64,000 bases of DNA from Vicinamibacterales bacterium (lineage in GTDB: Bacteria; Acidobacteriota; Vicinamibacteria; Vicinamibacterales; UBA8438). How positions within the stretch are numbered: the stretch's first letter is position 1; each line of letters begins with the position of its first letter. Shown one piece after another: positions 1 through 64,000 of this stretch. The stretch lies in contig OZ244656.1 in the NCBI GenBank assembly GCA_965218825.1, positions 836,965-900,964 of the forward strand. The letters run 5' to 3'. The position numbers were made by a program, and so were the translations under genes. Below the pieces are notes generated by a model. The model worked only from the letters and a program-made list of their open reading frames with translations. It had not been told where the DNA came from and made no database searches.

Positions 1-953
1 GAACGATCGATCGCTCCGGCGGCACGGTGCTGCACACCAGCCGCATCAGTCCGTCGCGCATCCGCCGACTCCCGGAGTTTATGCGCACGGACGGCGTTCC
101 GCGAACCGGCGAAGGGTTCGACTTGACCCAGCACGCCGTGAGCAACCTGGACCGGTTGGGCATCGACTATCTGATCGCGATCGGCGGCGACGGTACGCTG
201 GCGACGACGCCGAGTGTCGAGAAGCTGGGCGTGAAGGTGATCGGCATTCCCAAGACGATGGACAACGACGTGCGCAACACGGAGTACTGCATCGGATTTT
301 CGACAGCGATCACGCGCGCGACAGATTCCATTCAACGGCAGCGGACAACGGTGGGTTCACATGAACGCTATGGTGTGTTCCGGATCTTCGGGCGTGAATC
401 AGGATTTACGGCACTGTATGCCGCGTACACGTCGATTCGATGCTGCATTCCGGAGTACGACGTGTCGCTCGACCGTCTGCTTGAACTGCTCGCTGAGGAG
501 AAGCGCAACACGCCCAGCAACTACGCGCTCGTGGTGTTGTCGGAAGGCGCGAAGTGGCAGGGGTACGTACCGGCGTTCGAGCGATATGACGCGTCGGGCC
601 ACGTGCGGCCACCCAGCATTGCCGAAGCGCTCAAGACTGAGATCGCCGAGCGTCTGGGCGAGGAGAGCATGGCCAGCGACCTCACCTACGAGCTGCGAAG
701 CGGCGAGCCAGACTTCGTGGACAAGCTGGTGGCGACGACGTTCGGCAACATCGCCACCGACGCGATCCTGGCCGGCAAGCACGGGCTCATGACGGCGGTG
801 GTCGGTGGCAACTACACGTTGGCGTCGCTTCCCGACCCGACGCTGGGTCCGCGCACGGTCGATCTCGACTCGCTATACAACGTGCCGCGCTACCGGCCCA
901 AGGATGCCGACAGGCTGGGGTTGCCGATCTTCCTGACCAGCGTGGAGGGCTGA
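1..953 (+). CDS. pfk: 6-phosphofructokinase, C-terminal ~310 aa (5' end lies outside the window)
   Basis: The frame is open to the window edge. Translated motifs IAIGGDGT, IGIPKTMDNDV and FGRESGF are typical of the PFK family. Stop at 951-953. Confidence 0.85.
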   Translation, partial: TIDRSGGTVLHTSRISPSRIRRLPEFMRTDGVPRTGEGFDLTQHAVSNLDRLGIDYLIAIGGDGTLATTPSVEKLGVKVIGIPKTMDNDVRNTEYCIGFSTAITRATDSIQRQRTTVGSHERYGVFRIFGRESGFTALYAAYTSIRCCIPEYDVSLDRLLELLAEEKRNTPSNYALVVLSEGAKWQGYVPAFERYDASGHVRPPSIAEALKTEIAERLGEESMASDLTYELRSGEPDFVDKLVATTFGNIATDAILAGKHGLMTAVVGGNYTLASLPDPTLGPRTVDLDSLYNVPRYRPKDADRLGLPIFLTSVEG

Positions 954-1081
954 CGGCCCGAGCACCCGGCCGGAGGCTCGCGCGTGCTGCGAGGGTGCGC
1001 TCGGCCGCCGCCTTCTTTCCGGGCATGGTTGCACGAATCGTCACGGGCCCGCACGATGCCAACCGACAGGATCCTCACCTG

Positions 1082-1300
1082 CCGATACGATATGACAACT
1101 GGTCGGCCGAACTCGGTCATCCGATTCAAAATCTCACAGCCGAGGACAACCTCACTCCCCTGCCCCGCTGGACTCCGGGCGCGAAGGCCATCGCCAATGA
1201 TGGACGTGTCGCGGAAGCACGTGTTCTCCACCCGGCCCTGACGATGGTGACCCTGACGCCTTCTTCCAGCGGCGCCGTCCGAGCGTCTTCACCAACGTGA
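1082..1300 (-). pseudogene. IS5-family (IS903-like) transposase C-terminal remnant
   Basis: Translation ..GRVENTCFRDTSIIGDGLRARSPAGQGSEVVLGCEILNRMTEFGRP aligns by eye with the C-termini of the two intact IS5-type transposases in this window (..MENAFFRYKLIIGESLRARSRAGQETEAILACNILNQMTQLGRP). There is no N-terminal part. Confidence 0.6.
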
Positions 1301-1556
1301 TCGTCCGATCCCGCGTGGGTGACCGCAGGCCGTGCCCAGAGACGTTCGCTGTCCCGAACATGCGGCCGAACTGGTCAGCAACGAAACGACCTCGACGCCC
1401 GCCGCGGCCGCGAGTGTGGAGGTATCGACACCAACGGGTCGGCGTGCGCCGTCCCCCCCCACCCCCGAATCTCGTCCAGCTGCGCGGCCTGACCGTCCGC
1501 CCACCTTTACGCGCAGTTTCGCAAAATTCGATTTTCTAATTTTAGGACGACCCCCT

Positions 1557-1913
1557 ATGAACATTGACGAAAAGCCCGAGATCCCGGCCATGTCGATCCG
1601 GATCTGGCTGGAAACGACGGTCATTTCGCGCAAAACGATCCCCGAGCGGACCCTCCGCCGCAGCCGCGCCGCAGCCCGCGCGAAGTGGCCGGTGTATCTG
1701 CCCGACGTCACCTACCGGATCGAACGGCTCCCGCAGCCGCGCCGCGCCTACGGGCGGACCTGGACACAGCTCGCCCGCGACAACTTTCTCGCCAGTTTCC
1801 CCCCCGGCATTCCGCCCTGGGCCTGTGAAGCCCTGAAACCCGCGCACCGCCCGCGCACCGCGACGCTCGAGGAACTCCTCGCGACCTATACGGAGGACGA
1901 ACGTGCTACCTAA
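1557..1913 (+). CDS. orfA family small protein (118 aa), possible DNA-binding/regulatory protein
   Basis: Conserved start MNIDEK. Conserved core ..TxISRKTIPERTLRR..RAKWP.Y..DV.YRIERLP..RR..GRTW.Q.ARDNFLASFPPGIPPWA.EALKP. Paralogs at 9007, 12515 and 50540. Confidence 0.7.
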   Translation: MNIDEKPEIPAMSIRIWLETTVISRKTIPERTLRRSRAAARAKWPVYLPDVTYRIERLPQPRRAYGRTWTQLARDNFLASFPPGIPPWACEALKPAHRPRTATLEELLATYTEDERAT

Positions 1914-1969
1914 CTACACCTAAGATCGGCGACCTCTCGGCCCTCAAGGCCACGGCCACGATCCTCACC

Positions 1970-2137
1970 ATGGCCTCGGAGCTGCACAGCGCCACCGCCC
2001 GCGCCGCCGAGATCGCCATCAAGACCAAGAACGCGCGGATCATCCGGCAGCTCGACCACCTCTTGAAGACGATGACGCGGGAGCTTAACGAGATCCCGGC
2101 TCCGCCACCTCCGCCACCCGAGCTGGTCGAATCATGA
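1970..2137 (+). CDS. orfB family small helical protein (start uncertain; no canonical start further upstream in frame)
   Basis: ..ATATILTMASELHSATARAAEIAIKTKNARIIRQL.. is homologous to orfB at 9353, 12043 and 12861. Its stop TGA overlaps the next ATG (ATGA). Confidence 0.45.
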   Translation: MASELHSATARAAEIAIKTKNARIIRQLDHLLKTMTRELNEIPAPPPPPPELVES

Positions 2138-2349
2138 GCGGCAAGACGGGGACGCCGATCGCCCTCGATGCGGTCGTCCCGGGCGGCATCTGGCCCATCG
2201 ACCACGATCCCGGGTACGACGAGACCTGCAGCCGATGCCGCCGTGCGATCCCGGAGGACGAGGTCCCACTGCTGCTCTGGCTCCCGCCCGACCAGACCCG
2301 GATGCTCGCCTACTGTGAGCGCTGCCTCGCTGCCATCGGGATCGGATGA
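2134..2349 (+). CDS. Small zinc-ribbon-like protein (71 aa), present only in copy 1
   Basis: Two Cys pairs (CSRCRR ... CERC). ATGA start/stop coupling to both neighbours. Confidence 0.5.
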   Translation: MSGKTGTPIALDAVVPGGIWPIDHDPGYDETCSRCRRAIPEDEVPLLLWLPPDQTRMLAYCERCLAAIGIG

Positions 2350-2786
2350 GCGGCCGCCAGCACAAAAAGAAACGCGCCCGCGAGCGGGCAGGCTACGTGC
2401 GCCGCTTCCTGACGAGCTACCTCGCCGTGCTCCGCCAGATCCTCAAGCGCGCCTGGCCCGACTATGAGCGCCGCCATCCGGGCACGCCGGGTCCCGGCCA
2501 CACTTGCGCGTTCAACCCGAGCACCGACAGCTGGCCAGGATTCGAAAAGGCCGCGCTCGGTCTCATGGACGCGATCCGGGAGGACAAACCGTTCTACTGC
2601 CACGAGCGCCTCCCCACGAGACCCAACGGTGACTGGTATTGGGACCCGACGCTCCCGCCGCCGGCCCGCTGCCGTGGCTGGGAAGCGATCGCCGCGCACC
2701 CCGAGACCAAGGGCGCCGCGTTCACTGCCATCAAGGGACTGGGTCCCGTCCCTACCAGATCCAGGCGCCGGGAACTGCCGCGATGA
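2346..2786 (+). CDS. orfC family protein (146 aa), unknown function, Cys/His-containing
   Basis: Paralog of 13127..13570. Shared motifs include RQILKRAWP.YERRHPGTPGP.HTCAFNPSTD and KPFYCHE ... ARCRGWEAIA. Confidence 0.65.
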   Translation: MSGRQHKKKRARERAGYVRRFLTSYLAVLRQILKRAWPDYERRHPGTPGPGHTCAFNPSTDSWPGFEKAALGLMDAIREDKPFYCHERLPTRPNGDWYWDPTLPPPARCRGWEAIAAHPETKGAAFTAIKGLGPVPTRSRRRELPR

Positions 2787-2870
2787 AACACAACCCGAAC
2801 AAGGGCACGCCCCGCGGCCGCAAGGCGATCCGTGCCTCGCTGGTGACCGCCGGCCGCTCGATCGTCGTCG
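2783..2870 (+). pseudogene. orfD (ParB-like nuclease) truncated after ~28 codons
   Basis: MKHNPNKGTPRGRKAIRASLVTAGRSIVVD matches the N-terminus of 13587..14141. Similarity then stops at the IS3 fragment. Confidence 0.7.
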
Positions 2871-3067
2871 ACCGGGTGGACATCGTCACGAGAGGCCAGC
2901 TCCGCCATCGTCACCTCTTCCCGGAGCGCCTCCCGCGCTACTGTTGCCTTCAGCTCAACCGGATAGCTCCGTCTCTTTCGTGGCATTCCAGATTCCTCCT
3001 GTCGGATCTGGACTCCACCTTAACAACCTGTCTGAAAATCGGGGTCCACCTCTGTCGTCCACAGTGA
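2870..3067 (-). mobile_element. IS3-family fragment (left end plus first ~39 codons of orfA)
   Basis: MPRKRRSYPVELKATVAREALREEVTMAELASRDDVHPV is a typical IS3 OrfA N-terminus. The upstream end reads tgtggacgacagaggtggaccccgattttcag (TG-initiated IR-like). Confidence 0.6.
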
Positions 3068-3071
3068 GCTA

Positions 3072-4175
3072 TCAGAAGCGGTTCGCAGTGATGATCAGTG
3101 ACGTTCGATGACCGGCGAAAAACGCCTCGCGGTCGATGACCACGTGATCATCCTCCACCATCACGCCCGGACCAGTCGCAGCAGAAGTCAGTTCGCACGC
3201 CGCAATCACGCTACCAGGCCCGTTGGGCAGCACGGTCTCGATTGCCTCACCGGGTGTGACCGTCACGTGCTTTCGTCCGGCTGCTGAAATCATCATTCCT
3301 CGGCGGAGAGCAAGCGTGTGCTCGAGGAGCCGTGGATCGGAGACCGGCCGGCCTCCTTCGAGACCAAGCGATGTGCGCGTGGCAACTGACAAGTCGATCA
3401 ATCCGTCCGGTCGTACTCGCCCACGAAGGTCAGCCGCAACCCTCAAGGTCACCTCACAGGTGGTCCCCGTGATTGGCCAGGAAAAAGGGACGAAGTCAGC
3501 CGATGCCAGCTTGCCGTGTCGGGCGGTGGTCTTCGCGACTCTCGTCGTACGCGCGCCGCTTGCATCCTCGTGCACAGCCCAGATCTCGTACGCGAGCGGT
3601 TCGTTGGCGAGATCTCGGTCGTCGACCGGCGAGGCCTCCACCTCAACCGTCATTGACACAATGTCAGGGCGGCCCGTCGGGCAGGTGCCAGGAGTCGCGG
3701 CGACGTAGTCAAGCACATGCCGGTCGTCCTCCGTAAGCGTGATTTGCCGCTCATCGCCCGCAATCATCTGGGTGACGCCGTCCGCGTCTCGGCGGTGGCG
3801 GCGCCAGTCGAGTTCGAAGGCAACGGCGTCGGTCACGGTGGACACGAGGCGGATATCAAACGTCCACAGGTAGCCGTCAGTGGACATCGTCTCGAACAGT
3901 GGCGACCCAGGTGTTGGGAACTCGCCGAAGTGGGTGTGCCACGTGCAGAGCGTGTCAGCAGACCATAGCCAGACGCTATTGGACTCTCCGGGGTCAAAAA
4001 ACACCCCTATGCTCGTCATCCTGCGGGCGGCGCCCTCCCGCCAGGTGACCATACCGTTGATCATGACCCGGGCACGCGTGGACTCGGCTTGGGACGTGGC
4101 GACCTGCGCGAGCCCGTCAGGCACGAGCCAGAAACTGAGCGTGAGGACAAGCATGAATCGACGAAATGGAGACAT
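3072..4175 (-). CDS. Secreted protein of unknown function (367 aa)
   Basis: N-terminal signal-peptide-like MSPFRRFMLVLTLSFWLVPDGLAQ. Lies downstream of the sigma/anti-sigma pair. Confidence 0.6.
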   Translation of the reverse strand: MSPFRRFMLVLTLSFWLVPDGLAQVATSQAESTRARVMINGMVTWREGAARRMTSIGVFFDPGESNSVWLWSADTLCTWHTHFGEFPTPGSPLFETMSTDGYLWTFDIRLVSTVTDAVAFELDWRRHRRDADGVTQMIAGDERQITLTEDDRHVLDYVAATPGTCPTGRPDIVSMTVEVEASPVDDRDLANEPLAYEIWAVHEDASGARTTRVAKTTARHGKLASADFVPFSWPITGTTCEVTLRVAADLRGRVRPDGLIDLSVATRTSLGLEGGRPVSDPRLLEHTLALRRGMMISAAGRKHVTVTPGEAIETVLPNGPGSVIAACELTSAATGPGVMVEDDHVVIDREAFFAGHRTSLIITANRF

Positions 4176-4180
4176 CTGAG

Positions 4181-4567
4181 CTACCTCGGAAGAGAGATCG
4201 ACTCGGTGGACTGCCAGTCCACGCCGGGCTCAAATTCGACAATCCGTACGGGTACCGGTGGGCCGTCAACGGGTGGTTCCACGAACGTCGAACCAGCCCA
4301 TAGACCCACGGCGGCCGAAAACACGAGCCCGGCAGCGAATCGCCAATTGATCCAGTGGCCGACACGGGGCCCTCGTTGAATTAGCAGCGGCCTTACGCGC
4401 CCATAGAACGCCTCACTCGGGTGGGCATCGCTCTGGGTGGCGGCCCGGAGGCGCAGGAAATCGATGGCCGCGTGCTGACCGCTAGGAGTGTCAAGCAAAC
4501 CGAGAATCGCGGCCGTGCGCACCTCTTCGCCGTCAAAAAACGCCGACAACAGGTCTTGCTCGTTCAT
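4181..4567 (-). CDS. Putative anti-sigma factor (single transmembrane segment)
   Basis: N-terminal MNEQDLLSAFFDGE (zf-HC2-less anti-sigma style). Hydrophobic segment WRFAAGLVFSAAVGLWAG. Sits 10 bp downstream of the ECF sigma gene. Confidence 0.6.
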   Translation of the reverse strand: MNEQDLLSAFFDGEEVRTAAILGLLDTPSGQHAAIDFLRLRAATQSDAHPSEAFYGRVRPLLIQRGPRVGHWINWRFAAGLVFSAAVGLWAGSTFVEPPVDGPPVPVRIVEFEPGVDWQSTESISLPR

Positions 4568-4576
4568 GGGTCACCT

Positions 4577-5122
4577 TTATACGAAATGTACGGAGAAGGG
4601 TTGCAACGCTGCCCGTAGTGCGGCGCGCATACGGCAGATGCGGGACCGGACCGCCGCAGGGGTCAGATTACAGACCGTGGCGATCTCCGCGTAGCTGAGC
4701 CCGGCGATTTCCCGAAGAAAGAAGACCTCGCGATCGATCTCGCCGAGTTGATCGAGTGCTTGGTCGATCGCCACAGATAGTTGTTGCACGGGCGGTGTGG
4801 CCGCGTCACGGTCGGTTAGTTCAGCCACGGCACCGCGACGGCCGGTGGTTCGCTGGTGATCGAGCAGCAGACGCCGCGCGATTTCGAACAACCATGCCCG
4901 ATCCCGATTCCTCGGTTCGTAGTTCCCCAGGCCGCGTACAGCCCTGACGAACACGTCCTGCGTCAGATCCTCGGCAACGTCTCGCCGGCGTGTCATTCGC
5001 CAGAAGTAGCGGAAGATGACGAGATGGTGCCGCTCAAACAGCACTGCGCCTGGATGCTCGCTCCCCACCTGTCTCCTCACCGCGCTACCTCTTATAACGC
5101 CGGGAGGGGCGAAAGCTCTCAT
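4577..5122 (-). CDS. RNA polymerase ECF-type sigma-70 factor (181 aa)
   Basis: Region 2 ..DVAEDLTQDVFVRAVRGL..F.....AWLFEIARRLLLD and region 4 REVFFLREIAGLSYAEIATVCNLTPAAVRSRICRMR. The start was chosen at the internal Met MRAFAPP; the longer 272-aa ORF runs into IS debris. Confidence 0.85.
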   Translation of the reverse strand: MRAFAPPGVIRGSAVRRQVGSEHPGAVLFERHHLVIFRYFWRMTRRRDVAEDLTQDVFVRAVRGLGNYEPRNRDRAWLFEIARRLLLDHQRTTGRRGAVAELTDRDAATPPVQQLSVAIDQALDQLGEIDREVFFLREIAGLSYAEIATVCNLTPAAVRSRICRMRAALRAALQPFSVHFV

Positions 5123-5186
5123 GATGGGACTGTCGGCCGAGCCGGCCGGCCAGCTCGGCGGGATGAGCGTCTCCGGGGCCGGTGGT

Positions 5187-5732
5187 CGGTATATCCCAAG
5201 CTGCTCTGCGCGCGGACGGCGTTGTAGTGGCGCCGCCAGTCTTCGATCAGGACCTGGGCCTCCTGCAGGGTGTAGCAGATCTCTCCATCGAGGAGTTCGT
5301 CGCGCAGCCGCGCGTTGAAGCTCTCGATGTGGCCGTTCTCCCACGGCGAACCGGGCTCGATGAAGGCCGTCTGGGTCCCGACTGCGGCGATCCATTGCTG
5401 GACGGCCTCGGCCACGAACGCCGGCCCGTTGTCAGACCGGATGTACGCCGGGATACCGCGCAGGATGAACAGGTCGGTCAGCACGTCGATGACATCGGTC
5501 AACGAGAGCTGCCGCCGAACCAGGATCGCCAGACGCTCGCGGGGTCCATTCCGGGGACATGGGTACCGCTACGCCGGCCAACCGGTGCGCTGAATCTCGG
5601 CTCAGACTCCTCAAGATACTTCCGTACGGTGTTGCGGCTGACGCCGAGCTCCAGCGCGACAGACCGACGGCTACGACCCTGCTTCAGAACGGCGTGGCAA
5701 CCACCAGGCCCTGCATAACCAATTGAAAACAT
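5187..5732 (-). pseudogene. Juxtaposed IS remnants: an HTH N-terminus (IS21 IstA-like) and an rve-domain C-terminus (IS3/IS481-like)
   Basis: LKQGRSRRSVALELGVSRNTVRKYL (HTH). A different frame gives IRSDNGPAFVA...IEPGSPWENGHIESFNARLRDELL...RAQSSLGY (integrase core end). No continuous ORF. Confidence 0.6.
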
Positions 5733-5966
5733 GGGTGAAGTCGAGACAAAAACGCCCTTAGCTAGGACAGCCCCATAAAGATTGACTCGCCCGCCCGCCT
5801 GAGCTAGCCTTTCCTTGCCAAGCAACTCCACAGATGACTCGACATCGGGTCGCCCGTGGAATAGCACACCCCGTCAAGGGGAAATACACGGGAACCTCAG
5901 CACATCTGTGGGTTGTTTGGCAACGGGCCCGGTGACCACTTCCGGTCACGGGCGAAGGAGGTTGCC

Positions 5967-6428
5967 ATGAAGAGAGCCCTCGCGACCGTCTGCCTGCTCG
6001 GGATGATCGCGGCGAGCCTGCCAGCCGCAGACACGATTGAGTTTCGGAAGGTCGACTACTTCGAGGCCGTCACCAACCGCGACGGTGAGCCAGACGAGAA
6101 AAAGCGCGACGCCCGCATGGAGATCGATCCAGACGCGCAGCTGATCTGGATCGTTCATGAGAAGGACGGCGCGGAGAAGGCCACCTATGCGGAGATTCCC
6201 TTCGCGGCCGTGACGAGCATCGTCTACGAGCGGGCGAAGTCCCCGCGGGTGAAGACCGCCATCTTCCTCTCCCCGCTAGCCCTCTTCTCCTCTGGCAAGA
6301 AGCACTGGCTCACCATCGAGTATGAAGGTGGCTATGCCTATATGCGGCTCGACAAGAAGAACCAGCGTCAACTTCGGGCCGCGTTAGGGGCCGTGGGATT
6401 CGAGGTCGAAACGATCATCGAGGACTGA
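5967..6428 (+). CDS. Small secreted protein, unknown function (153 aa)
   Basis: Shine-Dalgarno gaaggagg lies 6 nt upstream. Signal peptide MKRALATVCLLGMIAASLPAAD. Confidence 0.6.
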   Translation: MKRALATVCLLGMIAASLPAADTIEFRKVDYFEAVTNRDGEPDEKKRDARMEIDPDAQLIWIVHEKDGAEKATYAEIPFAAVTSIVYERAKSPRVKTAIFLSPLALFSSGKKHWLTIEYEGGYAYMRLDKKNQRQLRAALGAVGFEVETIIED

Positions 6429-6440
6429 AGACCGCTAGAT

Positions 6441-6990
6441 CGGCGAACATGCGGCCGAACTGGTCAGAAACGAAACGACCTCGACGCCCGCCGCGGCCGC
6501 GAGTGTGGAGGTATCGACACCAACGGTTCGGCGTGCGCCGTACCCCCCACCCCCGAATCTCGTCCGGATGAGCGGCGTGACCGTCCGCCCCCCTTCACGC
6601 GCATTTTCGCAGAATTCGATTTCGAAAATTTCGGACGACCCCCCATGAACATTGACGAAAAGGCCGAGATCCCGGACATGGCGATCGCCACGTGGCCCGA
6701 AAAACCACTCATTTTGCGCAAAACGATGAGCGCACGCCACCTCCGCCGGCGCCGCGCCGCCGCCCCGCCGCCCCTACGGACGGACCTGGGCACAAGTCGC
6801 CCGCGACAACTTCCTCGCCAGCTTCCCGCCGGGGATTCCGCCCTGGGCCTGTGAAGCCCTCAAACCCGAGCACCGCCCGCGCACCATGACGCTCGCGGAG
6901 CTGCTCGAGCCCTACACGGAGGACGAACTTGATGCCTACTACTACTGACACCCCCGTCGATGCCCTACTGGCCGCAGCCACGATCTTGAT
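6441..6990 (+). repeat. Modular repeat unit, copy 2 (R leader without L; frameshifted orfA; first ~15 codons of orfB)
   Basis: Homology begins at cggcgaacatgcggccgaactgg and ends shortly after ..ctactactactga.. within orfB (..AAATIL). Confidence 0.8.
6645..6948 (+). pseudogene. orfA family, disrupted by an internal ~60-nt deletion causing a frameshift
   Basis: MNIDEKAEIPDMAIATWPEKPLILRKTMSARHLRRRRAAA is followed by out-of-frame sequence. The segment encoding REKWPMYMADVAYRIERLP is missing. The C-terminal ..TMTLAELLEPYTEDELDAYYY* is readable in another frame. Confidence 0.75.
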
Positions 6991-7070
6991 GGGCTGGACG
7001 CAGCAGCGTAGAAGTGATTACCTTCAAACCACTGTCCAAGAACCCTGGGGCGGTACATGAGGTACTAACG

Positions 7071-8492
7071 ATGGAGTTGATGGAGTTGATCGCCCGCGCG
7101 CCGTGGCGCGAGGCGGTGACGTACCGCGAGACGTGGCCACACGAGTATGTGCTCATCAAGCAGGACAAGCAGCGGGAGCTGCTTGCCGCGATATGCGCCA
7201 GAATCGCGAATGGCGAGGGGATCGAGGGGCGATTCTTCAGCCGGACATCCGCATACCTGTTCATCGGCGGGTACAAGTACTGGCCCTACACGCCGTGCGA
7301 CGAGATCGACCTCGACGCCACCGAGGACGAGGTCGTGCTCAACCGCGCGCCGCTGTACCGGGACCGCCGGGACTTCGTGATTCGGGCGGGCGATACGGGG
7401 ATAAGAGAAGAGGGTGAGGAGGACGAGCCGATGACGGAGACGCGCGAGCCCGACACGCTGCTGGCCCATCTCGCGGAGAAGCTCTCCCATCGCCACGAGG
7501 ACATTGCTGTTGAGGCCCTCGGGTACATCTTCCAGTCCAGGGCGGCACGCCGTGTCATGGAGGAGGTGTTGCGAGACGGCGGCGCAGAAGTTGGACCGAT
7601 CGAACAAGTGCGGACCCAGGTCAGTGAGGGGCAGACGCGTCCAGACCTCGTTGGTGTTGATCAACACAACAAGGAATGCCTGTTCATCGAGGCGAAATTC
7701 TGGGCCGGACTCACCGAGCAGCAGCCCACCGCCTATCTCGATCGGCTGCCGCCACACACGGCGCTCTTGTTCGTCGCGCCCGCCTCGAGGATCGAACTGC
7801 TCTGGGCTGAGCTGCGCCGCCTGGTCGGAGCCGACGGCCCGCGTCCCGCGTCTGAGACGGCGGCGGTCAGAAGCGTCCCGACGGCCGGCGCGCGGCACCT
7901 GATGCTGACCAGCTGGGCGCACCTGCTCGAACGCCTCGATGGCGCCGGCGACTCGCACACCACAATCGCCGTACAGCAACTGCGAGGGCTGACCAAGATG
8001 AAGACTGAGGAAGCATTCCACCCGCTCCATCCGGACGAACTCGACCCCAAGGTCCCGCGTCGGTTGCTCAGCCTGCAGCGGCTCGTCGACGACGCCACAA
8101 ACCGCGCAGTCGATGACACAGCTGGCCCAGTCACGACGACGTCCACTAGTTATGGTCGGTACTTGTCTATTGCCGACGCCGCTGCGTGGTTTGGCATCGA
8201 ATTCGATTGCTGGGCTTATCCCTCGTATCCCAATACGCCCCTTTGGCTGTGTTTCCAAGAAGAATGGCGTTCAGAGGAATCGCGCCCATTCGGCGAGATT
8301 CGCCGTGCGCTTGAGCCACTTAAGCAGAAAGCCTCCAAGGAATGTTTCGAGGAGGACGGGGCGTTGTATGTCCCTATCGAGCTCAAGGTACGAGTCGAGT
8401 ATGACGCGGTGCTCGAGGCCGTGGTCACACGTCTCCAGGAGGTCTCGGATCTGATCAGCGCGGCCGGGGGCGCGTCGAGCCCAACGGGGTAA
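7071..8492 (+). CDS. Hypothetical two-domain protein with a PD-(D/E)xK-like nuclease motif
   Basis: The central RPDLVGVDQHNKECLFIEAKFWAG fits D...(D/E)xK. The N-terminal ~130 aa (..ETWPHEYVLIKQ..) is unassigned. Start chosen at ATG 7071; the ORF track starts at 7014. Confidence 0.5.
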   Translation: MELMELIARAPWREAVTYRETWPHEYVLIKQDKQRELLAAICARIANGEGIEGRFFSRTSAYLFIGGYKYWPYTPCDEIDLDATEDEVVLNRAPLYRDRRDFVIRAGDTGIREEGEEDEPMTETREPDTLLAHLAEKLSHRHEDIAVEALGYIFQSRAARRVMEEVLRDGGAEVGPIEQVRTQVSEGQTRPDLVGVDQHNKECLFIEAKFWAGLTEQQPTAYLDRLPPHTALLFVAPASRIELLWAELRRLVGADGPRPASETAAVRSVPTAGARHLMLTSWAHLLERLDGAGDSHTTIAVQQLRGLTKMKTEEAFHPLHPDELDPKVPRRLLSLQRLVDDATNRAVDDTAGPVTTTSTSYGRYLSIADAAAWFGIEFDCWAYPSYPNTPLWLCFQEEWRSEESRPFGEIRRALEPLKQKASKECFEEDGALYVPIELKVRVEYDAVLEAVVTRLQEVSDLISAAGGASSPTG

Positions 8493-9006
8493 GGCGTCGT
8501 ATCGAGCGTGGATCTACAAAGAGCGGGTGGGCCAGCAATGCGTTTCTCTTATTTGGACAGAAGTCACGAATACCTGGCTGCGTTCGATGAGGCCGCAACG
8601 GAAGGTCGGTGAAACCGCTGGCGTAGCCGGTCACGCGGCCACGCATTCCACCCGAAGCTGAGGACTGCAAGGAAGGTGTCCCACAGCCACCGGGCGGCTT
8701 CACCAGCGAGCCGAAGGATACGATAGAGGTCGATGCCAAAGGTTCATCTCTAGGAAAATCAACATCTTATTTCTGAGTGTGCCTCGGGTCACGTTGTTCT
8801 CGTCGGCGAACATGCGGCCGAACTGGTCAGCAACGAAACGACCTCGACGCCCGCCGCGGCCGCGAGTGTGGAGGTATCGACACCAACGGCTCGGCGTGCG
8901 CCGTACCCCCCCCACCCCCGAATCTCGTCCGGATGAGCGGCGTGACCGTCCCCCCTTGCGCGCAGTTTCGCAGAATTTGATTTCGAAAATTTCGGACGAC
9001 CCCCCT

Positions 9007-9372
9007 ATGAACATTGACGAAAAGGCCGAGATCCCGGACATGGCGATCGCCACGTGGCCCGAAACCACGCTCATTTCGCGCAAAACGATGACCGCGCGCC
9101 ACCTCCGTCGACGCCGCGCTGCGGCCCGCGAGAAGTGGCCGATGTATATGGCCGACGTGGCCTACCGAATCGAACGGCTCCCGCCGCCCCGCCGCCCCTA
9201 CGGACGGACCTGGGCACAAGTCGCCCGCGACAACTTCCTCGCCAGCTTCCCCCCGGGGATTCCGCCCTGGGCCTATGAAGCCCTGAAACCCGAATTTCGG
9301 CCGCGCACCATGACGCTCGCGGAAATCCTCGAGCCCTACACGGAGGAAGAACTTGCCGCCTACTACTACTGA
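9007..9372 (+). CDS. orfA family small protein (121 aa)
   Basis: MNIDEKAEIPDMAIATWPETTLISRKTMTARHLRR...EILEPYTEEELAAYYY*. Intact paralog. Confidence 0.7.
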   Translation: MNIDEKAEIPDMAIATWPETTLISRKTMTARHLRRRRAAAREKWPMYMADVAYRIERLPPPRRPYGRTWAQVARDNFLASFPPGIPPWAYEALKPEFRPRTMTLAEILEPYTEEELAAYYY

Positions 9373-9574
9373 CGAGTCGCTTCGGAGCGCCGAAGCCGAA
9401 CTTCAGGTCACGCTGGAAACCAATCACGCCGTCTCCAGGCTCTTCAGCGCGATCGCCATGCATAACAAGGCCATCGGGCTCGCCGCCGGGAGCGCCATCG
9501 AGAGCAAGGACCTCGCGATGATCCAAAATCTTCGGGGCCTCCTGGTCCTGATGACCGACAGCCTCGATCTCTAG
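9353..9574 (+). CDS. orfB family small protein (73 aa; TTG start overlapping the orfA end)
   Basis: (M)PPTTTDESLRSAEAELQVTLETNHAVSRLFSAIAMHNKAIG.. The stop codon TAG is supplied by the L junction gatcTCTAGgaaaatc. Confidence 0.55.
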   Translation: MPPTTTDESLRSAEAELQVTLETNHAVSRLFSAIAMHNKAIGLAAGSAIESKDLAMIQNLRGLLVLMTDSLDL

Positions 9575-9955
9575 GAAAATCAAAATCTCATTTCTGAGGT
9601 GCCTCGGGCCACGTTGTTCTCGTCGGCGAACATGCGACCGAACTGGTCAGAAACGAAACGACCTCGACGCCCACCGCTGCCGCGAGTGTGGAGGTATCGA
9701 CACCAACGGCTCGGCGTGCGCCGTCCCCCCCACCCCCGAATCTCGTCCAGATGAGCGGCGTGACCGTCCGCCTACTTTTGCGCGCAGTTTCGCAAAATTC
9801 TATTTTCGAATTTTCGGACGACCCCTTATGAACATTGACGAAAAAGCTGAGATCCCGGACATGGCGATCACCACGTGGCCCGACACAACGCTCATTTCTC
9901 GCAAAACGGTCACCGCGCGCCACCTCCGCCGGCTCCGCGCCGCGGCCCGTCGGCG
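9566..9955 (+). repeat. Modular repeat unit, copy 4 (L, R, orfA truncated after ~42 codons)
   Basis: Head-to-tail with copy 3. orfA starts at 9828 (MNIDEKAEIPDMAITTWPDTTLISRKTVTARHLRRLRAAAR). Similarity is lost near 9955. Confidence 0.8.
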
Positions 9956-10358
9956 TCCAGACCCAGGCCCGCAAGGCGTCGCCGTGGGGCGCCAGATCCG
10001 CCATCGGGACCCGGATCGTCCCCGGGCGCTCGACCCGCGCCTCGACCGTGGCGATCAGCCGCGCGATCCGGTCTGGGTCGAGCGTGCAGCGATAGACGTC
10101 GCGGAGCGTCACCCAACGGGCCGCGGCCATCCGGTGCAGCTCGAGAATCCAGCGCACGAGATTGACGTACGCCTGCCAAAACGGTTCTTTGCCCTTACCG
10201 AAGAGCTGGTTAATCAGGGAGATATTGCCAAATGTTGTGTCATGTGCGACCGTTGGTGATTGTCGGCGTCGCCCGGTCGGTCTGATCCGCCGCCGCGGCC
10301 GCGAGGTCGTGCATCCGCGCTTGGGGTGGAACGCATTGGCCGGGTGAGGGGCCTAATC

Positions 10359-10826
10359 ATGAAGAAATCCATTCTTGAAATTTACGCTTTAGCGGTCTGT
10401 TTTGTGGCTCTGGTATGCTTTGTCATTGCACTGGGGATCGGAGTGTACGACCTGATACAAATCGCCAACCCGGTGTTTACGATCAATGCGTACGAATACG
10501 ATCGACACCAGTCTAATGAAGCCTTTAGAAGGTTTCCGGGGCTGCATGGAATGGTAGGACCACGCCATCTGGCCTTCGGTTCCGGCGGGACCACTGGCGA
10601 AGTTGTTATCGAACCTGGAATTCCTATAGAACCTACGGCACCAGCAGCAAAAGAAGAGGTCACTCGACAGCGGGAAGAGAGCTACCAAGCGGCACTTCGG
10701 TCAGAGCGAAGGCGAGGGATGCAGAGTGTTCTACGGGTCGTGATTATCCTGGTGATCGATGTGCTGGTGTTTGTGCCTCATTGGTTCTTGGCCAGGAGAA
10801 TAAGAGATGCAAGCATGGTCAGCTAA
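10359..10826 (+). CDS. Small membrane protein, unknown function (155 aa)
   Basis: Hydrophobic N-terminal (ILEIYALAVCFVALVCFVIALGIGVY) and C-terminal (VLRVVIILVIDVLVFVPHWFL) segments. Locally AT-richer than the flanks. Confidence 0.55.
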   Translation: MKKSILEIYALAVCFVALVCFVIALGIGVYDLIQIANPVFTINAYEYDRHQSNEAFRRFPGLHGMVGPRHLAFGSGGTTGEVVIEPGIPIEPTAPAAKEEVTRQREESYQAALRSERRRGMQSVLRVVIILVIDVLVFVPHWFLARRIRDASMVS

Positions 10827-11185
10827 CGCACTTGTTCTCGCCATTTACCCAGGGCGCCACGCATACTACGTCAGGCCCTATGCATCCACCCAGGAGCCTT
10901 CGCCATGATTGGCACCCTCACAAGGAGCTCATCCAGGAGGACTGCCGCGGATAGAGATGGCACACCGGTCGGACCGGCGCGGGGACACGCCGCCCCGAAG
11001 CGTGGCCAGCAGGGCCATACGAACGATTGGCATCCCCCCCCGCGACTTCCATCGTGGCCCGGAACACTGAGCGTTCCACCGAGGGGCCGAAGATACAACT
11101 GCAGTCTGATTACTGTGCCGTCTCGACGCGAACGATACACTTGACGGGAGAAGCCCAGATACGCTTCGGCTACCGACAACCTCGA

Positions 11186-12005
11186 TCAGAGATCGTCGAT
11201 CGTTGCCCCTATCGCCGCGGTCTCTCCATGCGTTAGGCCGTCGTTCCTCCCCTCGAACGCTCCGCCAGTGTGCATCGCAAACTGCGACGCTGCTCGGTTC
11301 TGAAACTCTCCCTGCACCGTTCGGCGACGCGCGAACGAGAGAATGCAGGCGGCGCGCGCCCTCGTAATTGAGACGTACAGTAGGCGCGTCGCCTCAAGAA
11401 GCTGGGCAGGATAAGGTGTCTGGTGTTGGTTCGGCAGAAGGCCGTGCTCAAGCCCGGGGATAAACACGACGCGCGCGGACAGGCCCTTGGCTCCGTGCAT
11501 CGTCATAACTCGCACGCGATCCAGCTCCGGTGGCACATCCGCCGGGTCCACGCCCAAGCGCGTCGCCACTGCGCGGAGCACCTCGTTGCGCTGTTGCGCG
11601 TTATCGACCCAGATGTAGTCCCGCAACTCTGAAAGTAGCATGCCGTCAGCGAGTGGCGCGGCACACGCGTTCCACGCGGCCGACGCATCTGCGTCAATCG
11701 TCGATTCCACAATCGCACGCAGAGCGTGACGCCGCTGGCCGAGCGTATCCATAGGCGCCCAAGTGGCAATGGTGGCGCACGTCTGTCTCGCATCGTTAAG
11801 CGCATTCACTGAGCGCGTCGATAGCACTCCGTCCGGCAACTGGTCGTAATACAACCCACGAAAACTCGTCTGCGGCGTCGCGACAACGGCGGCACGTATG
11901 CTGTTACAGGTGCCGATGCCGACACCGCTCTTGAGTCCTAGCAACGTGCGGTGGGCGACAAGATCAGCCGGAATGCCGTTCTCGTCACGAGAGCCGATGA
12001 TGCGC
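11186..12005 (-). pseudogene. UvrD/Rep-type SF1 helicase, C-terminal fragment only
   Basis: VRVMTMHGAKGLSARVVFIPGLEHGLLP and LLYVSITRARAACILSF (helicase motifs V/VI). The reading frame continues upstream without a helicase N-terminus and abuts a partial modular repeat at ~12005-12011. Confidence 0.7.
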
Positions 12006-12010
12006 GACGA

Positions 12011-12251
12011 GGAGATCCTCGAGCCCTATACGGAGGAAGAACTTGCCGCCTACTACTACTGACGAGACCGACGACGCCCAAGGAATCCTCAAGATCATCA
12101 AGGCCACGGCGACCCTGCTCGCCGCGTCCGCCGAACTGCACAGCGCCACGTCCATCGCGGCGGAGGTCGCCATCAAGAGCAACGACCAAGGGAACATCCT
12201 GCAGGCGCAACACAGAATGCGCGTGATGGCGGAACAGCTGCGCAAACTCTC
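12011..12251 (+). repeat. Modular repeat unit, partial copy 5a (last 13 codons of orfA plus orfB)
   Basis: gagatcctcgagccctatacggaggaagaacttgccgcctactactactga, then orfB (ORF 12043..) ..ATATLLAASAELHSATSIAAEVAIKSN.. This orfB is out of frame with the L-junction TAG and reads through to 12441. Confidence 0.7.
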
Positions 12252-12514
12252 GATCTCTAGGAAAATCAAAATCTCATTTCTGAGGTGCCTCGGGCCACGT
12301 TGTTCTCGTCGGCGAACATGCGACCGAACTGGTCAGAAACGAAACGACCTCGACGCCCACCGCTGCCGCGAGTGTGGAGGTATCGACACCAACGGCTCGG
12401 CGTGCGCCGTACCCCCCCACCCCCGAATCTCGTCCGGATGAGCGGCGTGACCGTCCGCCTACCTTTGCGCGCATTTTCGCGAAATTCGATTTTCAAAATT
12501 CCGGGCGACCCCCG

Positions 12515-12880
12515 ATGAACATTGACGAAAAGTGCTCCACCCCGGCCACGGTGGCACAGATTTGGCCCGATACGACGCTCATTTCGCGCAAAACGATCCC
12601 CGAGCGGACCCTCCGCCGACGCCGCGCCGAGGCCCGCGCGAAGTGGCCGATGTACATGGCCGACGTGGCCTACCGGATCGAACGCCTCCCGCCGCCGCGG
12701 CGGCGACACCGACGGACCTGGGCCGAGCTCGCCCGCGACAATTTTCTCGCCAGCTTCCCCCCCGGGCTTCCCCCGTGGGCCTGTGAAGCCCTGAAACCAG
12801 AATTTCGGCCGCGCACCATGACGCTCGCGGAGATCCTCGAGCCCTACACGGAGGAAGAACTTGCCGCCTACTACTACTGA
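12515..12880 (+). CDS. orfA family small protein (121 aa)
   Basis: MNIDEKCSTPATVAQIWPDTTLISRKTIPERTLRRRRAEARAKWPMYMADVAYRIERLPPPRR...AAYYY*. Confidence 0.7.
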   Translation: MNIDEKCSTPATVAQIWPDTTLISRKTIPERTLRRRRAEARAKWPMYMADVAYRIERLPPPRRRHRRTWAELARDNFLASFPPGLPPWACEALKPEFRPRTMTLAEILEPYTEEELAAYYY

Positions 12881-13130
12881 CCCCGACGCCGAGTCGATAC
12901 GGCTCACCGCAGCCGAACTCCAGTTCGCGATGGAAACCAACCAGGCCGTCGCCCTGCTCTTTGGCGCGATCTCCATGCATCACCAGGCCATCGGGCGGGC
13001 CGCCGCGCCCGCCATCGCGAGCGAGGACATCGCGGTGATCGACAAGCTTCGGCACGTCCTGGTCGAGATGACCAAAATCCTCGAGGAGCTCGCGCAGCCC
13101 GCCACGGCCGCGCCGACGGTCGAATCATGA
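12861..13130 (+). CDS. orfB family small protein (89 aa)
   Basis: (M)PPTTTDPDAESIRLTAAELQFAMETNQAVALLFGAISMHHQAIG.. The end overlaps the orfC start (ATGA). Confidence 0.55.
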   Translation: MPPTTTDPDAESIRLTAAELQFAMETNQAVALLFGAISMHHQAIGRAAAPAIASEDIAVIDKLRHVLVEMTKILEELAQPATAAPTVES

Positions 13131-13570
13131 GCGGCCGCCGGCAGAAGATGAAACGCGCGCTCGAGCGCCAGCGCTACGTGCAGCGGTTCATGGCGACCTA
13201 CATCGCCGCGTTGCGCCAGATTCTGAAGCGCGCCTGGCCGGCGTACGAGCGGCGCCATCCGGGCACGCCCGGCCCCTGCCACACCTGCGCGTTCAACCCG
13301 AGCACGGACGCCTGGCGCGGATTCGAAAAGACCGCCTTCGGGCTCATGAACGCGATCCGGAAGGGCGAGCCGTTCTACTGCCACGAGGGCCTCACCAGGA
13401 GCTCCACCGGCGAGTGGTACTACGACCCGGCGCTCCCGCCGCCCGCCCGCTGCCGAGGCTGGGAGGCGATCGCCGACGAGCCCGAGACCGCCGGTGCCGC
13501 GGGCGTGGCCGCCAGGAAGATTGGTCCCGCCCCGACGTGGCCCTGGCGCTCGAAGCCGGAGCCCCGATGA
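13127..13570 (+). CDS. orfC family protein (147 aa), unknown function
   Basis: Paralog of 2346..2786 along its full length. Confidence 0.65.
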   Translation: MSGRRQKMKRALERQRYVQRFMATYIAALRQILKRAWPAYERRHPGTPGPCHTCAFNPSTDAWRGFEKTAFGLMNAIRKGEPFYCHEGLTRSSTGEWYYDPALPPPARCRGWEAIADEPETAGAAGVAARKIGPAPTWPWRSKPEPR

Positions 13571-13586
13571 CGGGAGTCTGCGGCCT

Positions 13587-14141
13587 ATGAAGCGCAATCC
13601 GAACAAGGGCACGCCCCGCGGCCGCAAGGCCATCCGCGCCTCGGTGGCCACCTTCGGCGCCGGCCGATCGATCGTCGTCGACAAGGACGGCGAGATCATT
13701 GCCGGCCATCATACCGCCGAGGCCGCCGACGCCGCCGGCCTCAAGCGCACGGTCGTCGACACGACCGGCGAGGAGCTCGTCGTCGTCCAGCGGACCGACC
13801 TCGAGGCCGGCGATCCCCGCGCCACCGGACTCGCGCTCGCCGACAACCGCACCGGCGACCTGAACCGCCGGTGGGACGCCCGCCAGGTCCAGGACGACGC
13901 CGGGCTGCTCGACGCCTCGACGCTCCAGATCTTCGCCCCCGTCGAGATGGCCGACTTCGCCGCGGAGCTCAACACGCCCGCCGCGGCCGCCGAGCCCGCC
14001 GACGATGACCACACCGTGCGACTGACGTTCGAAACGACGGACCAGGCCGCCCGCTGGGCCGCCTGGCTCGCGCGCCTGGCCGCACTCTTCCCCGAGGAGA
14101 CGACGCATGAAGCACGCATTGCCCGCGCACTTGATCTCTAG
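13587..14141 (+). CDS. orfD: ParB-like nuclease domain protein (184 aa)
   Basis: MKRNPNKGTPRGRKAIRASVATFGAGRSIVVDKDGEIIAGHHTAEAA..GL resembles the ParB/Srx N-terminal domain of phage ParB-like nucleases. Start taken at the internal ATG of ORF 13494..14141. Stop TAG lies inside the L junction. Confidence 0.65.
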   Translation: MKRNPNKGTPRGRKAIRASVATFGAGRSIVVDKDGEIIAGHHTAEAADAAGLKRTVVDTTGEELVVVQRTDLEAGDPRATGLALADNRTGDLNRRWDARQVQDDAGLLDASTLQIFAPVEMADFAAELNTPAAAAEPADDDHTVRLTFETTDQAARWAAWLARLAALFPEETTHEARIARALDL

Positions 14142-14453
14142 GAAAATCAAAATCTCATTTCTGAGGTGCCTCGGGCCACGTTGTTCTCGTCGGCGAACAT
14201 GCGGCCGAACTGGTCAGCAACGAAACGACCTCGACGCCCGCCGCTGCCGCGAGTGTAGAGGTATCGACACCAACGGATCGGCGTGCGCCGTACCCCCCCC
14301 CACCCCCGAATCTCGTCCGGATGAGCGCCATGACCGTCCGCCGCCCCTTGCGCGCAGTTTCGCAAAATTCGATTGCGCTATTTTCGGACAACCCCCCATG
14401 AACACTGACAAAAACGCCGAGATCCCTGCCACCGAGATCGCGATCTATCTCTA
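14133..14453 (+). repeat. Modular repeat unit, copy 6 (L, R, orfA reduced to 18 codons)
   Basis: Head-to-tail after copy 5. The mini-ORF 14398..14454 (MNTDKNAEIPATEIAIYL*) ends where a further L motif begins. Confidence 0.8.
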
Positions 14454-14479
14454 ATCTCTAGGGAAATCAAAATCTCATT
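14454..14479 (+). repeat. Isolated L junction motif (atctctagggaaatcaaaatctcatt)
   Basis: Same ~26-nt motif that opens copies 3-7. Here it is followed by unrelated sequence leading to the 3' end of the IS91-family transposase gene. Confidence 0.75.
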
Positions 14480-14750
14480 GTTGGTGGGTCCAGACACGAA
14501 TCGAGCAGAGTCCGCCGGCACGCGATAAACGAGGTGCGGCGGTAGGTGCGCTGTCATGGTGCCGGAGACGATTCTCCGACGGCCCTGAAGCGTGCCCTTC
14601 AGTGTGCGGGACGAATCTTGCGCCCCGGAGGGCGTCAAATCTCTTGAGGCTGACGGTTCGGGAGACCGCTGGGGAGGCGTTCTCGCGCGCGAGCAGCCAA
14701 TCAGTTCGAGGGCGGGTCAGCTCGTGGCGAGAGCCGGCACCGGCCCCTAG

Positions 14751-15863
14751 CTAGGCGCCAGTTCGTGCGGGGGACACCCGACGAGTCCAGCGCATCCGCT
14801 GGCCGGCGCGGTCGAGGAGGGGATCGACGCCGAAGCACTTTTGCAGTGACGTCGCCCACCGCAGTGGTCTCGGCTTCCCCAGCCGCTGCTGCCCCAGGAG
14901 CGCGAAGACCGCATCGTGGGTCTGCCCCTTCACGCGCGGCGCGAGGAGCCCAAAATACCGAATACCGTGGCGGTAGCGGTCGGGGATGTGATCGGCCAAG
15001 GTGGCCAGGAACACCGCTGGCGTGTACGTGGTCTCGACCACCCGTTTCGTGCGGGTGTCCTTCGTCATAAAGCATATTTCTTGACGGCCGATCGTGCGAA
15101 ACCGGTGTTGCGCGATCGGGGGGCGTCGAGCATACCGGCCCGCATATCCGAGGAACTGCTGCTTGCTCCGAAACCGTCGGATGTGGATATTCCACCAGCG
15201 CTCTGACTGTGCGGTGAGCAACTGTCGCAACGCGGGGCGAGACATGTCAGTGTCGAGCACCCTCCGCCGCGCGGCCTCCCGCAGGAACGTGATGACCGCG
15301 TCGCGCCACATCGCCATCAGGGCCTGCCGGTTCAATGGGGCTCGCGGCCGCCAGCCACGCCCATCCTCGTGGAGGCCGCCCTCGGAGACGAGGATATGCA
15401 AATGACAGTTGAAGTTCAGGTGGCGGCCAAAGGTATGGGGAATGACCATGATCATCAGGCGGATGCCGTATGTCTGCCGCGCCCACAGCTGGAGCACCTG
15501 CGCGCCCAGGACGGGCAGATCGTGCAGGAGATGCCGATTGCGCCGGAACACCGGCCACAGCACATCCGGCATGGTGAAGCACACGTGCGCGTAGGGGACG
15601 TCGGGGAGTTCCCGCCACTGGTCCCGCTGCCACGCGCGGGTGGCCTGATGCCCGCAACTGGGGCAGGCCCGTGATTTACACGTGTGATACACAACCCGCT
15701 CCTCCCGCTCGGAGGCAAAGACCTCCGCGCCGAGAGCTGCAGTGCCGCACGTGAGGACCTTCGCGAACGCCTTCCGCGCGTCGGGGCGGGTCTCGTCGCG
15801 GTCCCAGAGATCCTGATGTCGCTCGAGGAGCTGTCTGAGCGGGCGCGGGCTACCGTGGGCCAT
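14751..15863 (-). CDS. IS91-family Y2/HUH rolling-circle transposase (370 aa)
   Basis: Zinc-binding N-terminus YHTCKSRACPSCGHQ. HUH-type IPHTFGRHLNFNCHLHILV. Tyrosine motif GYAGRYARRPPIA. Confidence 0.85.
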   Translation of the reverse strand: MAHGSPRPLRQLLERHQDLWDRDETRPDARKAFAKVLTCGTAALGAEVFASEREERVVYHTCKSRACPSCGHQATRAWQRDQWRELPDVPYAHVCFTMPDVLWPVFRRNRHLLHDLPVLGAQVLQLWARQTYGIRLMIMVIPHTFGRHLNFNCHLHILVSEGGLHEDGRGWRPRAPLNRQALMAMWRDAVITFLREAARRRVLDTDMSRPALRQLLTAQSERWWNIHIRRFRSKQQFLGYAGRYARRPPIAQHRFRTIGRQEICFMTKDTRTKRVVETTYTPAVFLATLADHIPDRYRHGIRYFGLLAPRVKGQTHDAVFALLGQQRLGKPRPLRWATSLQKCFGVDPLLDRAGQRMRWTRRVSPARTGA

Positions 15864-16776
15864 TGGGGCGCGACTCCCGCAGCTCGTCGTACAGTGCCCG
15901 CGTCACCACCACGGCGCGCCCCGGCACGTCCGCGATCACGACGGTGAGGTCGGTCGGGCTGCAGGTCACGAGCCCACCCAGCACGGTGTTCGCGACGTCA
16001 GTCGGTCGACCGGGAAGACCAGATTCGAGGTGCGCCCCGATGAGCTGCCGGATCGTCTGCGTGAGGGCCCCGTGATGCTGATGCACCCGCAGGGCCGCGC
16101 GCTGCTGCTTCGGGCTCAGCGTGCGCCACTGCCAGGCCTTGTGGATGCTCACCGCACCCTGGAGAAGCCCGTCCCGGATCTCGGGGATCACGGTGCCCAG
16201 GAGCTGTTTGACCTTCGTGACGTTCCCGGTCGACACACGCGCCTCGCGGGCGATCTGCTGTCGCACGTCTGTGCGCTCGGCGTTCGTCAACTTTGACGAC
16301 AGCCTCGAGTGGCCCGCCGCTGGCTGTCGTCGGGTGCGTGCCCTGAAGGACGATTCCAGCCGTAAGGCCAGCACGATGCGGCAGAAGGCATTGAGCCCGT
16401 TGGAGATCCCGTGTCGTTCGATCACGACCCGCAACGCGTCTGCCTCGGTCAGGTCGCGTTCGAGACACGGCAAGCTCCGCCACCCCTGGTCTTTCGCCAC
16501 CTGCCATCGCGCGTGACCGTCGAGAATCGTGCCGTCGGGCGTAATTAAGAGCGGCTCGCGCCAGACCGCCGCTGACTGCTGCGCCACGCGGCGCACCCGC
16601 GGCGCCATGAGTGGCCCACACAACTCCAGATAGGTCGGATGCGGCCGCAACGTCGCGACCGGGCGAGAGACCAATCGATCGAATGCCAGCGAACTCTCGG
16701 TGAGGCTCGGCTCATGCCCCGTGTCACCCAGCGTGCCTCGCTCGACACGCAGACGCTTGCTGGCGGCGGGCCTCAC
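15850..16776 (-). CDS. ParB-like N-terminal domain protein (308 aa)
   Basis: LLITPDGTILDGHARWQVAKDQG (ParB/Srx core), followed by an HTH-like ..IAREARVSTGNVTKVKQL. Overlaps the upstream HTH gene by 4 nt and the downstream transposase gene by 14 nt. Confidence 0.7.
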   Translation of the reverse strand: MRPAASKRLRVERGTLGDTGHEPSLTESSLAFDRLVSRPVATLRPHPTYLELCGPLMAPRVRRVAQQSAAVWREPLLITPDGTILDGHARWQVAKDQGWRSLPCLERDLTEADALRVVIERHGISNGLNAFCRIVLALRLESSFRARTRRQPAAGHSRLSSKLTNAERTDVRQQIAREARVSTGNVTKVKQLLGTVIPEIRDGLLQGAVSIHKAWQWRTLSPKQQRAALRVHQHHGALTQTIRQLIGAHLESGLPGRPTDVANTVLGGLVTCSPTDLTVVIADVPGRAVVVTRALYDELRESRPNGPR

Positions 16777-16988
16777 CGCCCGCCCTCCGGGCGCTCACTC
16801 GTATGCTGGCGTGTTTGCTGGGCCAGCCAGCGTTCGAGATCGGAGCGCCGATAGGCGACACGTCGGCCAACCTTGACAAACGAGGGCCCGGTGCCGGTCG
16901 ATCGCCAGCGCTCAAGCGTCCGCGCGTTTGACTTCAGGAGGCTGGCGGCCTCCTCAGGGACATACAGCGGATCGGGCAGGTCAGGCAT
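16773..16988 (-). CDS. AlpA/excisionase-type helix-turn-helix protein (71 aa)
   Basis: LYVPEEAASLLKSNARTLERWRSTGTGPSFVKVGRRVAYRRSDLERWL. Start at the internal Met of ORF 16773..17186. Confidence 0.7.
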   Translation of the reverse strand: MPDLPDPLYVPEEAASLLKSNARTLERWRSTGTGPSFVKVGRRVAYRRSDLERWLAQQTRQHTSERPEGGR

Positions 16989-17091
16989 ACGGTTGGTCTC
17001 CCGCGGCCTCTCACGGAGCCGATGGGGCAAAGCCTGCCAGAATGAGAGCCTAAAGTGTGGGGACCAATCAGCGGCGTTTTGGTCCCCACTC

Positions 17092-17838
17092 TCAGCGCCG
17101 GCGAGCGTGCACCTCGGCGGCGAGTTCCGCCGGCGACAGATGTGCCAGGCGCCGGGGACGCGAGTGCCATTCGCCGCGACGGTCACCCTGTCGGTCGGCG
17201 TTGACGATCCACCAGTGGCACCGGGGCGAGTCCGCGTACACGACGGGGTCGAGGCGGGACATCACCCGCGTGTCCCAGGTCGTGGGCAGGCATTGAAACC
17301 AGCCCTGTTTCGCCCGCCGCCGCGCCCGGCGGCGGGCCTTCTTGAGCGCCTCTGGCGTACCGGCAAGGGCCGTGCCGCGGAAGGCGCACGAGGCTTCGTC
17401 CAGCGCCTCGTCCCAGGTCAACCCGTAGGCGCGGCGATTCGCCTCGAGGCGGTCCGCGATCAGCCAGTCGTGACACGCCCGCCTGTGCGCCCGCGCCCAC
17501 GGTTGAAACCGGGCCGGGGCGGCAGGCCGCGTGCCCGTCGGCGGCGTGGCCCCCGGCACGAACTCGGAGAGCCAGCGCTCCAGCGCCGTCACGACCCAGG
17601 CCGGTACCGGGTCGCCATACTGAGAGCAGTGGCGCACGGCTTCCACCAGCGCCGCGGCGTCGCCGATCCGCCTGACGCCCCGCCGATACCCGGCGAGACG
17701 CCTGTGCTCGGGCACCCACGGCAGCCCAGCCCCGAGATTGGTCGTCCACCCCGTCTTCATCACGCCTCGTGTGCCGGTCTTCTGCCAGGGTCGCCCCCCA
17801 CGGCCACTGGGCGGGCGTGCCGCGCGCCGACGCGTCAT
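17092..17838 (-). CDS. Hypothetical protein (248 aa) co-oriented with and overlapping the integrase gene by 4 nt
   Basis: No motif recognised. Its position (int stop/start overlap) suggests co-transcription. Confidence 0.45.
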   Translation of the reverse strand: MTRRRAARPPSGRGGRPWQKTGTRGVMKTGWTTNLGAGLPWVPEHRRLAGYRRGVRRIGDAAALVEAVRHCSQYGDPVPAWVVTALERWLSEFVPGATPPTGTRPAAPARFQPWARAHRRACHDWLIADRLEANRRAYGLTWDEALDEASCAFRGTALAGTPEALKKARRRARRRAKQGWFQCLPTTWDTRVMSRLDPVVYADSPRCHWWIVNADRQGDRRGEWHSRPRRLAHLSPAELAAEVHARRR

Positions 17839-19025
17839 GGTCTACGCCCCAGCGCCGCCTGGATGGACGCGGCCGTCGCGTTGCTCGCGGCGCGCAGCGG
17901 ATCGTCCATCAGGTGGGCATACCGATGAGTGGTCGCCGCCTGCGTGTGGCCCAAGAGGGCCCCGATGACCGGTAAGGTGTGTCCGCTCGAGACCGCCACC
18001 GAGGCAAAGGAATGCCGCAGGTCATGGAGGCGCACATCCGCCAGGCGCGCCCGACGGCGCACCCACGCCCAGGGGGCGGCCAGGCTCACCCGGTGCTGCC
18101 CTGCGCGGACGCCGTGGCCCTCGCCGGGAAACACGAACGGCGAGGTCGCGAATCGCGGCCACCGCGTCAGCACGTCGACGGCGGGCGGGGACAGCAGAAT
18201 CGTCTTGCGGCCGGTCTTCGAATCGGGGAGGTGCAGCGCCCCACCCGCGAGGTCGACATCCGCCCACCGCAGCGACAGGATCTCCCCGACGCGCGCGCCC
18301 GTCAGCAGCAAGAGCCGAATCGCCGTGATAGCCGACGGCGGGATCGCGTCGTACCGCTCGGCGATCCGCAGCGCGGCACCCAGCCGCTTCAGCTCCGCCG
18401 GGCTCAGATAGCGCTGCCGCGCCGGCTCTGGATACTTTTCGACGCCTCGGCACGGATTCGAGCCGCCCGGCCGGTAGCCGGCATCCTCCGCCCAGTTCAG
18501 CAGCTTCGACAGCACGGCCAGCACCCGGTTCGCCAGATACGGGGTGGCGCGCAGGCGATGGTGCAACCGGAGCACGTCGGCCCGACGCAGGTCGGCGATG
18601 GCGAGGGGCCCAAACGTCGGCCGGATGTGGGCGTCCAGCGCCAGCCGATAGAGACGGCCCGTGGATGGCTTCCGCCGGGCCTCGACGTGCTCGCGCATAA
18701 AGCGGTCCCCGACGGCGGCCACCGTCGGGGCCTCACGGTCCACGTCCTGGCGCTCGAGCGGGTCGTCGCCGCCAGCCACCACGCCCAACAGCTGGCGCGC
18801 CCGGCGGCGCGCCTGGTCGAGCGGGATGACGCCCACCCGATCGATCGAGGCCCAGCGGACCCGGCCGGTCGCGAGGCGGTACTTGACGATGAACGCTTTG
18901 GTGCCCGCCGGCGACACCCGGACACCGAATCCGCGAAGCTCGCCGTCCCACGCCACGTACTGCCGCCCAGGCCGGGGTCTTAGGGCCTCGATCGTCCGCT
19001 GCTTCAGCCGACCTGCTGATTGCAC
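17835..19025 (-). CDS. Tyrosine integrase, P4-like (396 aa)
   Basis: N-terminal DUF4102-type LKQRTIEALRP..YVAWDGELRGFGVRVSPAGTKAFIVKYR. Catalytic end HDLRHSFAS...LLGHTQAATTHRYAH. Confidence 0.9.
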   Translation of the reverse strand: MQSAGRLKQRTIEALRPRPGRQYVAWDGELRGFGVRVSPAGTKAFIVKYRLATGRVRWASIDRVGVIPLDQARRRARQLLGVVAGGDDPLERQDVDREAPTVAAVGDRFMREHVEARRKPSTGRLYRLALDAHIRPTFGPLAIADLRRADVLRLHHRLRATPYLANRVLAVLSKLLNWAEDAGYRPGGSNPCRGVEKYPEPARQRYLSPAELKRLGAALRIAERYDAIPPSAITAIRLLLLTGARVGEILSLRWADVDLAGGALHLPDSKTGRKTILLSPPAVDVLTRWPRFATSPFVFPGEGHGVRAGQHRVSLAAPWAWVRRRARLADVRLHDLRHSFASVAVSSGHTLPVIGALLGHTQAATTHRYAHLMDDPLRAASNATAASIQAALGRRP

Positions 19026-19172
19026 CGCCGTGTCCTGCCCCCGCGCATCTAGCTACCGTATAGCTACCACGTGGACGCGGATTCACGCGGAGCCATGCGG
19101 GCATATTACCATGATAATTCCCATGTAATGGACTCATGCGGGAGTATGCGAGACGACGCGGACAAGACGATA

Positions 19173-19221
19173 TTGATTCGTAATCAGCAGGTCCGCGGTT
19201 CGAGTCCGCGCGCCGGCTCCA
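19173..19221 (+). other. Orphan 3' half of a tRNA-Thr(CGU) gene (att-like remnant)
   Basis: ttga-TTCGTAA-tcagc / aggtc / CGCGG-TTCGAGT-CCGCG / cgccggc-t-cca corresponds to anticodon loop (CGT), variable loop, T arm, acceptor 3' strand and CCA. No complementary 5' acceptor strand (gccggcg) or D arm lies upstream. Confidence 0.65.
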
Positions 19222-19390
19222 CTGTTTGCAATAATTTACAGAAACAAGGCATGTCGCCAGAAGATACAGTGTCACCACTGTGTCACCACGCCGACGGGGC
19301 CCGATCGCGCCCCCTCCGCGCGCCTGTGCGTCACCCGTCAGACCCGCGCACGCCGCACCGAGGCGTGAGAGACACCCGCCCATCCCGCCC

Positions 19391-19467
19391 GCGCCCGTCG
19401 CTCAGCTGGACAGCGCATCGGCCTCCTAAGCCGAGGGTCGCAGGTTCGAATCCTGCCGGGCGTGCCA
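19391..19467 (+). tRNA. tRNA-Arg (anticodon CCU)
   Basis: Cloverleaf by hand: acceptor gcgcccg/cgggcgt, anticodon arm tcggc-CTCCTAA-gccga, T arm gcagg-TTCGAAT-cctgc, discriminator G, encoded CCA. 77 nt. Confidence 0.85.
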
Positions 19468-19785
19468 TTTTCCTAAAGAATTCGCCGATTGTGCCCTCTG
19501 CCTCGGCACCAGGGGCGAAGGTGTAGGCGAAAAAAGTGACCGGTCAGGCTCGAAGATTGGCTGACTGAAGTACGCCGAGTGCCACCCCCGCGCTTCCCAA
19601 CGGCCTGCGCCGATGGCATGGTGTGACGTCGGCGGGCGCGTCCTTCTCGACGGCACGTCGGGCGGCGGCTGACGCCGCCGGCCGCGCCCCGACCGCCCCC
19701 GCCGGCTCACGGCGCGGTCGGCGCGCCGAGCATCGAGGAGTGCCTGCATCCCACCCTCACACGCGACGGCTGCCGGCACCGCGTC

Positions 19786-20940
19786 TTACCAGCCCAGCGC
19801 GGCCCGGCCGAGCACCCCCGTGTCCACGCCGCCCTGCGTCGGACGCTCGCGGCGGTGGGCGTCGACGCCCAGCTCGACGTGCATGGCGCCGCGCTGCGCC
19901 ACCGTCAGGCCATAGCCCAGCCGGTAGGCGTGCCCGTATTCGGAGGTGCTGACGCCGACCCGCGGCGTCCCCACGAGCCGGCTCCCCACCGGTAGCCCGT
20001 AGCCGACCTCGCCGTCGAACCGGTTGCCCTGCGCGACGCCGCCGTGCGCCATGCCCGCCATCGTCTCCCGGCCCCACAGCGCCTCGGCGCCGCTGGTCGC
20101 CTGCCCGCCCCACGACGGCGCCACTCGCGCCACCAAGCCCAGCGGCGTCTGTGGCGTTGGGTTGTAGCTCAGCGACACCGCCACGCCCCGCTCGGAGAAG
20201 TCCTCGTCCTGGTGCACCAGCAGCATCCGCACCCGCACGTCCACCGCCAGCCCGGTCCCCGCATCCGACACCACCAGGCCCGCGCCCACGTCCATGCCCG
20301 CGCCCGTCTCGGCATCCCCGCCGTCGTGCCGCAGCCCCACCTCGACGCTCGGCGTCAGCGACAGCCGGCCAGCGAGCGTGTAGGCTCGCGAGCCTTCCAG
20401 CCCGGTCCGGAAGCGGGTGACCGCCGCGTCGGTCGCCTTCAGGCGTCCCGCCGGGCCGTCCACCCCGTCGATGGCCGTGCCGACCCATAGCGCGTCGGCC
20501 TTGAACGCCAGCGCGAAGCCGCTCGCGCCCCCGGCCACCAGCTCGCCCCGCGTGCCCGCCGCCGCCATCGCCATCGACAGACCCGACTCGAGCGCCTGCC
20601 CGCTGTCCGGCGTCAGCCGCAGCCCGCCGGTCCCGTAGCCGGCCACGCCCCACACCGTCACGCGCTCGGTCATCTTGTAGCCCAGCCACGGGTAGCACAC
20701 CTTCGCTTCGAAGCTGGTGCCTTCAGCATCGGCGGATACGACGTCGACGCTGCTCAGGGTGTAGCCGGTCGCATGCGGACCGGTCGTGAACCTCTGCGCG
20801 CCTCGGGTACTGAACTCACCGGTCAAGGTTGAACCCTGGCCGATGTTGCTGACCAGGGGGGTGACGCTCTGCGCCTGGGCCGTCGTCGGCAGCAGCAGGG
20901 CGAGCGCGCCAAAGAGTACGAGCAGCGCCGCGCCGGCCAT
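19786..20940 (-). CDS. Autotransporter-type outer-membrane beta-barrel protein with a short passenger (385 aa)
   Basis: Signal peptide MAGAALLVLFGALALLLPTTAQAQ. Alternating beta-strand pattern. C-terminal ..VLGRAALGW with a terminal aromatic residue. Start set at the internal Met, because the longer ORF begins inside low-complexity Pro/Arg sequence. Confidence 0.7.
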   Translation of the reverse strand: MAGAALLVLFGALALLLPTTAQAQSVTPLVSNIGQGSTLTGEFSTRGAQRFTTGPHATGYTLSSVDVVSADAEGTSFEAKVCYPWLGYKMTERVTVWGVAGYGTGGLRLTPDSGQALESGLSMAMAAAGTRGELVAGGASGFALAFKADALWVGTAIDGVDGPAGRLKATDAAVTRFRTGLEGSRAYTLAGRLSLTPSVEVGLRHDGGDAETGAGMDVGAGLVVSDAGTGLAVDVRVRMLLVHQDEDFSERGVAVSLSYNPTPQTPLGLVARVAPSWGGQATSGAEALWGRETMAGMAHGGVAQGNRFDGEVGYGLPVGSRLVGTPRVGVSTSEYGHAYRLGYGLTVAQRGAMHVELGVDAHRRERPTQGGVDTGVLGRAALGW

Positions 20941-21090
20941 CGCGCGGGACCCGGCCGGCCGTCCGGCGGCGGATGCGGCATATGTAGAAGGAGAAGGAGA
21001 AGGTAAGGAACCGCCGCCCCGGCGGGGCGGCCGGCGATCAGGCGGCGATGGCGGGCGGCGTTGCTCCCGCGGCCGAGGCGCCGTCATGGC

Positions 21091-21175
21091 CTCGGCTCGG
21101 CTCGGCTCGGCTCGGCTCAGCTCAGCTCAGCTCAGCTCAGCTCAGCTCAGCTCAGCTCAGCTCAGCTCAGCTCAG
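21091..21175. repeat. Pentanucleotide tandem repeat (CTCGG)x5 followed by (CTCAG)x12
   Basis: Read directly: 17 perfect 5-nt units over 85 bp. It lies in the divergent intergenic region between the autotransporter gene and the RHH/PLD-helicase genes. Confidence 0.95.
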
Positions 21176-21518
21176 AATAGCCGACTCAAAACGCTCGCTG
21201 GATGTCAAGTCTTTTGTCGAGTCGTCCATCCCTGTTCTTCCTCCGCGCCGTTCCGACCGGAGAAATCGCGCGCGCAAGGCGACGGCTCCGATCGTGCTCA
21301 CCGTCTCGTTCTCACCGTCGTCCCCTGCCGATTTCAGCCGCGCCCCATGACACCGGCGTCTCGGGCGTCGTCGAGGTGTCGAACGACACTTGACCGCCGA
21401 GCGTCCGTCCGGAACGTCGAACGCACCCATAAGCCCACATACCCTTGCTACCACGCAGCTTACACGCGCCTCACTGATTCGGAAAACTGAAAGAATTTGC
21501 CCTCTGGCACAATATGAT

Positions 21519-21791
21519 TTGGCCAAATGCGCGGCCCAGAAAATCAGCGATCGTCGCCTTTCGGTGGCTCTCGATGAGAGAGAATACGAGGAACTGGCGC
21601 GCCTCGGCGCAGAACTCAACCTGTCGGCTGCGTAGTTGATCCATCTGGCCGTCCAGGAGTTCGTGGCGCGGCACGGCGACGGCATCGTGCCCGACCTGCC
21701 GTTGCGCCACCCCAGAAACCGAAGCGGGCGACGGCAACAAAACGGAAGGATCGCATGGCGCATGACCCACCAGTGCAGGACGACCTCGTAA
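21519..21791 (+). pseudogene. Ribbon-helix-helix (CopG-like) regulator interrupted by an in-frame TAG
   Basis: ..RRLSVALDEREYEELARLGAELNLSAA*LIHLAVQEFVARHG. The TAG at 21633-21635 sits where RHH proteins usually carry Trp (TGG). TTG start proposed at 21519. Confidence 0.5.
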
Positions 21792-22751
21792 ACGTCGCAC
21801 CGGAACTAACGCTGCGGTCGCTGAAGGGAGTCCGGCCACTCTACATGCTGCCAGCCGACCCGCTGGCCGAGGAAGTCCTGATTCCCGGATTCCAGTCTGC
21901 CGGAAAGGTCGACTGCATGGTGGGCTTCTTTTCAAGCGAGGTGCTTGCCTCGCTTGCGCCAGGCCTCGCCACCTACATCTCCGGCTCCGAAAACAGCTTC
22001 CGGCTCATCATCAGCCCTCTGCTCCGGGCCGAGGACCAGGTCGCCATCGAGGACGGGCTGAACTCCGCGGAAGAGACCGCGGACAGAATTCTCGAAGAGC
22101 TGATCGTCACCGAAGACCTACTCCAGCGGCATACTTTGAAATGCCTGTCGTGGCTCCTACGCGAAGGGCGAATCGAGATCAAGGTCGCCCTGATGAAAGA
22201 CGCGCTCTTTCATCCGAAGGTGTGGCTCTTCGAGAACGGCAGCGATGTCGTCGCCGCGCACGGTTCGAGCAACGTGACCTATGCGGGCATACGGAAGAAC
22301 ATCGAGCAGATCGCGATCTCGAGATCGTGGCAGGACGCGAACCAGCGCTACATCACTGACAAGCTGGGTTACGAATTCGGCCGCCTGTGGGAGAACAAGG
22401 ACGATAACTGTCTCGTCATCGGCATGCCCGAGGCGGTCCGTCAACGGCTGTTGCGGACCTACAGCTCGGAAACACCTCCGACCGAAGACGATCTGAGAGC
22501 TTTGTACGGCCGCGCGGCAGGGGTTCCGGAAGAGCCGGAGCCTTGCGAACCGGCTTCTGTTCAGCACACAGGATTCGCCATACCGGGCTGGCTGCAATAC
22601 GAAGACGGCCCGTTCGAACACCAGAGCAAGGCCGTCGCGGCGTGGTGCGCAGCCGGACATCGCGGCGTGCAGGAAATGGCGACGGGCTCGGGCAAGACGA
22701 TCACCTCGATGATCGGCGCGCACCGTCTCTATGAACAAGACAAGCCGCTGC
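21755..22751 (+). pseudogene. PLD-family nuclease domain fused to an SF2 (type III restriction Res-like) helicase, truncated after helicase motif I
   Basis: HKD-type FHPKVWLFENG...AHGSSNVT, then EMATGSGKTITSMI (Walker A). Similarity ends at ..YEQDKPLL, where IS-derived sequence begins. Confidence 0.7.
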
Positions 22752-22990
22752 TAGTCCCCGAGGGGATCGACAGACGCGGCAGTCGTACTACGATGCCGAG
22801 CATGCGAGGAGACGACCGCCAGCCTGACGCTCTGTTTAGTTACGTGTCCGCCGAACAGCGGGTCCCGAAGAATCATCCGCTGCGCCGAATTCGCGCGCTG
22901 GTCGACGAGGTCCTGCACGACATGAGCCGGGAGCTCGACGGGCTCTACACCCCGCTCCGCTGGGCCCCCAGCGTGGTTGAGAATCCGTCC
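22752..22990 (+). mobile_element. IS1182/IS5-superfamily fragment (5' region and first ~45 codons of the transposase)
   Basis: ALFSYVSAEQRVPKNHPLRRIRALVDEVLHDMSRELDGLY (DUF772-type N-terminus). The upstream gaggggatcgaca...gtcgtactac resembles the left end of the IS at 48838. Confidence 0.6.
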
Positions 22991-23101
22991 ATGCACTAAC
23001 ATGCCAACTGGACCACCCGATGGGAGCTGGTCAAGTCTCTTGGCCCTGTCGTGTACCCTCCATTTCACCCGCGTTGCGGTGAACACGACGCACACTAGGC
23101 G

Positions 23102-26100
23102 GTGAGCACGATGCGACACGTTACAGGTTCCATCAGGTGGTTGCACTTGTCCGATCTACACATCGGGCACAAGGAACACGTAGGGCGACTGCCGAACCTT
23201 CGGGAGATCTTTTTCAACGATCTGCGTGAGCTTCACGACTCGTCGGGACCTTGGCACCTAGTCCTGTTCTCGGGGGATATCGTCAACACAGGCACGAAGC
23301 AGGAGTTCGACGCTGCCACGGAGTTCCTAACCGAAGCGTGGGAGGTTATGAAGTCCCTCGGCTCCACACCGCGTCTTGTCGCATCACCAGGCAACCACGA
23401 CATCCATAGGCCACGAACCAAGAACAACCCATCATTGAGGGCATTCCGTAACTGGCACGCGGATCACGAACTTAGGCAGGAATTCTGGACTTCCTCTAGC
23501 AGTGCCTACCGAAAGCTAGTTGAAAGGGCATTCGCTTCCTACTGTGAATGGTACGATAACCTCCCGCTTCCAAAGCTCTTGGACGTGAGTCAGGGCCTCT
23601 TACCTGGCGACATGGCGGCTCGGGTCACGATTGACGGCCTGCGTGTTGGCGTGGTGTGTCTTAATTCTTCGTTTCTCCAACTAACTGGCGACGATTATAA
23701 ACGTCGACTGGACCTAGACGTCAGACAATTGGCGAACGTCTGCCAACTGAATCACATTAGGTGGCTGGAGGAAGTCGACCTTGCATTCCTATTGACGCAT
23801 CACAGCCCGGCCTGGCTCGAACCCGATAGGCGACGTGAGTTCGATGCTGAGGTCTACCCTCCTGGGCGTTTCTACTCCCACATTTGTGGACACCTGCATG
23901 AACCCGAAGCCACGGACCACAGTGTTGGTGGCGCCGAGGTTCGTCGTACTCGTATAGGGGCGTCGCTCTTCGGATTAGAGCGATCTGCTAAAAATGTGGG
24001 AAGACGGCATGGCTACTCTGCCGGCCAGATCACCTTGACCCCCAGTGGAGAACTACTTGAGAGCATGTGGCCACGGCTGACAAAACAAGGCCAAGCTGGA
24101 AACGTGCGCTTCGTCCCGGATCACCAGTATCAACTTGATAAGAACCAGGCAGTCACATGGTCATCACAACGACTAGTGCCCCCGCCTTCAGGGTCAAATG
24201 CTGCTCCATCTCAGTCCGACAGCGTGGAAGGTGAATTCTCGCTCCTCGCTGACGTGTCCGAGGCGGCGGCCACGACAGCGCTACAAATGGTACCCCGCAC
24301 TCGGCTGGAGTACGGGCCGCAGCATCGTAGGATCCGCCGCCAGGAACAATTAACAGCAGAGCAGCTGCTCCATGAGAAACGGCACGTCTGGGTGATTTCG
24401 GACTGGGGCTTGGCAACCCGTGAGTTCGTTGCCTCGTTCGTTGCTGCGTTTGGGGAATACAACGATCTGAGCTCCAACGACGTCTTCTCTGTCCAATGCG
24501 ACGAGGTCGTCAGCACTCATGCTCTTCGGGAATCAATCCACAAGCAGCTCGGTGTGACGGCACAGCAGCTTTTCAGCCGTGCTGCAGGATTGCCGTTTTG
24601 TCTGCTCGTGCTTGAAAACCTGTCCTTGGAATTGACAGGTGACGCTCCTGTTGCCGCAGACAATGACATCCGCTCAGTTCTTCAGTCGTTTCTCGACTAT
24701 TGCCCGTCTCTTCATATAGTTCTCACTGCTAGGTACTCGCCACAGTGGGATGTGCCTGTAGTCGAGTTACGGGCGCTCGAATTGCCAGATGTGAGGACCT
24801 ATGTTCAGCATCACCCGACCGGAGGTGACTCCCTCACCGACGTCGAAACGATAGAGATTCTGCATCGTTGTTCAGCTGGATTGCCAGTTCATCTTGATCG
24901 CTTGCTTGACTCACTGCGCTATGTGGGGCGAGAAGAACTGGGAGAGTTCGAACTGGATACGCAAAGTGACGCTCACGAGGAGGTGCCACACTCTCTAGAA
25001 CGTGCCGTGACGGAACTTGCGAATTCACCGGCTCGGTACTCCAAGCGCAGCTATCGTCTACTGAAGATTCTTACGCTCCTACCGGACGGCGAAAGGCTAG
25101 AGCAGCTCAAGCATTTCGACGGGACCGAGCCGCTCTTTCCAAGGAACGCTGCCGAATTGGAGGATCTCTCGCTGCTTCAGGTCGTGCAAGATACAGACTT
25201 GCTGTTGGCTCGGTCCACATCCTCGCAAGCGGTTCCTGGTCCTACGAAACGCCTTCTCGTTCCTCGACAGGTCCGCGATTTCGTCCGGACACTGATGTCG
25301 GATGCGGAGCAAAGAGAGATATACGAACGAGCTGCTGAGATTGTGTTCGGCGCAGACTGGCGGAATGGAAACCTGAGAAGCAGATACTTCGCCGAGTCTG
25401 CTGTGGGCAGACGCAATGAGAGCGTCATATTCAAGCGCCTGCTGGCGGACGCAATTGAAATGGCCGATCAGACTCGGGCCCAACGGATAACGCAGTTGAT
25501 TGCCGGTGTAGTCGATGGACTGGATGGCAAGGATAGATATCGAGAGGCGAGCGTAATCATCAAAGAGCTGCTGCCGCTGGTGCGCAGGGTGGACGACAAG
25601 GCATCTGAGAGTACGATCTTGAAAGTCCACGGATCATCGCTACGAATGCTAGGTCACGCGGACGATGCAGCAACCGTGTTGGAGCAGCTTCTGAACGATG
25701 GGGAGATGGAACTGGAAAAGCAGGAACTCCTGAGCGTACAGACGGATCTGGCCTTCATATATGAGCGAAGGAAGAACAAAAAGCACGCGGTGCGAGCAGC
25801 GCAGGAAATTCAACGCTTGTCGCCACGGAAGTCATCAGGCAAGTATCTTGAAGCGGAAGCCATCATTGCAAACATGACTCTCGAGGACGCAGAACGCGTC
25901 AACAAATTGAAGAGCGTAGAGCGACGGGCAAGACAACACGAACGTACAATGGTTGCGAACAACACCGCTTTGACGTTGTCGCGCCTTAAGGAAGCGGGTC
26001 CCGCTGAGTTGTGGCAGCAGCGTGTGATCGACTCAAAGGGCAACCAGTACAACCGTCTCAGGGCTATAGTGGCGAAGGCCAATCGGTTGATAGCTCTTGG

Positions 26101-26416
26101 CAAGAGCTCATCGCTGTCCCCCGAAGAGCACGGAGTATTGGTGATGGGCTACAGCTACTTGTACGCGCAACGCATGACGAGTTTGTTCCGAAGATGTCAC
26201 GGTGCATTGTGGAAAATATTGATGAGTGAACGGCGACTGGGGGACTTGTTGAGGATCTTTCGCCATAGTTCCTTCTTGTGGCGGTTGTATGGCGAGGTGG
26301 ATACTGAACGGCAGTACTACAACGAGCTGGAACGCTTGGAGCTTGACGATATCACCCGCTCTGGAGGTATTGATGCAGTGTACTTCGAAGCCAGGAGACT
26401 GGAACTGAGGGCGTAG
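23102..26416 (+). CDS. Large metallophosphoesterase-domain protein with a helical/TPR-like C-terminal two thirds (1104 aa)
   Basis: Calcineurin-like motifs LSDLH, FSGDIVNTG, SPGNHD, LLTHH, ICGHLHE in the first ~300 aa. The central region has STAND-like strand/helix spacing, but I could find no Walker A. The C-terminus is repetitive helical. The region is AT-richer than the flanks. Confidence 0.75.
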   Translation: MSTMRHVTGSIRWLHLSDLHIGHKEHVGRLPNLREIFFNDLRELHDSSGPWHLVLFSGDIVNTGTKQEFDAATEFLTEAWEVMKSLGSTPRLVASPGNHDIHRPRTKNNPSLRAFRNWHADHELRQEFWTSSSSAYRKLVERAFASYCEWYDNLPLPKLLDVSQGLLPGDMAARVTIDGLRVGVVCLNSSFLQLTGDDYKRRLDLDVRQLANVCQLNHIRWLEEVDLAFLLTHHSPAWLEPDRRREFDAEVYPPGRFYSHICGHLHEPEATDHSVGGAEVRRTRIGASLFGLERSAKNVGRRHGYSAGQITLTPSGELLESMWPRLTKQGQAGNVRFVPDHQYQLDKNQAVTWSSQRLVPPPSGSNAAPSQSDSVEGEFSLLADVSEAAATTALQMVPRTRLEYGPQHRRIRRQEQLTAEQLLHEKRHVWVISDWGLATREFVASFVAAFGEYNDLSSNDVFSVQCDEVVSTHALRESIHKQLGVTAQQLFSRAAGLPFCLLVLENLSLELTGDAPVAADNDIRSVLQSFLDYCPSLHIVLTARYSPQWDVPVVELRALELPDVRTYVQHHPTGGDSLTDVETIEILHRCSAGLPVHLDRLLDSLRYVGREELGEFELDTQSDAHEEVPHSLERAVTELANSPARYSKRSYRLLKILTLLPDGERLEQLKHFDGTEPLFPRNAAELEDLSLLQVVQDTDLLLARSTSSQAVPGPTKRLLVPRQVRDFVRTLMSDAEQREIYERAAEIVFGADWRNGNLRSRYFAESAVGRRNESVIFKRLLADAIEMADQTRAQRITQLIAGVVDGLDGKDRYREASVIIKELLPLVRRVDDKASESTILKVHGSSLRMLGHADDAATVLEQLLNDGEMELEKQELLSVQTDLAFIYERRKNKKHAVRAAQEIQRLSPRKSSGKYLEAEAIIANMTLEDAERVNKLKSVERRARQHERTMVANNTALTLSRLKEAGPAELWQQRVIDSKGNQYNRLRAIVAKANRLIALGKSSSLSPEEHGVLVMGYSYLYAQRMTSLFRRCHGALWKILMSERRLGDLLRIFRHSSFLWRLYGEVDTERQYYNELERLELDDITRSGGIDAVYFEARRLELRA

Positions 26417-26449
26417 AGCGTCCAAAGCCTGTTTCTTGCGGTACGCTGC

Positions 26450-26700
26450 CCCTGAATCCGGACCATAGGATGGTGGACGTTCGAGCGCTTTGGAAGGCGC
26501 TGCCATGCAGAAGTCGTTGGTTACGGAGCGTCAGATCGTTGGCATCCTGAAGAAAGGTGCGAGGCGGGCGTTCCGATCGCGGACTTGGTGCGCCAGCACG
26601 GCATCAGTCGCGCGACGTATCTCAACTGGCGGTCGAAGTACGCGGGGGTAGTGTTCCCGAAAAGTAGACGGCCGGTAGCTGGATCTTCAGCGCCTTGACG
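26450..26700 (+). mobile_element. IS3-family left-end remnant with a frameshifted orfA
   Basis: tgaatccggaccatagg.. (TG-start IR-like). ATG at 26505: MQKSLVTERQIVGILKK, then a frame change to ..VPIADLVRQHGISRATYLNWRSKYAG. Confidence 0.55.
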
Positions 26701-27164
26701 CACCGGGCTGCGGAGGCTATCCGGGTTTTTTCCGGTGCGCCTGGGTGCTGGTTTTCCACACGCACGACCGAGCTACTACTTGTACGTAACTACTTGTACG
26801 TGAGGCGCTCCCAGTTTTCTTGGACACGGATTAAGGGAGAATCCGATGTCAAAGGAGATGGGGGGCATGGTTGGGTCGAGGCGAGTGAAGGGAGCTGTGT
26901 CGGCGCCGACCAGGACGGCAACTAAGCCAGCGCGGTGATGCTCCTATTCCTGAACCGCTCTGGGTCGCGGCCGGCCGTCGGCTGCTCTATGTCGGTGGTG
27001 GAAACCGGACGGCGGACGCCCGGACGGCTGTGGTCTTGACGGGCAGAAAGGCGTGCTCAAGCAGGGCGGAAGAGTTGTAGAGGTCTTGTAATGACGAGAC
27101 TCAACACCTAAAACCTGAATCGAACCGTATTCATCAGCGAAAACCTGTTTGCTTCGATACGACC

Positions 27165-28121
27165 ATGTTTAAAACACGAAACCTGTTGGATGCCATAGGC
27201 GCATCTGGACATGCGACGATGCAAAAAGAGTTTTGGCGTGCACGCCTAATGGACCCAGACCAAACGTTCTTTGACCAGTTTTCACAACCACCACAGGTGC
27301 TTTACAAATACATCCCTGCACATCGATTGGACGATGCTCTGCCTGACGAGAAGCCGTGTTCTTTCTGCGCTACGCCGCCCAACGAATTAAACGACATCAA
27401 TGAGATCAATTTTAAAACCTCGTTCGTTGATGACGAGAGGAATCGCGAGAACATCAATCGAGAGTACGCTTTAACCCTGACCGAACTATGCCCAACATCG
27501 CCAATCTCTGTCGATGATGTGGAAAGATATCGCCAGAAACATCCTCTTGGGTATGGAGCCGAACTGACCTGCGACCAGTTGTCGAAACGATACGGAGTCA
27601 CATCATTTTCGACTAGTAAAAATGATGTGAAAATGTGGTCGCATTACGCTGACGATTGCAGAGGCGTTGTCATTGGCTACAACGTCGACCGTTGGGTGAG
27701 GCACCTATTCGGCACTTCGATAATCAGACAGGTGAAATACGCGGATGACCTTCCTATAGTTATAGGCCCGCGCGTTGTCAACCAAGAAAACGCATATGCA
27801 TTCATGGCTAGCAAAGGAGCCGCTTGGGAGTATGAACAAGAGTGGCGCTTGATTACCGAATTGTCGAAAACACAGCAGTCTGGAAAGGATATTGCGGTCA
27901 TTACCGTCCCTCAAGAATCTGTGTCGTCCATCCTTATCACTGATCGCACTTCGCAGGACACAGTGGACATCATTGTTCGGCGGCTGAACAATCCGTCGAA
28001 CGACTATCGAATATGGTGGATTGACAAGATGCAAAGAGGGCGCGATGCGACCACATTAACCTTCATGGGACAGATGAAAACGCGCGCATCGAGCACGATA
28101 AGGCCTTGCTCCGAGTCATGA
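27165..28121 (+). CDS. DUF2971-like protein (318 aa)
   Basis: LYKYIPAHRL, KMWSHYADDCRGVVIGY and GAAWEYEQEWRLI match my recollection of DUF2971 hallmark motifs. Markedly AT-rich. Confidence 0.6.
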   Translation: MFKTRNLLDAIGASGHATMQKEFWRARLMDPDQTFFDQFSQPPQVLYKYIPAHRLDDALPDEKPCSFCATPPNELNDINEINFKTSFVDDERNRENINREYALTLTELCPTSPISVDDVERYRQKHPLGYGAELTCDQLSKRYGVTSFSTSKNDVKMWSHYADDCRGVVIGYNVDRWVRHLFGTSIIRQVKYADDLPIVIGPRVVNQENAYAFMASKGAAWEYEQEWRLITELSKTQQSGKDIAVITVPQESVSSILITDRTSQDTVDIIVRRLNNPSNDYRIWWIDKMQRGRDATTLTFMGQMKTRASSTIRPCSES

Positions 28122-28285
28122 CGGCGATAATGAAGGACGACACCCAGCTGTTCAAGCAGTTCCAGGACAACGAAGGTTTCAAGCGGTGGATGACCGATAC
28201 GGCATACGAACTCGTGCCTCGGCCTGTACAAAAGGGGGATTCCATGCCTTCGCACGATCGAGGGGCATATGGGAAGAATACCTGA
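28073..28285 (+). pseudogene. Type I restriction enzyme HsdR C-terminal tail remnant
   Basis: DENARIEHDKALLRVMTAIMKDDTQLFKQFQDNEGFKRWMTDTAYEL resembles the extreme C-terminus of HsdR proteins. No helicase or nuclease part is present. It overlaps the end of the DUF2971 ORF in another frame. Confidence 0.45.
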
Positions 28286-28425
28286 ATCGATATGGGGCAC
28301 GGCCCCATATTGTTCGGGACGTGGCGGCGACCGGGTGAGCGGCTCGAGGAATTCAATGAGCAACGAACAAGCAGCAAACGACACTTCCGCCAGCGCGTCG
28401 GGAGAGGCCAACCGACCGTTATTAC

Positions 28426-29589
28426 CTAACGATCCACACCTCTGCCTCGAATCACATTTGACAATCCCTCTTCGAGCCGACCGAGGCCAAAGAAGAAGTC
28501 GTCCGACTCCTCGTCTTCGTCCGGGGCCATGCGAGCATTCAGGACGGCTCTGAGCGCCAGGTTGTAGACGACGAGCGCCAAGTCAACCAAACGTGCTCGG
28601 TTGGCAGACCGGCCGAACCTAAGGTCAAGCTGCTCTACCGGATTGCCGTGGAGGAAGAGATTTCTCGCCCGGTACATGTTGTCGTAGATTCTCGCGGGCA
28701 GGGCTACCTTGTAGCTGTGGCTTCTGTGTTGAACGTTGAACCGCTTGCGTGTCAGTCTGGAGTTTGAAAGCTCGACTGCACCAATTGCCTCTTGCACTAG
28801 CCGCTTGTCGATGTTGTCTGTGTCGGAGCGGAGAAGCACTTCACATGCGCTGACCCAGAGGCCGATTCGAGTACCTATGTCGTTGATACTTGATAAGCCA
28901 TCACTCGGGAATCGGCCAGCCTGAAACCCGACTTCCAGCGACCGAAACAGCCTGAGCCACGGCTGCTGCGCTGGCTGTTCCAGGTAGTTCTCCTCCCACG
29001 CCCGGAGTAGTCGCTTCAAGAGCACCAGATCGACGTCAAGCGAGAACCCATCCGGCAGACCAATCTGGCTTGAGCACTGACCGGCGAAGTGTTCTACATC
29101 GTCATCCATGCCCCCGACGGGACCATCAAGGTTCTGGATCCACCCGTTCTTGGCAGCAACGAAGGATGAAAATAGGAAAAAGTCGCTGTAGAGGGGACGC
29201 CATTGCCCATTCCCCTCGCTGGCAAGCGCCAGGGCCATGGTGTGAGTAATGGTGGAAATCGCGCAAACATTTCTGAATGCGCGAAGCGCGTCAGCGGCGA
29301 GCAAGGGCCCTGGCGCGTCATGGCGAACCAGCAAGCATCCTGGCGAGTACGGTTTCTGAAACCAGTTCCGATACTGCGCGAGCATTCTCCGAGCCGTGTT
29401 GTCCGCCGGCGAATCGGCAACCATACTCAGACGCGGATCTGTCGCTGAACACAAGCACAGGTAGTCGGAGACGAACGGACTGGGGACGGGCGGATTCAGA
29501 TTCGGAAGAATGAAGAAGATGCACCATTCCGCGTCCGTGTGAGGCGATGTCTCCGGAACGACCTCAGCCATGAATGCTGTGTTGGTCAC
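28426..29589 (-). CDS. Hypothetical protein with a C-terminal HEPN-like Rx4H motif (387 aa)
   Basis: ..IYDNMYRARNLFLHGNPV.. (R-N-x3-H) in a predicted helical C-terminal region. No other motif recognised. Confidence 0.45.
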   Translation of the reverse strand: MTNTAFMAEVVPETSPHTDAEWCIFFILPNLNPPVPSPFVSDYLCLCSATDPRLSMVADSPADNTARRMLAQYRNWFQKPYSPGCLLVRHDAPGPLLAADALRAFRNVCAISTITHTMALALASEGNGQWRPLYSDFFLFSSFVAAKNGWIQNLDGPVGGMDDDVEHFAGQCSSQIGLPDGFSLDVDLVLLKRLLRAWEENYLEQPAQQPWLRLFRSLEVGFQAGRFPSDGLSSINDIGTRIGLWVSACEVLLRSDTDNIDKRLVQEAIGAVELSNSRLTRKRFNVQHRSHSYKVALPARIYDNMYRARNLFLHGNPVEQLDLRFGRSANRARLVDLALVVYNLALRAVLNARMAPDEDEESDDFFFGLGRLEEGLSNVIRGRGVDR

Positions 29590-29803
29590 ATTCCAAGGTC
29601 ATCAACCAGTTTTTTCGGAGTTCCTCCGAAGTACATCGTCGCATTACCGACTCCCCCATCAGTAGTACTGCCGGCTGTACCCGTAGGCCTTCTCGAACAG
29701 CTCCTGATCTTCTACGGTCGCGGGGGTGTGCCCACTTCAACGTCACCCGAGAGAGGGTTGAGTTCAGAAGGGACCGCTGACGACCAACAACAGAGCCGTC
29801 GCA

Positions 29804-30424
29804 TTATCGCTTATCCGTGAGACGCCAGAGAAACCACGCGGCGACGCTCCGAAGTGGACGCCACACTTCGGAGCGGGTCATGAGGAACTCCGGCGTTGGA
29901 CGCTCATCGAGCCCGTCCAGGACCCGAAGACCCTCCTGAACCCCGAGGTCGCCGCCAGGCATCACGTCGAGTCGACCAAGCTTGAAGATGAGAAACATCT
30001 GTGTCGTCCATTCTCCGATGCCCCAGACCGTTGTGAGCCTCCGGGTGACCTCATCGTCCGCAAGGCGCCCGATACTCCTCAGTCCGAGCTCCCCCCTCAC
30101 GGTCTTCTCCGCGAGATCCTTCAGCGCTCGCGCCTTATGCCCCGAGAGGCCAGCCCCTCGCAGCTCTTTGTCAGACAACGCCAATACGTGCTCGGGCACA
30201 GGGAAGCGGGGCCCCGGCGCCAGACTCCTGACACGACCGTAGATGGTGGCGGCAGCCACAGTCGCAAGCTGTTGGTAGATGATGGAACGGGCCAAGGCGT
30301 GGAAGTGCGAGCCGCGGAGCTTCCCGACCGGAAAATCTGGAAAGGGCGGGAGACCATTCATGGCCTTCGCGAGAACAGGATCCCGGCGCTTCAGCGCCCT
30401 CATCTCGGCCGTGGTTGGTTTCAT
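29804..30424 (-). CDS. DNA-3-methyladenine glycosylase II-like HhH-GPD protein (206 aa)
   Basis: LSGHKARALKDLA, TVWGIGEWTTQMFLIF, DVMPGGDLGVQEGL (HhH plus Gly/Pro-rich loop and catalytic Asp). Confidence 0.8.
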   Translation of the reverse strand: MKPTTAEMRALKRRDPVLAKAMNGLPPFPDFPVGKLRGSHFHALARSIIYQQLATVAAATIYGRVRSLAPGPRFPVPEHVLALSDKELRGAGLSGHKARALKDLAEKTVRGELGLRSIGRLADDEVTRRLTTVWGIGEWTTQMFLIFKLGRLDVMPGGDLGVQEGLRVLDGLDERPTPEFLMTRSEVWRPLRSVAAWFLWRLTDKR

Positions 30425-30969
30425 GACTCGCCGAGTTGCGTCAGGGGCACGACGTCCCCCCGTCTTCAGTAGCGGATCAGTCTAGGGAGCCGTTCGCCTT
30501 TGAGACGCGGGCGCGGACGCCGTCGGGCGCGCGCCGCTGTGTGTCGTATCCCGTGTCTGATTCTATGTCTTCAAGACGTCAAGCGAACGAGCATGGCACG
30601 GAGACCCGTTCTGGCAAGCCGGCAGCGGTCGACCCTGTTTTCCCTTCCGCCACGTGAGGCGGACCTGCGGCGTCACGACACTCTGCCTCCGACGCCAAAG
30701 GCGGAAGGAGGATTCCCCCGCAACCTATCTACCGAAGGTATTCTTTGGCGAGATATCCAATCTCACCGCAGGCTTGCGTCATTTCGGATGAGCCGGGGGG
30801 AGCGCGCCGAGCAGATCGACCTGCGTGTTGAACGCCCCACGATCAGATCGGCGAGCGCGCCTCTGGTCGTTGCTGGCGGTGCGCGCCTCCCCGAGAAACC
30901 GCGCCCACGCCCAGTGCCGGGCCTCCAGCGTGATGATGCTGTCGGTTCTTCGGGCAATATCGTGCAGGG

Positions 30970-31542
30970 TCATTTCACGACGCCTCTGCCGGTGAGCCGC
31001 GCCCAACGGTCCACCGACCCAGGTGAGGCCTCGACGGCGATCAGGCGCTGATGAATGCGCCCAACCGCCCGGCGCGCAGCGGCCGGCTTGGGATCGCCCG
31101 CCCAGAACAGCGCCTGATCGATGATGCTCTCCCAGCCCTCGAACAGCGTCATGCCTATGCCGAGGTCCCGCGACCACTCCGCAAGACTGGCACGGTCCAG
31201 CGGCGTTTGACCATCGGCGACCGCGACCACCGCGGCCTCGCGAACTCCCATGCTCACGCACTTGCTGCCGAAAATCTGAACGTCCGACATGGAGACGGGC
31301 TTGTCCCTGATCTCGAACGCCTTCTCCCAGACATCCGCAGCGTCGACCGCGCGCACGCAGACGTCTCCGGGATGCCTGCGGCTGGGATCGTTGACGCGTC
31401 CGCTCTCCACGCGCTCGGGACTCGCGAACGTGTCCATCAACCCGGCCACGACCGCCTGGGCGAGGCGCCCGCCCTCCGCCCCATCCCGCACAAGCGATTG
31501 GGAGCCGTCCGCCTCTGAGACGCGGGCGTAGCCGATCAGCAT
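30970..31542 (-). CDS. Hypothetical protein with a serine-recombinase-like first 17 residues (190 aa)
   Basis: MLIGYARVSEADGSQSL mimics a resolvase N-terminus, but the remainder shows no resolvase motifs. Confidence 0.4.
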   Translation of the reverse strand: MLIGYARVSEADGSQSLVRDGAEGGRLAQAVVAGLMDTFASPERVESGRVNDPSRRHPGDVCVRAVDAADVWEKAFEIRDKPVSMSDVQIFGSKCVSMGVREAAVVAVADGQTPLDRASLAEWSRDLGIGMTLFEGWESIIDQALFWAGDPKPAAARRAVGRIHQRLIAVEASPGSVDRWARLTGRGVVK

Positions 31543-31709
31543 GTGTCGTAAACAGTCGTTGGACTAAACCGCTTCGCGGTAGACGGTAAATCGATAACCC
31601 GATCGTAAGACGCGCATCCGGGTTGTCCTTCCGACTCGGCATCTCTACTCCTCCCATACGCTCCTCACCGACGTCTGGCATCCACCAGGCCCTTTCGAGA
31701 GGAGCCGTC

Positions 31710-32579
31710 ATGACCGCCCTTCGCCGACGCATGCTCGAGGACATGCAAGTTCGCCATCTCTCCGCAGGGACGCAGCAGGTGTACCTGCAGCACATGGCCC
31801 GCTTCGCGCGCGACTGCGGCCGATCACCCGCGGTGTTGGGACCGGAGGAGATTCGGGCCTACCAGCTCCATTTGACGAACGAGAAGCAGCTGACGCCGGC
31901 GACCCTGGTCATCGTGGTCTCGGCTCTGCGCGTCCTTTCTCGGGTCACGCTGCACAAGACGTGGTCGATCGAGGCCGTCATTCCTGCACCGAAGAAACCG
32001 CAGACGTTACCGGTCGTGCTCAGCCCGGCCGAAGTGGTGCGGCTACTCGATAGCGTGAAGAACCTCAAGCATCGCACCATCCTGACGACCTGCTACGCCG
32101 CCGGCCTTCGCATCTCGGAAGCCGTGCGGTTGACCGTGTCGGCGATTGACAGCCAGCGGATGGTGCTCCGCATCGTCCAAGGGAAAGGGCAGCGGGACCG
32201 GTATGTAATGCTCTCCCCGAAGCTGCTGGCGATGCTGCGCGACTGGTGGCGAGTCAGCCAGCCTCAGCACTGGCTCTTTCCCGGTCATCACCCCGAGCGC
32301 CCGACGACGAGCCGGGTCGTCGACCGCGCCTGCCGCCAGGCCCGTCGTCGCAGCGGTCTCTCTAAGCCGGTGACGCCGCATTCGCTCCGACACGCCTTCG
32401 CCGTGCACCTGTTGGAAGCCGGCACGGACGTCCGCACCATTCAACTGCTGCTGGGGCATCGCAGTCTGGCCACGACGGCCCGCTACCTGCGCATCGCCAC
32501 GACGACGGTCTGCTCGACTTCCAGCCCGCTCGACCTGCTCCCCCGTCCCGGGGCACACACTCCGCCGCCAACCGACTGA
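31710..32579 (+). CDS. Tyrosine recombinase (XerC/D-like), of the type found upstream of some IS91-family transposases
   Basis: RBS gagaggag upstream. LTTCYAAGLRISEAVRL, HSLRHAFAVHLLEAGTDVRTIQLLLGHRSLATTARY. Confidence 0.85.
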   Translation: MTALRRRMLEDMQVRHLSAGTQQVYLQHMARFARDCGRSPAVLGPEEIRAYQLHLTNEKQLTPATLVIVVSALRVLSRVTLHKTWSIEAVIPAPKKPQTLPVVLSPAEVVRLLDSVKNLKHRTILTTCYAAGLRISEAVRLTVSAIDSQRMVLRIVQGKGQRDRYVMLSPKLLAMLRDWWRVSQPQHWLFPGHHPERPTTSRVVDRACRQARRRSGLSKPVTPHSLRHAFAVHLLEAGTDVRTIQLLLGHRSLATTARYLRIATTTVCSTSSPLDLLPRPGAHTPPPTD

Positions 32580-32588
32580 GGGTGGCTC

Positions 32589-33797
32589 GTGGATCGTTCG
32601 ACGCTGGACGTGGCGGACGTCTTCCGTCAGTACGGCGACACCTCTCGCGCCGAGGCCGGGGGCTCACTCTCGACGGCCGAGCGACGCGTCATGACCGCGA
32701 TCGAGGAGTGCCGGACTGCCGCCCTGGGTGGCCACGTCGAGCCGTGTGACCAATGCGGGCATCAGCGGGTCTGGTACAACTCGTGTCGTAATCGCCATTG
32801 CCCGACGTGCCAGTCCCTGGCACGCGCCGCGTGGATCGACGCCCGCCGAGCGGACCTGCTCCCCGTCGACTACTTCCACGTCGTCTTCACGGTCCCCCCG
32901 GCGGTCGCTGCCATCGCCTACCAGAACAAGGCCGTCGTCTATGGCCTCCTCTTCCGGGCGGTCGCCGAGACGTTGCGGACCATCGCGGCGGATCCCCGCC
33001 ATCTGGGCGCTCAGATCGGGTTCTTTGCGGTGCTCCACACCTGGGGGCAGACCCTGGTGCATCATCCCCACCTCCACTGCGTGGTCCCCGGCGGGGGGCT
33101 CTCGCCCGATGGCACGCAGTGGGTGTCGTGCCGCCCCGGGTTCTTCCTCCCGGTCCGGGTGTTGTCCCGGCTCTTTCGCCGCCGGGTCTTAGACGCCGTG
33201 TGCGACGCGTTCGAGACGGGACAGCTGCACTTCGCCGGCTCGCTCGACGCCCTCAACGATCGGCAGCACGTTGCCGACCATCTCCAGCCCACCCGGCAGA
33301 CCGAGTGGGTGGTCTACGCGAAACCGCCCTTCGCCGGGCCCAACCAGGTGCTCGATTACGTCGGCCGGTACACGCATCGGATCGCCATCTCCAACCAGCG
33401 GCTCCTCGCCCTCGCCGCGGGACAGGTCCAGTTCCGCTACACCGACTACCGCCGTCCCCACGCACCGGGTCAGAAGACCATGACCCTGGCCGCGACGGAG
33501 TTCATCCGGCGCGTCCTCCTGCATGTGCTCCCGCGCGGCTTCCACCGCATGCGGTATTACGGCCTGCTCGCGAATCGGACACGGCACCAGCACGTGGCGC
33601 AGTGCCGACAGCTCCTCGGCGCTCGGTCAGCGACCCGGCCGGACGCCACCCCGGTGTCCATCGACTATCGGGATCGCTATCACGCCCTGACCGGACGGTC
33701 GTTGCGCCTCTGTCCCCGGTGTCACGACGGGCAGATGCAGCTCGTCGACGGCCTGGTCGCCACCGCTCGTCGCCCCGCGATTCTGGATTCGTCATGA
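32589..33797 (+). CDS. IS91-family Y2/HUH transposase (402 aa)
   Basis: CDQCGHQRVWYNSCRNRHCPTCQ, FAVLHTWGQTLVHHPHLHCVV, YVGRYTHRIAISN. Confidence 0.9.
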   Translation: MDRSTLDVADVFRQYGDTSRAEAGGSLSTAERRVMTAIEECRTAALGGHVEPCDQCGHQRVWYNSCRNRHCPTCQSLARAAWIDARRADLLPVDYFHVVFTVPPAVAAIAYQNKAVVYGLLFRAVAETLRTIAADPRHLGAQIGFFAVLHTWGQTLVHHPHLHCVVPGGGLSPDGTQWVSCRPGFFLPVRVLSRLFRRRVLDAVCDAFETGQLHFAGSLDALNDRQHVADHLQPTRQTEWVVYAKPPFAGPNQVLDYVGRYTHRIAISNQRLLALAAGQVQFRYTDYRRPHAPGQKTMTLAATEFIRRVLLHVLPRGFHRMRYYGLLANRTRHQHVAQCRQLLGARSATRPDATPVSIDYRDRYHALTGRSLRLCPRCHDGQMQLVDGLVATARRPAILDSS

Positions 33798-34511
33798 CCG
33801 CACACTTTTCGACGGCCGCCCGTGCCGACTTCACCGCGGCCAGCACCCGTGTCAGGAGTCGTGTGCGCGTTTCATCCACCACACCGGCACGGGCGGTCCG
33901 GCCACACCCCCTCGTCGGCTCCGCCCACGCACCCAGGGTCCACCGCCGTGCCACACGACCTGCTCACGGCATGCCTCCGACGATCGAATCCCCATAGACG
34001 GATCTCGCTGCGGTTTCGTCCAACCCGTTTTTTGTCTACCGTCGCGGCGGTGATCAGTGGGCCTCACCCCGGCGCCCTCGCGCCGCGGCGCCACACAAAA
34101 AACGCTCTGCGTTTGCGACACACCGGCAAAGACCCCTTCCAGCCAGCGCTGCTGTGTGTCGTATCCCGTGTCTGATTCTATGTCTTGCAGACGTCGAGCG
34201 CGTGTGCCCCCGACTGGGCCATGTTGCAGAAATATCTCGGGCGTGCCATCTAGATCCTGCGTGAGGGGGGCGGAGCGTTTTGAGCGGGCTTCCTCAAGAA
34301 TGGACTTGAACGACTTGATCAGGATCTCCCGCTATGCCTCGGCGGTGCCGAGGGCTCGCTGAATTACGTAACGCGCTCCCGGCTGAGCATTCTACTTCTG
34401 GTGGACTGATTGTAGACGGCCGGTCAGCCGAAGGTGGCATAGGACCAGCGTTGTGCACGACGCCACGCCCTCCGAGAAAGCCGCCACGCTCGAGGCAACT
34501 TCAGTCGAAAT

Positions 34512-35360
34512 CTAGTTTGCCAAGAACCTATCGATGGCCGAATGTGTCACTACTCTCGGAGCGGTTCTTCGCACGAGTCGCCGTTGACTTTTCAACCGAC
34601 CACTATCGTTCGCAAGGCCACTGAGCGCAAAGCACTCCAGCTTCAACACGCGGGCAAACGTCATCGCCAAATCGACCATTTGCTCCGTAGTTTCCAGCTG
34701 CTGACGCAAGTTGCCAGAAATCGAGGCCGGGAATTTCGTTGGATCCAAAGCAGCAGGAAAGGCCTGTGATGTCTCGAACGCGCAGAACATGTCATAGGTG
34801 ACTGCGTTCCTTGTGGTCGTTTGCCACACCAAGTCGGTCGGTGGCGTAAGGGCTCCAGCAAGACCCAGTGGGGCCCAAGGCCTGACCTTCGCCGCCGAAT
34901 CGTAAAAGAACGCCCAGAAAGCGCCGTGAGTCCCTGGTGCATGAGCCGGCAGTGGAGGGTTACGGGTGATCAGGAATTCTTGGCTATCCGGCATTTGCGC
35001 GAGAACGTCAATCACTGTTCTTTTGCCCTCGGTCTTCACATACCCACCAAACATCCCAAGAATAGCGTTTGCAGCGAAGAACGAAGAGTAGTACAGAGTC
35101 ACGTGTGCCCACGGCGCGGCTACAGGTACCAACATATCAAGGGCACGCCGATAATTGCTAGCTGAGTAGAGAAGCCAACGTTCAACGGAGCTCAATAGTG
35201 CGAGTCGGTAGGTATCAAAACGCGGCTCACCCTCACGAAGATGGGTCACTCTCTTGAAGTCCTCTACCACTACCTTTACAGAACGTGGGACGCCAGTCGG
35301 AGGCGTCGACAACGGTCTACAGAAATGCTCAGAACCAGGGTCTAGATCAAATAAGTTCAT
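34512..35360 (-). CDS. Hypothetical protein, possible degenerate HEPN-like partner of the DGQHR protein (282 aa)
   Basis: Helical pattern. ..HVTLYYSSFFAANAILG.. and ..TTTRNAVTYD.. (RN-x3-Y instead of RN-x3-H). Sits 9 bp downstream of the DGQHR gene. AT-richer than the flanks. Confidence 0.4.
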   Translation of the reverse strand: MNLFDLDPGSEHFCRPLSTPPTGVPRSVKVVVEDFKRVTHLREGEPRFDTYRLALLSSVERWLLYSASNYRRALDMLVPVAAPWAHVTLYYSSFFAANAILGMFGGYVKTEGKRTVIDVLAQMPDSQEFLITRNPPLPAHAPGTHGAFWAFFYDSAAKVRPWAPLGLAGALTPPTDLVWQTTTRNAVTYDMFCAFETSQAFPAALDPTKFPASISGNLRQQLETTEQMVDLAMTFARVLKLECFALSGLANDSGRLKSQRRLVRRTAPRVVTHSAIDRFLAN

Positions 35361-35369
35361 AGAAACCAG

Positions 35370-36350
35370 TCAATCGATAAAGACTTGCTTTGCAATCTCC
35401 TTGTAAAGGTCTCTCACACCAGCTGTGCCTTGCGCCCTGCGAACCGCCTCATCGGAAAGCGTCTCGGGTTTGATTTGTTTAAACATTTTTCGCAACGCTC
35501 GTGTTGTCAGTGTCTCGATCGGTCTGTCTTGCATCATCTTGTCGAGCACACGAATCATCGCCCGCAGGACACGAGCTCGGAAAAATGGTGATTTCGCATC
35601 ATCCCACTCATCTGGATTGAGCGATCGAATGGCCGTAAAGAATCGCACAAACAGAGCCAAGTAGTCGTCAAAGCCAGTGTCAGGAATCCTCTTCAGATGT
35701 CTCTTTAGAAGAGTTCTGATTTCAGGCGCCAACGAACCCTGCCTTATCGTCAGCGACCTACGTTCCGTATCCTCCCCCGTCAGATCGATCTGTCTCTCGG
35801 CAGCAAACGGACTCTCGTCTTCTGTCGCCAACGCGTAGACGATATCCGACGTCATTACCGTGGCCTGATCTTCGCTGCGGCGAGCAAGACGGTACAGGTC
35901 CCATCTCAGTGACGACGGAACTCGCCGTTGAGTGGCATTGATCTCCAAAAATAGCTCTGCCATCTGAGCTTCACTACGATTCATGTGAATCACACATGGG
36001 TAGAGACCTTCCACCTCAGAGTACTCCTGTGCGTACAGACGATGCTGACCATCTACAACCAGGAACTTCGAAGTCTGCGGTAGCATGAGGCAATTACTGA
36101 CCTGCTTAAACGTCTTTGCGGTGGTTGCAAGCACAATCGCGTTTGGAAAAGCTCTGCTCTCGTCCAACACCGTATGTGCGATCGCCTTCGCACGTGTTTT
36201 ATTGACGATGCGTTGAAAGCCCTTTTTGGGCTTCTTTATGCGCCAAGATGGCGTTGCATGGTCCAGGAGCCATTTTCCCGGCAGGGCAGTCAGGTAGATG
36301 TCTGGATCTGTCCGCAAGACAATAACCTGAGAATTCTTTGGGGGCGTCAT
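35370..36350 (-). CDS. DGQHR-domain (DndB-like, ParB/Srx superfamily) protein (326 aa)
   Basis: Literal motif FLVVDGQHRLYA. Upstream ..GFQRIVNKTRAKAIA.. as in DndB-type proteins. Confidence 0.75.
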   Translation of the reverse strand: MTPPKNSQVIVLRTDPDIYLTALPGKWLLDHATPSWRIKKPKKGFQRIVNKTRAKAIAHTVLDESRAFPNAIVLATTAKTFKQVSNCLMLPQTSKFLVVDGQHRLYAQEYSEVEGLYPCVIHMNRSEAQMAELFLEINATQRRVPSSLRWDLYRLARRSEDQATVMTSDIVYALATEDESPFAAERQIDLTGEDTERRSLTIRQGSLAPEIRTLLKRHLKRIPDTGFDDYLALFVRFFTAIRSLNPDEWDDAKSPFFRARVLRAMIRVLDKMMQDRPIETLTTRALRKMFKQIKPETLSDEAVRRAQGTAGVRDLYKEIAKQVFID

Positions 36351-36613
36351 CGAAGTGTCCTGCTCATCCCTACGTCGTTCGTCCTGATGCGTTCTGCTCT
36401 CACGGAATCTTCCTATTTCTGGATTATCAACGGCTGGCCAGTAGCACTTGGCCCACTCAAGACCGACGACTTGCTGACCACCCGAGAACTCACTCCTCGT
36501 CTACCGAGCTTCGTCTCAATCGCTCCGGCCGAGAATTGATGATCGCGACCCATTTCAACCGGGATTTCCTTTTTGCTCATCCCGGTCGGCACCGTTATAC
36601 ACCAACCGACTTC

Positions 36614-37440
36614 TGAACCGTCCCGGGTTTCTCGGAGACCTCATTGCTTAATCGGAGACCTCATTGCTTAAGAGGATGGGGTCTATGGGACGTTCAAGTC
36701 GGTTTTCCCAGGAGGTGCGCGAGCGTGCCGTCAGGATGGTCAAGGAGCACCGGGAAGCCCACGCCTCAGAGTGGGCGGTGCTGCGATCGGTGGCGCCGAA
36801 GCTCGGCTGCACGGCGGAGACGCTGCGGAAGTGGTTGCGGCAGGCGCAGCGTGATGCTGGGCATCGGCCGGGCCAGACGACGAGCGAGCGGGAGCGGTTG
36901 CAGGAGTTGGAGTGCTTGGTCCGCGAGCTGAAGCGGGCGAACGAGATCCTGCGGAAAGCATCCGCGTATTTCGCCCAGGCGGAGCTCGACCGCCGGGGGA
37001 AGTAGCCAGGATGGTCCAGTTCATCGACGACCATCGCGCCAGGCTCGGGGTCGAGCCGATCTGCGCCGTGTTGCCGACCGCCCCGTCGACGTATCATCGC
37101 CATCGGCACCAGCGGACCGATCCGACGCGCCGGTCCGCGCGGGCGCAACGCGACGATCAGCGCTGCGGCGAGATTCAGCGGGGCGATGCCGAGCACCAGC
37201 AGGTCTACGGCCCCCGGAAAGTCTGGCAGCAGCTGCGGCGGGACGGCGTCTGCGTGGCACGTTGTACCGTGGCGCGCCTGATGCGCGCGATGGGCCTCGC
37301 CGGTGCGGGCGGTCGCCCCGTGGACCTCGTCGACCGCCAATTCGTGGCCACCCGTCCGAATCAGCGCTGGGTCTCCGACTTCACATGTGTCGCGACCTGG
37401 GGCGGCGTCGTCTACGTCGCGTTCGTCATCGAGCGGAGCA
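36614..37440 (+). mobile_element. IS3-family remnant: left IR, intact orfA (about 36673..37005), orfB truncated after ~143 codons
   Basis: tgaaccgtcccgggtttc.. at the left end. OrfA ..SRFSQEVRERAVRMV...LKRANEILRKASAYFAQAELD. OrfB from 37011 MVQFIDDHRARLGVEPICAVL...NQRWVSDFTCV. A 20-bp tandem duplication tcggagacctcattgcttaa lies at 36632-36671. Confidence 0.75.
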
Positions 37441-37685
37441 ACAACGGCTCTGGAAGGCGACCGCCCGGGGGCTGTCGAGTGAGGAGGCCGCTGTGTCATG
37501 TGGCGTGTCTCCGCCCGTGGGTGGTCGTTGGTTCCGTGAGGGCGGTGGGATGCCGCCGATCAGCTTGGCGCCGCCGTCGGCTCGTTACCTGTGCTTTGAT
37601 GACGTCTCAATGAGGATCTCGCACGAGGCTGTCTACCAAGCGCTGTACATCCAGGGGCGGGGGGGCACTGCGACCGCGAACTGAC
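37441..37685 (+). pseudogene. IS30-family transposase fragment
   Basis: ..GLSSEEAAVSCGVSPPVGGRWFREGGGMPPISL...RISHEAVYQALYIQGRG resembles the N-terminal third of IS30 transposases, with a frame break. Confidence 0.5.
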
Positions 37686-37712
37686 GGCCTGCCTGCGCAC
37701 CGGTCGTGGCGT

Positions 37713-38999
37713 CTACTGTGATTGGTTCGCTCGTGCGACTTCGCACTTCTTTTTCTTGCGGCCATGAATCTGAACGAGGTTGTCTGGAATAGGTACCGGG
37801 AACTGATGATCTTGGCCCATCTCAATCAAATCCCACGCGAACTCGCGCAACTCGAAACCATCAGAGGATTTCTTTTCTTTGCGGACAACCGGTATCTCCG
37901 GGTACTGCCGCGTGTCCGGGCGGTCGCGTAACTGAAACGCCTCATGGAAGCCACTCGCGTCAAGGAATTTTTGGACGAGCCCCGCGTACGGTGGGAAGGC
38001 GCCACCGTAGCCGATCACCCGCCGTGCGGCTGCCACCATCTCCAGCTCTTCTTTCGTCCACGTGGGGGCGACGTAGGAGTCCTTCTCAAAGGCATGTTCT
38101 CCGCTTAACGGCTGGTACCGCATCGGGTACGCACTCACGCCCCACGCGAGGAGGTCGCTCACGCGCTTATAGAGATCCGCTGGCGTGTCTTTGTAGTTGT
38201 AGAGGACATAGCAGCAAATGTGACGGAATCGGCGGTTCGTCAGTCCAGCTTGTTTCAGCAGCAGAACGGCCCTCTTGACCGCCTTCTCCATTTGAGAAAA
38301 ATCGTACGCCAACCGGATCGTCGGCAGCTTCAACCCCTTGAGCGCCTCCGCAACATTCTCAGTCACCAGTCGTGCATCGAGGCCCTGGTTGAAGTCCACT
38401 TCGACATTCAGTTCCTTCAACTCAGCGATTACGTCGCTCCATGCCGATTCGCCAAGAATGTTGTTGTCCCACAGAATCACGCGCTTGTGGTCCGGATGCA
38501 CAAGATGTTTCACGCGCGTGGTAGGCCGCGCCTGGAACGGCTTGCCCTCCAAGGCGGGAACGGCACAGAACGCACAACTCCGGATACACCCGCGATGACT
38601 AAAGAGGATCGAAGCGGCGCGTTCACCTTCAGCCCATTCTGGCACGAGCGAATAGTCTGGCATCAGGTCTTCAGCTTCATGAACGAGACCCGCGACAACC
38701 TCGTGAGCGCCGCTCTGCTGCGCGTGTTCCGGAGTCAATGAGGCATAGATACCACCGAGCGATACCTTCGCTTGCGGAAACAGAGCCTTGTAGAAGGCCA
38801 CGGCTTCCCACACTGGCTTCCATGCCCAGGTAAACAGGCTCGTGACTTTGATCTGGTCTGGCACGAACTTCGTCACGAGCTTCAGCCCATTGACGAAGTG
38901 AATGTCGTGCCCCTGTGACTTGTAGAGCGTGGACAGTTTCAATAGGCCGAGCGGCGGATACTGTGAGTAGTAGCTTGGTTCTACGAGGAGGATCTTCAT
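37713..38999 (-). CDS. Radical SAM enzyme with a B12-binding-like N-terminal domain (428 aa)
   Basis: MKILLVEPSYYSQYPPLGLLKLSTLYKSQGHDIHFV (class-B-like N-terminus). CxxxCxxC cluster in SHRGCIRSCAFCAVP. Confidence 0.8.
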   Translation of the reverse strand: MKILLVEPSYYSQYPPLGLLKLSTLYKSQGHDIHFVNGLKLVTKFVPDQIKVTSLFTWAWKPVWEAVAFYKALFPQAKVSLGGIYASLTPEHAQQSGAHEVVAGLVHEAEDLMPDYSLVPEWAEGERAASILFSHRGCIRSCAFCAVPALEGKPFQARPTTRVKHLVHPDHKRVILWDNNILGESAWSDVIAELKELNVEVDFNQGLDARLVTENVAEALKGLKLPTIRLAYDFSQMEKAVKRAVLLLKQAGLTNRRFRHICCYVLYNYKDTPADLYKRVSDLLAWGVSAYPMRYQPLSGEHAFEKDSYVAPTWTKEELEMVAAARRVIGYGGAFPPYAGLVQKFLDASGFHEAFQLRDRPDTRQYPEIPVVRKEKKSSDGFELREFAWDLIEMGQDHQFPVPIPDNLVQIHGRKKKKCEVARANQSQ

Positions 39000-39286
39000 T
39001 GCACGGCTACTGTGCTGGCATCAGTGATAGGAGCGGACGGCTCGATGGTCCGATCCTTCCATGCACGGATGCGCTCAATGTCCGCATCAGTATAGAAGCG
39101 GTGGTTGGAATGGGCGATGCGAGGAGGCGCGGGAAAGTCAGCGTAGCGCGGGTCGCCACTCGCCTTCTTCTTCTCCCATCGGAAGAGCGTGTCTTGGTTG
39201 CGCCGGTAAGTTTTGGCACTTTAGCGTTTCGATGCGGGCTCGCCAGTTCTTCTCCCCTTGCGACCACGTTCAACCCTGACCACCAT
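38996..39286 (-). pseudogene. AlpA/MerR-like HTH gene with an in-frame TAA, coupled (ATGA) to the radical SAM gene
   Basis: MVVRVERGRKGRRTGEPASKR*SAKTYRRNQDTLFRWEKKKASGDPRYADFPAPPRIAHSNHRFYTDADIERIRAW.. TAA at 39221-39223. There is no alternative start downstream of the stop. Confidence 0.45.
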
Positions 39287-39436
39287 GACAGGAGAGGTCG
39301 CTACTCGCTGCTGGAACTACGTTGGTCCATATCGATTTCCGTGCATAGAATAGCATCGATCGAATCAGTACCGGGCAATACTTATCGACTTGAATTAATC
39401 AAGACGGTACCTGTCGGTACCATAAGGGGAAGTGTG

Positions 39437-40507
39437 ATGGAGACGATAATTGAAGTGGAAGAGGTGATGGTCGGCGGGCAGATGCTGCGGCTCAAGCACG
39501 AGAACATCCCGATCGATCAGTTGGAGTTGGACCCGGACAACCCACGCATTAGATACCGGCTCCAACACCAGAAGCCTGGCGGCGAACAGGAGCAGGAACT
39601 GCTCGGCTGGCCGGACGTGATCAGGCTCCGCAAGGACATCGAGAAAAGTGGTGGCCTGCGTGAGCGCATCATCGTCCAGTGGGACCCGAGAACGAAGAAA
39701 TACAAGGTCATCGAAGGCAACTGCCGAACGGTGTCCATCCGCCACCTAAACAGCAAGAATCCAAGCGACCAGAAATGGCAAACGGTCATCGCCAAAGTGT
39801 TGCCGCCCGACGCTGACAGGCGGGCCGTCGCCATTCTGCTCATGGATTTCAACGTCGTCGGCAAGATCCAGTGGAAGGCTCATGAGAAGGCGGCGCAGGT
39901 CTACCTGATGCACACCGATCTGAAGATGACCCTCGACGAGATCGCGCTGTACATGAGGACCAGCAAGACGACGGTGCAGCGGCTCCTACATGCCCACAAG
40001 GCGATGAACGAACTGTTCCTAACGATGGACGACGGATTGTACGAGAAGAAGGGCGAGGGTGCGTGGAGTTTCTTCGATGAACTATATAAATCCCCTGAAC
40101 TGCGGAAGAAGATGAAGGCTGAGCCTGAGTTCGTTGAGGATTTCTGTCGGTGGGTCGGCGACGAACGGCTGACGGCGGGGGCCGACGTGCGCATGCTGCC
40201 GAAGATTCTCAAGGACCCGGTGGCCGTGAAAAAGTTCACGATGGGACCGGCTAATACGGCGTTTCAGGACGCCAAAAAGCTCGTCGCGCAGGCCGAGCCG
40301 GAGATCGGAAGCGACTTCTTTAAGCTCCTAGAAAAAATGCGGCAGGCCTGCACGGACGCGGCGCATGTGAAGGAGATCCTGAAGATCCGCCGCGACAGGA
40401 TCGCGCGCCAGCGATTGATCGATACGTACGATGCACTTGTCGGGTTCATGCAACTAGCGGACGTGAACCCAGAGAAAGTCACAACTAAGCAGAATAAGTC
40501 CTCCTAG
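39437..40507 (+). CDS. ParB-like N-terminal domain protein P1 (356 aa)
   Basis: RBS aagggga. IPIDQLELDPDNPRI, KVIEGNCRTVSI, KIQWKAHEKA, HTH-like LDEIALYMRTSKTTVQRLL. Start taken at the internal ATG of ORF 38915..40507. Confidence 0.7.
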   Translation: METIIEVEEVMVGGQMLRLKHENIPIDQLELDPDNPRIRYRLQHQKPGGEQEQELLGWPDVIRLRKDIEKSGGLRERIIVQWDPRTKKYKVIEGNCRTVSIRHLNSKNPSDQKWQTVIAKVLPPDADRRAVAILLMDFNVVGKIQWKAHEKAAQVYLMHTDLKMTLDEIALYMRTSKTTVQRLLHAHKAMNELFLTMDDGLYEKKGEGAWSFFDELYKSPELRKKMKAEPEFVEDFCRWVGDERLTAGADVRMLPKILKDPVAVKKFTMGPANTAFQDAKKLVAQAEPEIGSDFFKLLEKMRQACTDAAHVKEILKIRRDRIARQRLIDTYDALVGFMQLADVNPEKVTTKQNKSS

Positions 40508-40750
40508 CAGCCCGTGGTGAAAGTAAGGGACCGACACGAGATCCGCTGTACTACACTCTGCGCGGCCACCCGTTCTACCAGCGCTGGAAATCAGGTACAT
40601 GACGCGCACTCCTCCGACGAGCTCGTCGAGAGCCAGTGCGTCCCTTTCTACGCGGACGGGGTTGGTCGGCCGAGTCTGACATCGGGCACGTACTTCCGCC
40701 TCCTGTTAGTCAGGTGCTTCGAAGGCATCGATTCGGAGCGCGGCTTCCTC
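40506..40750 (+). mobile_element. IS1182-like left-end fragment
   Basis: agcagcccgtggtgaaagtaaggg.. equals the IR at 48838. Translated FYADGVGRPSLTSGTYFRLLLVRCFEGIDSERG parallels FYAPVMGRPSLAPGRYFRLLLVGYFEGIDSERG of the 48909 transposase. Confidence 0.65.
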
Positions 40751-40856
40751 GGCCTGAAGCCTCGACGAAGCGCCGCCTGAGCACTCGACGATCTCGCGCA
40801 CGCATCTGGCCCTGAAAGCAGCACGGTCTTCTTGGTCACTGCGTCGAGAACTCGGC

Positions 40857-41873
40857 CTAAGGGGTAGTGGACTTCCCGGCGAGTTCGGCGTCGACCATTT
40901 GGGAAACACGTCTCAGGCGCCGGCTGATTTGCCTGACGACCTGCTGCACGGCCTTCACTTGGTTGCGCTCCAGGGGGGCAAGGTCGTCCAGCTCGATGTC
41001 GTCCAGACCCTCGCGGATCTTCTTGAGTCGCTGTTCGGCACCGCTGATCTTTGCGCGGTCATGGGCATCCTCGAGAGTCACGTCGCCCTTCTCGTATTTT
41101 CGAAGGATTTTAGGCTTTGCGATAATGGTGGGTAGGCGTTCGCGCATCTCTTGAGCAGTGAAGTCCCTTGTCTTGATCTGGGACAACAATGTGCCTCGTA
41201 GTGGTCTGCTACCTTCGATTGCAGACGAGATGGCCCGGTTTCGAACAAGGACGTAGTAATAGCTGAAGTTGGAGAGAGTGTTGTCGTCGTTCTCCTGCAT
41301 GAACTCGATGGTCTTGACGTTCTTCTTGATCTCGGCTGTCGTGAAGCCGGACAAGTCCGCCAAGGTCGAGATGTCTTGTTGTTCTTCGACCGCCCAGCGG
41401 AAGCAAAACAGCGCCTTGGCGTACGGGGACCACTCGGTTTTCCCGTGAAGATGTGACTGGCCAAGAAGGCGTGTCTGTTGATCAGCGCTAAGGGTCTTGA
41501 CGACAAGGCAGCGGATCTGTGTCCAGGTCTCGTCGGCGGGGTGTTCATCATCGAGCTTGCGGTAGGCCGCCAGGCGGGAATTGCCTTCGATGACTTCCTG
41601 AGTGTCCCAGCGGACGATGATCGGATCTTGTAATCCACCGTCTCGTTGAATTTCAGGTATGAGGTTCTTGACGCTCGACTCGTGGAGCAGGCGCTCGTAT
41701 ATGCGACGCTGCTGCTCTTCGGGGGTGAGGCCTGGGAAATCCGCCATTTCTCTGATGGCGGCGTATACGCGGGGGTTGCCAGACAGGAAGCGGAGCTTAT
41801 GGATCGGGATTAGCTGGTGGTTGGCGGGAACGTCCTGTCCCATTATGGCGATGGTCGTCTTGTCGAGGTTCAT
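40857..41873 (-). CDS. ParB-like N-terminal domain protein P2 (338 aa)
   Basis: IPIHKLRFLSGNPRV, EVIEGNSRLAAY, KTEWSPYAKA. Start at the internal Met MNLDKT, 30 nt after the SNF2 stop. Confidence 0.7.
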   Translation of the reverse strand: MNLDKTTIAIMGQDVPANHQLIPIHKLRFLSGNPRVYAAIREMADFPGLTPEEQQRRIYERLLHESSVKNLIPEIQRDGGLQDPIIVRWDTQEVIEGNSRLAAYRKLDDEHPADETWTQIRCLVVKTLSADQQTRLLGQSHLHGKTEWSPYAKALFCFRWAVEEQQDISTLADLSGFTTAEIKKNVKTIEFMQENDDNTLSNFSYYYVLVRNRAISSAIEGSRPLRGTLLSQIKTRDFTAQEMRERLPTIIAKPKILRKYEKGDVTLEDAHDRAKISGAEQRLKKIREGLDDIELDDLAPLERNQVKAVQQVVRQISRRLRRVSQMVDAELAGKSTTP

Positions 41874-41902
41874 CGGTCTGTAGTCTTGGATTCTTCGGAA
41901 GA

Positions 41903-43372
41903 TTATTGGTTGGAGGTGACTCGATCGGGAAACAGGACGCCTTGGAGCACCTCGGATATGTCCGTGCGGAAGGAGTCGCGGAAGGCGACGGCGGCAATGT
42001 CGCCCTGGGCGAGTTGCGCGGCCCGGTACTTCGCCATGAGCAGGACGTCGACCCATTCGTCGATGGTCTCATTGGCAATGAGATTGTGGATGAAGCACTC
42101 GCGTGTCTGGGAGATCCGGTGGATGCGGTCTTGTGCCTGCAGATAGTCGTCGAGGCTGAAGCCGCGATCGTAAAAGATGGCGTGGTTCGCGACGGTCAGC
42201 GTAAGGCCCTCCTTGGCGGCGCCTGGCGTCGCGATGAGGACTAAGTTGGATGAGTTGGTGAAGGACTGCACCGCCTGGTTTCGCTGGTGCATGGGCAAAG
42301 AGCCGTGTATGCATACAGGGTCAAATTCGGCGAGCTTCTCGGCTAGCCAGTTGACGTTGTCGACGAATCCAGTCCAGATGATCAACTTGGATCCGACGGT
42401 GAACTCCCAGCACATGTCGAGGAGCAGAGGGAACTTCGCAGGGTCGTGCTCGTAGCGCCCATCAATAAGCGCCGGGTTCGAGGCGCATTGGACGAGGCGC
42501 AGGAGTCGCTTGAGAATGCTGTCAACGTTGTCGATTTCGACAACGCCGTCGGTGTCGTACTCGTAGGCGAGTTCGTCGCGGTAGGCGGCGTACTTCGCCA
42601 TCTGCCAGGGGGGCAAGTCCACATGGTGGAAAGTTATGGTTTTCTCAGGCAGGTGGATGCCCGCGGTGTCCTTGGTCTCTCGGACAGTGAACTGGGCGAG
42701 GCGTTGATGGATCGTGGCCAGGCGGTTGCCATAGTCAGACGCTGCCGAGTGCCTGGCGGGCAAATCCATTTGCTGCCTGAATGCGTCGAAGGTGTCGCCG
42801 AGCGCTTCGCCGCCGTCCAGGAACTTGATCTGCGACCAGATGTCGTACGGACGGTTCGCGGCAGGGGTGCCGGTCATGATGATGCGCCGCTCGAAGGACG
42901 AGGCCACGTCGTGGAACGTGCGCGTCAGGGCGGCTTCGGGATTCTTAATTTTTTGGCTCTCGTCTAGGATGCAGCCGACGCGGCAAGTCTGCAGGAACAG
43001 TCTAATGACTGGGCCGTTGGCCGCGATGACTTCGTAGTTGGTGATGTAGAGGAGTGCCGGCGAGTTGAGGGACGCGCTATTCTGGACTCGATTGCCGGAC
43101 AGAATGTGTGGCGTGATATGGCAGTGCCGCGTAACTTCGTTGCGCCAGTTTTCCACCAGCGACTTCTTGGTGACGACGAACACGGTATCCACGGCATCGC
43201 TCTGTAGCCATTGCAGGGCGAGGTCGATCGCGATCTTCGTCTTTCCGAGACCCTGCTCATGGAAAATGGCGGCGTACGGAAGATCCTTGACGGCGCGGAA
43301 GGCGTCGAGCTGGTATGGATACGCCGCGTGCTTAGGCGACAGTTCAGGCTGGCGTCTCAGCACAAACGCCAC
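41903..43372 (-). CDS. SNF2-family helicase/ATPase (489 aa)
   Basis: HEQGLGKTKIAI (I), CILDESQKIKN (II), IIMTGTPAANRPYDIWSQIKFL (III), ATPGAAKEGLTLTVANHAIFYD (V), QAQDRIHRISQ (VI). Confidence 0.9.
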   Translation of the reverse strand: MAFVLRRQPELSPKHAAYPYQLDAFRAVKDLPYAAIFHEQGLGKTKIAIDLALQWLQSDAVDTVFVVTKKSLVENWRNEVTRHCHITPHILSGNRVQNSASLNSPALLYITNYEVIAANGPVIRLFLQTCRVGCILDESQKIKNPEAALTRTFHDVASSFERRIIMTGTPAANRPYDIWSQIKFLDGGEALGDTFDAFRQQMDLPARHSAASDYGNRLATIHQRLAQFTVRETKDTAGIHLPEKTITFHHVDLPPWQMAKYAAYRDELAYEYDTDGVVEIDNVDSILKRLLRLVQCASNPALIDGRYEHDPAKFPLLLDMCWEFTVGSKLIIWTGFVDNVNWLAEKLAEFDPVCIHGSLPMHQRNQAVQSFTNSSNLVLIATPGAAKEGLTLTVANHAIFYDRGFSLDDYLQAQDRIHRISQTRECFIHNLIANETIDEWVDVLLMAKYRAAQLAQGDIAAVAFRDSFRTDISEVLQGVLFPDRVTSNQ

Positions 43373-43809
43373 AGGGGTGCTCCAAGGGGACCCAGGGTCC
43401 AGAAGTCGAGGCCGTCGAACAGTTTTACGTGGAGTCGGGACGACACGCGTTGGCGGCAGGCGAAGCGGAGTACCGTCCTTGCTGAATATGCGACGTGTCC
43501 GTTGACGGCCAAGATGAAGGTGCCGGTGCCTGTTGTCATGGCGTCAAGGTGGTCCACGAAGGCACCGATCTGACTCCGAGTATGTCGGTTGTCGATGTCA
43601 CCGTCGGTCTTGGCTTCCGCGATGACGAACTGGAGGCAGGCGGCGGTGCATCGGGCGATGATGTCGGGACGGTGGGCGCCGATGCGCTGGGGCACCGGGT
43701 CGCCGGGAGCGTCGAGGAGGTCCGTTGTGACGTGCATCGCCGGATGACGCTGTTGTATGGCTTGTGCGGCGGCGATGACTAGCCGACGGTGCGCGTTACT
43801 TTGAGACAT
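43357..43809 (-). CDS. Small PD-(D/E)xK-type nuclease-like protein (150 aa)
   Basis: ..IGAHRPDIIARCTAACLQFVIAEAKTDGD.. (PD ... ExK). Overlaps both neighbours (14 nt and 16 nt). Confidence 0.55.
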   Translation of the reverse strand: MSQSNAHRRLVIAAAQAIQQRHPAMHVTTDLLDAPGDPVPQRIGAHRPDIIARCTAACLQFVIAEAKTDGDIDNRHTRSQIGAFVDHLDAMTTGTGTFILAVNGHVAYSARTVLRFACRQRVSSRLHVKLFDGLDFWTLGPLGAPLWRLC

Positions 43810-44830
43810 CTTGGAGCAGGTCGCGAAGATGGTCGGCGAGGTCGCTCAGCGTATCTACGTCTTGGTCCGCGGTCTCGTATTGCCGGTCGCGGAGGGCAAG
43901 GTAGTCCCCTCGCGGCAGGGCTTTGATCCTCTGAAGCAGCACCTCAGCCAATACCGCCATGCTGGCATTGGCGACAGTGGTGTCGATCGACGAAGGATTC
44001 ATGTCCTTTTGACGGTTGGCCTCGGCAACGGCGATGGCGTCTTCGATAGACCGGATGCCGCCGTTGACAAAGGTGTCTTTCGCCTCGTCGTCGGCAAGAA
44101 CGCGGGGTAGCCTTCGAACGTCGGCCAGTCGGTATATCTGGCCGTCGCGTATCCAGCGGCCGAAGTCGTGGAGGTCAAAACCCGCGCTGTAGATGGAGTC
44201 CTTGACATCCCTGTTCTGGAGCTCGACAAAGCCGCTGAATCGATCGACCTTGAACGCGTCGTCGCTGTTGACGTCGCGGTAGAACTCGTTCATGTCGTGG
44301 TAGGCGTCGATTTGCTGGGTGATCGTCTTCTTGTTGCCCCCGCACCGGGCGATGAGCTCGTCGTAATCCATGAACTCGACGTTGCGCAGGTGGTGAAGGT
44401 ATCGGGCCTTCTCGTAGGCGGGCCATTCGCGTGCGCCGACGAGGTGGGCGGTGACCCGAATCGTCTCAATGTCCCGCTGGTCGGGATTGTCGAGCACGAG
44501 GCAGTTGATGGCGGTCCAGTCGCCTGGAGCGCTCTCCTCGTCGAGCTCATAATAAACGGCTAGTCGGGTGTTGCCGTCGACGCACACGAATCGACCGTTG
44601 TCGGACCAGACGACAACAGGTACCGAGATGCTTCCAGCCGCTCTGATGGAGTCCTTTAGAGAGCGGTAGGAGGAAGCGCTGGCGGATCCTTCCGTGGCGG
44701 TCTGTAGTGCAAAGCGGATGCGTTGATCGTCGAGCTTGTCGCCGTACTTCTCCAGAGCAACCTTGATCCTCGGGTTCTGCCGGTCGAAGTCAATCTGGCT
44801 GGTGGGGATGAGGTGGTATGTGCTCTTCAC
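43796..44830 (-). CDS. ParB-like N-terminal domain protein P3 (344 aa; GTG start)
   Basis: IPTSQIDFDRQNPRI, FVCVDGNTRLAVY, AREWPAYEKA. Same architecture as P1 and P2. Confidence 0.7.
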   Translation of the reverse strand: MKSTYHLIPTSQIDFDRQNPRIKVALEKYGDKLDDQRIRFALQTATEGSASASSYRSLKDSIRAAGSISVPVVVWSDNGRFVCVDGNTRLAVYYELDEESAPGDWTAINCLVLDNPDQRDIETIRVTAHLVGAREWPAYEKARYLHHLRNVEFMDYDELIARCGGNKKTITQQIDAYHDMNEFYRDVNSDDAFKVDRFSGFVELQNRDVKDSIYSAGFDLHDFGRWIRDGQIYRLADVRRLPRVLADDEAKDTFVNGGIRSIEDAIAVAEANRQKDMNPSSIDTTVANASMAVLAEVLLQRIKALPRGDYLALRDRQYETADQDVDTLSDLADHLRDLLQDVSK

Positions 44831-45160
44831 GATAGTCTCACGTCGCTAGATGTCGTGGCGTCGTGGGTCTAACAGCCCGTGGAAGAAGTCTGTTCGCTGA
44901 GCCAGCCCGGTCAGGCAGCTTGGCAATGAGCGATTGAGCCGACGAACGCCGCCGGTGTCTATTTGGACCCCCAAGCGAAAGTCAGACGCCCCCAGCGGTC
45001 GATCCTCCACGTCTTCGATGTGAACAGGTATCCGTCATCGCGAACGACCAGCCGCCGCCGCAGGTTTACAGCCGACCACATAGAGTAACAAGAATTGCGC
45101 GCGGATACCCCCGTTGCTCCGCCTCCCCGGTCCCTCGCCGGCCGTCAAATTGGTGCGTGA

Positions 45161-45289
45161 TCAGATCCGCCAGAGCGCATCGGGGCTGCGCGAGACACCG
45201 ACCACGCTCTCGCCACGGGCGACGAGGGCGGCGGTCGTTGCCGCACCGATGCCGTCAGAGTTTCCGACGATCAGAATCCGCTTCGCCAT
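45161..45289 (-). pseudogene. Short-chain dehydrogenase N-terminal stub (42 codons)
   Basis: MAKRILIVGNSDGIGAATTAALVARGESVVGVSR (Rossmann TGxxxGIG-like), then an early stop. Confidence 0.45.
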
Positions 45290-45447
45290 GAATTACCTGG
45301 AATTTCCGTTTTGCCTGCCCCGGATGGCCCCTTTCATACACCCGAAGGCCGCAGTACCCACGAAAAGCTTCTTCATCGCACCATCGTCCAGGTTCTGAGG
45401 CCGTCACTCAGCTCGCACTGCCGTCTTGCGGGCTGAATCCTGGGCTT

Positions 45448-46155
45448 TTAGGGTATTCCTTCGACACCACTCCGCACTTGTGTCCTCGCTTTGCCAAGCC
45501 GGCGTTCTTGCACTCGCCGCACGTCAACCCCTGCCGGGACCGGCAGCGCCCAGATCCGCTGGAGCATCGCCCCGAACAGGTGTCGGGTCAGGTGACTCTC
45601 TGCCAGGAACAGCCAGTAGTAGCGCGCGTGTTTTACCAACCGCCCGCTCGTTTTGACCAGGCGCTGCTGCAGGCTGGTCAATGACCAGCGCTCGATGCGC
45701 GTGGGCAGGACCAGCCGCCGCCACAGATTCCCCACGTTGTACGCGAGTACGCTCAGCTGCAGCCGGACCTCGTTCGCTCGAAATCGATGGCACGACAGCC
45801 GCGTCCAGTGCGTGGCCTGCTTGCCTTCCTTGATCCATTGCTCGGCGGTGCCGCGCTTGTTGGAGAACCGCACGACGGCGCGATTGTGGATCGGGAGATT
45901 CGTCACGATAAAGCCGACGCGCGGGAACAGCTCGCCGACGTGGTGCTCGACTTTTGCCACGACCCGCCGGGGCGTGGTCCAGCTGTCCGCCTGGTACTGG
46001 AAGCGCTTGTACCGAATGAGCGGCGTGAGGCTGGGCCGTCCCGGTGACCGAAACAGGAGGTCTTCGATCGCCAGCTCCAAGTTCTTGTTTGCCGGTATCC
46101 GGATCGGGTACCGGACGCCGCGCGCATCCGGATCATGACCGCGATCCGGCATCAT
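45448..46155 (-). pseudogene. IS1380-family transposase, C-terminal ~235 aa only
   Basis: ..FSNKRGTAEQWIKEGKQATHWTRLSCHRFRANEVRLQLSVLAYNVGNLWRRL...WSLTSLQQRLVKTSGRLVKHARYYWLFLAES. Confidence 0.7.
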
Positions 46156-46161
46156 CTGCCG

Positions 46162-46609
46162 CTAGTGCATGCGCTTTCGACGTCGTCGCCGTTTCACGCC
46201 GGCCGCGAGACCGGTTTCAAGTCCTACCGGCTGAGCATCATGGATGCACTTCCGCGCACCAGCCTTCCCGCCCCGCTGTTGTCTCAGGTGGATTACGACC
46301 GCGTCGTGGCGGCCTATCAACGCATGAAGTTCATCGAAAATAGCAGTGAATTGTAGTGGGACGTCCGCCCCTCGCACCGCTTCCCGACGGTAGAGATGCG
46401 GATCTGCGACGTTTGCCCGTGTCTCGACGATGCGGTGAGCATCGTCGCGCTCTATGCCCGTCAGCACGGGCGGAACTGATGACGTAGAACGGCGACAGAG
46501 CGATGAAGTTGCAGCAGTGGAGGTCCAGGTGGTCCAGGACCTTGAGACCGGCCAGCGCGGCGGGAGGAGGATAGACCTGACGAAGCTTCGCCATGGTGTC
46601 GATTGTCAT
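46162..46609 (-). pseudogene. Pyridoxamine-5'-phosphate-oxidase-family gene, frameshifted
   Basis: [47 protein letters not shown], then a frame change (..[15 protein letters not shown].. in ORF 46162..46467). Confidence 0.35.
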
Positions 46610-46719
46610 TGCTACCTCCTTACATGCGGCCGCATGAAACATACCATCACGCAACTCTCACGGGAACCGCAAGTGCTGCGCGCCAACCATGTGAACGGTC
46701 ATCGGCGTACCGAGACCAC

Positions 46720-47462
46720 CTACCGGGAATCTCCACCGAGATACTCGGCCCAGTCGTCCATCAGGTGCCGGCGGCGCTCGAACAGGTCCGAGCGCGCGTA
46801 GGCCGCCTCGACCTTGTTCTGGACGACATGCGCCAGCGCCGCCTCGATGACCTCACGCGGGTGATTGGTTTCTTCGGCCGCCCAGTCGCGGAAGGACGAC
46901 CGGAACCCGTGCGGGACGGCCGCGATTTGGTGCGTCCGGAGTAGCTGGACCAGCCGCTGGGCGTCCAGGGGCTTCCCGCGCGGCGTGGGAAACACGAGCG
47001 GGCTGCGGCCGTCACCGATCGTTCGCGTCGCCGCGAGGATCTCGAGGGCCCGCCCACACAACGGCACCCGGTGCTCCCGGTTCGCCTTCATCCGCGTGGC
47101 GAGAATGGTCCAGACGTGGTCCGTCGTGTTGATCTCGTCCCACGTCGCCAACCGCACCTCGCCCGATCGTGCCGCGGTCAACACCAGGAACTCAAACGCC
47201 AGTGTGACGACTGGCGCCGTGTCCGACGCCCGCACAGTCGCCAGCGCCGCCGCCACCTCTCGATGGGGCAGCGCCTGTCTGTGCTGCACGTGGTCCTGCT
47301 GCGGACCCAGCACCGGCCCGAGCCGGTCGCACGGATTGTCCGCACGATAGTGCATGGCGATGGCCCACTCCATCACGGCATGGATGCGTTGCTGGATGCG
47401 CCGCGCTGTCTGCCGCTTCACGTGCCAGATCGGGGCGAGGATCCGCACGGCGACATCTCGGT
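46720..47462 (-). pseudogene. P4-like tyrosine integrase, C-terminal catalytic half only
   Basis: ..ILAPIWHVKRQTARRIQQRI..., LTAARSGEVRLATWDEI, HRVPL, HGFRSSFRDWAAE, LAHVVQNKVEAAYAR. The N-terminal 150 aa of the 406-aa ORF is antisense to cas1. Confidence 0.75.
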
Positions 47463-47910
47463 GTTGCGCGGCATCGAGGGCGCCAAGATGAAGGCAACCT
47501 ATCGTCTGGTGGCGATGCAGATTGGAATCACTTGGCAGGGACGGCGCTACGACCGTGCCCGGCCGATGGCGACCGACCTCCCAAACCAGGCGCTGAACCA
47601 TGCGGCGAGCGCAGTTGAAGCCGCCGCAGCCATCGCCGTTGCAGCAACGGCCACCGTCCCGCAACTCGGCTTCATTCATGAAGATGCCGGACAATCCTTC
47701 GTACTCGACATCGCTGATCTGTTTCGCGACTCCGTCACCATCCCCACGGCGTTCCGCGCGGCCAAGAAAGCCCTGAGAGACACGGCCAGTGAGAACATTG
47801 AACGCGTGACACGACGAGAGACCGGGCGCACGCTCAGCCGGGAACGGACGATTCCGAAAATGATCGAGCGGATCAAGGATCTGTTCGAGGATCCGGCGGC
47901 GAAAGCGTAA
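47461..47910 (+). pseudogene. cas1: cas1 (type I-E), C-terminal half only
   Basis: LRGIEGAKMKATYRLVAMQIGITWQGRRYD...LGFIHEDAGQSFVLDIADLFR parallels E. coli Cas1 from about residue 130 onward. The upstream half is replaced by the integrase fragment. Confidence 0.8.
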
Positions 47911-47917
47911 GTTTGCG

Positions 47918-48235
47918 ATGCCCACGACCGTGGTCGTCACGCGTGACGTCGAACGGAGATATCGAGGCTTTCTCGCCTCAGTGATGCTTGAGATTGCACC
48001 CGGCGTTTATGTGTCGCCAGACCTCTCAGCTGGGGTGCGCGAGCGTATCTGGTCGGTGTTGGAGGATTGGTTCGGCGCGCTCGGCAACGGTGCCGTTTCT
48101 ATGATTTGGCGCGATGGTTCCGCCGATGGCGGCTTGGCACTCCGCTACCTTGGAGATCCGCCAAAGGAGATCTGCGAAGCCGACGGGGTCCTCCTCGTCA
48201 GGAGATTGCAAGGCACTGACGCTGGGTCTTGTTGA
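47918..48235 (+). CDS. cas2: Cas2 (type I-E)
   Basis: TTVVVTRDVERRYRGFLASVMLEIAPGVYVSPDLSAGVRERIW.. resembles E. coli Cas2 ([32 protein letters not shown]). Sits immediately upstream of the array. Confidence 0.85.
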   Translation: MPTTVVVTRDVERRYRGFLASVMLEIAPGVYVSPDLSAGVRERIWSVLEDWFGALGNGAVSMIWRDGSADGGLALRYLGDPPKEICEADGVLLVRRLQGTDAGSC

Positions 48236-48293
48236 TCAGATCATTGACAACTAAATACTGAAGAGAGCCGCACCTTTGTCAAATATTTGACAG
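48236..48293 (+). promoter_or_regulatory. Putative CRISPR leader (short, AT-rich)
   Basis: tcattgacaactaaatactgaagagagccgcacctttgtcaaatatttgacaga lies between the cas2 stop and repeat 1. Function is inferred from position only. Confidence 0.4.
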
Positions 48294-48810
48294 AGGCTTC
48301 CCCGCACACGCGGGGATAGACCTGGAGGCCCGTGACGATCCCAAGGCCAGCGACGGGCTTCCCCGCACACGCGGGGATAGACCCAATTGGAGCTGCCGCC
48401 GCCCCTGTGGCGCCTGGGCTTCCCCGCACACGCGGGGATAGACCCCAGCGCAGCGTCGATGCCGATCGGATCGGGGTGGCTTCCCCGCACACGCGGGGAT
48501 AGACCCCTCAAACAGCATCCTGGGCGCAATCAGTGGAGGGCTTCCCCGCACACGCGGGGATAGACCCGTCATCACTTGCTGGCCTTCTTCCTCGAGACCG
48601 GCTTCCCCGCACACGCGGGGATAGACCCTTCAGCCCGTCACCTCTGGGTGGTGGGCTGGCGGCTTCCCCGCACACGCGGGGATAGACCCTAGTTGACGAA
48701 GGTGAACGCGATCCCGACTTCGGCTTCCCCGCACACGCGGGGATAGACCCAGTTCAAGGTATGGCCCTGGGCTCACGCGTTCGGCTTCCCCGCACACGCG
48801 GGGATAGACC
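48294..48810 (+). CRISPR. Type I-E CRISPR array: 9 repeats of 29 nt, 8 complete 32-nt spacers, 61-nt period
   Basis: Repeat GGCTTCCCCGCACACGCGGGGATAGACCC starts at 48294, 48355, 48416, 48477, 48538, 48599, 48660, 48721 and 48782. Repeat 1 ends in T. A ninth spacer (48811-48837) is cut by an IS end. Confidence 0.95.
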
Positions 48811-48837
48811 CGTCTCAGGTAGACGTGGAAGCGCTCT

Positions 48838-50275
48838 TAGCAGCCCGTGGTGAAAGTCGAAGTTATGAGGGATCGACACAATCGATCCGTCGTACTACAC
48901 TGACGCGCATGGCTATGGGAACGCGCGAGACGGATCAACCGCCGCTGTGGATCGCGACGTCGGACCTGCCCACCTCGCCGGGCCATCCGTTCTACGCGCG
49001 GCTGACGACGCTGCTCGACGGGCACCCCTTCGATCGGTTCGTCGAAGGCCTGTGTGACCGGTTCTACGCGCCCGTGATGGGCCGACCGAGCTTGGCACCC
49101 GGGCGCTACTTCCGCCTGCTGCTGGTCGGCTACTTCGAAGGCATCGACTCGGAACGCGGGATTGCGTGGCGCGCGACGGACTCGTTGGCGGTCCGCAGCT
49201 TTCTGCGGTTGGCCGTGGACGAGGCGCCGCCCGATCATTCGACGATTGCGCGCACGCGGCGCTTGATCGATCTGGAGACGCACCGGACCGTCTTTACGTG
49301 GGTGCAACAACGACTCGTCGAGGCCGGCCGTCTGAAGGGCAAGACCATCGCGATTGACGCCACGACGCTCGAGGCGAACGCGGCGATGCGCAGCATCGTC
49401 CGCCGGGACACCGGCGAGAGCTACCAGGCGTTTCTGGCGGGTCTCGCGACGGCCTCGGGGATCGAGACGCCCACGCGCGAGGGTCTGGCGCGACTGGATC
49501 GGAAGCGGAAGAAGAAGACCTCGAACACAGACTGGACGAACCCCCACGATCCCGATGCGAAGGTCACGAAGATGACAGATGGCCGCACGCATCTGGCGCA
49601 CAAAGCCGAGCATGCCGTCGACATGGAGACCGGCGCGATTGTCGCGGTGACACTGCAAGGTGCCGATGTCGGCGACACCACGACGATCATCGAGACCGCC
49701 ATCGCCGCGACCGAGCAGGTCGAAGACGCGCAGGCCAACGTTGACGATCGGCAGTCTCTGGAAGAGATCGTCGGTGATAAGGGGTATCACAGCAATCAGA
49801 CCCTGATCGACCTGGACGCCGTGGGTATCCGGTCCTACGTGTCCGAGCCGGACAGGGGGCGACGTGATTGGTCGAAGGATCCCGCGGCCCGGGCGCCGGT
49901 GTATGGCAATCGTCGCCGGATGCGGGGACGACGCGGCCGCCGCCTGATGCGCCAACGCGGCGAACGGATCGAACGCTCGTTTGCGCATCTCTACGACACG
50001 GGCGGGATGCGGCGCACCCATCTGCGCGGCCACACGAACATCCTGAAGCGCCTCCTGATTCATGCGGGTGGCTTCAATCTCGGGCTCGTCATGCGTCATC
50101 TGATCGGGATCGGCACGCCGCGCGGGCTGCAGGGCCGCGTGGCCGCTGTTCTTGCGACGTTAGGGGTGCTCATGGGCGTCGTCCGACGTCGGCTCACCAC
50201 GATTTCGTCGTCGCATCGACTCATCCCGGCCGTGCAAGGTCGGCTCGCGTCACTGGCCACGTTTGCCGTCAACTC
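48838..50275 (+). mobile_element. IS1182-like (IS5 superfamily) element, right end missing
   Basis: Left IR agcagcccgtggtgaaagt. No inverted copy of it precedes 50276, where the modular-repeat L junction starts. Confidence 0.75.
48909..50275 (+). CDS. IS1182/IS5-superfamily DDE transposase (3' end replaced; the ORF reads through into repeat copy 7)
   Basis: GRPSLAPGRYFRLLLVGYFEGIDSERGIAW, IAIDATTLEANAA, GDKGYHS, RSFAHLYDTGGMRRTHLRGHTNILKRLLIHAGGFNLGLVMR. Confidence 0.8.
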
Positions 50276-50914
50276 GATCTCTAGGAAAATCAAAATCTCA
50301 TTTCTGAGGTGCCTCGGGCCACGTTGTTCTCGTCGGCGAACATGCGGCCGAACTGGTCAGCAACGAAACGACCTCGACGCCCGCCGCGGCCGCGAGTGTG
50401 GAGGTATCGACACCAACGGCTCGGCGTGCGCCGTACCCCCCCCACCCCCGAATCTCGTCCGGATGAGCGGCATGACCGTCCGCCGCCCCTTGCGCGCATT
50501 TTCGCGAAATTCGATTTTGGTTTTTTCGGACGACCCCCTATGAACATTGACGAAAAGTGCTCCACCCCGGCCACGCCGATCCAGATCTGGCCCGAAACGA
50601 CGCTGATTTCGCGCAAAACGATCCCCAAGCGGACCCTCCGCCGCTGGCGCGCCGAGGCCCGCGCGCGGTGGCCGATGTATCTGGCCGACGTCGCCTACCG
50701 GATCGAACGCCTCCCGCAACCCAAACGCCGCCACGGACGGACCTGGGCCGAGGTCGCCCGCGATAACTTCCTCGCCAGCTTCCCCGCCGGCACCGGCATC
50801 CCGCCGTGGGCGGGTGAAGCCTACCGACCCGAACACCGCCCGAAGGTCATCAGCCTCGAGGAGATCCTCGCCGAGTACACGGAAGAAGAACTCGCTAGGT
50901 ATTACTACTAAGCA
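50276..50914 (+). repeat. Modular repeat unit, copy 7 (L, R, orfA only), 36 kb from the main array
   Basis: gatctctaggaaaatcaaaatctcatttctgaggtgcctcgggccacg... is near-identical to copies 4-6. Similarity ends just after the orfA stop. Confidence 0.85.
50540..50911 (+). CDS. orfA family small protein (123 aa)
   Basis: MNIDEKCSTPATPIQIWPETTLISRKTIPKRTLRRWRAEARARWPMYLADVAYRIERLPQPKRR...EEELARYYY*. Confidence 0.7.
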   Translation: MNIDEKCSTPATPIQIWPETTLISRKTIPKRTLRRWRAEARARWPMYLADVAYRIERLPQPKRRHGRTWAEVARDNFLASFPAGTGIPPWAGEAYRPEHRPKVISLEEILAEYTEEELARYYY

Positions 50915-51289
50915 CGGGCACACGCCCGAGGTCCTACGGTGACCGGGCTGTTCCCGCGGGCGGCGCGATCGCCCGTGTGCGATGGAGAGATGCCGTCGTT
51001 CACGGCTCATCGGCGCCGGGGTGTGGCCCACCGTCGGCTCGGACTGTCATCCGTGGGAGCGCGGGCGGACGTAGCACGAGTACTCCCGCACGTGGCGGCG
51101 CCGCGTGGCCGCTGGACCGTCGTGGCCCGGTCGCCGCGGTGTCCCTCACCGGCGAGCCCGCCGGTTCGACCGGGCCACCCCCATCCGCATGGGACGAATC
51201 CGACCCGGATGGACAACGGGTCGTTCACCGCATCGGTATTCGCGTCCGGCTCCCGGCTGAGGTTCGCTTCAACCGCCTCGGGATCGATC

Positions 51290-51867
51290 AGATTCGGTTC
51301 CGGCTCGGAGATGCCCGGCGTGCGCACCAGATAGTCGTAGTCGATGAATCCGGAGTCGGTGTAGCGATCGACGGAGCCGCGCAGCGCCCCAGCTTGCGCG
51401 AGATGAGCGGCAGGTTGACGGTGACGTCGGCCTCGGTCCCGGGCGCGCCACCGTGCGCCAGCCCGAACAGGTCCCCGCGCACGTCCAGCGTGCGGTGCCC
51501 TGATCGACCACGGTCAGGCCGGGTGTCCAGTGCGACAACGCCGTCAGGTTGCCGATCGCCCGCCGCTCGATGTCCGGCAGCGCCACCGGATCGGCCACGA
51601 CCACGATGTCGTCGACCGTGACCTCGCCAAAGCCGGCCAGGAAGACGGTGACCGTGTAGACGCCGGGAGCGAGACCGGTGAACACAAACCGGCCGTGCGC
51701 ATCCGTCTGCGCGGGCAGCGGGCTGCCGCGGATGCCGCGTGCACGAACGTGACCGGTCCAGAATCGGATCGTCGCCCCCGTGGCCCCGGAACGCAGGGAT
51801 GGACGGACAGGTGGCGACCACGCCCACCCAGGGAGCACAGCCCGTGCGCTTAGGAGACGGTCTCCGC
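51290..51867 (-). pseudogene. Fragment of a CarboxypepD_reg-domain (TonB-dependent-receptor-type) gene, frameshifted and cut by IS
   Basis: ..PAQTDAHGRFVFTGLAPGVYTVTVFLAGFGEVTV.. is the carboxypeptidase-regulatory-like fold signature. Downstream sequence changes frame at least twice. The upstream part is replaced by the IS at 51868. Confidence 0.45.
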
Positions 51868-52960
51868 GCTGCCTTGGTGCACAACTCGCGATCTCGGTCA
51901 ATAATTGCCCTCCACCCCGAGATCCGAGGTCCCGCATGACGAGTTTCAAGCGCACCCAGCGGAAGTACGTCCAGAAGGCCTACCGTGTCCGGAATTGGCG
52001 GGAGTACGAGACGGGTCTCCGCGCTCGCGGGAGTCTGACCGTCTGGCTCGGACTCACCGATGGCAAGCTCGCCAACTGGAACTCGCCGAGGCCGACGCGC
52101 AGGAAGCCAGGCCGACAACGCAAGTACTCGAACCACGCCATCGAGACGACGGTCACCTTGGGCTTGGTGTTTGGCCTGGCGTCCAGGCAGACTGAGGGCT
52201 TCCTGCGCTCGCTGCTGACGCTCCTGAATCTGGACAACGACGTGCCCGACCACAGCACGATCTCGAGGCGCAAGGCGAGGCTGGGGAAGGTTGCTTCCTC
52301 CGAGAGGCGAACCGTGAAGCCCGTCCACCTCCGCATCGACAGCAGCGGTCTTTCAGTGCACGTCGGCCAGTTGCGCACTCCGCCGAAAGCCAGGGACTAC
52401 CGCAAGCTGCACCTCGCTGTGGATGAGCAAACCAGTGACGTGGTCGCCTGCGAGCTCACGAGCAAGCGGGCTCGAGACGCTTCCCGGGTGGCGTCACTCG
52501 TCGGCCAGATCGAGCGTCCCATCGCCTCGGCCAAGGCCGACGCCGCGTACGACACCGGCGACGTCTATAAGACGCTGGAGAATCACCGTGCTCATCGATC
52601 GCCGAAGGTGCTGATACCGCCACGAAAGGGCGCTCAGCTCGCGCTCGACTTCGCGGGCACGCGACAGCGGAATCGTAACATCCGAGCACGATCACGTGTT
52701 GGGAAACGGAAGTGGTACGTCGCATCGGGCTACAGCAGGCGAAGCAAGGTGGAGACGACGTTCCACCGCTACAAGGCCATCCTGGGCTCAGCGATGCGAG
52801 CGAGGGGACTGGCGTCCCAGAGAGTCGAGGTGAGGTTGGGGTGCAAGATCCTGAACACCATGACGGCGCTCGGGATACCCGATGGCGAGATGATCGGATG
52901 ACCGGCAGGCGGAGTCACGGGAGACTCTCAGCCCTCAATGGAGTTGTGCACCAAGGCAGC
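51868..52960 (+). mobile_element. IS5-family (IS903-like) element, copy A
   Basis: Perfect 20-bp inverted repeats: gctgccttggtgcacaactc (51868-51887) and gagttgtgcaccaaggcagc (52941-52960). No matching 9-bp flanking duplication. Confidence 0.85.
51936..52901 (+). CDS. IS5-family DDE transposase (321 aa)
   Basis: YRVRNWREYETGLRARGSLTVWL, HLRIDSSGL, KLHLAVDEQT, ADAAYD, SKVETTFHRYKAILG...LGCKILNTM. Confidence 0.9.
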   Translation: MTSFKRTQRKYVQKAYRVRNWREYETGLRARGSLTVWLGLTDGKLANWNSPRPTRRKPGRQRKYSNHAIETTVTLGLVFGLASRQTEGFLRSLLTLLNLDNDVPDHSTISRRKARLGKVASSERRTVKPVHLRIDSSGLSVHVGQLRTPPKARDYRKLHLAVDEQTSDVVACELTSKRARDASRVASLVGQIERPIASAKADAAYDTGDVYKTLENHRAHRSPKVLIPPRKGAQLALDFAGTRQRNRNIRARSRVGKRKWYVASGYSRRSKVETTFHRYKAILGSAMRARGLASQRVEVRLGCKILNTMTALGIPDGEMIG

Positions 52961-53310
52961 GTCGCGCCGGCGGCTTCAATGGCGGTCTGGACCCCGTCGA
53001 CCTTGTGGGCGGCGAGATTGTCCGCAATCACGATGTCGCCGGGCTGCAAGGTCGGCACGAGGATCTGTTCGACGGAGGCGAGGAAACTGGCCCCGTCCAT
53101 CGGGCCATCGAGGACCCCGGGGGCGGTGAGCCCGGTCACCCGCAGCGCCGCGATGAAGGTACTGCTCTCCCACCGGCCTTGGGGGACGTCCGCTCTCGAC
53201 CGCAACGCGTTTCGGTCTTTGTTGGACCGGGCCCCGGCTCTTGGCCTGCCGGCGCCCGGTCCTGGGTGGGTCACAGGTACGCGGTGACCGGGATCGTCGT
53301 CGGTCAGGTT
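52961..53310 (-). pseudogene. IS630-family transposase fragment
   Basis: [74 protein letters not shown]. The C-terminal DDE_3 end is cut by IS copy A. Confidence 0.65.
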
Positions 53311-53701
53311 CTCGTCCGGCTCCCCGCGGGCGTCGCTGCTGTTGCGGTTCCAGGTGGCCACGTGGCTGCCCTTTCCTTGCCCTGGCACGCTCTAGCGCCT
53401 GTTCGTGTCCTTTTCGCGCCCCTCCCGGTGTTGCTCGGTTCCCGGTCCGTCGTCCGCAGGTCTCGGGTTACAATCCCGCGACCGCTCTGGAGACCGAATC
53501 GTTGACCGACCCCCGACCTGATCGTTCTGACCCTGCTACCGACTCGGCCTTGGAGCTGTTCTACCAGCAGCCGAACAAGGCGGGAAGCTGACTTGAGTCG
53601 GCGTTGAGCATCCAGCCCAGCGAGTTGACGGTGTTTTCGCGGCCAGAAGAGCGGGACGCGACTCAGACGGTGATTCGCATGCTCACCACACGGAAGCACC
53701 A

Positions 53702-56487
53702 ATGACGAATGAAGTTCGCGAGGCACTGAGAGAGATCGAATCCCACGCCGAAGACAGCGGGGACGGCGGATGGTTCGAAACGCTCGTGCGTACGCACGGC
53801 CCGGCCATCAGACACTGGAACGTCGACGCCGTCCACAAGTGGGATAAGTGGCCGGCACGGACGACGGTTTTTCCCGACAGCTCGCCCGACGACATCGCCA
53901 TCGACCTCGTGGCCGAAGACGTAGCCGGCAAACGGCTGATCGCCATCCAGTGCAAGGCTCGGCGTGAGGGAAGTGCAATCACGCACGCAGACGTCGATGG
54001 ATTCCTCAGCGCGGCAGCGGCGCCCGAGTTCAATGAGGCATGGATCGTCGGAACGACCGGGTCGAGCGAGGGGCTCCGGGAGCAGCTGAACAACCGGGGG
54101 CTCACCAAGGTTCGGTGCCTGCGGCTCCAAGACGAGTTGCTGCAGTCGGCGCAGGCCGCGGATGACGCAGACTCCGACCCGCGGGACGAGATCCAGCGCC
54201 GAGTCATCGACGCGTCGCTCAAGGGACTGGAGAACGTCCGCGGACGGACACACGACGGCTGGCGCGCGACCGACGCGCGTGGACGCATCGTGATGCCGTG
54301 CGGCACCGGCAAGACGCGCGTCGGCTACCGGATTGCCCGCGAACTCACCACGCCCGGAAAGACGCCCGACGGCACCGACCGGCTGACGATCGTCCTCTGC
54401 CCGAGCATTGGACTCGTGCGCCAACTCAAGACCGCGTACGAAATCATGGCCGGGAGCGACGGCGTCGCGCTCCGGACTCTCGCTGTCTGCTCTGACCGAA
54501 GCGGCGACGGCGCGAAACGGCGGAAGCCGAACGTTGACGAAGCGATCGCCGACGACCCGACAACAGACCTGAGCGGAATCGACGGGTCCGAGATCACGGG
54601 GGCGGTGCGGCGCAAGGCCCAGGACATCGCCGACTGGATCGCGGAGTGTGGCCGGGATCCAGTCGGGTGGCCCGTGATCGTCAGCACCTACCAGTCCGGC
54701 CCCACGCTGGCCGAGGGAGTACGGCACGCCGGGGCGGACGCCGCCGTCCTCATTTGCGACGAAGCGCACCGGACCGCCGGGCTCAAGAAGACGCCGAAGG
54801 TCAACGAGGAGACCCTCCGCAACTTCACCGTGTGCCACGACAACGCGCTTCTGCCAGCTCGCAACCGCATCTACATGACGGCAACGCCGAAGACGTTCAC
54901 GCGGGGCACGGCGGAGGCCCACGACGAGGGCTATGTCGTCGTGTCGATGAACGACGAGGCGACGTTCGGACCGAACTTGGCCGAGGTGTCGTACCGGGAG
55001 GCGGTCGAGCAGGAGGCGCTCACCGACTACCGGATCGCGGCGATCGTGCCGCATAACGAGAGCTACGAGTTCGCCGACAAGCGCGCGAGGAAACACGCCC
55101 GGGACGCGAAGAAGAAGGACGCCGAAGGCGCATCGTCGAAGAAGAGCGGAGACCGGTCGACGTCGATTCTGGTGCGCCAAATCGCGTACGGCGCAGCCCT
55201 CGCCGCAGGCATCGACGAAGGCGACGGGGGAGAGAAGCTGGCCGTGCCCTCGAGTATCGCGTTCTGCAACCGGACGCGTACGTCACGTGAGATGGCGGAC
55301 GAGCTCGACGACGCGGCGGTGCGGAAGCACATCGCCAGCGTTACGGGCCAAGGAACGGACGGACCAGCGAAGCGCTACGAGGTACACCACCGGGACGCCA
55401 AGAGCCGCGCCGGCGCGCGCCACACGGCGCTGACGAAGCTGGCCGGGGCCGACCCCGAGAACCCGGTCGGCATCAGCAACGTCGGCATCTTCGGGGAGGG
55501 CATCGACACTCCGGATCTTGCAGCGATCGCGTTCATCGAACCGCGCAAGGGTCCGATCGATGTGATCCAGGCGGTGGGGCGGGTCATGCGCCGCAGTAAG
55601 GCCAAGAACATCGGCCTGATCCTCGTCCCGCTTGAGATCCCGCCCGACGAGGACGCCGAGGCGTGGCTCGAGAGCCGAACGAGCGAGAACCAGTTCAAGG
55701 AGCTGGGACAGATCCTGCAGGCGCTCCGAGCCCATGACGCCCGCATCGAGGACCGGCTGCAGCACCTGTTGAAAATCTACGAGCCCAGCGGGAACGGCCG
55801 TGCCGAGAAGACCGGCTACCACCTGCTTACTGCTCGCGAGCCGGAAGGCGTGAAAACGTACGTCGTGATCGGACGGGACGGCGTGATCGAGAACGCGCTC
55901 GCGGAGGCGGACAGGAAGACAACTGTAGTCCAGCTGCTGGAACGATCAGCGGACAAGGTGACCGAGGTCACGAAGACGGAAGGCGAGGAGAGCCTCCCGG
56001 AAAAACCCCGCAGCACGTGGGTGGCCGACTGCCGTCGGCGATCGAAGCCGAAGATCGCCCCGGTCGACGTGAGCGCTGCCCAGGACCGGCGCGAGAGCGA
56101 CGACCGCTACCCGGTCGCCCCGATCTCGGAGGCACAGCGCACGCTCCTGAGCGGAGCGATCGTGGACAAGCGGAAGGGCCGGAACCAGAACACGGTGTTC
56201 CTGCGCGCGCCAGTGCGTCGGGAACTCACGAGACCCGGCGGGAAAACGCCGGCCAGCTACGGCCTGCTCGGATGCATCCTCGAAAACAATGAGCGCGGCC
56301 GGTCGATCCGCATGCGGATCCTGCGGAACAGCGGCCTCAAGACGGAGTCTGAGCGGCACATGGACGTGCTCTACTCGACGGTCGAGCGAGCCGCCGGAAA
56401 GCTCAAGGCCGACGACCTTGAGGAGCAGCTCGCGGCACTCCTGAAGATGGACCGCACGACGGCGGCGAAGGGCGAGCAGGGAAACGC
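53702..56487 (+). pseudogene. Mrr-like restriction endonuclease domain fused to a DEAD/DEAH SF2 helicase, 3' end cut by IS
   Basis: DDIAIDLVAEDVAGKRLIAIQCKAR (D...QxK nuclease core), MPCGTGKTRVG (I), LICDEAHRTAG (II), YMTATPK (III), GIFGEGIDTPD, QAVGRVMRR (VI). The listed 1159-aa ORF continues as read-through into the IS from 56488. Confidence 0.8.
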
Positions 56488-57560
56488 GGCGTTGTTGCGC
56501 GGTTCGAAAACTGACCCGCAACGCCCCCTACCCACAGACCCGTTAACGACCGATAGCGTACGACGCCGGCCTACCAAGCTGAGTCATCTGATTGAGGATG
56601 TTACATGCGAGGATGGCCTCCGTCTCTTGCCCCGCCCGACTGCGCGCTCGAAGGCTCTCCCCGATGATCAACTTGTACCGGAAGAAGGCGTTCTCCATAC
56701 GGGCCTGCTGATGGTAGCCCGAGTCCTTCTTCCACTGTCGCCGTCCAGCCTGCTGCACCTGTCGGATCGTGCGGTCGCGCGCGGGCGATCGTGGTCGCCG
56801 TCCAGACACGGTGGCTGTCCTGGTCGGTGGAATGACGACCGTCGCGCCACGCGCACCCGCAGCCTCGTAGATGCCACGCGTGTCGTAGGCCGCGTCCGCC
56901 GTGAGGCAGGAGACGTCGCCTTCGACCTTGTCGATCAGATCGAGGGCCGTCGTCGCGTCGTCAACATGCCCGCCGGTCAGGGCGTGAGCGACGATCACGC
57001 CCGATCCGTCGACGCCCAGATGAAGCTTCTTCCAGCCGCGTATCCCGCGTCCGCCATGTTTCACGGCCGCCCATTCACCTTCACCCACAGTCGAGAGCCC
57101 GGTACTGTCGACGATGAGATGTATGCCTGCGCCCGCGGGGAGGCGGCGAAGTGCAAGGTCGAGGTGCTGACCACGCCGTGAGAGAGTCGTGTGATCGGGC
57201 GCGGACAGGGCGAGGCACAGCATCCCGAAGATCGACCTCAGAAAGCCCTCCGTCTGACGAAGGGGCAGGTGAAAGATCAGGCGGAGCGTCAGCGCGGTTT
57301 CGATGGCAACCTCGGAGTACTGCAGCTGCCCTCCGCGCTTGCCGACGCCCACGGCCTCCCACGTGGCGATCGCTTCCGGCGTCAACCACAGGGTGACGTC
57401 GCCTCGCTGGACCAGGGCTCGGTCGTACGCCGGCCAGTTTCCGACGCGGTATTTCGTTTTGTACCTGGGATGCACTCTCGACTTCACGTCGAGATCATGC
57501 CCCTTCGGCCGTCACGATGGCCAGGGCCGCGACGAATACTTGTTTCCGCGCACCAACGCC
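56488..57560 (-). mobile_element. IS5-family (IS903-like) element, copy B
   Basis: Ends ggcgttgttgcgcggttcgaaaac (56488-) and ..cttgtttccgcgcaccaacgcc (-57560) form imperfect inverted repeats resembling the IS903 GGCTTTGTTG.. terminus. The flanking 9-mers differ. Confidence 0.7.
56543..57487 (-). CDS. IS5-family DDE transposase (314 aa)
   Basis: YRVGNWPAYDRALVQRGDVTLWL, HLIVDSTGL, KLHLGVDGSG, ADAAYD, RMENAFFRYKLIIG...LACNILNQM. Confidence 0.9.
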   Translation of the reverse strand: MKSRVHPRYKTKYRVGNWPAYDRALVQRGDVTLWLTPEAIATWEAVGVGKRGGQLQYSEVAIETALTLRLIFHLPLRQTEGFLRSIFGMLCLALSAPDHTTLSRRGQHLDLALRRLPAGAGIHLIVDSTGLSTVGEGEWAAVKHGGRGIRGWKKLHLGVDGSGVIVAHALTGGHVDDATTALDLIDKVEGDVSCLTADAAYDTRGIYEAAGARGATVVIPPTRTATVSGRRPRSPARDRTIRQVQQAGRRQWKKDSGYHQQARMENAFFRYKLIIGESLRARSRAGQETEAILACNILNQMTQLGRPASYAIGR

Positions 57561-58101
57561 CTGCGGCGAGCACTCCCGCGAGCGCGGCGGTCCCGACCGC
57601 GCGGGTCTCCAGGAAGCGCAGCAGCGCGAGCAGGTGAACGACGAACACCGCCGTGAACAAGGTTTCCACCAGGAGCAAACTGGGATACAGGATCGACAGA
57701 GGATCCAGCGCGTAGGCTGCTGCCGCCCAGAGGCTGAAGCGAGACGCGTCCCCTGTGCCAGCGCCGATAACACGCCGCGCGAGCAGGGCGACCATCCACA
57801 CGGTTGCCATACCGAGAAGAATCTGCACGGCAATCGTCACCGCCGCAATCCGGTCCGCCAGCACCCCAAGCGTGAGCAGGAGCGGATACCCTGGCGGGCG
57901 GCGAATCTCCACGCTTCCACCTGGCGTTGTCGTGAAACTACCGTGCTCAACCAGCGCCTGAGCAGGCCGTACGTACGAATTGGTATCCGGTGAGAAGAAC
58001 ACCTGCGGGTTGCCGTGTACGGCAAGTGCGCTGAGCGGTACGATCAGCCGAACAACACCAGCCAGGAGAACGATGGCCAAGAGGCTTCTGTGTCGATTCA
58101 A
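57561..58101 (-). pseudogene. GT39/ArnT-like glycosyltransferase, N-terminal ~180 aa only
   Basis: Multiple TM segments and RRPPGYPLLLTLG (PMT_2-type loop). TTG start proposed at 58101. The 3' part is replaced by IS copy B. Confidence 0.55.
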
Positions 58102-58149
58102 CGGAACTGCTCTTCGTTCAGGTGCGTGAACGGTGATGAACCAGGGTTT

Positions 58150-59083
58150 GCCCCCAGGTGGGCATTGACGCCCGGGCCCATCGAGGCGTTCGGCATCGAA
58201 GGCACTGGCAGCTACGGCGCCGGCCTGGCCCGGCACGGTGCGCCAAGCGGGGCATCGTGTCGTGGAAGTCAATCGGGGCGACCGGCGTACACGTCGCGCC
58301 GCCGGCAAGTCCGACACGGTGGACGCCGAGGTGGCCGCGCGGTCCGTGTTGGCGGGCCAGTCGACGGCGACCCCGAAGACCGCGGATGGCGCCGTCGAGA
58401 TGATGCGCCAACTCAAGGTCGCGCGGGATACCGCGGTGAAGGCGCGCACCACGGCGATGATCACCCTGAAGCAGATCGTCGTGCACGCGCCGCCCCCGCT
58501 GCGTGAAGCCCTCCACGCCCTCCCCGATCACGGGCTCCTCACCCGCTGCGCCGGACTCCGACCAGGCCCCCTTGACACGCCGACCGCAGCCGCCAAGCAT
58601 ACCCTCCGGGCGCTCGCCCGCCGCTGGACCGCCCTGGCCGAAGAAATCGCGACGCACGAGCAGCACCTCGCGCGACTCACCACCACGACGTCGCCCACCC
58701 TCCGAGCGGGCTTCGGGGTGGGGCCCAATACCGCGGCGGCGATGTTGATCCTCTTCGGCGATAACCCCGACCGGATTCGCTCGGAAGCCGCCTTTGCGAA
58801 ACTCTGTGGCGCGTGTCCCATCCCCGCTTCGTCTGGGGTCACCACCGGCTGGCACCGCCTCAATCGGGGCGGGCACCGACAAGCCAATGCGGCCCTCTAT
58901 CGCGCCGTCATCGTCCGCATGCGGTACCACCAGCCGACCCTCGACTACGTCGCGCGACGGACCGCGGACGGTCAGACCAGACGCGAGATCATCCGGTGTC
59001 TCAAACGCTTCCTCGCCCGCGAGATCTACCACCGTGTCATGACAGACTTCCGCACGCGCCAAGCCATCACGCGTGCCGCCTAG
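58150..59083 (+). pseudogene. IS110-family transposase lacking its N-terminus (frameshift near 58240)
   Basis: ..IEAFGIEGTGSYGAGLARH.. then QAGHRVVEVNRGDRR...GFGVGPNTAAAMLILFGDNPDRIRSEAAFAKLCGACPIPASSG...GGHRQANAALY. Confidence 0.75.
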
Positions 59084-59163
59084 AGGAATGTCTTGACATA
59101 TAGGGGCGTCAATACCTCCGCTACACACCTTCGTGACTGAACGGCCGACGTTTCAGGGGCGGC

Positions 59164-60738
59164 TCAATTACGTTCCGCCTGAATCTCCACGTCGTCCTCG
59201 ACGTAAAAAACCAGAGCTTGCCCCCAGACAGACGCATCGTCTATTTTCCAGGGGCGACGGCTTTGCGTTTCCTCTCCGCCAACGACTTCCACGGAGATGA
59301 TCTGTCCATGAAAATAGCGTCCTGTGTACTCGTCTCCATGCTCTTGACCGTCGACACGGAGTCTGACTCCCACCGGCGCGTGAACGCGGACGGTGTGGGG
59401 ACGAGGTTCATCGATCGCGTCTGCGATGGCATCAAGGACGACGTCGCCTCGGCGTTCGAAGAACGCTTCCAGGTCGAAGCCAACGAAGGGAACCCGGTTG
59501 ACCGAAAGCTGCGCGTACTTCCGAACCAGCCCCCGGAGATAGGCTCTGGTTAGTAGATGGTTGATCGTCTCGCTTGCAGTCGTCGTGAAGTAACGCTTGA
59601 ACTGCAGATCCTCCCGAAGCAGTCGCTGGAAGATGACCAAACGGATGTCATCTGTCGGACCGGGCTGAAACGAAACGTAATTCCGAATCGATGGTCGCCT
59701 CCATGACTCGTGAGGAAAGCCAAAGCTCAGGTCGAGATCCCAATGAACCCAGAACCAGCGCGGTTGCCCGGAACGTAGATTCAACACTGCTGCACCCTGC
59801 AGGGAGTCACCCGTGCCACAGTACATGAGGGTAAACAGATTACGAACGAAGTTGTCCAGGTCTATCTTCCCCTTCACGTCCTCCATTCGGAGTGGCGGCG
59901 GTGTCGAGTTAAGGAAGTCCCGTACCTCACTGTAGGCCGTTTCGTCGCTTGGCAACTGAGACCCCGCACGAGACCGATAGAATCGAAAATCATCGTGACC
60001 CAGGTATGATCGGCCCCAACCAGCGCGGTCGACGTATTCGGTGAGTTCGTAGGCATGCGACCGTAGCGATCCATTGAACACGAAGCGCACCGGGACCGCG
60101 GCCGGAGCTAGCGCGCCGATGCGTCTCGAGATTTCGAACGCCATCGGCTGCGAATGCGACATCTGTTGAGACTGCCGTACGACGAATCGGTTCGGAGGCA
60201 GCCGGGCCGTCGGCAGCGGTCCGCCGGAAGGCATGTGTGGGAGGCCATACTGCGGTCGAAAGATCAGTCGGAACGCCTCGCGTCCGCTCCTCCGACCGGA
60301 GCCGCCATGAACCCGCACCCCCATTCTCGTGGTAAACACCAACTCCTCGCCGAAGTACAGCGAGGCCCACCCCACTCGTTCCCAGTCGCGGCCTCTCGCC
60401 TCCCGATTGGCAAGAATGCCGCGCGCCGGGTCGTTTAGCTCCACTTCCGGAATGGCCAGCGACAGCAACCACTGGCCGGGCGCGAGGAATTCCTCTCGGA
60501 CCGCCTGCGAGCTCGGCGAATCGGTCCCGCGGGGAACGCGTACGTCATTTCCGAAGGCGGAGGCGTCGATCTGCTGCAACAACAGGGCGCTGCGTCCGTC
60601 GGCGGCTCCTTCTGGCCCGAAACCGTCCCGGAGTTCGCTGCGAGCCGGACCGAAGCCGGGATAGGATTCCAAGGCGAGAATGACGCTCGCCAGCACCAGC
60701 CCGGCTACCCACGCTCGCCTGACCGCGTAGGCCGTCAC
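59164..60738 (-). CDS. CotH-family (spore-coat-protein-H-like kinase) protein
   Basis: ..WFWVHWDLDLSFGF.. (CotH WDxDxSFG signature). GTG start at 60738 overlaps the upstream stop (GTGA). Confidence 0.7.
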   Translation of the reverse strand: MTAYAVRRAWVAGLVLASVILALESYPGFGPARSELRDGFGPEGAADGRSALLLQQIDASAFGNDVRVPRGTDSPSSQAVREEFLAPGQWLLSLAIPEVELNDPARGILANREARGRDWERVGWASLYFGEELVFTTRMGVRVHGGSGRRSGREAFRLIFRPQYGLPHMPSGGPLPTARLPPNRFVVRQSQQMSHSQPMAFEISRRIGALAPAAVPVRFVFNGSLRSHAYELTEYVDRAGWGRSYLGHDDFRFYRSRAGSQLPSDETAYSEVRDFLNSTPPPLRMEDVKGKIDLDNFVRNLFTLMYCGTGDSLQGAAVLNLRSGQPRWFWVHWDLDLSFGFPHESWRRPSIRNYVSFQPGPTDDIRLVIFQRLLREDLQFKRYFTTTASETINHLLTRAYLRGLVRKYAQLSVNRVPFVGFDLEAFFERRGDVVLDAIADAIDEPRPHTVRVHAPVGVRLRVDGQEHGDEYTGRYFHGQIISVEVVGGEETQSRRPWKIDDASVWGQALVFYVEDDVEIQAERN

Positions 60739-61442
60739 GCCAGCGCCGCTCCCATGTATATCGTCGTTCGCGCTGACTGGCTGATCTCCTGGACCTGCCA
60801 TTGAAGGCGCACCGCCTTGTCCCGGTCGCGGGCCGCAAACCTATAGGTGATGACCGCGGCATCGTCGCGGTTCGTGATGCTCTCGAGGTCGTCCGGGGAA
60901 AACGTCTGAGACAACAGCTCGACCAGAGCCTCGCCCGAGGCCGCGTATTCGTCGGCCGGTACAGACACGATGGCAATCCCGTCGGTCGAGCGGCGCCGCA
61001 GCGGTCCCCTGGCGGCGCGCAACAGAAACAGTCCGGCCACAGCCACGGCGATCACCAGAGCCAAGAAGATCAAGCTGAACGTGGCCACGCAGAGCGACGT
61101 GGCGATGACAAGAAGAATGAAACCGATTTCTTCAGGCTCCTTGATCGGTGTTCGGAAGCGGACAATCGACAGGGCACCCAACAGTCCCAGCGAGAGCGGC
61201 AGCGAGAACTGGACCGCCAGGAAGATCGCGGTGACGGACACGCCGATCAAGGGAAACGCGCGATGAATCTGACTGCCCGTTCCGCGACCCTGGTAAAAGA
61301 CGACATACAGCTGGGCCATCAGCAGCGAGCTGAGCAGCGATACCACCATCAGCAGGGCCAACGCCGCGACTCCCACGTCGGCAAGGCGACCGTCCAGATT
61401 CCAGAGTGACTCGATGGTCTCAAGCCAGAAGTTCTCTGTCAA
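60735..61442 (-). CDS. DUF4956-like membrane protein
   Basis: Four hydrophobic segments plus ..LSIVRFRTPIKEPEEIGFIL.. Positioned between VTC and CotH genes, as in the known VTC-DUF4956-CotH association. Confidence 0.6.
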   Translation of the reverse strand: MTENFWLETIESLWNLDGRLADVGVAALALLMVVSLLSSLLMAQLYVVFYQGRGTGSQIHRAFPLIGVSVTAIFLAVQFSLPLSLGLLGALSIVRFRTPIKEPEEIGFILLVIATSLCVATFSLIFLALVIAVAVAGLFLLRAARGPLRRRSTDGIAIVSVPADEYAASGEALVELLSQTFSPDDLESITNRDDAAVITYRFAARDRDKAVRLQWQVQEISQSARTTIYMGAALA

Positions 61443-62193
61443 AGCTCGTCTCCCCCGTCGGCCGCCCTTTCACCAGCAGCTGCGCGTAGCACTCGGAGTA
61501 CTTGCAGAAGGATGTCTTGTGGGCGCCGAACCTCGTGATCAGGCGCACTATCGATGGTACCTCGCGGTCGTGACCTTTGAACTCCAGGACGCCCACCCCC
61601 AGCTCGAAGGATCGGACCGGCACCGAGCCGCGGCCTCGCACCCACGTGGGCTGGATATTGCGGTCGAGAGCGATGCGCATACCGGTTTGCACCTCGACCC
61701 AGCGGTCTCGTGAGTAGCTCAGGGCCAGGCTCGGCCTCGTCGACGACGGAACATGTATGCCCTCCGCTCGCACCAGGTGAATCACGCGATCGATATCCAC
61801 CCCGTCGGGACCGACCTCGTCGACTTCGTGCGCCCAGGATTCGATACGGATTCTCGTCTTGAACCGGCGGGGCCCGACTTTTTGCTTGACCTCGACCCAC
61901 GCGCTTCCCAGCGCGGTCGAATCAGCGCTCGGGGCATACCAACGAAGACGAATCTTGGTCTTGTGCAGATCGCCGCCGGTCTTCTCCGCAAGTGATTGCA
62001 GGTCGATAGTATCGAAATACAGAGTCCGGACATGGCCATGCGCGTACTCGGCGTCCGGGACGCAGCGTGCATCCAGCCACGACGTCAGCGGACGAACTCG
62101 CCAGCGTGGAAGCACGTACTTCGTCTCGTACGTCGGCGGATCGTGGGCCGATCCGAGATTCTCCATGGGGTCCGTGGGGGCTTCCGCCATCAA
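61420..62193 (-). CDS. VTC (polyphosphate-polymerase-like) domain protein
   Basis: YETKYVLP...VRTLYFDT.DL......G..HKTKIRLRWY pattern. Confidence 0.6.
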   Translation of the reverse strand: MMAEAPTDPMENLGSAHDPPTYETKYVLPRWRVRPLTSWLDARCVPDAEYAHGHVRTLYFDTIDLQSLAEKTGGDLHKTKIRLRWYAPSADSTALGSAWVEVKQKVGPRRFKTRIRIESWAHEVDEVGPDGVDIDRVIHLVRAEGIHVPSSTRPSLALSYSRDRWVEVQTGMRIALDRNIQPTWVRGRGSVPVRSFELGVGVLEFKGHDREVPSIVRLITRFGAHKTSFCKYSECYAQLLVKGRPTGETSFDRELLA

Positions 62194-62307
62194 CTGTTGC
62201 TACCCCGCCCTTATCTCGTTCTAACCAAACCGCTTAGACTAGATATTACAGTGCCAGAGAGCTGCCAGCGTCAAAATCGGCTGGAAGTATCTGGATGATT
62301 AGGGCTT

Positions 62308-62635
62308 AACAGCCCGTGGTGGAAATGCGGTCTTCCTATGCGGCTTTCGGGATGAGTGATCGATCGTGATCGCCGACCCCGATCGTGGAACGCGCGGGGT
62401 ACTCGGGCTCGCGAACGGTCCAGACATGTACGAGGCGCCGCCAGGAGGACACAAGGACCATCAGCGCGGCGAGACAGCGCCCCTGCAGGCTGCGCGGCGT
62501 GCCAACGCCGATCAGCTGCCGGAACAGCACGCCGAGGTTGAAGCCCGCGAGGTGAATCAAGAGGCGCTTCAAGATATTGCGATGCCCCGCCTTTCTGAGG
62601 TTGTCCAGGATCATGGTGGCGAAGTCCTGCTGCGC
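62308..62635 (-). mobile_element. IS1182-like right-end fragment (last ~85 codons of the transposase plus IR)
   Basis: GHRNILKRLLIHLAGFNLGVLFRQLIGVGTPRSLQGR.. plus the terminal aacagcccgtggtggaaatgcgg on the + strand. Confidence 0.65.
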
Positions 62636-62890
62636 ACGGTGGAAGACGAGCGGGCTGTCGGGGTCGCGGCGTGCCCGCCGTCGCGCTATGGCCTCGGCAA
62701 TGGGTTGTGAGATGGGGAGCACCCGCCCCACCAGGGTCTTCGAGCGGGCGGGCGAGAGCCGGATGACGCCGCCAGCCTCGTCGATCTCCTCCCAGGTGAG
62801 GCCGAGGATCTCCTGCTTGCGCCAGCCGGAGTAGTAGGCGAGGTCGAGGATGGGCGAACTACTCGACCTGCGCAATGAGGTCTTTCCGTA
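62636..62890 (-). pseudogene. Tyrosine recombinase internal fragment
   Basis: ILDLAYYSGWRKQEILGLTWEEIDEAGGVIRLSPARSKTLVGRVLPISQPIAEAI.. It is fused in-frame to the IS fragment in ORF 62336..62875. Confidence 0.6.
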
Positions 62891-63428
62891 TCTCCACTAC
62901 AAGAGCCGTGCGACGCTCACGATCATCCACGAGGACGAGGTGCTCGCGCACGGGCCGGTCCCACCGAGGCGACCTGGCGTGGATGCCCGGCAGGTCATCG
63001 CTGCCGCCCGCGAGTTCATGGGTGGGGTACAGGACGAGCTTCGGGCCGGCGTCAACGCGCTGCAGGCGGGCATGTGGCACCCCTTTGGCCGTCAGGGACC
63101 GGCGCCGCCGTGGTCGTTTGAACGGGGCGACGACGGGGCGATCGTGCGTGCCTACATGGGGGGGTGGCGCACCATCACAGTCGCGTCAGCCTCAGACGTG
63201 TTGGTGCGATGGTGGCCGGAACTCCGGCGCTGCAAACACGAGCCGTGCGGCGTGTGGTTTCTGCCGACGCACGGGCGTCAGCGTTATCACGACGCCCGGT
63301 GTGCGTCGACGGCCCGGTATCAACGATTCAAGCCGACGCGGGACTACAAAGCCGAATACGTGCGCCGACACGACAGCACACGCCCGCCCGCTCGGCACCA
63401 CCCATCAGGAAGGAGGACGCGGCGCTGA
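62850..63428 (+). CDS. Hypothetical protein with a C-terminal zinc-ribbon-like motif (192 aa)
   Basis: CKHEPCGVWFLPTHGRQRYHDARC. The start overlaps the integrase fragment on the other strand, so the real start is uncertain. Confidence 0.35.
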   Translation: MGELLDLRNEVFPYLHYKSRATLTIIHEDEVLAHGPVPPRRPGVDARQVIAAAREFMGGVQDELRAGVNALQAGMWHPFGRQGPAPPWSFERGDDGAIVRAYMGGWRTITVASASDVLVRWWPELRRCKHEPCGVWFLPTHGRQRYHDARCASTARYQRFKPTRDYKAEYVRRHDSTRPPARHHPSGRRTRR

Positions 63429-63555
63429 CACGCGGCAGTGCCGTGGACAGGCGGCGCTGGTCGACGGAGGTGTGGGTGGCGAATTACTACTCAGCCCGCA
63501 ATCCGTTGAGATTATCAAGTTTGGTGATCCTGGGAGTGGTCGCTAGGATGTTCCG

Positions 63556-64000
63556 ATGCGCGACCCGATCATCCTGCTGGTGCACCTGATCGCCACCCTG
63601 GCCCGGCTGATGGGCCCCGGCGGCCTGCGGTCTGTCGTGGCTGAATCGGTCTTGGTCAAGCAGCAACTGCTCATTCTGAATCGCTCGCGGCACCGGGCGC
63701 CGAATCTCTGCGCGTCGGATCGGATCCTCGCCGGCGTGTGTGCACTGTTCATGCGCCCGGCCCGGGTGATTCGCTCAGCGATCGTGCTGAGACCGTCGAC
63801 GATCCTGGAGTTCCATCGGGCTCTATCGAGGAGCGCTGTGCGACGGTCGATCACTGGCAGAACTCAAGTCAACGCCAGCGCTGGCTGGCCACTGCGCTCC
63901 TGGACATCGAGCCACGCCTGCGCAAGGTGATGGGCTACCGGCACCTGCCCAGGCTTCGTGACGCATTGAAGCGAGAGCTGAAGATCGACACGACGACGTC
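63556..64000 (+). mobile_element. IS-derived fragments in two frames (family not assigned); runs off the window
   Basis: MRDPIILLVHLIATLARLMGPGGLRSVVAESVLVKQQLLILNRSRHRAPNL..STILEFHRAL is an N-terminus I recall from DDE integrase/transposase genes. From ~63860 another frame gives ..RQRWLATALLDIEPRLRKVMGYRHLPRLRDALKREL, a transposase C-terminus-like tail. Confidence 0.4.

Follow-up and report, generated by a model that had tools for sequence, protein, structure and literature searches.

Stacked units with an IS91-type origin end in a Vicinamibacterales genome: probable insertions of a transposase-less, gene-carrying derivative

In our study, the window, i.e., the whole stretch of 64,000 nucleotides of Vicinamibacterales DNA that was analysed, was found to contain seven copies of an L/R-orfA unit and one lone L, all on the plus strand and with a mutual identity of 62–98%. 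The copies are probably insertions of a transposase-less, gene-carrying derivative of the IS91 family, stacked together and beside a transposase-carrying relative. The L-R-orfA family was found only in Vicinamibacterales (Acidobacteriota).

The leader R started at 1327/1355, 6416/6440, 8779, 9599, 12285, 14166, and 50309 (D2 register) in copies 1 to 7, respectively. L, about 33 nt long, was present directly 5' of R in five copies, starting at 8746, 9567, 12253, 14134, and 50277; the lone L (L') started at 14454. Copies 1 and 2 were devoid of L and of the first ~55–60 nt of R. Unit c1 (1355–2990) contained R from about position 61 (1355–1556), orfA (1557–1913), an orfB-like stretch (~1922–2137), a Zn-ribbon ORF (2134–2349), orfC (2346–2786), and orfD from 2783, in which homology ceased after ~33 codons. 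Unit c2 (6440–8745) contained R from about position 54–57, directly 3' of the internal CTCG of R, followed by a frameshifted orfA (6645–6949) and the cargo ORF g13 (492 aa, 7014–8492), and ended in GTTC directly 5' of the L of c3. The ortholog of c2 in contig L004 was found to have an intact L.

Unit c3 (8746–9566, 820 nt), preceded by this GTTC, contained L (8746–8778), R up to 9006, orfA (9007–9372), and an orfB cut at about codon 75, with CTCG at the right end. Unit c4 (9567–12252) contained L, R, and the first ~41 codons of orfA (9828–9949), interrupted by 2.06 kb of unrelated DNA (9950–12007) that included a UvrD_C fragment on the minus strand (11186–11944); it resumed with the orfA tail from 12008 and an orfB cut near codon 70, and also ended in CTCG. 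Unit c5 (12253–14133, 1881 nt) contained L, R, orfA (12515–12880), orfB (12861–13130), orfC (13127–13570), and orfD (13587–14141), and ended in CTTG; 183 of ~189 orfD codons were present, the stop codon lying inside the next L. Unit c6 (14134–14453, 320 nt) contained L, R, and 18 codons of orfA (ATG at 14398), and its right end showed stuttered partial L starts (ATCT ATCTCTA), then L'. The distant unit c7 (50277–51235) contained L, R, and orfA (50540–50911) with different cargo downstream; the insertion follows a CTCG in the 3' terminus of a DDE (DUF772/DDE_Tnp_1) transposase gene, and L001 contained a unit with 90.7% identity to c7. Of the features in the preliminary description, we confirmed the cut and 18-codon orfA copies as well as the frameshifted one, the tail of orfA (at 12008), and, among the cargo, the UvrD fragment and a sigma factor (of the ECF type).

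That description had also reported seven or more head-to-tail copies of a ~1.9-kb unit. Seven leader/orfA-start copies were indeed present, but they did not form one array, since direct abutment was found only at c3|c4 and c4'|c5|c6|L' and the unit lengths were 320, 820, 1881, and 2686 nt. The copy at 12252, taken there as the only complete unit, is incomplete, because the fullest relative (L009, 9742–12781) was 3.04 kb long with seven small ORFs, some of them extra, and because the orfD of the 12252 copy takes its stop codon from the next L. The artefact of collapsed or expanded repeats that had been considered is excluded by the pairwise divergence of 2–38% among the copies and by the partial recurrence of the arrangement in independent assemblies: L007 matched window positions 14130–19221 at 97%, and L010 and L004 matched the c2-g13-c3 region at 91–95%.

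From its sequence, L (ATCTCTAGGAAAATCAAAATCTCATTTCTGAG) is an oriIS-type end, i.e., the transposase-distal end of an IS91-family element. Its start fell on the same nucleotide across all L-bearing copies. One of the tetranucleotides GTTC, CTTG, or CTCG was found directly 5' of A|TCTCTAGG at 23 of 27 independent junctions in the window and 14 other contigs, against a background frequency of 1.6% (p ~1e-37). Four further junctions in L024 contained CTTG, CTTC, ATCT, and CTCT, so that, of the 31 pooled junctions, 24 carried one of the three tetranucleotides and all 31 had T at position 2. This agrees with the published targets of IS91, among which GTTC and CTTG rank before CTCG and T is invariant at the second position; the target adjoins oriIS and target duplication is absent (PMC13181058).

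The units started exactly at L, and their right ends were variable, on tetranucleotides of the GTTC/CTTG/CTCG type. Genes interrupted by units were orfC (L002, L010), orfB, orfD, orfA, and a DDE transposase gene. No transposase gene was found in any unit, including the longest (L009, 9742–12781). Solitary units (c7, L004, L008, L013, L014) contained one L, at the left end only, when up to 9 mismatches in 32 were allowed. Truncated origin-containing products of IS801 of 229, 360, and 679 nt, comprising 26% of events, stop at target-like tetranucleotides (PMC3189936); the units, in their starts and ends, match what rolling-circle transposition yields when it is one-ended or terminates prematurely. 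The missing remainders of the truncated units were not found downstream, which would fit truncated products, although deletions could also account for it. The junctions at L are sites of change: the unit abutting the L of the resident block 14130–19221 ended with CTTG in orfD in the window and with CTCG in orfB in L007, and in L024 the same transposase lineage was abutted by yet another unit. Neither an empty site nor an excised circle nor an identical recent copy was found, so that mobility can be read only from old insertions.

To the right of the stack, L' (14454–14480) and ~270 nt of subterminal DNA (together 14454–14750, plus strand) formed the oriIS-type end of the transposase element. 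Over its first 26 nt, L' agreed with L at 25 positions, and beyond them it was unrelated to R, so that the transposase-carrying copy of the window had only ~26 nt in common with L+R, whereas in the L010-type copy 82 nt from the L start were 85% identical to L+R. Should the subterminal region be required for recognition, a transposase of the L010 type, which is absent from the window, may be the cognate one. The transposase gene (14751–15863, minus strand) encodes an IS91-family Y2/HUH protein of 370 aa with Zn_Tnp_IS91 and Y2_Tnp domains and HLH (HUH) and YAGRY (YxxxY) motifs; its identity to annotated transposases of the IS91 family is 34%. An L-like end was found 200–310 nt past the Y2 stop codon in five lineages (window/L007/L024; L010/L011/L012; L023; L006; L016), with proteins 75–98% identical; in IS91, oriIS occupies the equivalent place downstream of the transposase gene. 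The genes upstream (15850–19025, minus strand) were conserved in order: orf308 (15850–16776), which overlaps the tnpA start like orf121 in IS91, an HTH_17 protein gene (16773–17186), orf248 (17092–17838), and a P4-type tyrosine integrase gene (17835–19025). The 3' half of a tRNA-Thr(CGT)-like gene (19176–19221, plus strand), an att-like remnant, formed the right edge of the 5.1-kb block 14130–19221 that was 97% common to L007. This edge therefore points to the integrase and not to a ter site, and the integrase was probably responsible for a tRNA-Thr-linked island carrying the transposase, not for the array.

The sequence itself shows which ends and target tetranucleotides the units have, to which family the transposase belongs, and where L lies relative to the transposase gene; nicking, trans-mobilisation, the direction of synthesis, the growth of the stack, and any regulation by the leader we infer. 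As in the IS91 family, the Y2/HUH transposase of the window (14751–15863) would nick the plus strand directly 5' of the A that opens L (ATCTCTAGG...), after GTTC, CTTG, or CTCG, and rolling-circle synthesis would displace the nicked strand rightwards from L. A ter site or any similar tetranucleotide would stop synthesis, which could also run past the proper end, and the freed strand would be joined 3' of another such tetranucleotide elsewhere. L-carrying units would thus be mobilised in trans; early termination would give the truncated units of 320, 820, and 1881 nt, and late termination may give the differing cargo after orfA. Since the terminal tetranucleotide of each unit suits the next origin end, units would accumulate precisely head-to-tail. 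Rolling-circle concatemers, which had been suggested earlier, do not fit, because neighbouring units differ by 5–15% and by their truncation points; the stacked units are therefore separate events. Carriage of a conserved, selected operon is unusual for non-autonomous IS derivatives, and this counts against the insertion reading.

R was not only as conserved as the coding parts, as first described, but more so: its positions 1–158 were 96–97% identical, compared with ~80% for orfA (83, 85, and 71% at codon positions 1, 2, and 3, respectively). R is neither coding nor a structured RNA. The leader is composite: the first ~50–80 nt of L+R are subterminal origin sequence, and the last ~100 nt, A/T-rich with the TTTCG repeat before the ATG, are probably the promoter/operator and 5' UTR of orfA; no sigma-70-type promoter was detected in R. 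Positions ~80–158 (97% conserved) are an extremely conserved cis element that the origin role does not explain, and they were kept in copies 1 and 2 despite the missing L. Gene conversion possibly contributes to the uniformity of R. The early proposal of a small mobile element tied to an IS91-type HUH transposase, with the leader as origin or recombination site, thus stands for L and the first ~50–80 nt of R.

Among the unit genes, orfA was found in every unit, with many invariant residues and under purifying selection, and orfC was Cys/His-rich. The cargo 3' of orfA varied (g13, c7-type, or orfB-D). The name "ParB-like nuclease" given to orfD is unproven: orfD itself had no Pfam, NCBIfam, or PDB sequence match, one of 39 homologues matched ParB_N (E=0.0075), and the best fold match was Spo0J (E=0.5, TM 0.21). 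The label "nuclease-like" for the 492-aa protein of g13 was likewise unsupported.

It is unlikely that the units are paralogous operons spread by repeated segmental duplication, with R a promoter/5' UTR homogenised by gene conversion and L a favoured neighbour for IS91-type insertion. The identities of R and orfA were decoupled (r = 0.04), with R higher in 55 of 55 pairs, as is typical of concerted evolution; mosaics were found, e.g., L010a versus c3 (R 91.5%, orfA only 48% identical), and R was kept without L in copies 1 and 2. However, L+R were nearly identical in at least eight genomes, from different species-level MAGs and in unrelated flanks, so that within-genome conversion is insufficient; L also ended transposase-carrying elements without a nearby R/orfA (L006, L016, L023), and segmental duplication, already named in the preliminary description, leaves the nucleotide-exact left boundary, the IS91 targets before it, and the interrupted genes unexplained. 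That the stack arose through the neighbouring tyrosine integrase is slightly less likely still; L would then be its att site, and conservative site-specific recombination would cut out the units and insert them again as cassettes, as the GIsul2 integrase does with CR2-sul2 units or IntI with those of integrons. The P4-type integrase and HTH_17 (excisionase-like) genes always accompanied the Y2 gene, stacked units had L on both sides, and there is the precedent of GIsul2, whose integrase moves ISCR2-linked units and stacks them at its att site (PMC9376610). Against this, the solitary units had a single L, the att remnant of the island was unrelated to L, the variable flank obeyed the IS91 tetranucleotide rule rather than a common core, R had no attC-like fold, and an IntI-type integrase was absent.

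We consider it very improbable that R acts as a nucleic-acid structure, either a cis-regulatory or small RNA or an Frpo/ssi/sso-type single-stranded promoter or origin on the displaced strand. Its extreme conservation without coding potential, two small hairpins that each show a single compensatory change (TCA-TTTC-TGA in L013 and CTCG...CGAG in R2 variants), and the help that a second-strand origin would give to a rolling-circle intermediate speak for such a role. The structured 5' UTR or functional RNA proposed at first nevertheless found no Rfam match, folding of either single strand was no better than that of shuffles (z = 0.23 and 0.16), the RNAalifold consensus was weak (-16.3 kcal/mol) with an unfavourable covariation term, and the long hairpin that defines Frpo/ssi elements was absent from R. 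Equally remote is an autonomous L-R-orfA-D unit in which one of the uncharacterised proteins, e.g., orfD or orfC, would act at L as a new nuclease or recombinase, the end being merely shared by the Y2 transposase. The presence of the selected orfA in every unit, the 167 homologues of orfD outside this lineage and its faint ParB-like signals, and the units in contigs with no Y2 gene within 10 kb (L008, L009, L013) would suit it; yet many units were cut to L-R-orfA fragments with canonical junctions, the cargo past orfA was inconstant, no catalytic domain was detected in the unit proteins by Pfam, NCBIfam, PADLOC, or PDB, and the junction specificity was exactly that of IS91-family enzymes.

The insertion of an IS91-family derivative agrees with IS91, IS801, and IS1294 in the Y2/HUH transposase with a Zn-binding N-terminus, in two distinct ends that are not inverted repeats, with the origin end downstream of tnpA, in GTTC/CTTG/CTCG beside that end without target duplication, in the accessory ORF overlapping the tnpA start, and in truncated or extended products that start at the origin end and stop at a tetranucleotide, as in one-ended transposition and the "miniature" fragments of IS801 (PMC13181058, PMC3189936). 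Unlike in that family, what the repeated units bear is not transposase fragments but a conserved operon of orfA, with or without orfB-D. Ultra-conservation extends over ~160 nt beside the end, where ~82 bp are enough in IS91, and the transposase shares a ~5-kb module with two unknown genes as well as a tyrosine integrase and an HTH_17 protein; the multi-unit head-to-tail stacks and the acidobacterial host also differ, and the element is known here from its origin end alone. As in the ISCR/CR2-sul2 units of GIsul2, an IS91-like gene is present at the end of a tyrosine-integrase island and adjacent genes travel as units stackable at one site, whereas the integrase there moves units between 19-bp att sites and the units here have a single L and flanks under the tetranucleotide rule (PMC9376610). 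In ISCR elements the cargo is found ter-side of the transposase gene, whereas the present units have no such gene at all. Non-autonomous Helitrons of eukaryotes, by description only, similarly have just short termini in common with the autonomous partner, captured genes, and short specific targets without duplication, but their RepHel has a helicase domain, the target is the dinucleotide AT, and the termini are 5'-TC...CTRR-3'. Integron arrays resemble the stack in one-orientation head-to-tail units, each with a conserved non-coding site, in an adjoining recombinase gene, and in variable cargo; they differ in IntI and the folded attC-type site, in place of which IS91-type junctions are found here, and in that the conserved site here is upstream of the genes and includes a leader. 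Since the units start at the origin end beside the four-base target of the family, they represent a known kind of mobile DNA in a new lineage, and neither a new RNA nor a new system.

The window was found to contain seven copies of the leader and orfA start, all on the + strand, by repeat search, self-BLAST and alignment. The copies at 8746, 9567, 12253, 14134 and 50277 (copies 3 to 7) open with L, the ~33-nt oriIS-type end of a unit. Those at 1355 and 6440 (copies 1 and 2) are devoid of L and of the first ~55-60 nt of the leader R, and an eighth L stands alone at 14454 (L'). The repeat copies of the preliminary description are thus confirmed, together with the lone L. The pairwise identity between copies ranged from 62% to 98%, and the arrangement partly recurred in independent assemblies: window 14130-19221 was 97% identical in L007 (L001-L024 are related loci from other assemblies), and the region from copy 2 through its cargo ORF g13 to copy 3 was 91-95% identical in L010 and L004. 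The repeats are therefore real, and the objection of an assembly artefact is ruled out. They do not form the single regular array of a 1.9-kb unit described earlier, since direct abutment was found only between copies 3 and 4 and in the series from the resumed tail of copy 4 (orfA tail and orfB) through copies 5 and 6 to L', and the unit lengths are unequal (820 nt, 2686 nt of which 2 kb is replaced DNA, 1881 nt and 320 nt). Among the relatives, the fullest was that in L009 (9742-12781), with a length of 3.04 kb and seven small ORFs.

The four bases before L (for example CTTG, followed directly by the L start ATCTCTAGGAAAATC) were examined for all L copies of the window, and for all those in loci taken from four Vicinamibacterales MAGs, from one JGI contig and from ENA contigs that encode orfA or the transposase. 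The first 25 independent junctions contained GTTC, CTTG and CTCG seven times each, and four others (GTCT, GTGC, CTCT and ATCT). L016 and L023 added one CTTG and one CTCG, with no GTTC and no other tetranucleotide, and L024 added one CTTG and three others (CTTC, ATCT and CTCT), with no GTTC or CTCG. All 31 junctions therefore comprised GTTC 7, CTTG 9, CTCG 8 and other 7, so that one of the three tetranucleotides was present at 24 of 31 independent junctions, and T occupied position 2 in all 31. The three together account for 1.6% of positions in the same DNA, and their presence at 23 of the first 27 junctions corresponds to a binomial p of ~1e-37. More than 25 distinct flanks of L were found, and no target-site duplication was seen at the L junctions, the right ends of solitary units being undefined. 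The published targets of IS91 are GTTC and CTTG and, less often, CTCG; their position 2 is invariably T, they abut oriIS, and they are not duplicated (PMC13181058). This spectrum is the same as that of the tetranucleotides preceding L here. Directly before a full L, partial copies of its first 4-7 nt were also found as a stutter, in the window at 14443-14453 (ATCT ATCTCTA, with ATCTCTAGGG of the full L following to 14463) and in L024 near 20993 on the minus strand (GATCTCTA TCTCTAGG). These stutters may have been left behind where the nick site was cleaved and rejoined several times.

The transposase encoded at 14751-15863 on the minus strand matched Pfam Y2_Tnp (E=2.9e-32) and Zn_Tnp_IS91 (E=3.9e-18), and contained the HLH (HUH) motif, the YAGRY tyrosine pair and a CxxC...CxxC cluster. 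Annotated IS91-family transposases encoded on plasmids matched it at 34% identity over 97% of its length. L' lies 265-297 nt past its stop codon, as oriIS in IS91 likewise lies downstream of the tnpA 3' end. An L-like end was found 200-310 nt after the Y2 stop in five lineages that were 75-98% identical in protein. The bases after this end, in the tnpA sense, were GAAC in the lineage of L010, L011 and L012 (82% protein identity to the window transposase), CAAG in the lineages of L023 (83%) and L006 (77%), and CGAG in that of L016 (75%). The L end was retained in lineages whose remaining element had diverged to 72-76% nucleotide identity. The L010 type shared 85% identity with L and R over the 82 nt counted from the L start, so the 5' third of the leader is subterminal origin sequence. 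A 308-aa ORF overlaps the transposase start, as orf121 overlaps the tnpA start in IS91, and upstream of it were found an HTH_17 protein, a 248-aa ORF and a P4-type integrase. The same gene order was present in L007, L010, L011 and L024, and in L016 a sigma-54-type AAA protein takes the place of the 248-aa ORF. By its enzyme, the position of its origin end and its target specificity, the element from 14454 to ~16800 or beyond fits the IS91 family.

As regards the ter end, the DNA preceding the tetranucleotides that close the units showed neither a conserved sequence nor a palindrome. The block shared between the window and L007 stops at a tRNA-Thr fragment, the divergence between L010 and L011 begins at the integrase start codon, and the comparison with L006 stops at the contig end. 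As for palindromes of the oriIS type, L and the DNA directly behind it had only short hairpins (TCA-TTTC-TGA and GCC-TCG-GGC, respectively), with one compensatory change (L013). The tRNA fragment, a tRNA-Thr(CGT)-like 3' half at 19176-19221, marks the right end of the integrase-bearing block and lies 170 nt upstream of an intact tRNA-Arg(CCT) at 19391-19467. Neither an intact tRNA-Thr nor another att copy was present in the window, which means that the left end of the island is missing or rearranged. A second, unrelated IS91-family element was found at 30502-34200, with a tyrosine recombinase (31623-32579) and a Y2 transposase (32589-33797) that shares 28% identity with the first one. Direct repeats of 84 nt, 81% identical to each other, flank this element at 30502-30585 and 34117-34200.

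No transposase was found in any unit examined. Their proteins, namely orfA, orfB, the Zn-ribbon ORF of copy 1, orfC, orfD and the 492-aa cargo protein g13 of copy 2, had no Pfam, NCBIfam or PADLOC match, and PDB searches for the function of orfA to orfD and g13 were likewise empty. orfA is a real gene: it forms 70 sequence clusters with many invariant residues, and its relatives are confined to this group. Its predicted model was of low confidence (pLDDT 64.5). The label of ParB-like nuclease given earlier to orfD is unproven: orfD itself had no Pfam, NCBIfam or PDB match, one of 39 homologues matched ParB_N (E=0.0075), and for its AF2 model (pLDDT 84) the top four PDB fold matches were Spo0J, at a weak level (E=0.5-0.8, TM 0.21). 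Of the genes between the copies, an ECF sigma factor (4577-5395, minus strand) and a UvrD C-terminal fragment were confirmed. Further orfA paralogues listed for the same 5.4-Mb contig (P0022, P0032, P0033 and P0041) are encoded outside the window. The orfA of P0022 breaks off at codon 104 and passes into a reverse-strand reading of L and R, which points to an inverted L insertion elsewhere in the genome.

The units interrupt other genes, among them orfC at two different points (L002 and L010), orfB, orfD and orfA, and copy 7 is located at the 3' end of a DDE transposase gene. Solitary units contained a single L, at the left end only. After orfA the DNA differs, and consists of orfB, the Zn-ribbon ORF, orfC and orfD, of the 492-aa protein, or of other DNA. 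All units begin exactly at L, and their stop points differ, each lying on a target-like tetranucleotide. An exact L start combined with variable tetranucleotide ends is what characterises rolling-circle transposition that is one-ended or terminates too early. For IS801, 26% of events gave fragments that contained the origin and stopped at such tetranucleotides (229, 360 and 679 nt), and longer products took flanking DNA along (PMC3189936). As in non-autonomous derivatives, the units share an end with transposase-carrying copies, lack a transposase and occur at many unrelated sites. From their exact starts, tetranucleotide ends and lack of a transposase, and from the genes that they interrupt, the units are read as transposase-less partners of the Y2 element, which would have been moved in trans.

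The terminal tetranucleotide of a unit would be the kind of site that the origin end needs beside it, so that the right end of a unit, or the junction before a resident L, would offer a ready target. The resident block of copy 6 and the transposase module (14130-19221) has a different neighbour at its L in the two assemblies: in the window it is copy 5, which ends with CTTG in orfD, and in L007 it is a unit ending with CTCG in orfB. In L024, the same transposase lineage is adjoined by another unit, which has a full orfA and ends with CTTG. The remainders of the truncated units were not found to the right of the block, so it is more likely that the products were truncated before they inserted than that complete units received nested insertions. 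Adjacent units differ by 5-15%, which argues for separate events, and the rolling-circle concatemer suggested earlier is for the same reason rejected. We infer that the stack grew by insertion at unit-end tetranucleotides or at the junction before a resident L.

The leader was compared in 11 copies of the common type from several genomes. The mean pairwise identity was 97.2% in L, 96.3% in R 34-90, 96.8% in R 91-158, 88% in R 159-215 and 80% in the A/T-rich R 216-262 before the ATG, and 83%, 85% and 71% at codon positions 1, 2 and 3 of orfA, respectively. The identity of R(1-158) was above that of orfA in 55 of 55 pairs, and the two identities were uncorrelated (r = 0.04). A small protein hidden in R was rejected, as the poly-C length is variable, the variable sites have no codon phase (11/10/7) and the leader variants R1 and R2 have no frame in common. 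The most diverged leaders (L002b and L015) retain three blocks, poly-C/CCCCGAATCTC, GTGACCGTCCGCC and, just before the ATG, TTTCGC-AAATTCGATTT repeats. These blocks are taken to be the promoter/operator and 5' UTR of orfA, though no sigma-70 promoter or consensus was found in R; terminator-like hairpins in R were no more frequent than in shuffles. The poly-C run varies from 6 to 9 C between copies and genomes (window 12410-12416, 14293-14301 and 1454-1461), and it could be a slippage-prone expression switch if it lies inside the orfA promoter or 5' UTR. R ~80-158 was kept in copies 1 and 2 despite their lost L. Its conservation may be due to a regulatory site, to a cis requirement for mobilisation that extends this far, or to recombination that keeps the copies homogeneous.

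That R is a structured RNA or a single-strand promoter, the former having been proposed in the preliminary description, is very improbable, because R did not pass the folding tests. The covariation and fold analysis gave a weak RNAalifold consensus of -16.3 kcal/mol with a covariation term of +0.73, hence with no covariation support, and single-strand DNA folding did not differ from shuffles (z = 0.23 and 0.16 for the two strands). R had no Rfam match, the only gathering-level matches in the window being ALIL (36963-37085) and a tRNA, and on both grounds a known or structured RNA was rejected. A promoter of the Frpo/ssi type, an idea raised by the repeated non-coding leaders before small genes and the possible ParB-like protein, was rejected as well, since the long hairpin of this class (~200-300 nt) is missing from R and conjugation genes from the window. 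A unit that is autonomous through one of its uncharacterised proteins is equally hard to credit, as the searches revealed no catalytic domain and the junctions are of the kind that IS91 enzymes make. We consider plain duplication combined with gene conversion unlikely, since it leaves unexplained the identical L and R in unrelated flanks of different species and the L at the ends of transposase-carrying elements with no R nearby.

Integrase-mediated cassette exchange at L has a precedent in GIsul2 and its CR2-sul2 units (PMC9376610). It is judged slightly less probable than duplication, as solitary units have a single L, which is therefore not a two-ended att site, the att remnant of the island (the tRNA-Thr 3' half) is unrelated to L, and a shared att core would not be expected to produce the tetranucleotide rule. 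Integrase-driven tandem accretion at a tRNA was rejected, because there is only one att-like tRNA-Thr fragment and none between the units. An integron cassette array was also rejected, as the integrases present are of the P4 type with an Arm-DNA-binding domain, not IntI, and R shows no excess folding. A bolder extension of the transposition reading, which we regard as doubtful, is that the integrase-HTH-orf308-Y2 module and L' form an HUH-driven cassette-acquisition platform, a rolling-circle counterpart of the integron. Cassettes bounded by L and R, with their own leader/promoter, orfA and variable cargo, would be captured head-to-tail at the junction of tetranucleotide and L next to the platform. 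R ~80-158 would then serve as a new cis element, on which capture, the synthesis of the second strand or cassette expression would depend.

The homology search beyond this genome, for which the preliminary description had called, was in part positive: L and R were found in four Vicinamibacterales MAGs in a search of 185,579 species genomes and in one JGI metagenome contig, and no match was found in viral contigs or in plasmids. The window is a dense patch of mobile and defence-type genes, the latter encoding PLD-ResIII, SNF2 helicase and Mrr-ResIII helicase proteins (21755-22999, 41903-43372 and 53702-57181). The related loci L008, L009, L011, L013 and L014 contained type I R-M, AIPR, BREX with SIR2, a TIR protein, GmrSD and an MmeI-like gene. 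From these neighbours, the elements seem to live in defence/mobile-element hot spots. A CRISPR array at 48295-48810 consists of nine perfect 28-nt repeats (GGCTTCCCCGCACACGCGGGGATAGACC) and eight 33-nt spacers and adjoins an IS transposase gene starting at 48825; its spacers matched neither the units nor any fetched locus. The ALIL pseudoknot at 36963-37085 (Rfam RF01497, 86.6 bits) is the frameshift signal of an IS3-family element. A 133-nt segment at 62177-62309 recurred at 96-98% identity in three loci of different genomes (L001, L003 and L007) and is probably another small mobile or repeat element.

Elements of the IS91 family and ISCR are known mostly from plasmids of Proteobacteria, on which genes for resistance and virulence are spread by one-ended transposition, and end recognition and termination are poorly understood in this family. 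New with respect to IS91, IS801 and ISCR are the transposase-less partners with a conserved operon, the transposase embedded in an integrase module, the multi-unit head-to-tail stacks and the acidobacterial hosts. Also new is the end-proximal sequence of ~160 nt that is ultra-conserved here, whereas ~82 bp suffice at the end of IS91. On the genomic evidence, the same IS91-type chemistry would operate in soil Acidobacteriota, with a transposase in an integrase module, partners that have a small operon and variable cargo, and precise stacking. The ~160-nt segment, which across species is more conserved than the adjacent coding gene, is a candidate for a new cis-acting requirement. The stacks are a natural record of the points where rolling-circle transposition started, stopped and landed, and could be used for studying end recognition and termination. 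With L and the tetranucleotide rule, annotators can delimit such elements in Vicinamibacterales genomes, where they now appear as unexplained repeats and hypothetical proteins.

What the first reader, a model, noticed from the sequence alone, without database searches (positions are those of the whole stretch)
23102..26416. 1104-aa metallophosphoesterase fused to a degenerate STAND-like/TPR region in an AT-rich insert
**Seen in sequence**
- All five calcineurin-like phosphoesterase motifs are in the first ~300 aa.
- A ~250-aa region follows whose spacing resembles an NTPase/STAND core, but I can see no GxxxxGK[ST].
- The C-terminus is ~450 aa of repetitive helical (TPR-like) sequence.
- The gene sits alone between IS fragments (22752-22990; 26450-26700). 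It is next to a truncated PLD-helicase and upstream of DUF2971 and HEPN-like genes, and is visibly AT-richer than the surrounding DNA.

**Inference**
- An effector (phosphoesterase acting on DNA or nucleotide signals) plus a sensor-repeat architecture is the logic of Avs/NLR-like single-gene defence proteins. This particular fusion is not one I can name.
Basis: partly seen in the sequence, partly recalled or inferred. Interest (0 to 1): 0.65.

Follow-up and report, generated by a model that had tools for sequence, protein, structure and literature searches.

The report
NLR-like phosphoesterase defence protein lacking P-loop
This is an intact 1101-residue gene in a decayed defence island that looks like a one-protein antiviral sensor: a nucleotide-attacking phosphoesterase head, a switch domain of the animal/plant NLR type that has lost its ATP-binding motif, and a helical-repeat sensor tail. 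It is a new variant of a kind of immune protein that is already known.

Summary
ORF 23102-26416 (probable ATG start at 23111, 1101 aa) is intact. It carries all five calcineurin-like phosphoesterase motifs in aa 1-345.

**Anatomy**
- An AlphaFold2 model of aa 398-735 (pLDDT 85) matches CED-4, Apaf-1, ZAR1 and Avs3. This is an NBD-HD1-WHD STAND module.
- Aa 736-1101 are a TPR solenoid (pLDDT 92).

**P-loop**
- The Walker A motif is missing across the whole family. None of 154 full-length cluster representatives has GxxxxGK[ST].
- The P-loop position reads [DE]WG[LM]Gx[DE][GE]F. Profile alignment places this on the GxxGxGKT of NACHT-bearing relatives.

**Modularity**
- The same head domain is fused elsewhere to NACHT, NB-ARC, AAA_35, WD40, TIR, CHAT and kinase modules.
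- The same pseudo-NOD+TPR chassis occurs with SIR2. It is fused in some Enterobacterales/Vibrio plasmid proteins and is a separate gene downstream of SIR2 in others.

**Context**
- No partner gene is conserved.
- All nine loci read gene by gene lie in defence islands, integrative conjugative elements (ICEs), plasmids or IS-rich DNA.

**Closest validated relative:** DS-8 (metallophosphatase-NACHT). This protein is not a DS-8 or PDC-S60 member.

**Most likely function:** an Avs/NLR-like abortive-infection sensor whose Calcineurin-CE-type head depletes nucleotides, working without canonical ATP binding. No experiment supports this yet.

**Verdict:** new variant of a known kind; interest 0.55.

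The parts
23111..26416 (+). Whole gene: 1101-aa MPE / pseudo-NOD / TPR protein. ATG start preferred; the GTG at 23102 opens the ORF; the stop codon is included.
   Evidence: ORF listing and translation. Full-length alignment to 30 homologues with no frameshift. At least 150 full-length 50%-identity clusters in the representative library.
23111..24145 (+). aa 1-345: calcineurin-like metallophosphoesterase effector domain of the Calcineurin-CE / DS-8 / DS-9A type, with a conserved C-terminal extension (SLFGLE...R.HGY...WPR).
   Evidence: Pfam PF00149, E 9.5e-13. NCBIfam DS8 N-terminus E 2.5e-16 and DS9_1 E 2e-12. PADLOC PDC-S60 N-terminus E 1.6e-16. All five catalytic motifs invariant. This is the most conserved part of the protein, 2.09 bits per column.
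24146..24301 (+). aa 346-397: variable, low-conservation linker.
   Evidence: Mean information 0.76 bits per column, many indels.
24302..24775 (+). aa 398-555: nucleotide-binding-domain fold of a STAND module. It contains the HxxIRxxEQ helix (R409), a pseudo-P-loop, a Walker-B-like strand (LLVLEN, aa 498-503) and the sensor-1 strand (IVLTAR, R541).
   Evidence: AF2 model: strand-loop-helix at aa 425-451 plus four further strands. Foldseek hits to CED-4, Apaf-1, PAB2304 and ZAR1. hhalign against NACHT relatives Prob 89.6 and against NB-ARC relatives Prob 91.7.
24389..24427 (+). aa 427-439: pseudo-P-loop WVISDWGLATREF. The family consensus is W-h-h-[SAT]-[DE]-W-G-[LM]-G-x-[DE]-[GE]-F. It has neither the Lys nor the Ser/Thr of Walker A.
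   Evidence: 0 of 154 family representatives have GxxxxGK[ST]; column counts. hhalign places it on G-x-p-G-x-G-K-T of NACHT relatives. hmmsearch starts just after GPPGIGKT of P0110.
24776..24970 (+). aa 556-620: helical domain HD1 with a GLPL-like motif (S588-A-G590-L-P592-V-H-L-D-R-L-L).
   Evidence: G590 in 153/154 and P592 in 148/154. Aligned to GGLPLAIE of NB-ARC relatives and to GHPLML of the STAND protein PH0952, 6mfv.
24971..25315 (+). aa 621-735: winged-helix domain, with LLKxLSxLPxGE and hVPRxVRDYV motifs.
   Evidence: AF2 model shows helices plus a beta hairpin. Foldseek alignments of 380-390 columns to CED-4 and Apaf-1 NOD modules, spanning the whole modelled stretch. Conservation data.
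25316..26413 (+). aa 736-1101: TPR-like alpha-solenoid, the presumed sensor. Its C-terminal block is strongly conserved (CHxxLW ... LFRHSSFxWRL, aa 1029-1059).
   Evidence: AF2 pLDDT 92, 21 helices. Foldseek hits LGN, IFIT1, OGT and Rap TPRs. The profile hits consensus TPR at E 6.6e-5. Sub-threshold Pfam and PADLOC TPR hits. Conservation peak at aa 1003-1062.
22799..22957 (+). Left boundary: remnant of an IS5-family transposase N-terminus, read in frame with the truncated upstream gene.
   Evidence: tblastn against plasmids: 60% identity, E 1e-12, features annotated 'IS5 family transposase'.
26505..26650 (+). Right boundary: frameshifted remnant of an IS3-family orfA (HTH_Tnp_1).
   Evidence: Sequence and ORFs. 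Pfam HTH_Tnp_1 E 2.1e-8 on a manually frameshift-repaired translation.

Best explanation
The gene encodes a stand-alone, NLR/Avs-like antiviral sensor-effector protein.

**Proposed sequence of events**
1. In the resting state the C-terminal TPR solenoid and the NOD (NBD-HD1-WHD) hold the protein closed.
2. A phage-derived ligand, most likely a protein bound by the TPR solenoid, releases the closed state and drives oligomerisation through the NOD.
3. Oligomerisation brings together and activates the N-terminal Calcineurin-CE-type metallophosphoesterase domains.
4. The activated heads hydrolyse phosphoester or phosphoanhydride bonds in nucleotides. Candidate substrates are dNDP/dNTP pools, NAD+ or a nucleotide signal. 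The outcome is arrest of phage replication, that is, abortive infection.

**The twist in this family**
- The NOD has lost the Walker A Lys and Ser/Thr in every member sampled. The switch therefore probably does not rely on canonical ATP binding or hydrolysis.
- The conserved [DE]WG[LM]G..F loop presumably stabilises the fold or binds something else.

**What is shown and what is inferred**
- Shown: the domain folds and motifs, loss of the P-loop, modular reuse of both head and chassis, absence of a conserved partner gene, and location in mobile or defence DNA.
- Inferred: the defence function, the trigger, the substrate, oligomerisation, and ATP independence.
For: **Catalytic head**
- The five motifs are invariant.
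- The domain matches the N-terminal metallophosphatase of the validated systems DS-8 and DS-9A.
- In DS-8 the phosphatase catalytic residues and the NACHT ATPase residue are both needed for defence (PMC13092281).
- In PUA-Cal-HAD, Calcineurin-CE converts dADP to dAMP and cleaves NAD+ in vitro, and the system depletes dNTPs (bioRxiv 10.64898/2026.01.15.699771).

**NOD**
- AF2 model pLDDT 85.
- Foldseek: CED-4 at E 3e-8 and TMq 0.58, then Apaf-1, PAB2304, ZAR1, RPP1 and Avs3.
- hhalign to the NACHT and NB-ARC modules of relatives sharing the same head: Prob 90-92, E about 1e-6.
- PH0952 is the best PDB sequence hit.

**Loss of the P-loop**
- 0 of 154 representatives have it.
- Relatives in the SIR2 branch keep GK[ST].

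**TPR sensor:**

**Effector modularity**
- The head is fused elsewhere to NACHT, NB-ARC, AAA_35, WD40, LRR-Roc, TIR, CHAT and kinases.
- The chassis is fused to or paired with SIR2.

**Genomic context**
- DUF499/DUF1156/AAA_15/SNF2 island.
- DpnII + CTD12/DUF2326 + KAP NTPase.
- AAA_21-RloB and a relaxase.
- Inside ICEs.
- Beside CBASS.
- IS, integrase and methyltransferase genes.
- HNH and PIN genes.
- In the window: truncated PbeA, PDC-S31 and IS remnants.
- Among 148 neighbour ORFs at 40 loci, no family recurs more than 3 times.

**Precedent for a working STAND with degenerate ATPase motifs:** KpAvs8 (PMC13581612).
Against: - No experiment exists on this family.
- Neither PADLOC 2023 nor NCBIfam (June 2026) has a full-length model for it.
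- In DS-8 the NACHT ATPase residue is essential, so a P-loop-less version might be non-functional as a switch or might work quite differently.
- The TPR region is not hypervariable. It is conserved across phyla, with a very conserved C-terminal block, which is less typical of arms-race sensors.
- Some loci sit beside housekeeping genes such as lepA, an RNA polymerase subunit gene and DAHP synthase.
- The window's own copy deviates from the family pseudo-P-loop consensus: A435 where most have G, R437 where most have D/E.
- The substrate is unknown. By sequence, the nearest solved MPEs are a mixture of cyclic-nucleotide phosphodiesterases and the Mre11/SbcD nucleases.
- I did not obtain a statistical defence-neighbourhood enrichment with a control.
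Confidence: 0.6

Rival explanations
1. Same NLR-like defence protein, but the head is a nuclease. It would resemble Mre11/SbcD and degrade phage and/or host DNA or RNA on activation, rather than deplete nucleotides.
For: Profile hits to solved structures include SbcD/Mre11 nucleases (E 1e-4 to 6e-3). NCBIfam gives a weak sbcD hit. PADLOC's second hit is an 'Effector - Endonuclease' model (E 7e-10).
Against: The stronger and longer matches are to the DS-8 and DS-9A metallophosphatases. For this clade the only biochemistry available is nucleotide hydrolysis: dADP to dAMP and NAD+ cleavage. The Mre11/SbcD matches cover only motifs I-III (profile positions 3-94). No Mre11 capping or DNA-binding domain was detected.
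Confidence: 0.2
2. The NOD still binds a nucleotide or related ligand through the non-canonical loop, and the protein works as an ordinary ligand-gated STAND switch. It would be ATP/ADP- or dNTP-dependent.
For: The loop is strongly conserved rather than decayed: W427 146/154, W432 143/154, G433 142/154, F439 148/154. The upstream R409, the counterpart of the STAND 'GR-E' helix, is present in 151/154. A Walker-B-like acidic residue is kept in 129/154 and the sensor-1 Arg in 122/154. Sister SIR2-linked proteins keep GK[ST].
Against: The Lys position is variable (K in only 27/154). The Ser/Thr position is acidic in 120/154, which should repel phosphate and remove Mg2+ coordination. Pfam detects no P-loop family.
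Confidence: 0.2
3. Not an immune protein. It would be a regulated phosphodiesterase or phosphatase of mobile elements or of cellular signalling, for example cyclic-nucleotide turnover controlled by a TPR/NOD scaffold. Its link to islands would be mere hitch-hiking.
For: The nearest solved enzymes include the cyclic-nucleotide phosphodiesterases Lmo2642 and Rv0805 and the phosphodiesterase GpdQ. The TPR tail is conserved rather than diversifying. Some neighbours are housekeeping genes. STAND-TPR regulators such as MalT and PH0952 are not immune proteins.
Against: The head domain family occurs overwhelmingly on STAND, TIR, CHAT and WD40-type conflict architectures, and two members are validated defences. 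The chassis is alternatively coupled to SIR2, a classic NAD+-depleting defence effector. The phyletic pattern is patchy, with different neighbours even at 85% identity (against the window). All nine loci read gene by gene are in ICEs, plasmids or defence islands.
Confidence: 0.12
4. The window copy is a dead remnant of a decayed island, flanked by IS fragments and next to a truncated PbeA, and has no current function.
For: IS5 and IS3 remnants lie on both sides and the upstream defence gene is truncated. No convincing promoter was found upstream. A435 and R437 deviate from the family consensus.
Against: The ORF is full-length, with every catalytic and family-invariant residue intact. Relatives at 81-93% identity from other samples are also full-length, which implies purifying selection.
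Confidence: 0.05

Closest known systems
DS-8 (DefensePredictor system; DeWeirdt, Mahoney & Laub, Science 2026, PMC13092281; NCBIfam NF053861)
   Same: A single-protein system of about 1000 aa with an N-terminal metallophosphatase followed by a STAND-class NTPase. The heads are homologous (E 2.5e-16 to the first 234 profile positions). Defence by DS-8 needs the phosphatase catalytic residues.
   Different: DS-8 has a NACHT with an ATPase residue that is essential. Here the NOD lacks Walker A. The match to the DS-8 model stops after the head (58.6 bits against a cut-off of 790). The tail here is a TPR solenoid with its own conserved motifs. This family is untested.
Avs / bacterial NLR-like STAND pattern-recognition receptors (Avs1-24, bNACHT; PMC13581612)
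   Same: A tripartite architecture of N-terminal effector, NBD-HD1-WHD and TPR-like sensor. The gene stands alone, effectors are swapped, and the location is defence islands and mobile elements. Avs3 is among the structural matches. KpAvs8 shows that degenerate Walker motifs occur in a functional Avs.
   Different: No AVAST/Avs model in PADLOC matches. Loss of the P-loop is fixed across a whole widespread family rather than seen in single members. No trigger is known. The sensor is unusually conserved.
PUA-Calcineurin-CE-HAD / DS-9 (bioRxiv 10.64898/2026.01.15.699771; NCBIfam NF053862)
   Same: A homologous Calcineurin-CE-type phosphoesterase used as the immune effector (E 2e-12). It provides the only biochemical model for the head: dADP to dAMP, NAD+ cleavage, and dNTP depletion on ligand-induced assembly.
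   Different: That system senses m6-dAMP through a PUA domain, needs a HAD partner and forms filaments. Here there is no PUA, no HAD neighbour, and a NOD+TPR instead.
SIR2-linked relatives of the same chassis (unnamed; 'SIR2 family protein' of about 1010-1040 aa, or a SIR2 gene followed by a 593-702 aa hypothetical protein, on Enterobacterales/Vibrio plasmids and chromosomes)
   Same: The pseudo-NOD+TPR chassis is homologous from HxxIRxxEQ to LFRHSSxxWRL (BLASTP E 4e-47 over aa 405-1090). Context is defence-like: beside CBASS, TrlF ATPase, HEPN and IS elements.
   Different: The effector is SIR2_2, either fused or encoded as a separate upstream gene. The P-loop mostly keeps GK[ST] ([CAS]GWGYGK[STA]GF). 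There are no PADLOC or Pfam hits for the chassis, and no PADLOC Dsr or AVAST model matches the fused form.
PADLOC candidate PDC-S60
   Same: The best PADLOC hit. It shares the N-terminal phosphoesterase (E 1.6e-16) and is of similar length (profile 1027).
   Different: Only profile positions 2-248 align. The rest of the protein is unrelated at HMM level.

Membership tests
Calcineurin-like metallophosphoesterase superfamily (PF00149) | Five metal-binding/catalytic motifs: DxH, GD, GNH[DE], H, GHxH | tested here: met
   D15/H17, G55-D56, G94-N95-H96-D97, H230, G260-H261-x-H263. All are invariant or nearly invariant in 31 sequences. Pfam 49.4 bits against a cut-off of 21.5.
Calcineurin-CE / DS-8-DS-9A-type immune phosphoesterase clade | Closer to the DS-8/DS-9A heads than to housekeeping MPEs, and located in the effector position of conflict-system architectures | tested here: met
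   The best NCBIfam hits are the DS8 head (E 2.5e-16) and DS9_1 (E 2e-12), against sbcD at 4e-4. Homologous heads at 40-47% identity sit N-terminal to NACHT, NB-ARC, AAA_35, WD40, TIR and CHAT. The original definition (Nicastro et al. 2023) could not be read.
DS-8 anti-phage protein (NF053861, equivalog) | Full-length match above the curated cut-off (790 bits) | tested here: not met
   58.6 bits; only profile positions 1-234 of 994 match.
DS-8 anti-phage protein (NF053861, equivalog) | NACHT NTPase with a functional ATPase motif (essential in DS-8) | tested here: not met
   No GxxxxGK[ST] in the window protein or in 154 family representatives.
PADLOC PDC-S60 | Full-length coverage of the 1027-position profile | tested here: not met
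   Only positions 2-248 are aligned.
STAND NTPases (NOD module) | NBD-HD1-WHD three-domain fold | tested here: met
   AF2 model pLDDT 85. Foldseek: CED-4 E 3e-8 (TMq 0.58), plus Apaf-1, PAB2304, SSO1545, ZAR1, RPP1, Avs3 and NLRP2/7; 216 hits at E<=1e-3.
STAND NTPases (NOD module) | Walker A GxxxxGK[ST] | tested here: not met
   The window has SDWGLATREF. Family consensus is [DE]WG[LM]Gx[DE][GE]F, with 0/154 canonical. The position was verified by hhalign and hmmsearch against P-loop-bearing relatives.
STAND NTPases (NOD module) | Walker B hhhhD[DE] | tested here: inconclusive
   The window has LLVLEN. Across the family the first acidic position is D 107, E 22, N 11, and the second is D 64, N 41, E 20, of 154.
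STAND NTPases (NOD module) | Sensor-1 Arg (hhhTSR) and the GxP/GLPL motif of HD1 | tested here: met
   R541 in 122/154, G590 in 153/154, P592 in 148/154. Aligned to ITSR and GGLPLA of NB-ARC relatives and of PH0952.
STAND NTPases (NOD module) | Nucleotide binding and nucleotide-dependent oligomerisation | not testable with these tools
   Needs biochemistry. The motif pattern predicts loss of canonical binding.
Avs (antiviral STAND) pattern-recognition receptors | N-terminal effector + STAND + C-terminal TPR-like sensor in one stand-alone gene | tested here: met
   Domain map. No conserved neighbour among 148 flanking ORFs.
Avs (antiviral STAND) pattern-recognition receptors | Match to a described Avs family model | tested here: not met
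   No AVAST/Avs model among PADLOC hits at E<=1. Newer Avs7-24 models were not available.
Avs (antiviral STAND) pattern-recognition receptors | Activation by a phage protein and protection against phage | not testable with these tools
   Requires a phage challenge and a trigger screen.
TPR repeat proteins | Helix-turn-helix repeats forming a solenoid; matches to TPR profiles | tested here: met
   The model has 21 helices, pLDDT 92. Foldseek hits LGN, IFIT1, OGT and Rap. The family profile hits consensus TPR at E 6.6e-5. Pfam TPR hits for the single sequence are below cut-off.

The most novel reading that the evidence does not exclude
This is a widespread NLR-type immune chassis, with at least 150 clusters at 50% identity across Proteobacteria, Bacteroidota, Verrucomicrobiota, Acidobacteriota and Clostridia. 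In this reading it has given up the nucleotide switch altogether.

- The P-loop has been rebuilt into a conserved Trp/acidic loop.
- A branch-specific basic residue, R719 in the winged helix, co-occurs with that loop.
- Together they might replace ADP as the latch of the closed state, or might bind a different ligand.

The same chassis drives either a Calcineurin-CE phosphoesterase in cis or a SIR2 enzyme, fused or as a separate subunit. It would therefore be a generic, ATP-independent 'sensor-switch' cassette for nucleotide- or NAD+-depleting effectors.
Probability: 0.3. Interest if true: 0.75.

Novelty: new variant of a known kind. Interest (0 to 1): 0.55.

Why it matters
**The ATP question**
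- STAND/NLR receptors in animals, plants and bacteria are thought to depend on an ADP/ATP switch.
- A large, well-conserved family that keeps the NOD fold but has lost Walker A would be a natural test case for what the nucleotide is really needed for.
- The sister SIR2-linked branch still carries GK[ST], so a comparison is available within one chassis.

**A candidate defence family**
- It adds a candidate single-gene defence family with a Calcineurin-CE effector. This effector class was validated only in 2025-2026 (DS-8, DS-9, PUA-Cal-HAD), and for DS-8 the substrate is still unknown.
- It links that family to an unnamed SIR2 system common on Klebsiella, Proteus, Citrobacter and Vibrio plasmids.

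**Annotation**
- These proteins are currently labelled only 'metallophosphoesterase', 'SIR2 family protein' or 'hypothetical protein'.

Tried and rejected
**Searches that gave little or nothing**
- The search for related loci with the middle-domain alignment failed because no stretch was conserved enough. The full-length alignment worked.
- phmmer of the head alone against PDB sequences gave only chance hits. The family profile was needed.
- The search for homologous proteins with the C-terminal alignment returned only 5 fragments, so it said nothing about other effectors on the chassis.
- The promoter/terminator scan around the gene found no more sites than in shuffled sequence.
- A search for a second copy of the tRNA-Arg 3' end, as an island attR, found none. 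The island boundaries are undefined.

**Hypotheses tested and dropped**
- hhalign of the middle domain against the AAA_35-type relatives gave no similarity (Prob 0.3). The NOD here is of NACHT/NB-ARC type, not AAA_35 type.
- A second 1141-aa ORF near the homologue in L002 is unrelated.
- The 'HEPN-like' neighbour at 28426-29589 has no Pfam or PADLOC match.
- I considered whether the SIR2-fused relatives are Dsr1/Dsr2 or Avs5. PADLOC gave only SIR2-domain-level hits (Aga SIR2, PDC-S65) and no Dsr or AVAST model. A comparison with the Avs7/Dsr1 sensor could not be made because no sequences or structures were available.

**Things that could not be done**
It rests on one branch-level co-occurrence.
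- The paper that defines Calcineurin-CE (Nicastro et al. 2023) is not held. 'PDC-S60' appears in no held paper.
- A per-protein count of defence hits among neighbours, with a control, was not possible.

Full report

Yes. The window holds an uninterrupted ORF at 23102-26416 on the + strand. Homologues start about ten residues before the WLHLSDLH motif. The ATG at 23111, preceded by AGGCGG, is therefore the likely start and gives 1101 aa. All residue numbers below use that start.

- GC is 0.55-0.58 across 23-27 kb. It is 0.62-0.73 on the left and 0.64-0.69 at 30-34 kb.
- The gene is bracketed by two IS remnants:
  - an IS5-family transposase N-terminal remnant at 22799-22957 (tblastn 60% identity, E 1e-12);
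  - a frameshifted IS3 orfA remnant at about 26505-26650 (HTH_Tnp_1, E 2e-8 after manual repair).
- Upstream lies a PLD-helicase cut off after about 334 residues. It is a PbeA homologue (PADLOC E 4.6e-68, profile positions 11-301 of 672).
- Downstream lies a DUF2971 / PDC-S31 gene.

**2. Anatomy**

- *aa 1-345: calcineurin-like metallophosphoesterase.*
  - Pfam E 9.5e-13.
  - All five motifs are present and invariant or nearly so in the family: D15-x-H17, G55-D56, G94-N95-H96-D97, H230, G260-H261-x-H263.
  - The best library matches are the N-terminal metallophosphatases of DS-8 (NF053861, E 2.5e-16), DS-9A (NF053862, E 2e-12) and PADLOC PDC-S60 (E 1.6e-16). In each case only the head matches.
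- *aa 346-397: a variable linker*.
- *aa 398-735: STAND NOD module.*
  - Modelled from a 29-sequence alignment, with pLDDT 85 and pTM 0.80.
  - The model has a strand-loop-helix, four further strands, a helical bundle and a winged helix.
  - Foldseek against the PDB returns CED-4 (E 3e-8, TMq 0.58), Apaf-1, the archaeal ATPases PAB2304 and SSO1545, ZAR1, RPP1, NLRP2/7 and Avs3. This is an NBD-HD1-WHD module.
  - Sequence profiles agree. The best PDB sequence hit is the STAND-TPR protein PH0952.
  - hhalign against the NTPase regions of relatives carrying the same head gives Prob 89.6 (E 1.9e-6) for NACHT-type and Prob 91.7 (E 7.8e-7) for NB-ARC-type. There is no similarity to the AAA_35 type.
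- *aa 736-1101: TPR-like solenoid.*
  - 21 helices, pLDDT 92.
  - Foldseek matches TPR solenoids: LGN, IFIT1, OGT and Rap.
  - The family profile hits consensus TPR at E 6.6e-5.

**3. The missing P-loop is a property of the family**

- A profile search of 1.84 billion cluster representatives finds at least 150 full-length clusters at 50% identity. The list is truncated at E<1e-205.
- None of the 154 full-length representatives and close relatives has GxxxxGK[ST] in the relevant region.
- The P-loop position reads W-h-h-[SAT]-[DE]-W-G-[LM]-G-x-[DE]-[GE]-F:
  - the Lys position is variable (K in 27/154);
  - the Ser/Thr position is acidic in 120/154;
  - W427, W432, G433 and F439 are each kept in more than 92%.
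- hhalign lays this loop directly on G-x-p-G-x-G-K-T of the NACHT relatives. hmmsearch alignments begin just after GPPGIGKT of P0110.
- Other STAND landmarks survive: R409 in the helix before strand 1 (151/154), a Walker-B-like acidic residue (129/154), the sensor-1 Arg R541 (122/154), and G590-x-P592 of the GLPL-like motif (153 and 148 of 154).
- The window's own loop, SDWGLATREF, is a slightly divergent version, with A435 and R437.

**4. Both halves are reusable modules**

- The head, at 40-47% identity, sits N-terminal to AAA_35, NACHT, NB-ARC+TPR, WD40, LRR-Roc, kinase, TIR, CHAT and FGE-sulfatase modules in other proteins.
- The pseudo-NOD+TPR chassis is homologous over aa 405-1090 to the C-terminal two thirds of a 1038-aa 'SIR2 family protein' on a Citrobacter IncHI1B plasmid (BLASTP E 4e-47). 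All signature motifs are shared, from HxxIRxxEQ to YRTSSILWRL.
- In Klebsiella, Enterobacter, Proteus and Vibrio parahaemolyticus plasmids the chassis is a separate 593-696 aa gene directly downstream of a gene of about 300 aa encoding SIR2_2. In Pantoea it stands alone between IS elements.
- Fused and split forms are common in Enterobacterales.
- None of these chassis proteins matches PADLOC 2023 or Pfam, apart from one sub-threshold AAA_22 hit.
- In the SIR2 branch the P-loop is [CAS]GWGYGK[STA]GF, so GK[ST] is mostly retained. Loss of Lys and Ser is therefore specific to the phosphoesterase branch.
- That branch also has a basic residue, R719, in the winged-helix motif hVPRxVRDYV, where the SIR2 branch has Leu or Val.

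**5. Genomic context**

- Neighbours were read from 148 ORFs at 40 of the 41 full-length loci from GTDB genomes with usable flanks (Proteobacteria, Bacteroidota, Verrucomicrobiota and Clostridia among them). No family recurs in more than 3 of these 148 ORFs.
- Among the neighbours are LmuB, AriA, SduA, a type I specificity subunit, PDC-S06/S18/S26/S49 and an SLFN/AlbA_2 protein. There are also housekeeping genes such as lepA.
- Nine loci read gene by gene all lie in mobile or defence DNA:
  - beside DUF499/DUF1156/AAA_15/SNF2 (an 85%-identical relative whose neighbours differ from the window's);
  - beside DpnII, CTD12/MC6/DUF2326 and a KAP NTPase;
  - beside AAA_21-RloB and a relaxase;
  - between TraC and TraU of a Pseudomonas ICE;
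  - inside a Burkholderiales conjugative element;
  - beside a patatin-CD-NTase CBASS;
  - beside an IS, integrases and methyltransferases;
  - beside HNH and PIN genes;
  - the window itself.
- One member is on a Rhizobium plasmid. None is in the phage collection.

**6. How it most likely works**

The shown facts fit the Avs/NLR logic. They are an intact effector enzyme, a NOD, a TPR tail, swappable effectors, no partner gene, and mobile or defence locations.

The inferred chain of events is as follows.
1. The TPR tail binds a phage component.
2. The NOD opens and oligomerises.
3. The clustered phosphoesterase heads become active.
4. Nucleotides are destroyed and infection aborts.

- The substrate is inferred from relatives. 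In PUA-Cal-HAD the Calcineurin-CE domain converts dADP to dAMP and can cleave NAD+, and the system collapses dNTP pools.
- For DS-8 the authors suspect a cyclic nucleotide, but the substrate is unknown.
- Pairing of the same chassis with SIR2, an NAD+-consuming effector class, fits a nucleotide- or NAD+-depletion theme.
- Because the Walker A Lys and Ser/Thr are absent, I infer that switching does not use canonical ATP binding. KpAvs8 is a precedent for degenerate Walker motifs in a working Avs.
- Rivals are listed separately: a nuclease head, residual non-canonical nucleotide binding, a non-immune regulated phosphodiesterase, and a dead gene.

**7. Comparison with what is known**

- It works like DS-8 and like Avs proteins, but it is not a member of DS-8: 58.6 bits against a cut-off of 790, no NACHT match and no Walker A.
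- It is not a member of PDC-S60 (head only), nor of any PADLOC AVAST model.
- It belongs to the metallophosphoesterase superfamily and, at domain level, to the Calcineurin-CE / DS-8 / DS-9A clade.
- It has the STAND fold but fails the Walker A criterion.

**8. Novelty and limits**

- The kind is known: a single-protein STAND/NLR-like defence with a metallophosphatase effector.
- The variant is new to the libraries and papers I could search. It combines a family-wide P-loop-less NOD, a distinctive conserved TPR tail, and a chassis shared with fused or split SIR2 systems.
- Broad computational surveys that I could not read (Nicastro et al. 2023; supplementary tables of PMC13581612) may already list it.
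- No function was tested.
- The neighbourhood evidence is descriptive, without a statistical control.
- The conserved rather than hypervariable tail is somewhat atypical for an arms-race sensor.

Noticed in passing
L090:4948-8064; L092:2676-5710; L093:2253-5374; L095:2292-5266; L096:2496-5467; L094:3470-5404: An unnamed SIR2-linked system on Enterobacterales/Vibrio plasmids uses the same NOD+TPR chassis. SIR2 is either fused (about 1010-1040 aa) or encoded as a separate gene of about 300 aa directly upstream of a 593-702 aa 'hypothetical protein'. The chassis has no PADLOC or Pfam match. Its P-loop mostly keeps GK[ST].
   Followed up: partly
window 21755-22999 (+): Truncated PbeA-like PLD-helicase (phosphorothioation-sensing defence, PADLOC E 4.6e-68). 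It is cut after about 334 of about 672 residues and reads through into an IS5 transposase remnant.
   Followed up: partly
window 27165-28121 (+): DUF2971 protein matching the PADLOC single-gene defence candidate PDC-S31 (E 2.5e-27), in the most AT-rich kilobase of the island (GC 0.49).
   Followed up: partly
window 35370-36350 (-) and 34512-35360 (-): A DndB/DpdB-like protein (Pfam DndB E 7.8e-10; PADLOC DpdB E 3e-14) followed by an unannotated 282-aa ORF, in another low-GC patch (GC 0.51-0.59).
   Followed up: no
window 38915-40507 (+): A 530-aa ORF whose residues about 195-290 match the N-terminus of PD-Lambda-5_A models (best E 7e-9). An adjacent 428-aa ORF (37713-38999, - strand) has a sub-threshold B12-binding domain hit (22.6 bits against a Pfam cut-off of 32.1).
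   Followed up: no
window 17835-19025 (-) and 19391-19467 (+): A tyrosine integrase (Arm-DNA-bind_3 + Phage_integrase) lies next to tRNA-Arg(CCT). No second copy of the tRNA 3' end exists in the window, so the island's far boundary is not marked by an obvious att repeat.
   Followed up: partly
window 14751-15863 (-), 31623-32579 (+), 32589-33797 (+): Two IS91-family (Y2_Tnp + Zn_Tnp_IS91) transposase genes bracket the region. The right-hand one is preceded by a tyrosine recombinase, an arrangement typical of IS91/ISCR-like elements with an accessory integrase.
   Followed up: no
window 29804-30424 (-): A HhH-GPD base-excision glycosylase gene inside the low-GC island.
   Followed up: no
proteins P0047, P0049, P0071, P0080, P0083, P0085, P0093, P0094, P0108: 9 of 14 sampled relatives with the same phosphoesterase head fused to an AAA_35 module also lack a G.{4}GK[ST] match in residues 300-700. 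Loss or alteration of the P-loop may therefore be recurrent among phosphoesterase-headed STAND-like proteins.
   Followed up: no
window 19786-21087 (-), 21167-21763 (-), 28426-29589 (-), 30779-31795 (-), 36648-37499 (-): Several sizeable ORFs in the island have no Pfam or PADLOC match at all.
   Followed up: partly

Follow-up and report, generated by a model that had tools for sequence, protein, structure and literature searches.

Among the components of the Dnd, Dpd and Ssp defence systems, which modify DNA, the DGQHR proteins are those least understood. DndB, which is a DGQHR protein, acts as a negative regulator of the dnd operon (PMC4507180), and DpdB is an ATPase that is needed for base insertion by DpdA (PMC10164549). 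ParB-like DGQHR and DUF262 domains are often fused to HNH, PD-(D/E)xK or HEPN nucleases (PMC3632139), operons and fusions that combine ParB with HEPN are known as well (PMC3710099, PMC3632139), and the genes for GmrS and GmrD are separate in some cases and fused into one in others (PMC4619093). The locus compared with these systems here belongs to a Vicinamibacterales bacterium (assembly GCA_965218825.1, contig OZ244656.1), of which a stretch of 64,000 nucleotides (the window) was analysed. It contains a gene for a DGQHR protein (DG) and, directly behind it, a gene for a protein of an unannotated family (P282):

35370..36350, minus strand: DG, a 326-aa DGQHR-domain protein with a ParB/Srx-like fold in its N-terminal half and a helical C-terminal half
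34512..35360, minus strand: P282, 282 aa, a helical bundle with a three-stranded beta insert
36351..36649, minus strand: upstream region of DG, about 300 conserved nucleotides that travel with the pair and are possibly its own promoter region

The motif FLVVDGQHRL is present in DG, with VVDGQHRL at residues 97-104, and the score of 111.2 bits for the DGQHR domain (TIGR03187, cut-off 58.85) makes it a member of that family. An earlier note on this DNA, made from the letters alone, had drawn attention to the literal VVDGQHRL of the DndB/DGQHR family in the 326-aa protein and to the 282-aa gene 9 bp behind it, and the domain score and the ORF coordinates bear out both. Pfam DndB (PF14072) is matched above the Pfam cut-off (7.8e-10), and the best PADLOC match, nearly full length, is DpdB (3e-14). 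The AF2 model of DG (pLDDT 83) has the ParB-like protein PadC as its top PDB match (probability 0.95, E 0.07), and 77 columns are invariant when 31 orthologs are aligned.

DG can be compared with both DndB and DpdB. It shares with DndB the DGQHR motif, the ParB-like N-terminal domain and the link to a gene cluster of DNA-modification type, but the score for the dnd-associated DndB equivalog (TIGR04172) is 61.8 bits, far under the cut-off of 450. Neither dndC nor dndD nor dpdA was found in the whole 5.4-Mb genome, and the window holds no dnd, ssp or dpd genes near the pair, as the earlier note had stated for dnd and ssp. Dnd systems are also without P282, whereas here P282 invariably comes after DG, whose place is the 3' end of operons. 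The likeness to Dpd systems lies in the combination of a DGQHR ATPase, in that case one assisting a DNA-modifying enzyme (PMC10164549), with a SNF2-like helicase (DpdE), whose models are matched by the SNF2 protein of the window. In contrast, the score for the DpdB equivalog (NF041060) is 53.6 bits, far under the cut-off of 300, DpdA is missing from the genome, and the partner is a radical SAM enzyme together with a GHKL ATPase and not a transglycosylase.

P282 has no family match in Pfam, NCBIfam or PADLOC. The family is compact: 5.8 billion proteins contain about 300 members and 1.84 billion representatives contain 212 clusters of it, with a uniform length of about 275-300 aa and no fusion form among those representatives. 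Its signature consists of R184-N185-x2-N188-Y189 together with H145, Y90/Y91 and W149; the copy in the window reads R184-N-A-V-T-Y189, with T in place of N188. R184, Y189, H145 and W149 are invariant in 100/100 cluster representatives, whose identity to P282 is only 17-46%. In GmrS/GmrD, SspE and BrxU (DUF262 ParB-like NTPase plus DUF1524 nuclease) a ParB-fold nucleotide-binding part with DGQ(H/Q)R is likewise joined by a second, effector part (PMC4619093, PMC3632139), but P282 lacks a DUF1524/HNH match as well as a fused form, and its effector role is putative.

The earlier note had described the 282-aa protein as HEPN-like, and the RN-x3-Y motif and the helical build on which this was based do stand. 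The histidine of the Rx4-6H motif, however, is absent: the region reads R184-N-x-x-N/T-Y189, and the Tyr is invariant in all 100 representatives. Searches with 28 family members gave zero Pfam matches at E<=10, HEPN models included, the hhalign probability against a PF05168 alignment of 24 genomic HEPN genes was 0.08%, and a PDB sequence-profile search returned only noise. No sequences of HEPN_MAE_28990 (PF18737) were found in the 201 genomes searched. The AF2 model of P282 (pLDDT 85, pTM 0.85) gave nothing significant with Foldseek in PDB and BFVD (no match at E<=0.001), and the weak, non-significant matches include five classical HEPN structures with target-normalised TM of 0.33-0.57, namely 2hsb (probability 0.75, the best, and TM 0.57), 1ufb, 3o10, 1o3u and 1wol. 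The group to which these weak matches lead, HEPN-T (PF05168; PDB 2hsb, 1o3u), resembles P282 in that both are helical bundles whose second helix is followed by an insert. The R-x4-Y spacing occurs in some true PF05168 sequences (L116, L117), and HEPN-T members without the motif His bear a conserved His elsewhere (PMC3710099), a position comparable to that of H145, which lies away from the motif of P282. On the other hand, no significant sequence, profile or fold match connects P282 with HEPN-T, and its HEPN status is unproven.

The genes for DG and P282 are obligately paired and translationally coupled, as a module of two. In 88/88 unique related loci DG is located directly 5' of P282, with a median gap of 8 nt, and the single gap outlier is L001, where an IS is inserted between the two genes. 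Only one of 401 Acidobacteriota genomes has the DG subfamily (E 2e-157), and it is also the only one with P282, the next-best DGQHR match being at 3e-25. Homologs of the pair are distributed over Acidobacteriota, Gemmatimonadota, Gammaproteobacteria and two archaeal phyla, Bathyarchaeia and Thermoplasmatota. The nucleotide homology of the window to L147 (84%) spans 36649 to 34475 and ends at IS elements, and a consensus scan upstream of DG detected no sigma-70-like site above chance.

The neighbourhood of the pair in other genomes places it in a larger system. When the 1,108 ORFs of 100 loci were clustered without bias, recurrent neighbours were GHKL genes in 50 loci, radical SAM genes in 47, a second DGQHR gene in 37, ParB-like genes in 35, SNF2 genes in 29 and a protein of about 140 aa in 19; no other families recur, and dndC and dndD are not among the conserved neighbours in these loci. 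The radical SAM, GHKL, second DGQHR, ParB-like and SNF2 genes accompany DG-P282 across distant taxa, with modules that vary in order and orientation and keep their adjacency. In 37 loci the second DGQHR gene heads the operon, directly 5' of the radical SAM gene; DG follows GHKL co-directionally at an operon-like distance in 22 of 52 loci, and in 21 of the 52 no system gene is found within 1.2 kb upstream of DG. Of 22 non-duplicate loci in which the sequence extends 9 kb or more to either side of the pair, 20 have at least one system module, and one of the two exceptions (L019) does have ParB-like, Mrr, SNF2 and Dam methylase genes beside it. Intact versions comprise nine genes (e.g. L011, L042, L025), which in the type of L011 and L042 encode a ParB-like protein, the small protein, SNF2, another ParB-like protein, the second DGQHR protein, radical SAM, GHKL, DG and P282. 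L034 represents a six-gene form that lacks both radical SAM and GHKL.

These loci show DG-P282 to be an optional accessory of a multi-gene system with a modification-like core, which consists of the second DGQHR protein, a B12-type radical SAM enzyme of about 550 aa and a GHKL ATPase, and a restriction-like module, which consists of two or three ParB-like proteins, a small protein and a SNF2 helicase. The accessory is optional because the ~550-aa radical SAM enzyme is encoded in 7 of the 401 Acidobacteriota genomes and P282 in only one. The larger radical-SAM/ATPase/helicase system is of a DNA-marking defence type; full-text searches of the literature found no paper on this gene set. The system is without a name, and the pair is defined here as a separate module of it. 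The check proposed in the earlier note, a search for homologous pairs beside radical SAM, ParB-like and SNF2 genes without IS elements, succeeded in most long contigs (e.g. L011, L016, L014, L025, L042), and the pair was never seen inside dnd, ssp or dpd clusters, in keeping with what the note expected. Its description of the DGQHR protein as stand-alone fits only the degraded copy in the window, not the family, given the system modules in the fully flanked loci.

In the window this arrangement is preserved in part only. The features around the pair are as follows:

34475..34480: junction at which the RES-domain toxin gene of the nearest relatives is missing
36614..37685: IS3-family debris that separates the pair from the 428-aa radical SAM gene
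37713..40507: three-gene cassette with the 428-aa radical SAM gene (37713-38999, minus strand), a small HTH gene upstream of it and a divergent gene for a 530-aa ParB-like protein (38915-40507, plus strand)
40816..40839, minus strand: remnant of the usual ~550-aa radical SAM gene, its first 8 codons (VTKKTVLL), aligned to MTKKNVLL... of L140
40857..44830, minus strand: restriction-like module with genes for a 344-aa ParB-like protein (43796-44830), a 150-aa protein (43357-43809), a 489-aa SNF2 protein (41903-43372) and a 399-aa ParB-like ORF (40857-42056)

The restriction-like module matches SNF2-rel_dom and Helicase_C in Pfam and, in PADLOC, ZorD/DpdE-like and PD-Lambda-5_A-like models. Over 40817-44848 it has 90.6% nucleotide identity to L140, a genome of the same family in which radical SAM (548 aa) and GHKL (501 aa) genes come after the module, and the homology stops at 40817, which is the truncation point. 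No GHKL partner, second DGQHR or ~550-aa radical SAM gene was found in the whole genome, so the copy in the window does not have a complete core; only the 8 codons of the radical SAM gene are left, and no remnants of these three genes were found in 36351-37712, 40508-40856 or 44831-46800 beyond that stub. Modules homologous to this one adjoin DG-P282 in many loci, and the nearest relatives of the pair (79-86% identity) adjoin the core of ~550-aa radical SAM, GHKL and second DGQHR genes. Downstream of P282, the RES gene of L001 (10883-11799, 241 aa) is without a counterpart in the window, where its flanks meet at 34478; in L147 the RES gene is located directly 3' of P282. Upstream of DG, 36912-37613 on the plus strand matches HTH_21 and the start of rve, which identifies an IS3-family fragment and agrees with the IS3 debris that the earlier note had placed between the pair and the radical SAM gene; L001 bears a longer copy of the same IS at this position. 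The island is one broken by IS activity and deletion, from which the core is gone while the pair is kept as intact ORFs. Since dN/dS relative to L001 is 0.09 for DG and 0.32 for P282, the ORFs of the orphaned pair are still constrained. That the pair is a module of the larger system and an orphan in this genome is very probable.

Base composition complicates the original arrangement. The similar AT-richness that had been noticed for the pair and the radical SAM gene is real, with the pair at a GC content of 0.51-0.54, the 428-aa radical SAM gene at 0.565 and the genome at 0.635. However, the ParB/SNF2 module has 0.57-0.63 against the 0.51-0.54 of the pair, whereas intact loci are near-equal across modules, and L140 contains the ParB/SNF2 module without the pair. 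Given this gap and the example of L140, the pair may have belonged to another core than the one that was once attached to the ParB/SNF2 module. The two might still be working together in this organism, given that the six-gene form of L034 exists without radical SAM or GHKL.

Beside the pair, the 428-aa radical SAM enzyme is encoded in a separate unit. Relatives of this enzyme at 65-85% identity number more than 2,600, and in the three contexts examined (L143-L145) the homolog is accompanied by a MerR/HTH gene and a divergent protein of about 348 aa with 49-51% identity to the 530-aa protein, the cassettes being flanked by transposases and DG and P282 absent in all three. It is an independent, widespread mobile cassette, unrelated to the usual partners of the pair. 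The earlier note had proposed that the pair and the 37.7-44.8 kb cluster once made up one continuous locus; the cluster is instead a composite of the truncated ParB/nuclease-like/SNF2/ParB module and this cassette. The broader tie of the pair to radical SAM, ParB-like and SNF2 genes holds, as homologous pairs do adjoin such genes, but the usual radical SAM enzyme has about 550 aa and not 428 aa. The 428-aa enzyme was considered as the cognate of the pair and rejected as a general rule, the cassette being self-contained, and without DG or P282, in the three contexts examined. A native locus that comprised, before IS insertion, the 428-aa gene as cognate, the pair and all three ParB-like genes could account for the distance of about 290 nt that would separate the radical SAM stop from the DG start on the same strand once the IS debris is removed, and for the GC content of the cassette (0.56), which is close to that of the pair. 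An archaeal MAG (L018) also has a 54%-identical short radical SAM gene with a ParB-like partner beside DG-P282, a second and independent co-occurrence, on account of which the proposal stays as a minor alternative. Nevertheless, these are the only two lineages with the short radical SAM gene among 91 unique P282 loci, the nearest relatives of the pair adjoin the ~550-aa core, and the 8-codon stub shows that a different radical SAM gene had been attached to the ParB/SNF2 module. Together with the IS-flanked, self-contained cassettes, this makes such an origin quite improbable.

The preferred explanation combines the accessory and orphan status of the pair with a sensor-effector function, and for this combination a probability of about 0.6 is estimated. 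DG would be a nucleotide-dependent DNA-binding protein of the ParB/Srx fold that reads the state of the DNA handled by the system, and P282 would be under its control. P282 is helical, has an invariant site of enzyme-like character (R-N-x2-N-Y plus His) and would be either the effector, possibly a non-canonical HEPN-type nuclease, or an adaptor. The sensor-effector part, which draws on DpdB, the known nuclease fusions, GmrS/GmrD and the invariant residues of P282, is tentative; the effector role of P282 is a guess, because the protein has no significant sequence or fold relative, and since in the nearest relatives the gene immediately behind P282 encodes a RES toxin, the toxin role may belong to other genes, with P282 as adaptor. 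The more specific proposal, in which a ParB-fold NTPase clamp senses a DNA mark made by the radical SAM and GHKL proteins, or its absence, and switches on P282 as a non-canonical HEPN-like nuclease in a second, abortive-infection layer, is rather doubtful.

Two other functions have to be weighed against the sensor-effector one. In analogy to the repression of the dnd operon by DndB, whose Pfam model DG matches above the cut-off, DG could bind promoter DNA and tune the modification operon in a nucleotide-dependent manner, with P282 as a non-catalytic co-regulator. The pair is optional, as regulators often are, and in L149 and L147 a common intergenic region separates it from the divergent operon that the second DGQHR gene heads. 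But in 37 loci the operon already starts with that DGQHR gene, which is the better analogue of DndB or DpdB, the R, N, Y and H of P282 that are invariant across 17-46% identity look catalytic or ligand-binding, and Pfam and NCBIfam profile searches detected an HTH in neither DG nor P282, so a regulatory role appears unlikely. A still less probable view takes the pair as an independent toxin-antitoxin or abortive-infection module that is found beside radical SAM and SNF2 genes merely through defence islands. Its persistence here under purifying selection without the core, the conserved upstream region of about 300 nt, the IS elements that flank it in this subclade, the RES toxins beside it in relatives and the 21/52 loci without a system gene close upstream of DG are all compatible with such autonomy. 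Co-location in islands predicts varied neighbours, however, whereas the same six families alone recur from Acidobacteriota to the archaeal phyla, at least one of them in 20/22 fully flanked loci, and in 22/52 loci DG stands behind GHKL like a member of its operon.

For this genome the outcome is mainly a corrected annotation, in which the pair is an orphaned remnant in a decayed, IS-ridden defence island. Shown for the family is a distinct DGQHR subfamily in strict association with an uncharacterised family of 280 aa whose invariant site is enzyme-like, DG-P282 being an optional add-on to a widespread system of a radical SAM enzyme and a GHKL ATPase. If DG does read the DNA of that system and P282 responds, the pair would be a handle for finding a DNA modification made by a radical SAM enzyme.

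The two genes considered here are encoded head to tail on the minus strand, separated by a gap of 9 bp:

35370-36350, minus strand: DG, a 326-aa DGQHR-domain protein containing FLVVDGQHRL
34512-35360, minus strand: P282, its 282-aa partner, containing R184-N-A-V-T-Y189

Inspection of the ORFs and motifs bears out what the earlier note had read from the sequence, namely the DGQHR motif, the 9-bp spacing and an RN-x3-Y motif in P282. DG scores above the cut-off of the DGQHR-domain model TIGR03187 (111 bits against 58.85) and above that of Pfam DndB; it falls below the equivalog cut-offs for the dnd-associated DGQHR protein (62 bits against 450) and for DpdB (54 bits against 300). P282 has no family match in Pfam, NCBIfam or PADLOC. 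As had been claimed, there are no dnd or ssp genes near the pair in the window; dpd genes are likewise absent there, and no dndC, dndD or dpdA was found in the complete 5.4-Mb genome. The IS3 debris and low GC content also hold, since the pair is separated from the next gene by an IS3-family fragment and has a GC content of 51-54%, compared with 63.5% for the genome. The island containing the pair starts after a tRNA-Arg gene and is rich in defence-type and mobile genes. The observation is confirmed and the interpretation attached to it is partly supported.

DG and P282 form an obligate coupled unit. Members of the P282 family, all about 275-300 aa long and all labelled hypothetical, account for about 300 matches in 5.8 billion proteins and 212 clusters in 1.84 billion representatives, and no fusion to another domain was found across the family in the latter set. 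From public assemblies, species genomes and metagenomes 100 P282 loci were gathered. A DG ortholog lies directly 5' of P282 in every unique locus with upstream sequence (88/88; median gap 8 nt), the sole exception in spacing being the metagenomic contig L001, where an IS is inserted between the two genes. Of 401 sampled Acidobacteriota genomes a single one has P282, and that genome is also the only one with the DG subfamily (E 2e-157); other DGQHR proteins in this sample score 3e-25 or worse against DG.

Label-free clustering of 1,108 ORFs from the loci gave six recurrent neighbour families and no others, and their labels agree with Pfam and PADLOC annotation of representatives.

Families recurring beside the pair, with length and number of loci
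GHKL ATPase, ~520 aa, 50 loci
Radical SAM enzyme with a B12-binding-like N-terminus, ~545 aa, 47 loci
Second DGQHR protein ('DCQHR'), ~345 aa, 37 loci; its gene immediately precedes that of the radical SAM enzyme
ParB-like paralogs, 35 loci
SNF2 helicase, ~490 aa, 29 loci
Small protein, ~140 aa, 19 loci

Most frequently the second DGQHR, radical SAM and GHKL genes (the core) are followed by DG and P282, and a block of ParB-like, small-protein, SNF2 and ParB-like genes (the ParB/SNF2 module) attaches to either side of core and pair, in either orientation. SNF2 may also occur with three ParB-like paralogs. Locus L147 (1-5279) and a relative's contig, P0007, have another core order, which consists of the second DGQHR, a 657-aa GHKL, a 470-aa unknown and a 548-aa radical SAM gene, and a six-gene variant (L034) is without radical SAM or GHKL. 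An archaeal variant from a Thermoplasmatota MAG (L019, 2756-10846) has no radical SAM gene; there two ParB-like genes, an Mrr_cat nuclease, an SNF2-type helicase and a D12-class adenine (Dam-type) methylase precede DG-P282. As side observations, an extra trio of a GHKL paralog (~542 aa), a HerA-like DUF87 ATPase (~473 aa) and a 295-aa unknown adjoins the system in 6-7 loci (L043 1548-3176; L006 7283-8704; L069 3564-4442), and, among the seven orthologs of the ~550-aa radical SAM enzyme in the phylum sample, one (L136, G313:C19:151835-153409) has an in-frame TGA.

The linkage of the pair to the radical SAM/GHKL and ParB/SNF2 modules is conserved. At least one module is present in 20 of the 22 non-duplicate loci flanked by 9 kb or more on each side, the two exceptions being L019, with its ParB-like, Mrr and SNF2 genes beside the pair, and one decayed copy. 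In most long contigs homologous pairs adjoin such genes with no IS elements in between, the arrangement that the earlier note proposed to look for. No dnd, ssp or dpd genes appear in the homologous loci, so the embedding in dnd/ssp clusters that would have spoken against it was not encountered. The pair is an optional part of the system, the ~550-aa radical SAM being present in 7 of the 401 genomes and P282 in only one. Compared with named systems in PADLOC 2.0 and NCBIfam 20, the proteins show only generic SNF2, ParB and GHKL similarity, and a full-text literature search found no description of the gene set.

In G397, a same-family genome (apparently the same assembly as G019), a ParB-like, 150-aa, SNF2, ParB-like block with 90.6% nucleotide identity to window 40817-44848 is followed immediately by a 548-aa radical SAM gene and then a 501-aa GHKL gene. 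The homology ends 22 nt into the radical SAM gene, where the window retains a stub:

40816-40839, minus strand: radical SAM stub VTKKTVLL (8 codons), immediately following the stop codon of the ParB-like gene (399 aa)

This stub marks a deletion breakpoint common to the window and L001, the nearest relative, which shares the whole arrangement including the truncation. The GHKL partner, the second DGQHR and the ~550-aa radical SAM are absent from the whole genome of the window's organism, and the pair was not found in 60 relatives of that genome. In relatives with 79-86% P282 identity the pair adjoins all three core genes. Therefore, with the core absent, the radical SAM gene truncated and the core kept in relatives, the window pair is an orphan within an island that was acquired horizontally and has been eroded by IS elements. 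It is still intact and under constraint, with dN/dS values against L001 of 0.09 for DG (17 nucleotide differences) and 0.32 for P282 (18 nucleotide differences).

Which core the pair lost is a separate matter. It lies downstream of, and co-directional with, the truncated ParB/SNF2 module, which fits the order of locus L011. Its GC content is 0.06-0.07 below that of the module, whereas in 18 loci that are intact the two differ by no more than -0.02 to +0.05; G397, which has the module, has no pair, and the pair travels together with some 300 nt of upstream sequence of its own, delimited by IS elements. It is at least as likely that the pair arrived separately and then lost a core of its own. 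The earlier note had suggested that the pair and the 37.7-44.8 kb cluster may once have formed one continuous locus, and the link to radical SAM, ParB-like and SNF2 gene types stands; the 428-aa radical SAM cassette beside the pair, however, is separate from the truncated module. Its enzyme belongs to a large conserved subfamily of its own (>2,600 members), 29% identical to the system's usual radical SAM. In three unrelated genomes (L143-L145) the gene for this short radical SAM enzyme is always accompanied by a small MerR/HTH gene and, in divergent orientation, by a ParB-like gene (product ~348 aa, 49-51% identical to that of the window's 530-aa ORF). The trio is self-contained and has IS1595 or DDE transposases at its borders; in one case it sits between gidB and parA, close to a chromosome origin region. 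DG-P282 is absent from all three contexts. The cassette is a very conserved mobile three-gene unit. Considering also that the module in G397 carries a different, 548-aa radical SAM, whose 8-codon stub the window keeps, a single original locus with the 428-aa enzyme as cognate of the pair is improbable.

The AlphaFold model of DG (pLDDT 83) has an N-terminal alpha/beta domain, for which the closest PDB structure is that of PadC, a ParB-like protein that binds CTP (probability 0.95, E 0.07), and a helical C-terminal half. Across 31 orthologs 77 columns are invariant, including GFQR, FPNA, DGQHR and FLEIN-x2-Q-x2-VPSSLRWDL. The model of P282 (pLDDT 85, pTM 0.85) is a bundle of helices in which a three-stranded insert follows the second long helix. 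In 100 full-length cluster representatives, 17-46% identical to P282, R184, Y189, H145 and W149 are conserved in 100/100, Y90 and Y91 in 99/100, N185 in 97/100 and N188 in 96/100, a pattern which suggests an active or ligand-binding site. Codon 188 (34797-34799) encodes T in the window only and N in L001; this change may point to constraint that is beginning to relax.

The earlier note had called P282 HEPN-like. Sequence and profile tests are negative: there are no matches to Pfam HEPN at E<=10 (28 members), no HEPN match in a PDB profile search, and an hhalign probability of 0.08% against 24 genuine PF05168 sequences. Foldseek gives no significant match, but its weak matches include the classical HEPN structures 2hsb, 1ufb, 3o10, 1o3u and 1wol, whose target-normalised TM-scores (0.33-0.57) clearly exceed those of other helical bundles. 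Members of the classical group frequently have no histidine in the motif and carry a conserved one at another position (PMC3710099), and HEPN genes recur alongside ParB-like genes (PMC3710099; PMC3632139). HEPN membership of P282 is not established.

ParB/Srx-fold DGQHR proteins bind nucleotides and DNA. DG and the second DGQHR are distant paralogs (27% identity). DpdB is an ATPase required for DpdA base exchange (PMC10164549). The second DGQHR, encoded by the first gene of the operon, is likely a helper that would aid the radical SAM enzyme. DUF262 proteins drive attached nucleases (PMC4619093, PMC3632139). DG might read the state of DNA and control P282, which would act as effector or adaptor; we give this sensor-effector reading a probability of roughly one in three. 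DndB regulates modification (PMC4507180), and a purely regulatory role for DG-P282 seems less probable, though still conceivable. In the nearest relatives P282 is followed directly on its 3' side by a gene for a RES-domain toxin (L001 10883-11799; L147 10972-11748); in the window this gene is missing, leaving a clean 916-bp gap relative to L001 (34475-34480). On contig P0007 a 447-aa HEPN_RES_NTD1+RES gene is convergent to the pair. These downstream toxins fit an abortive-infection layer and weaken the case for P282 itself as a toxin; that the two genes form an independent toxin-antitoxin-like module is quite unlikely.

The system of DG-P282 belongs with the DGQHR-containing DNA-modification systems of the defence type. 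The window copy is a degraded remnant; what the analysis adds is a definition of the DG-P282 module and a lead to intact systems in which it could be tested.
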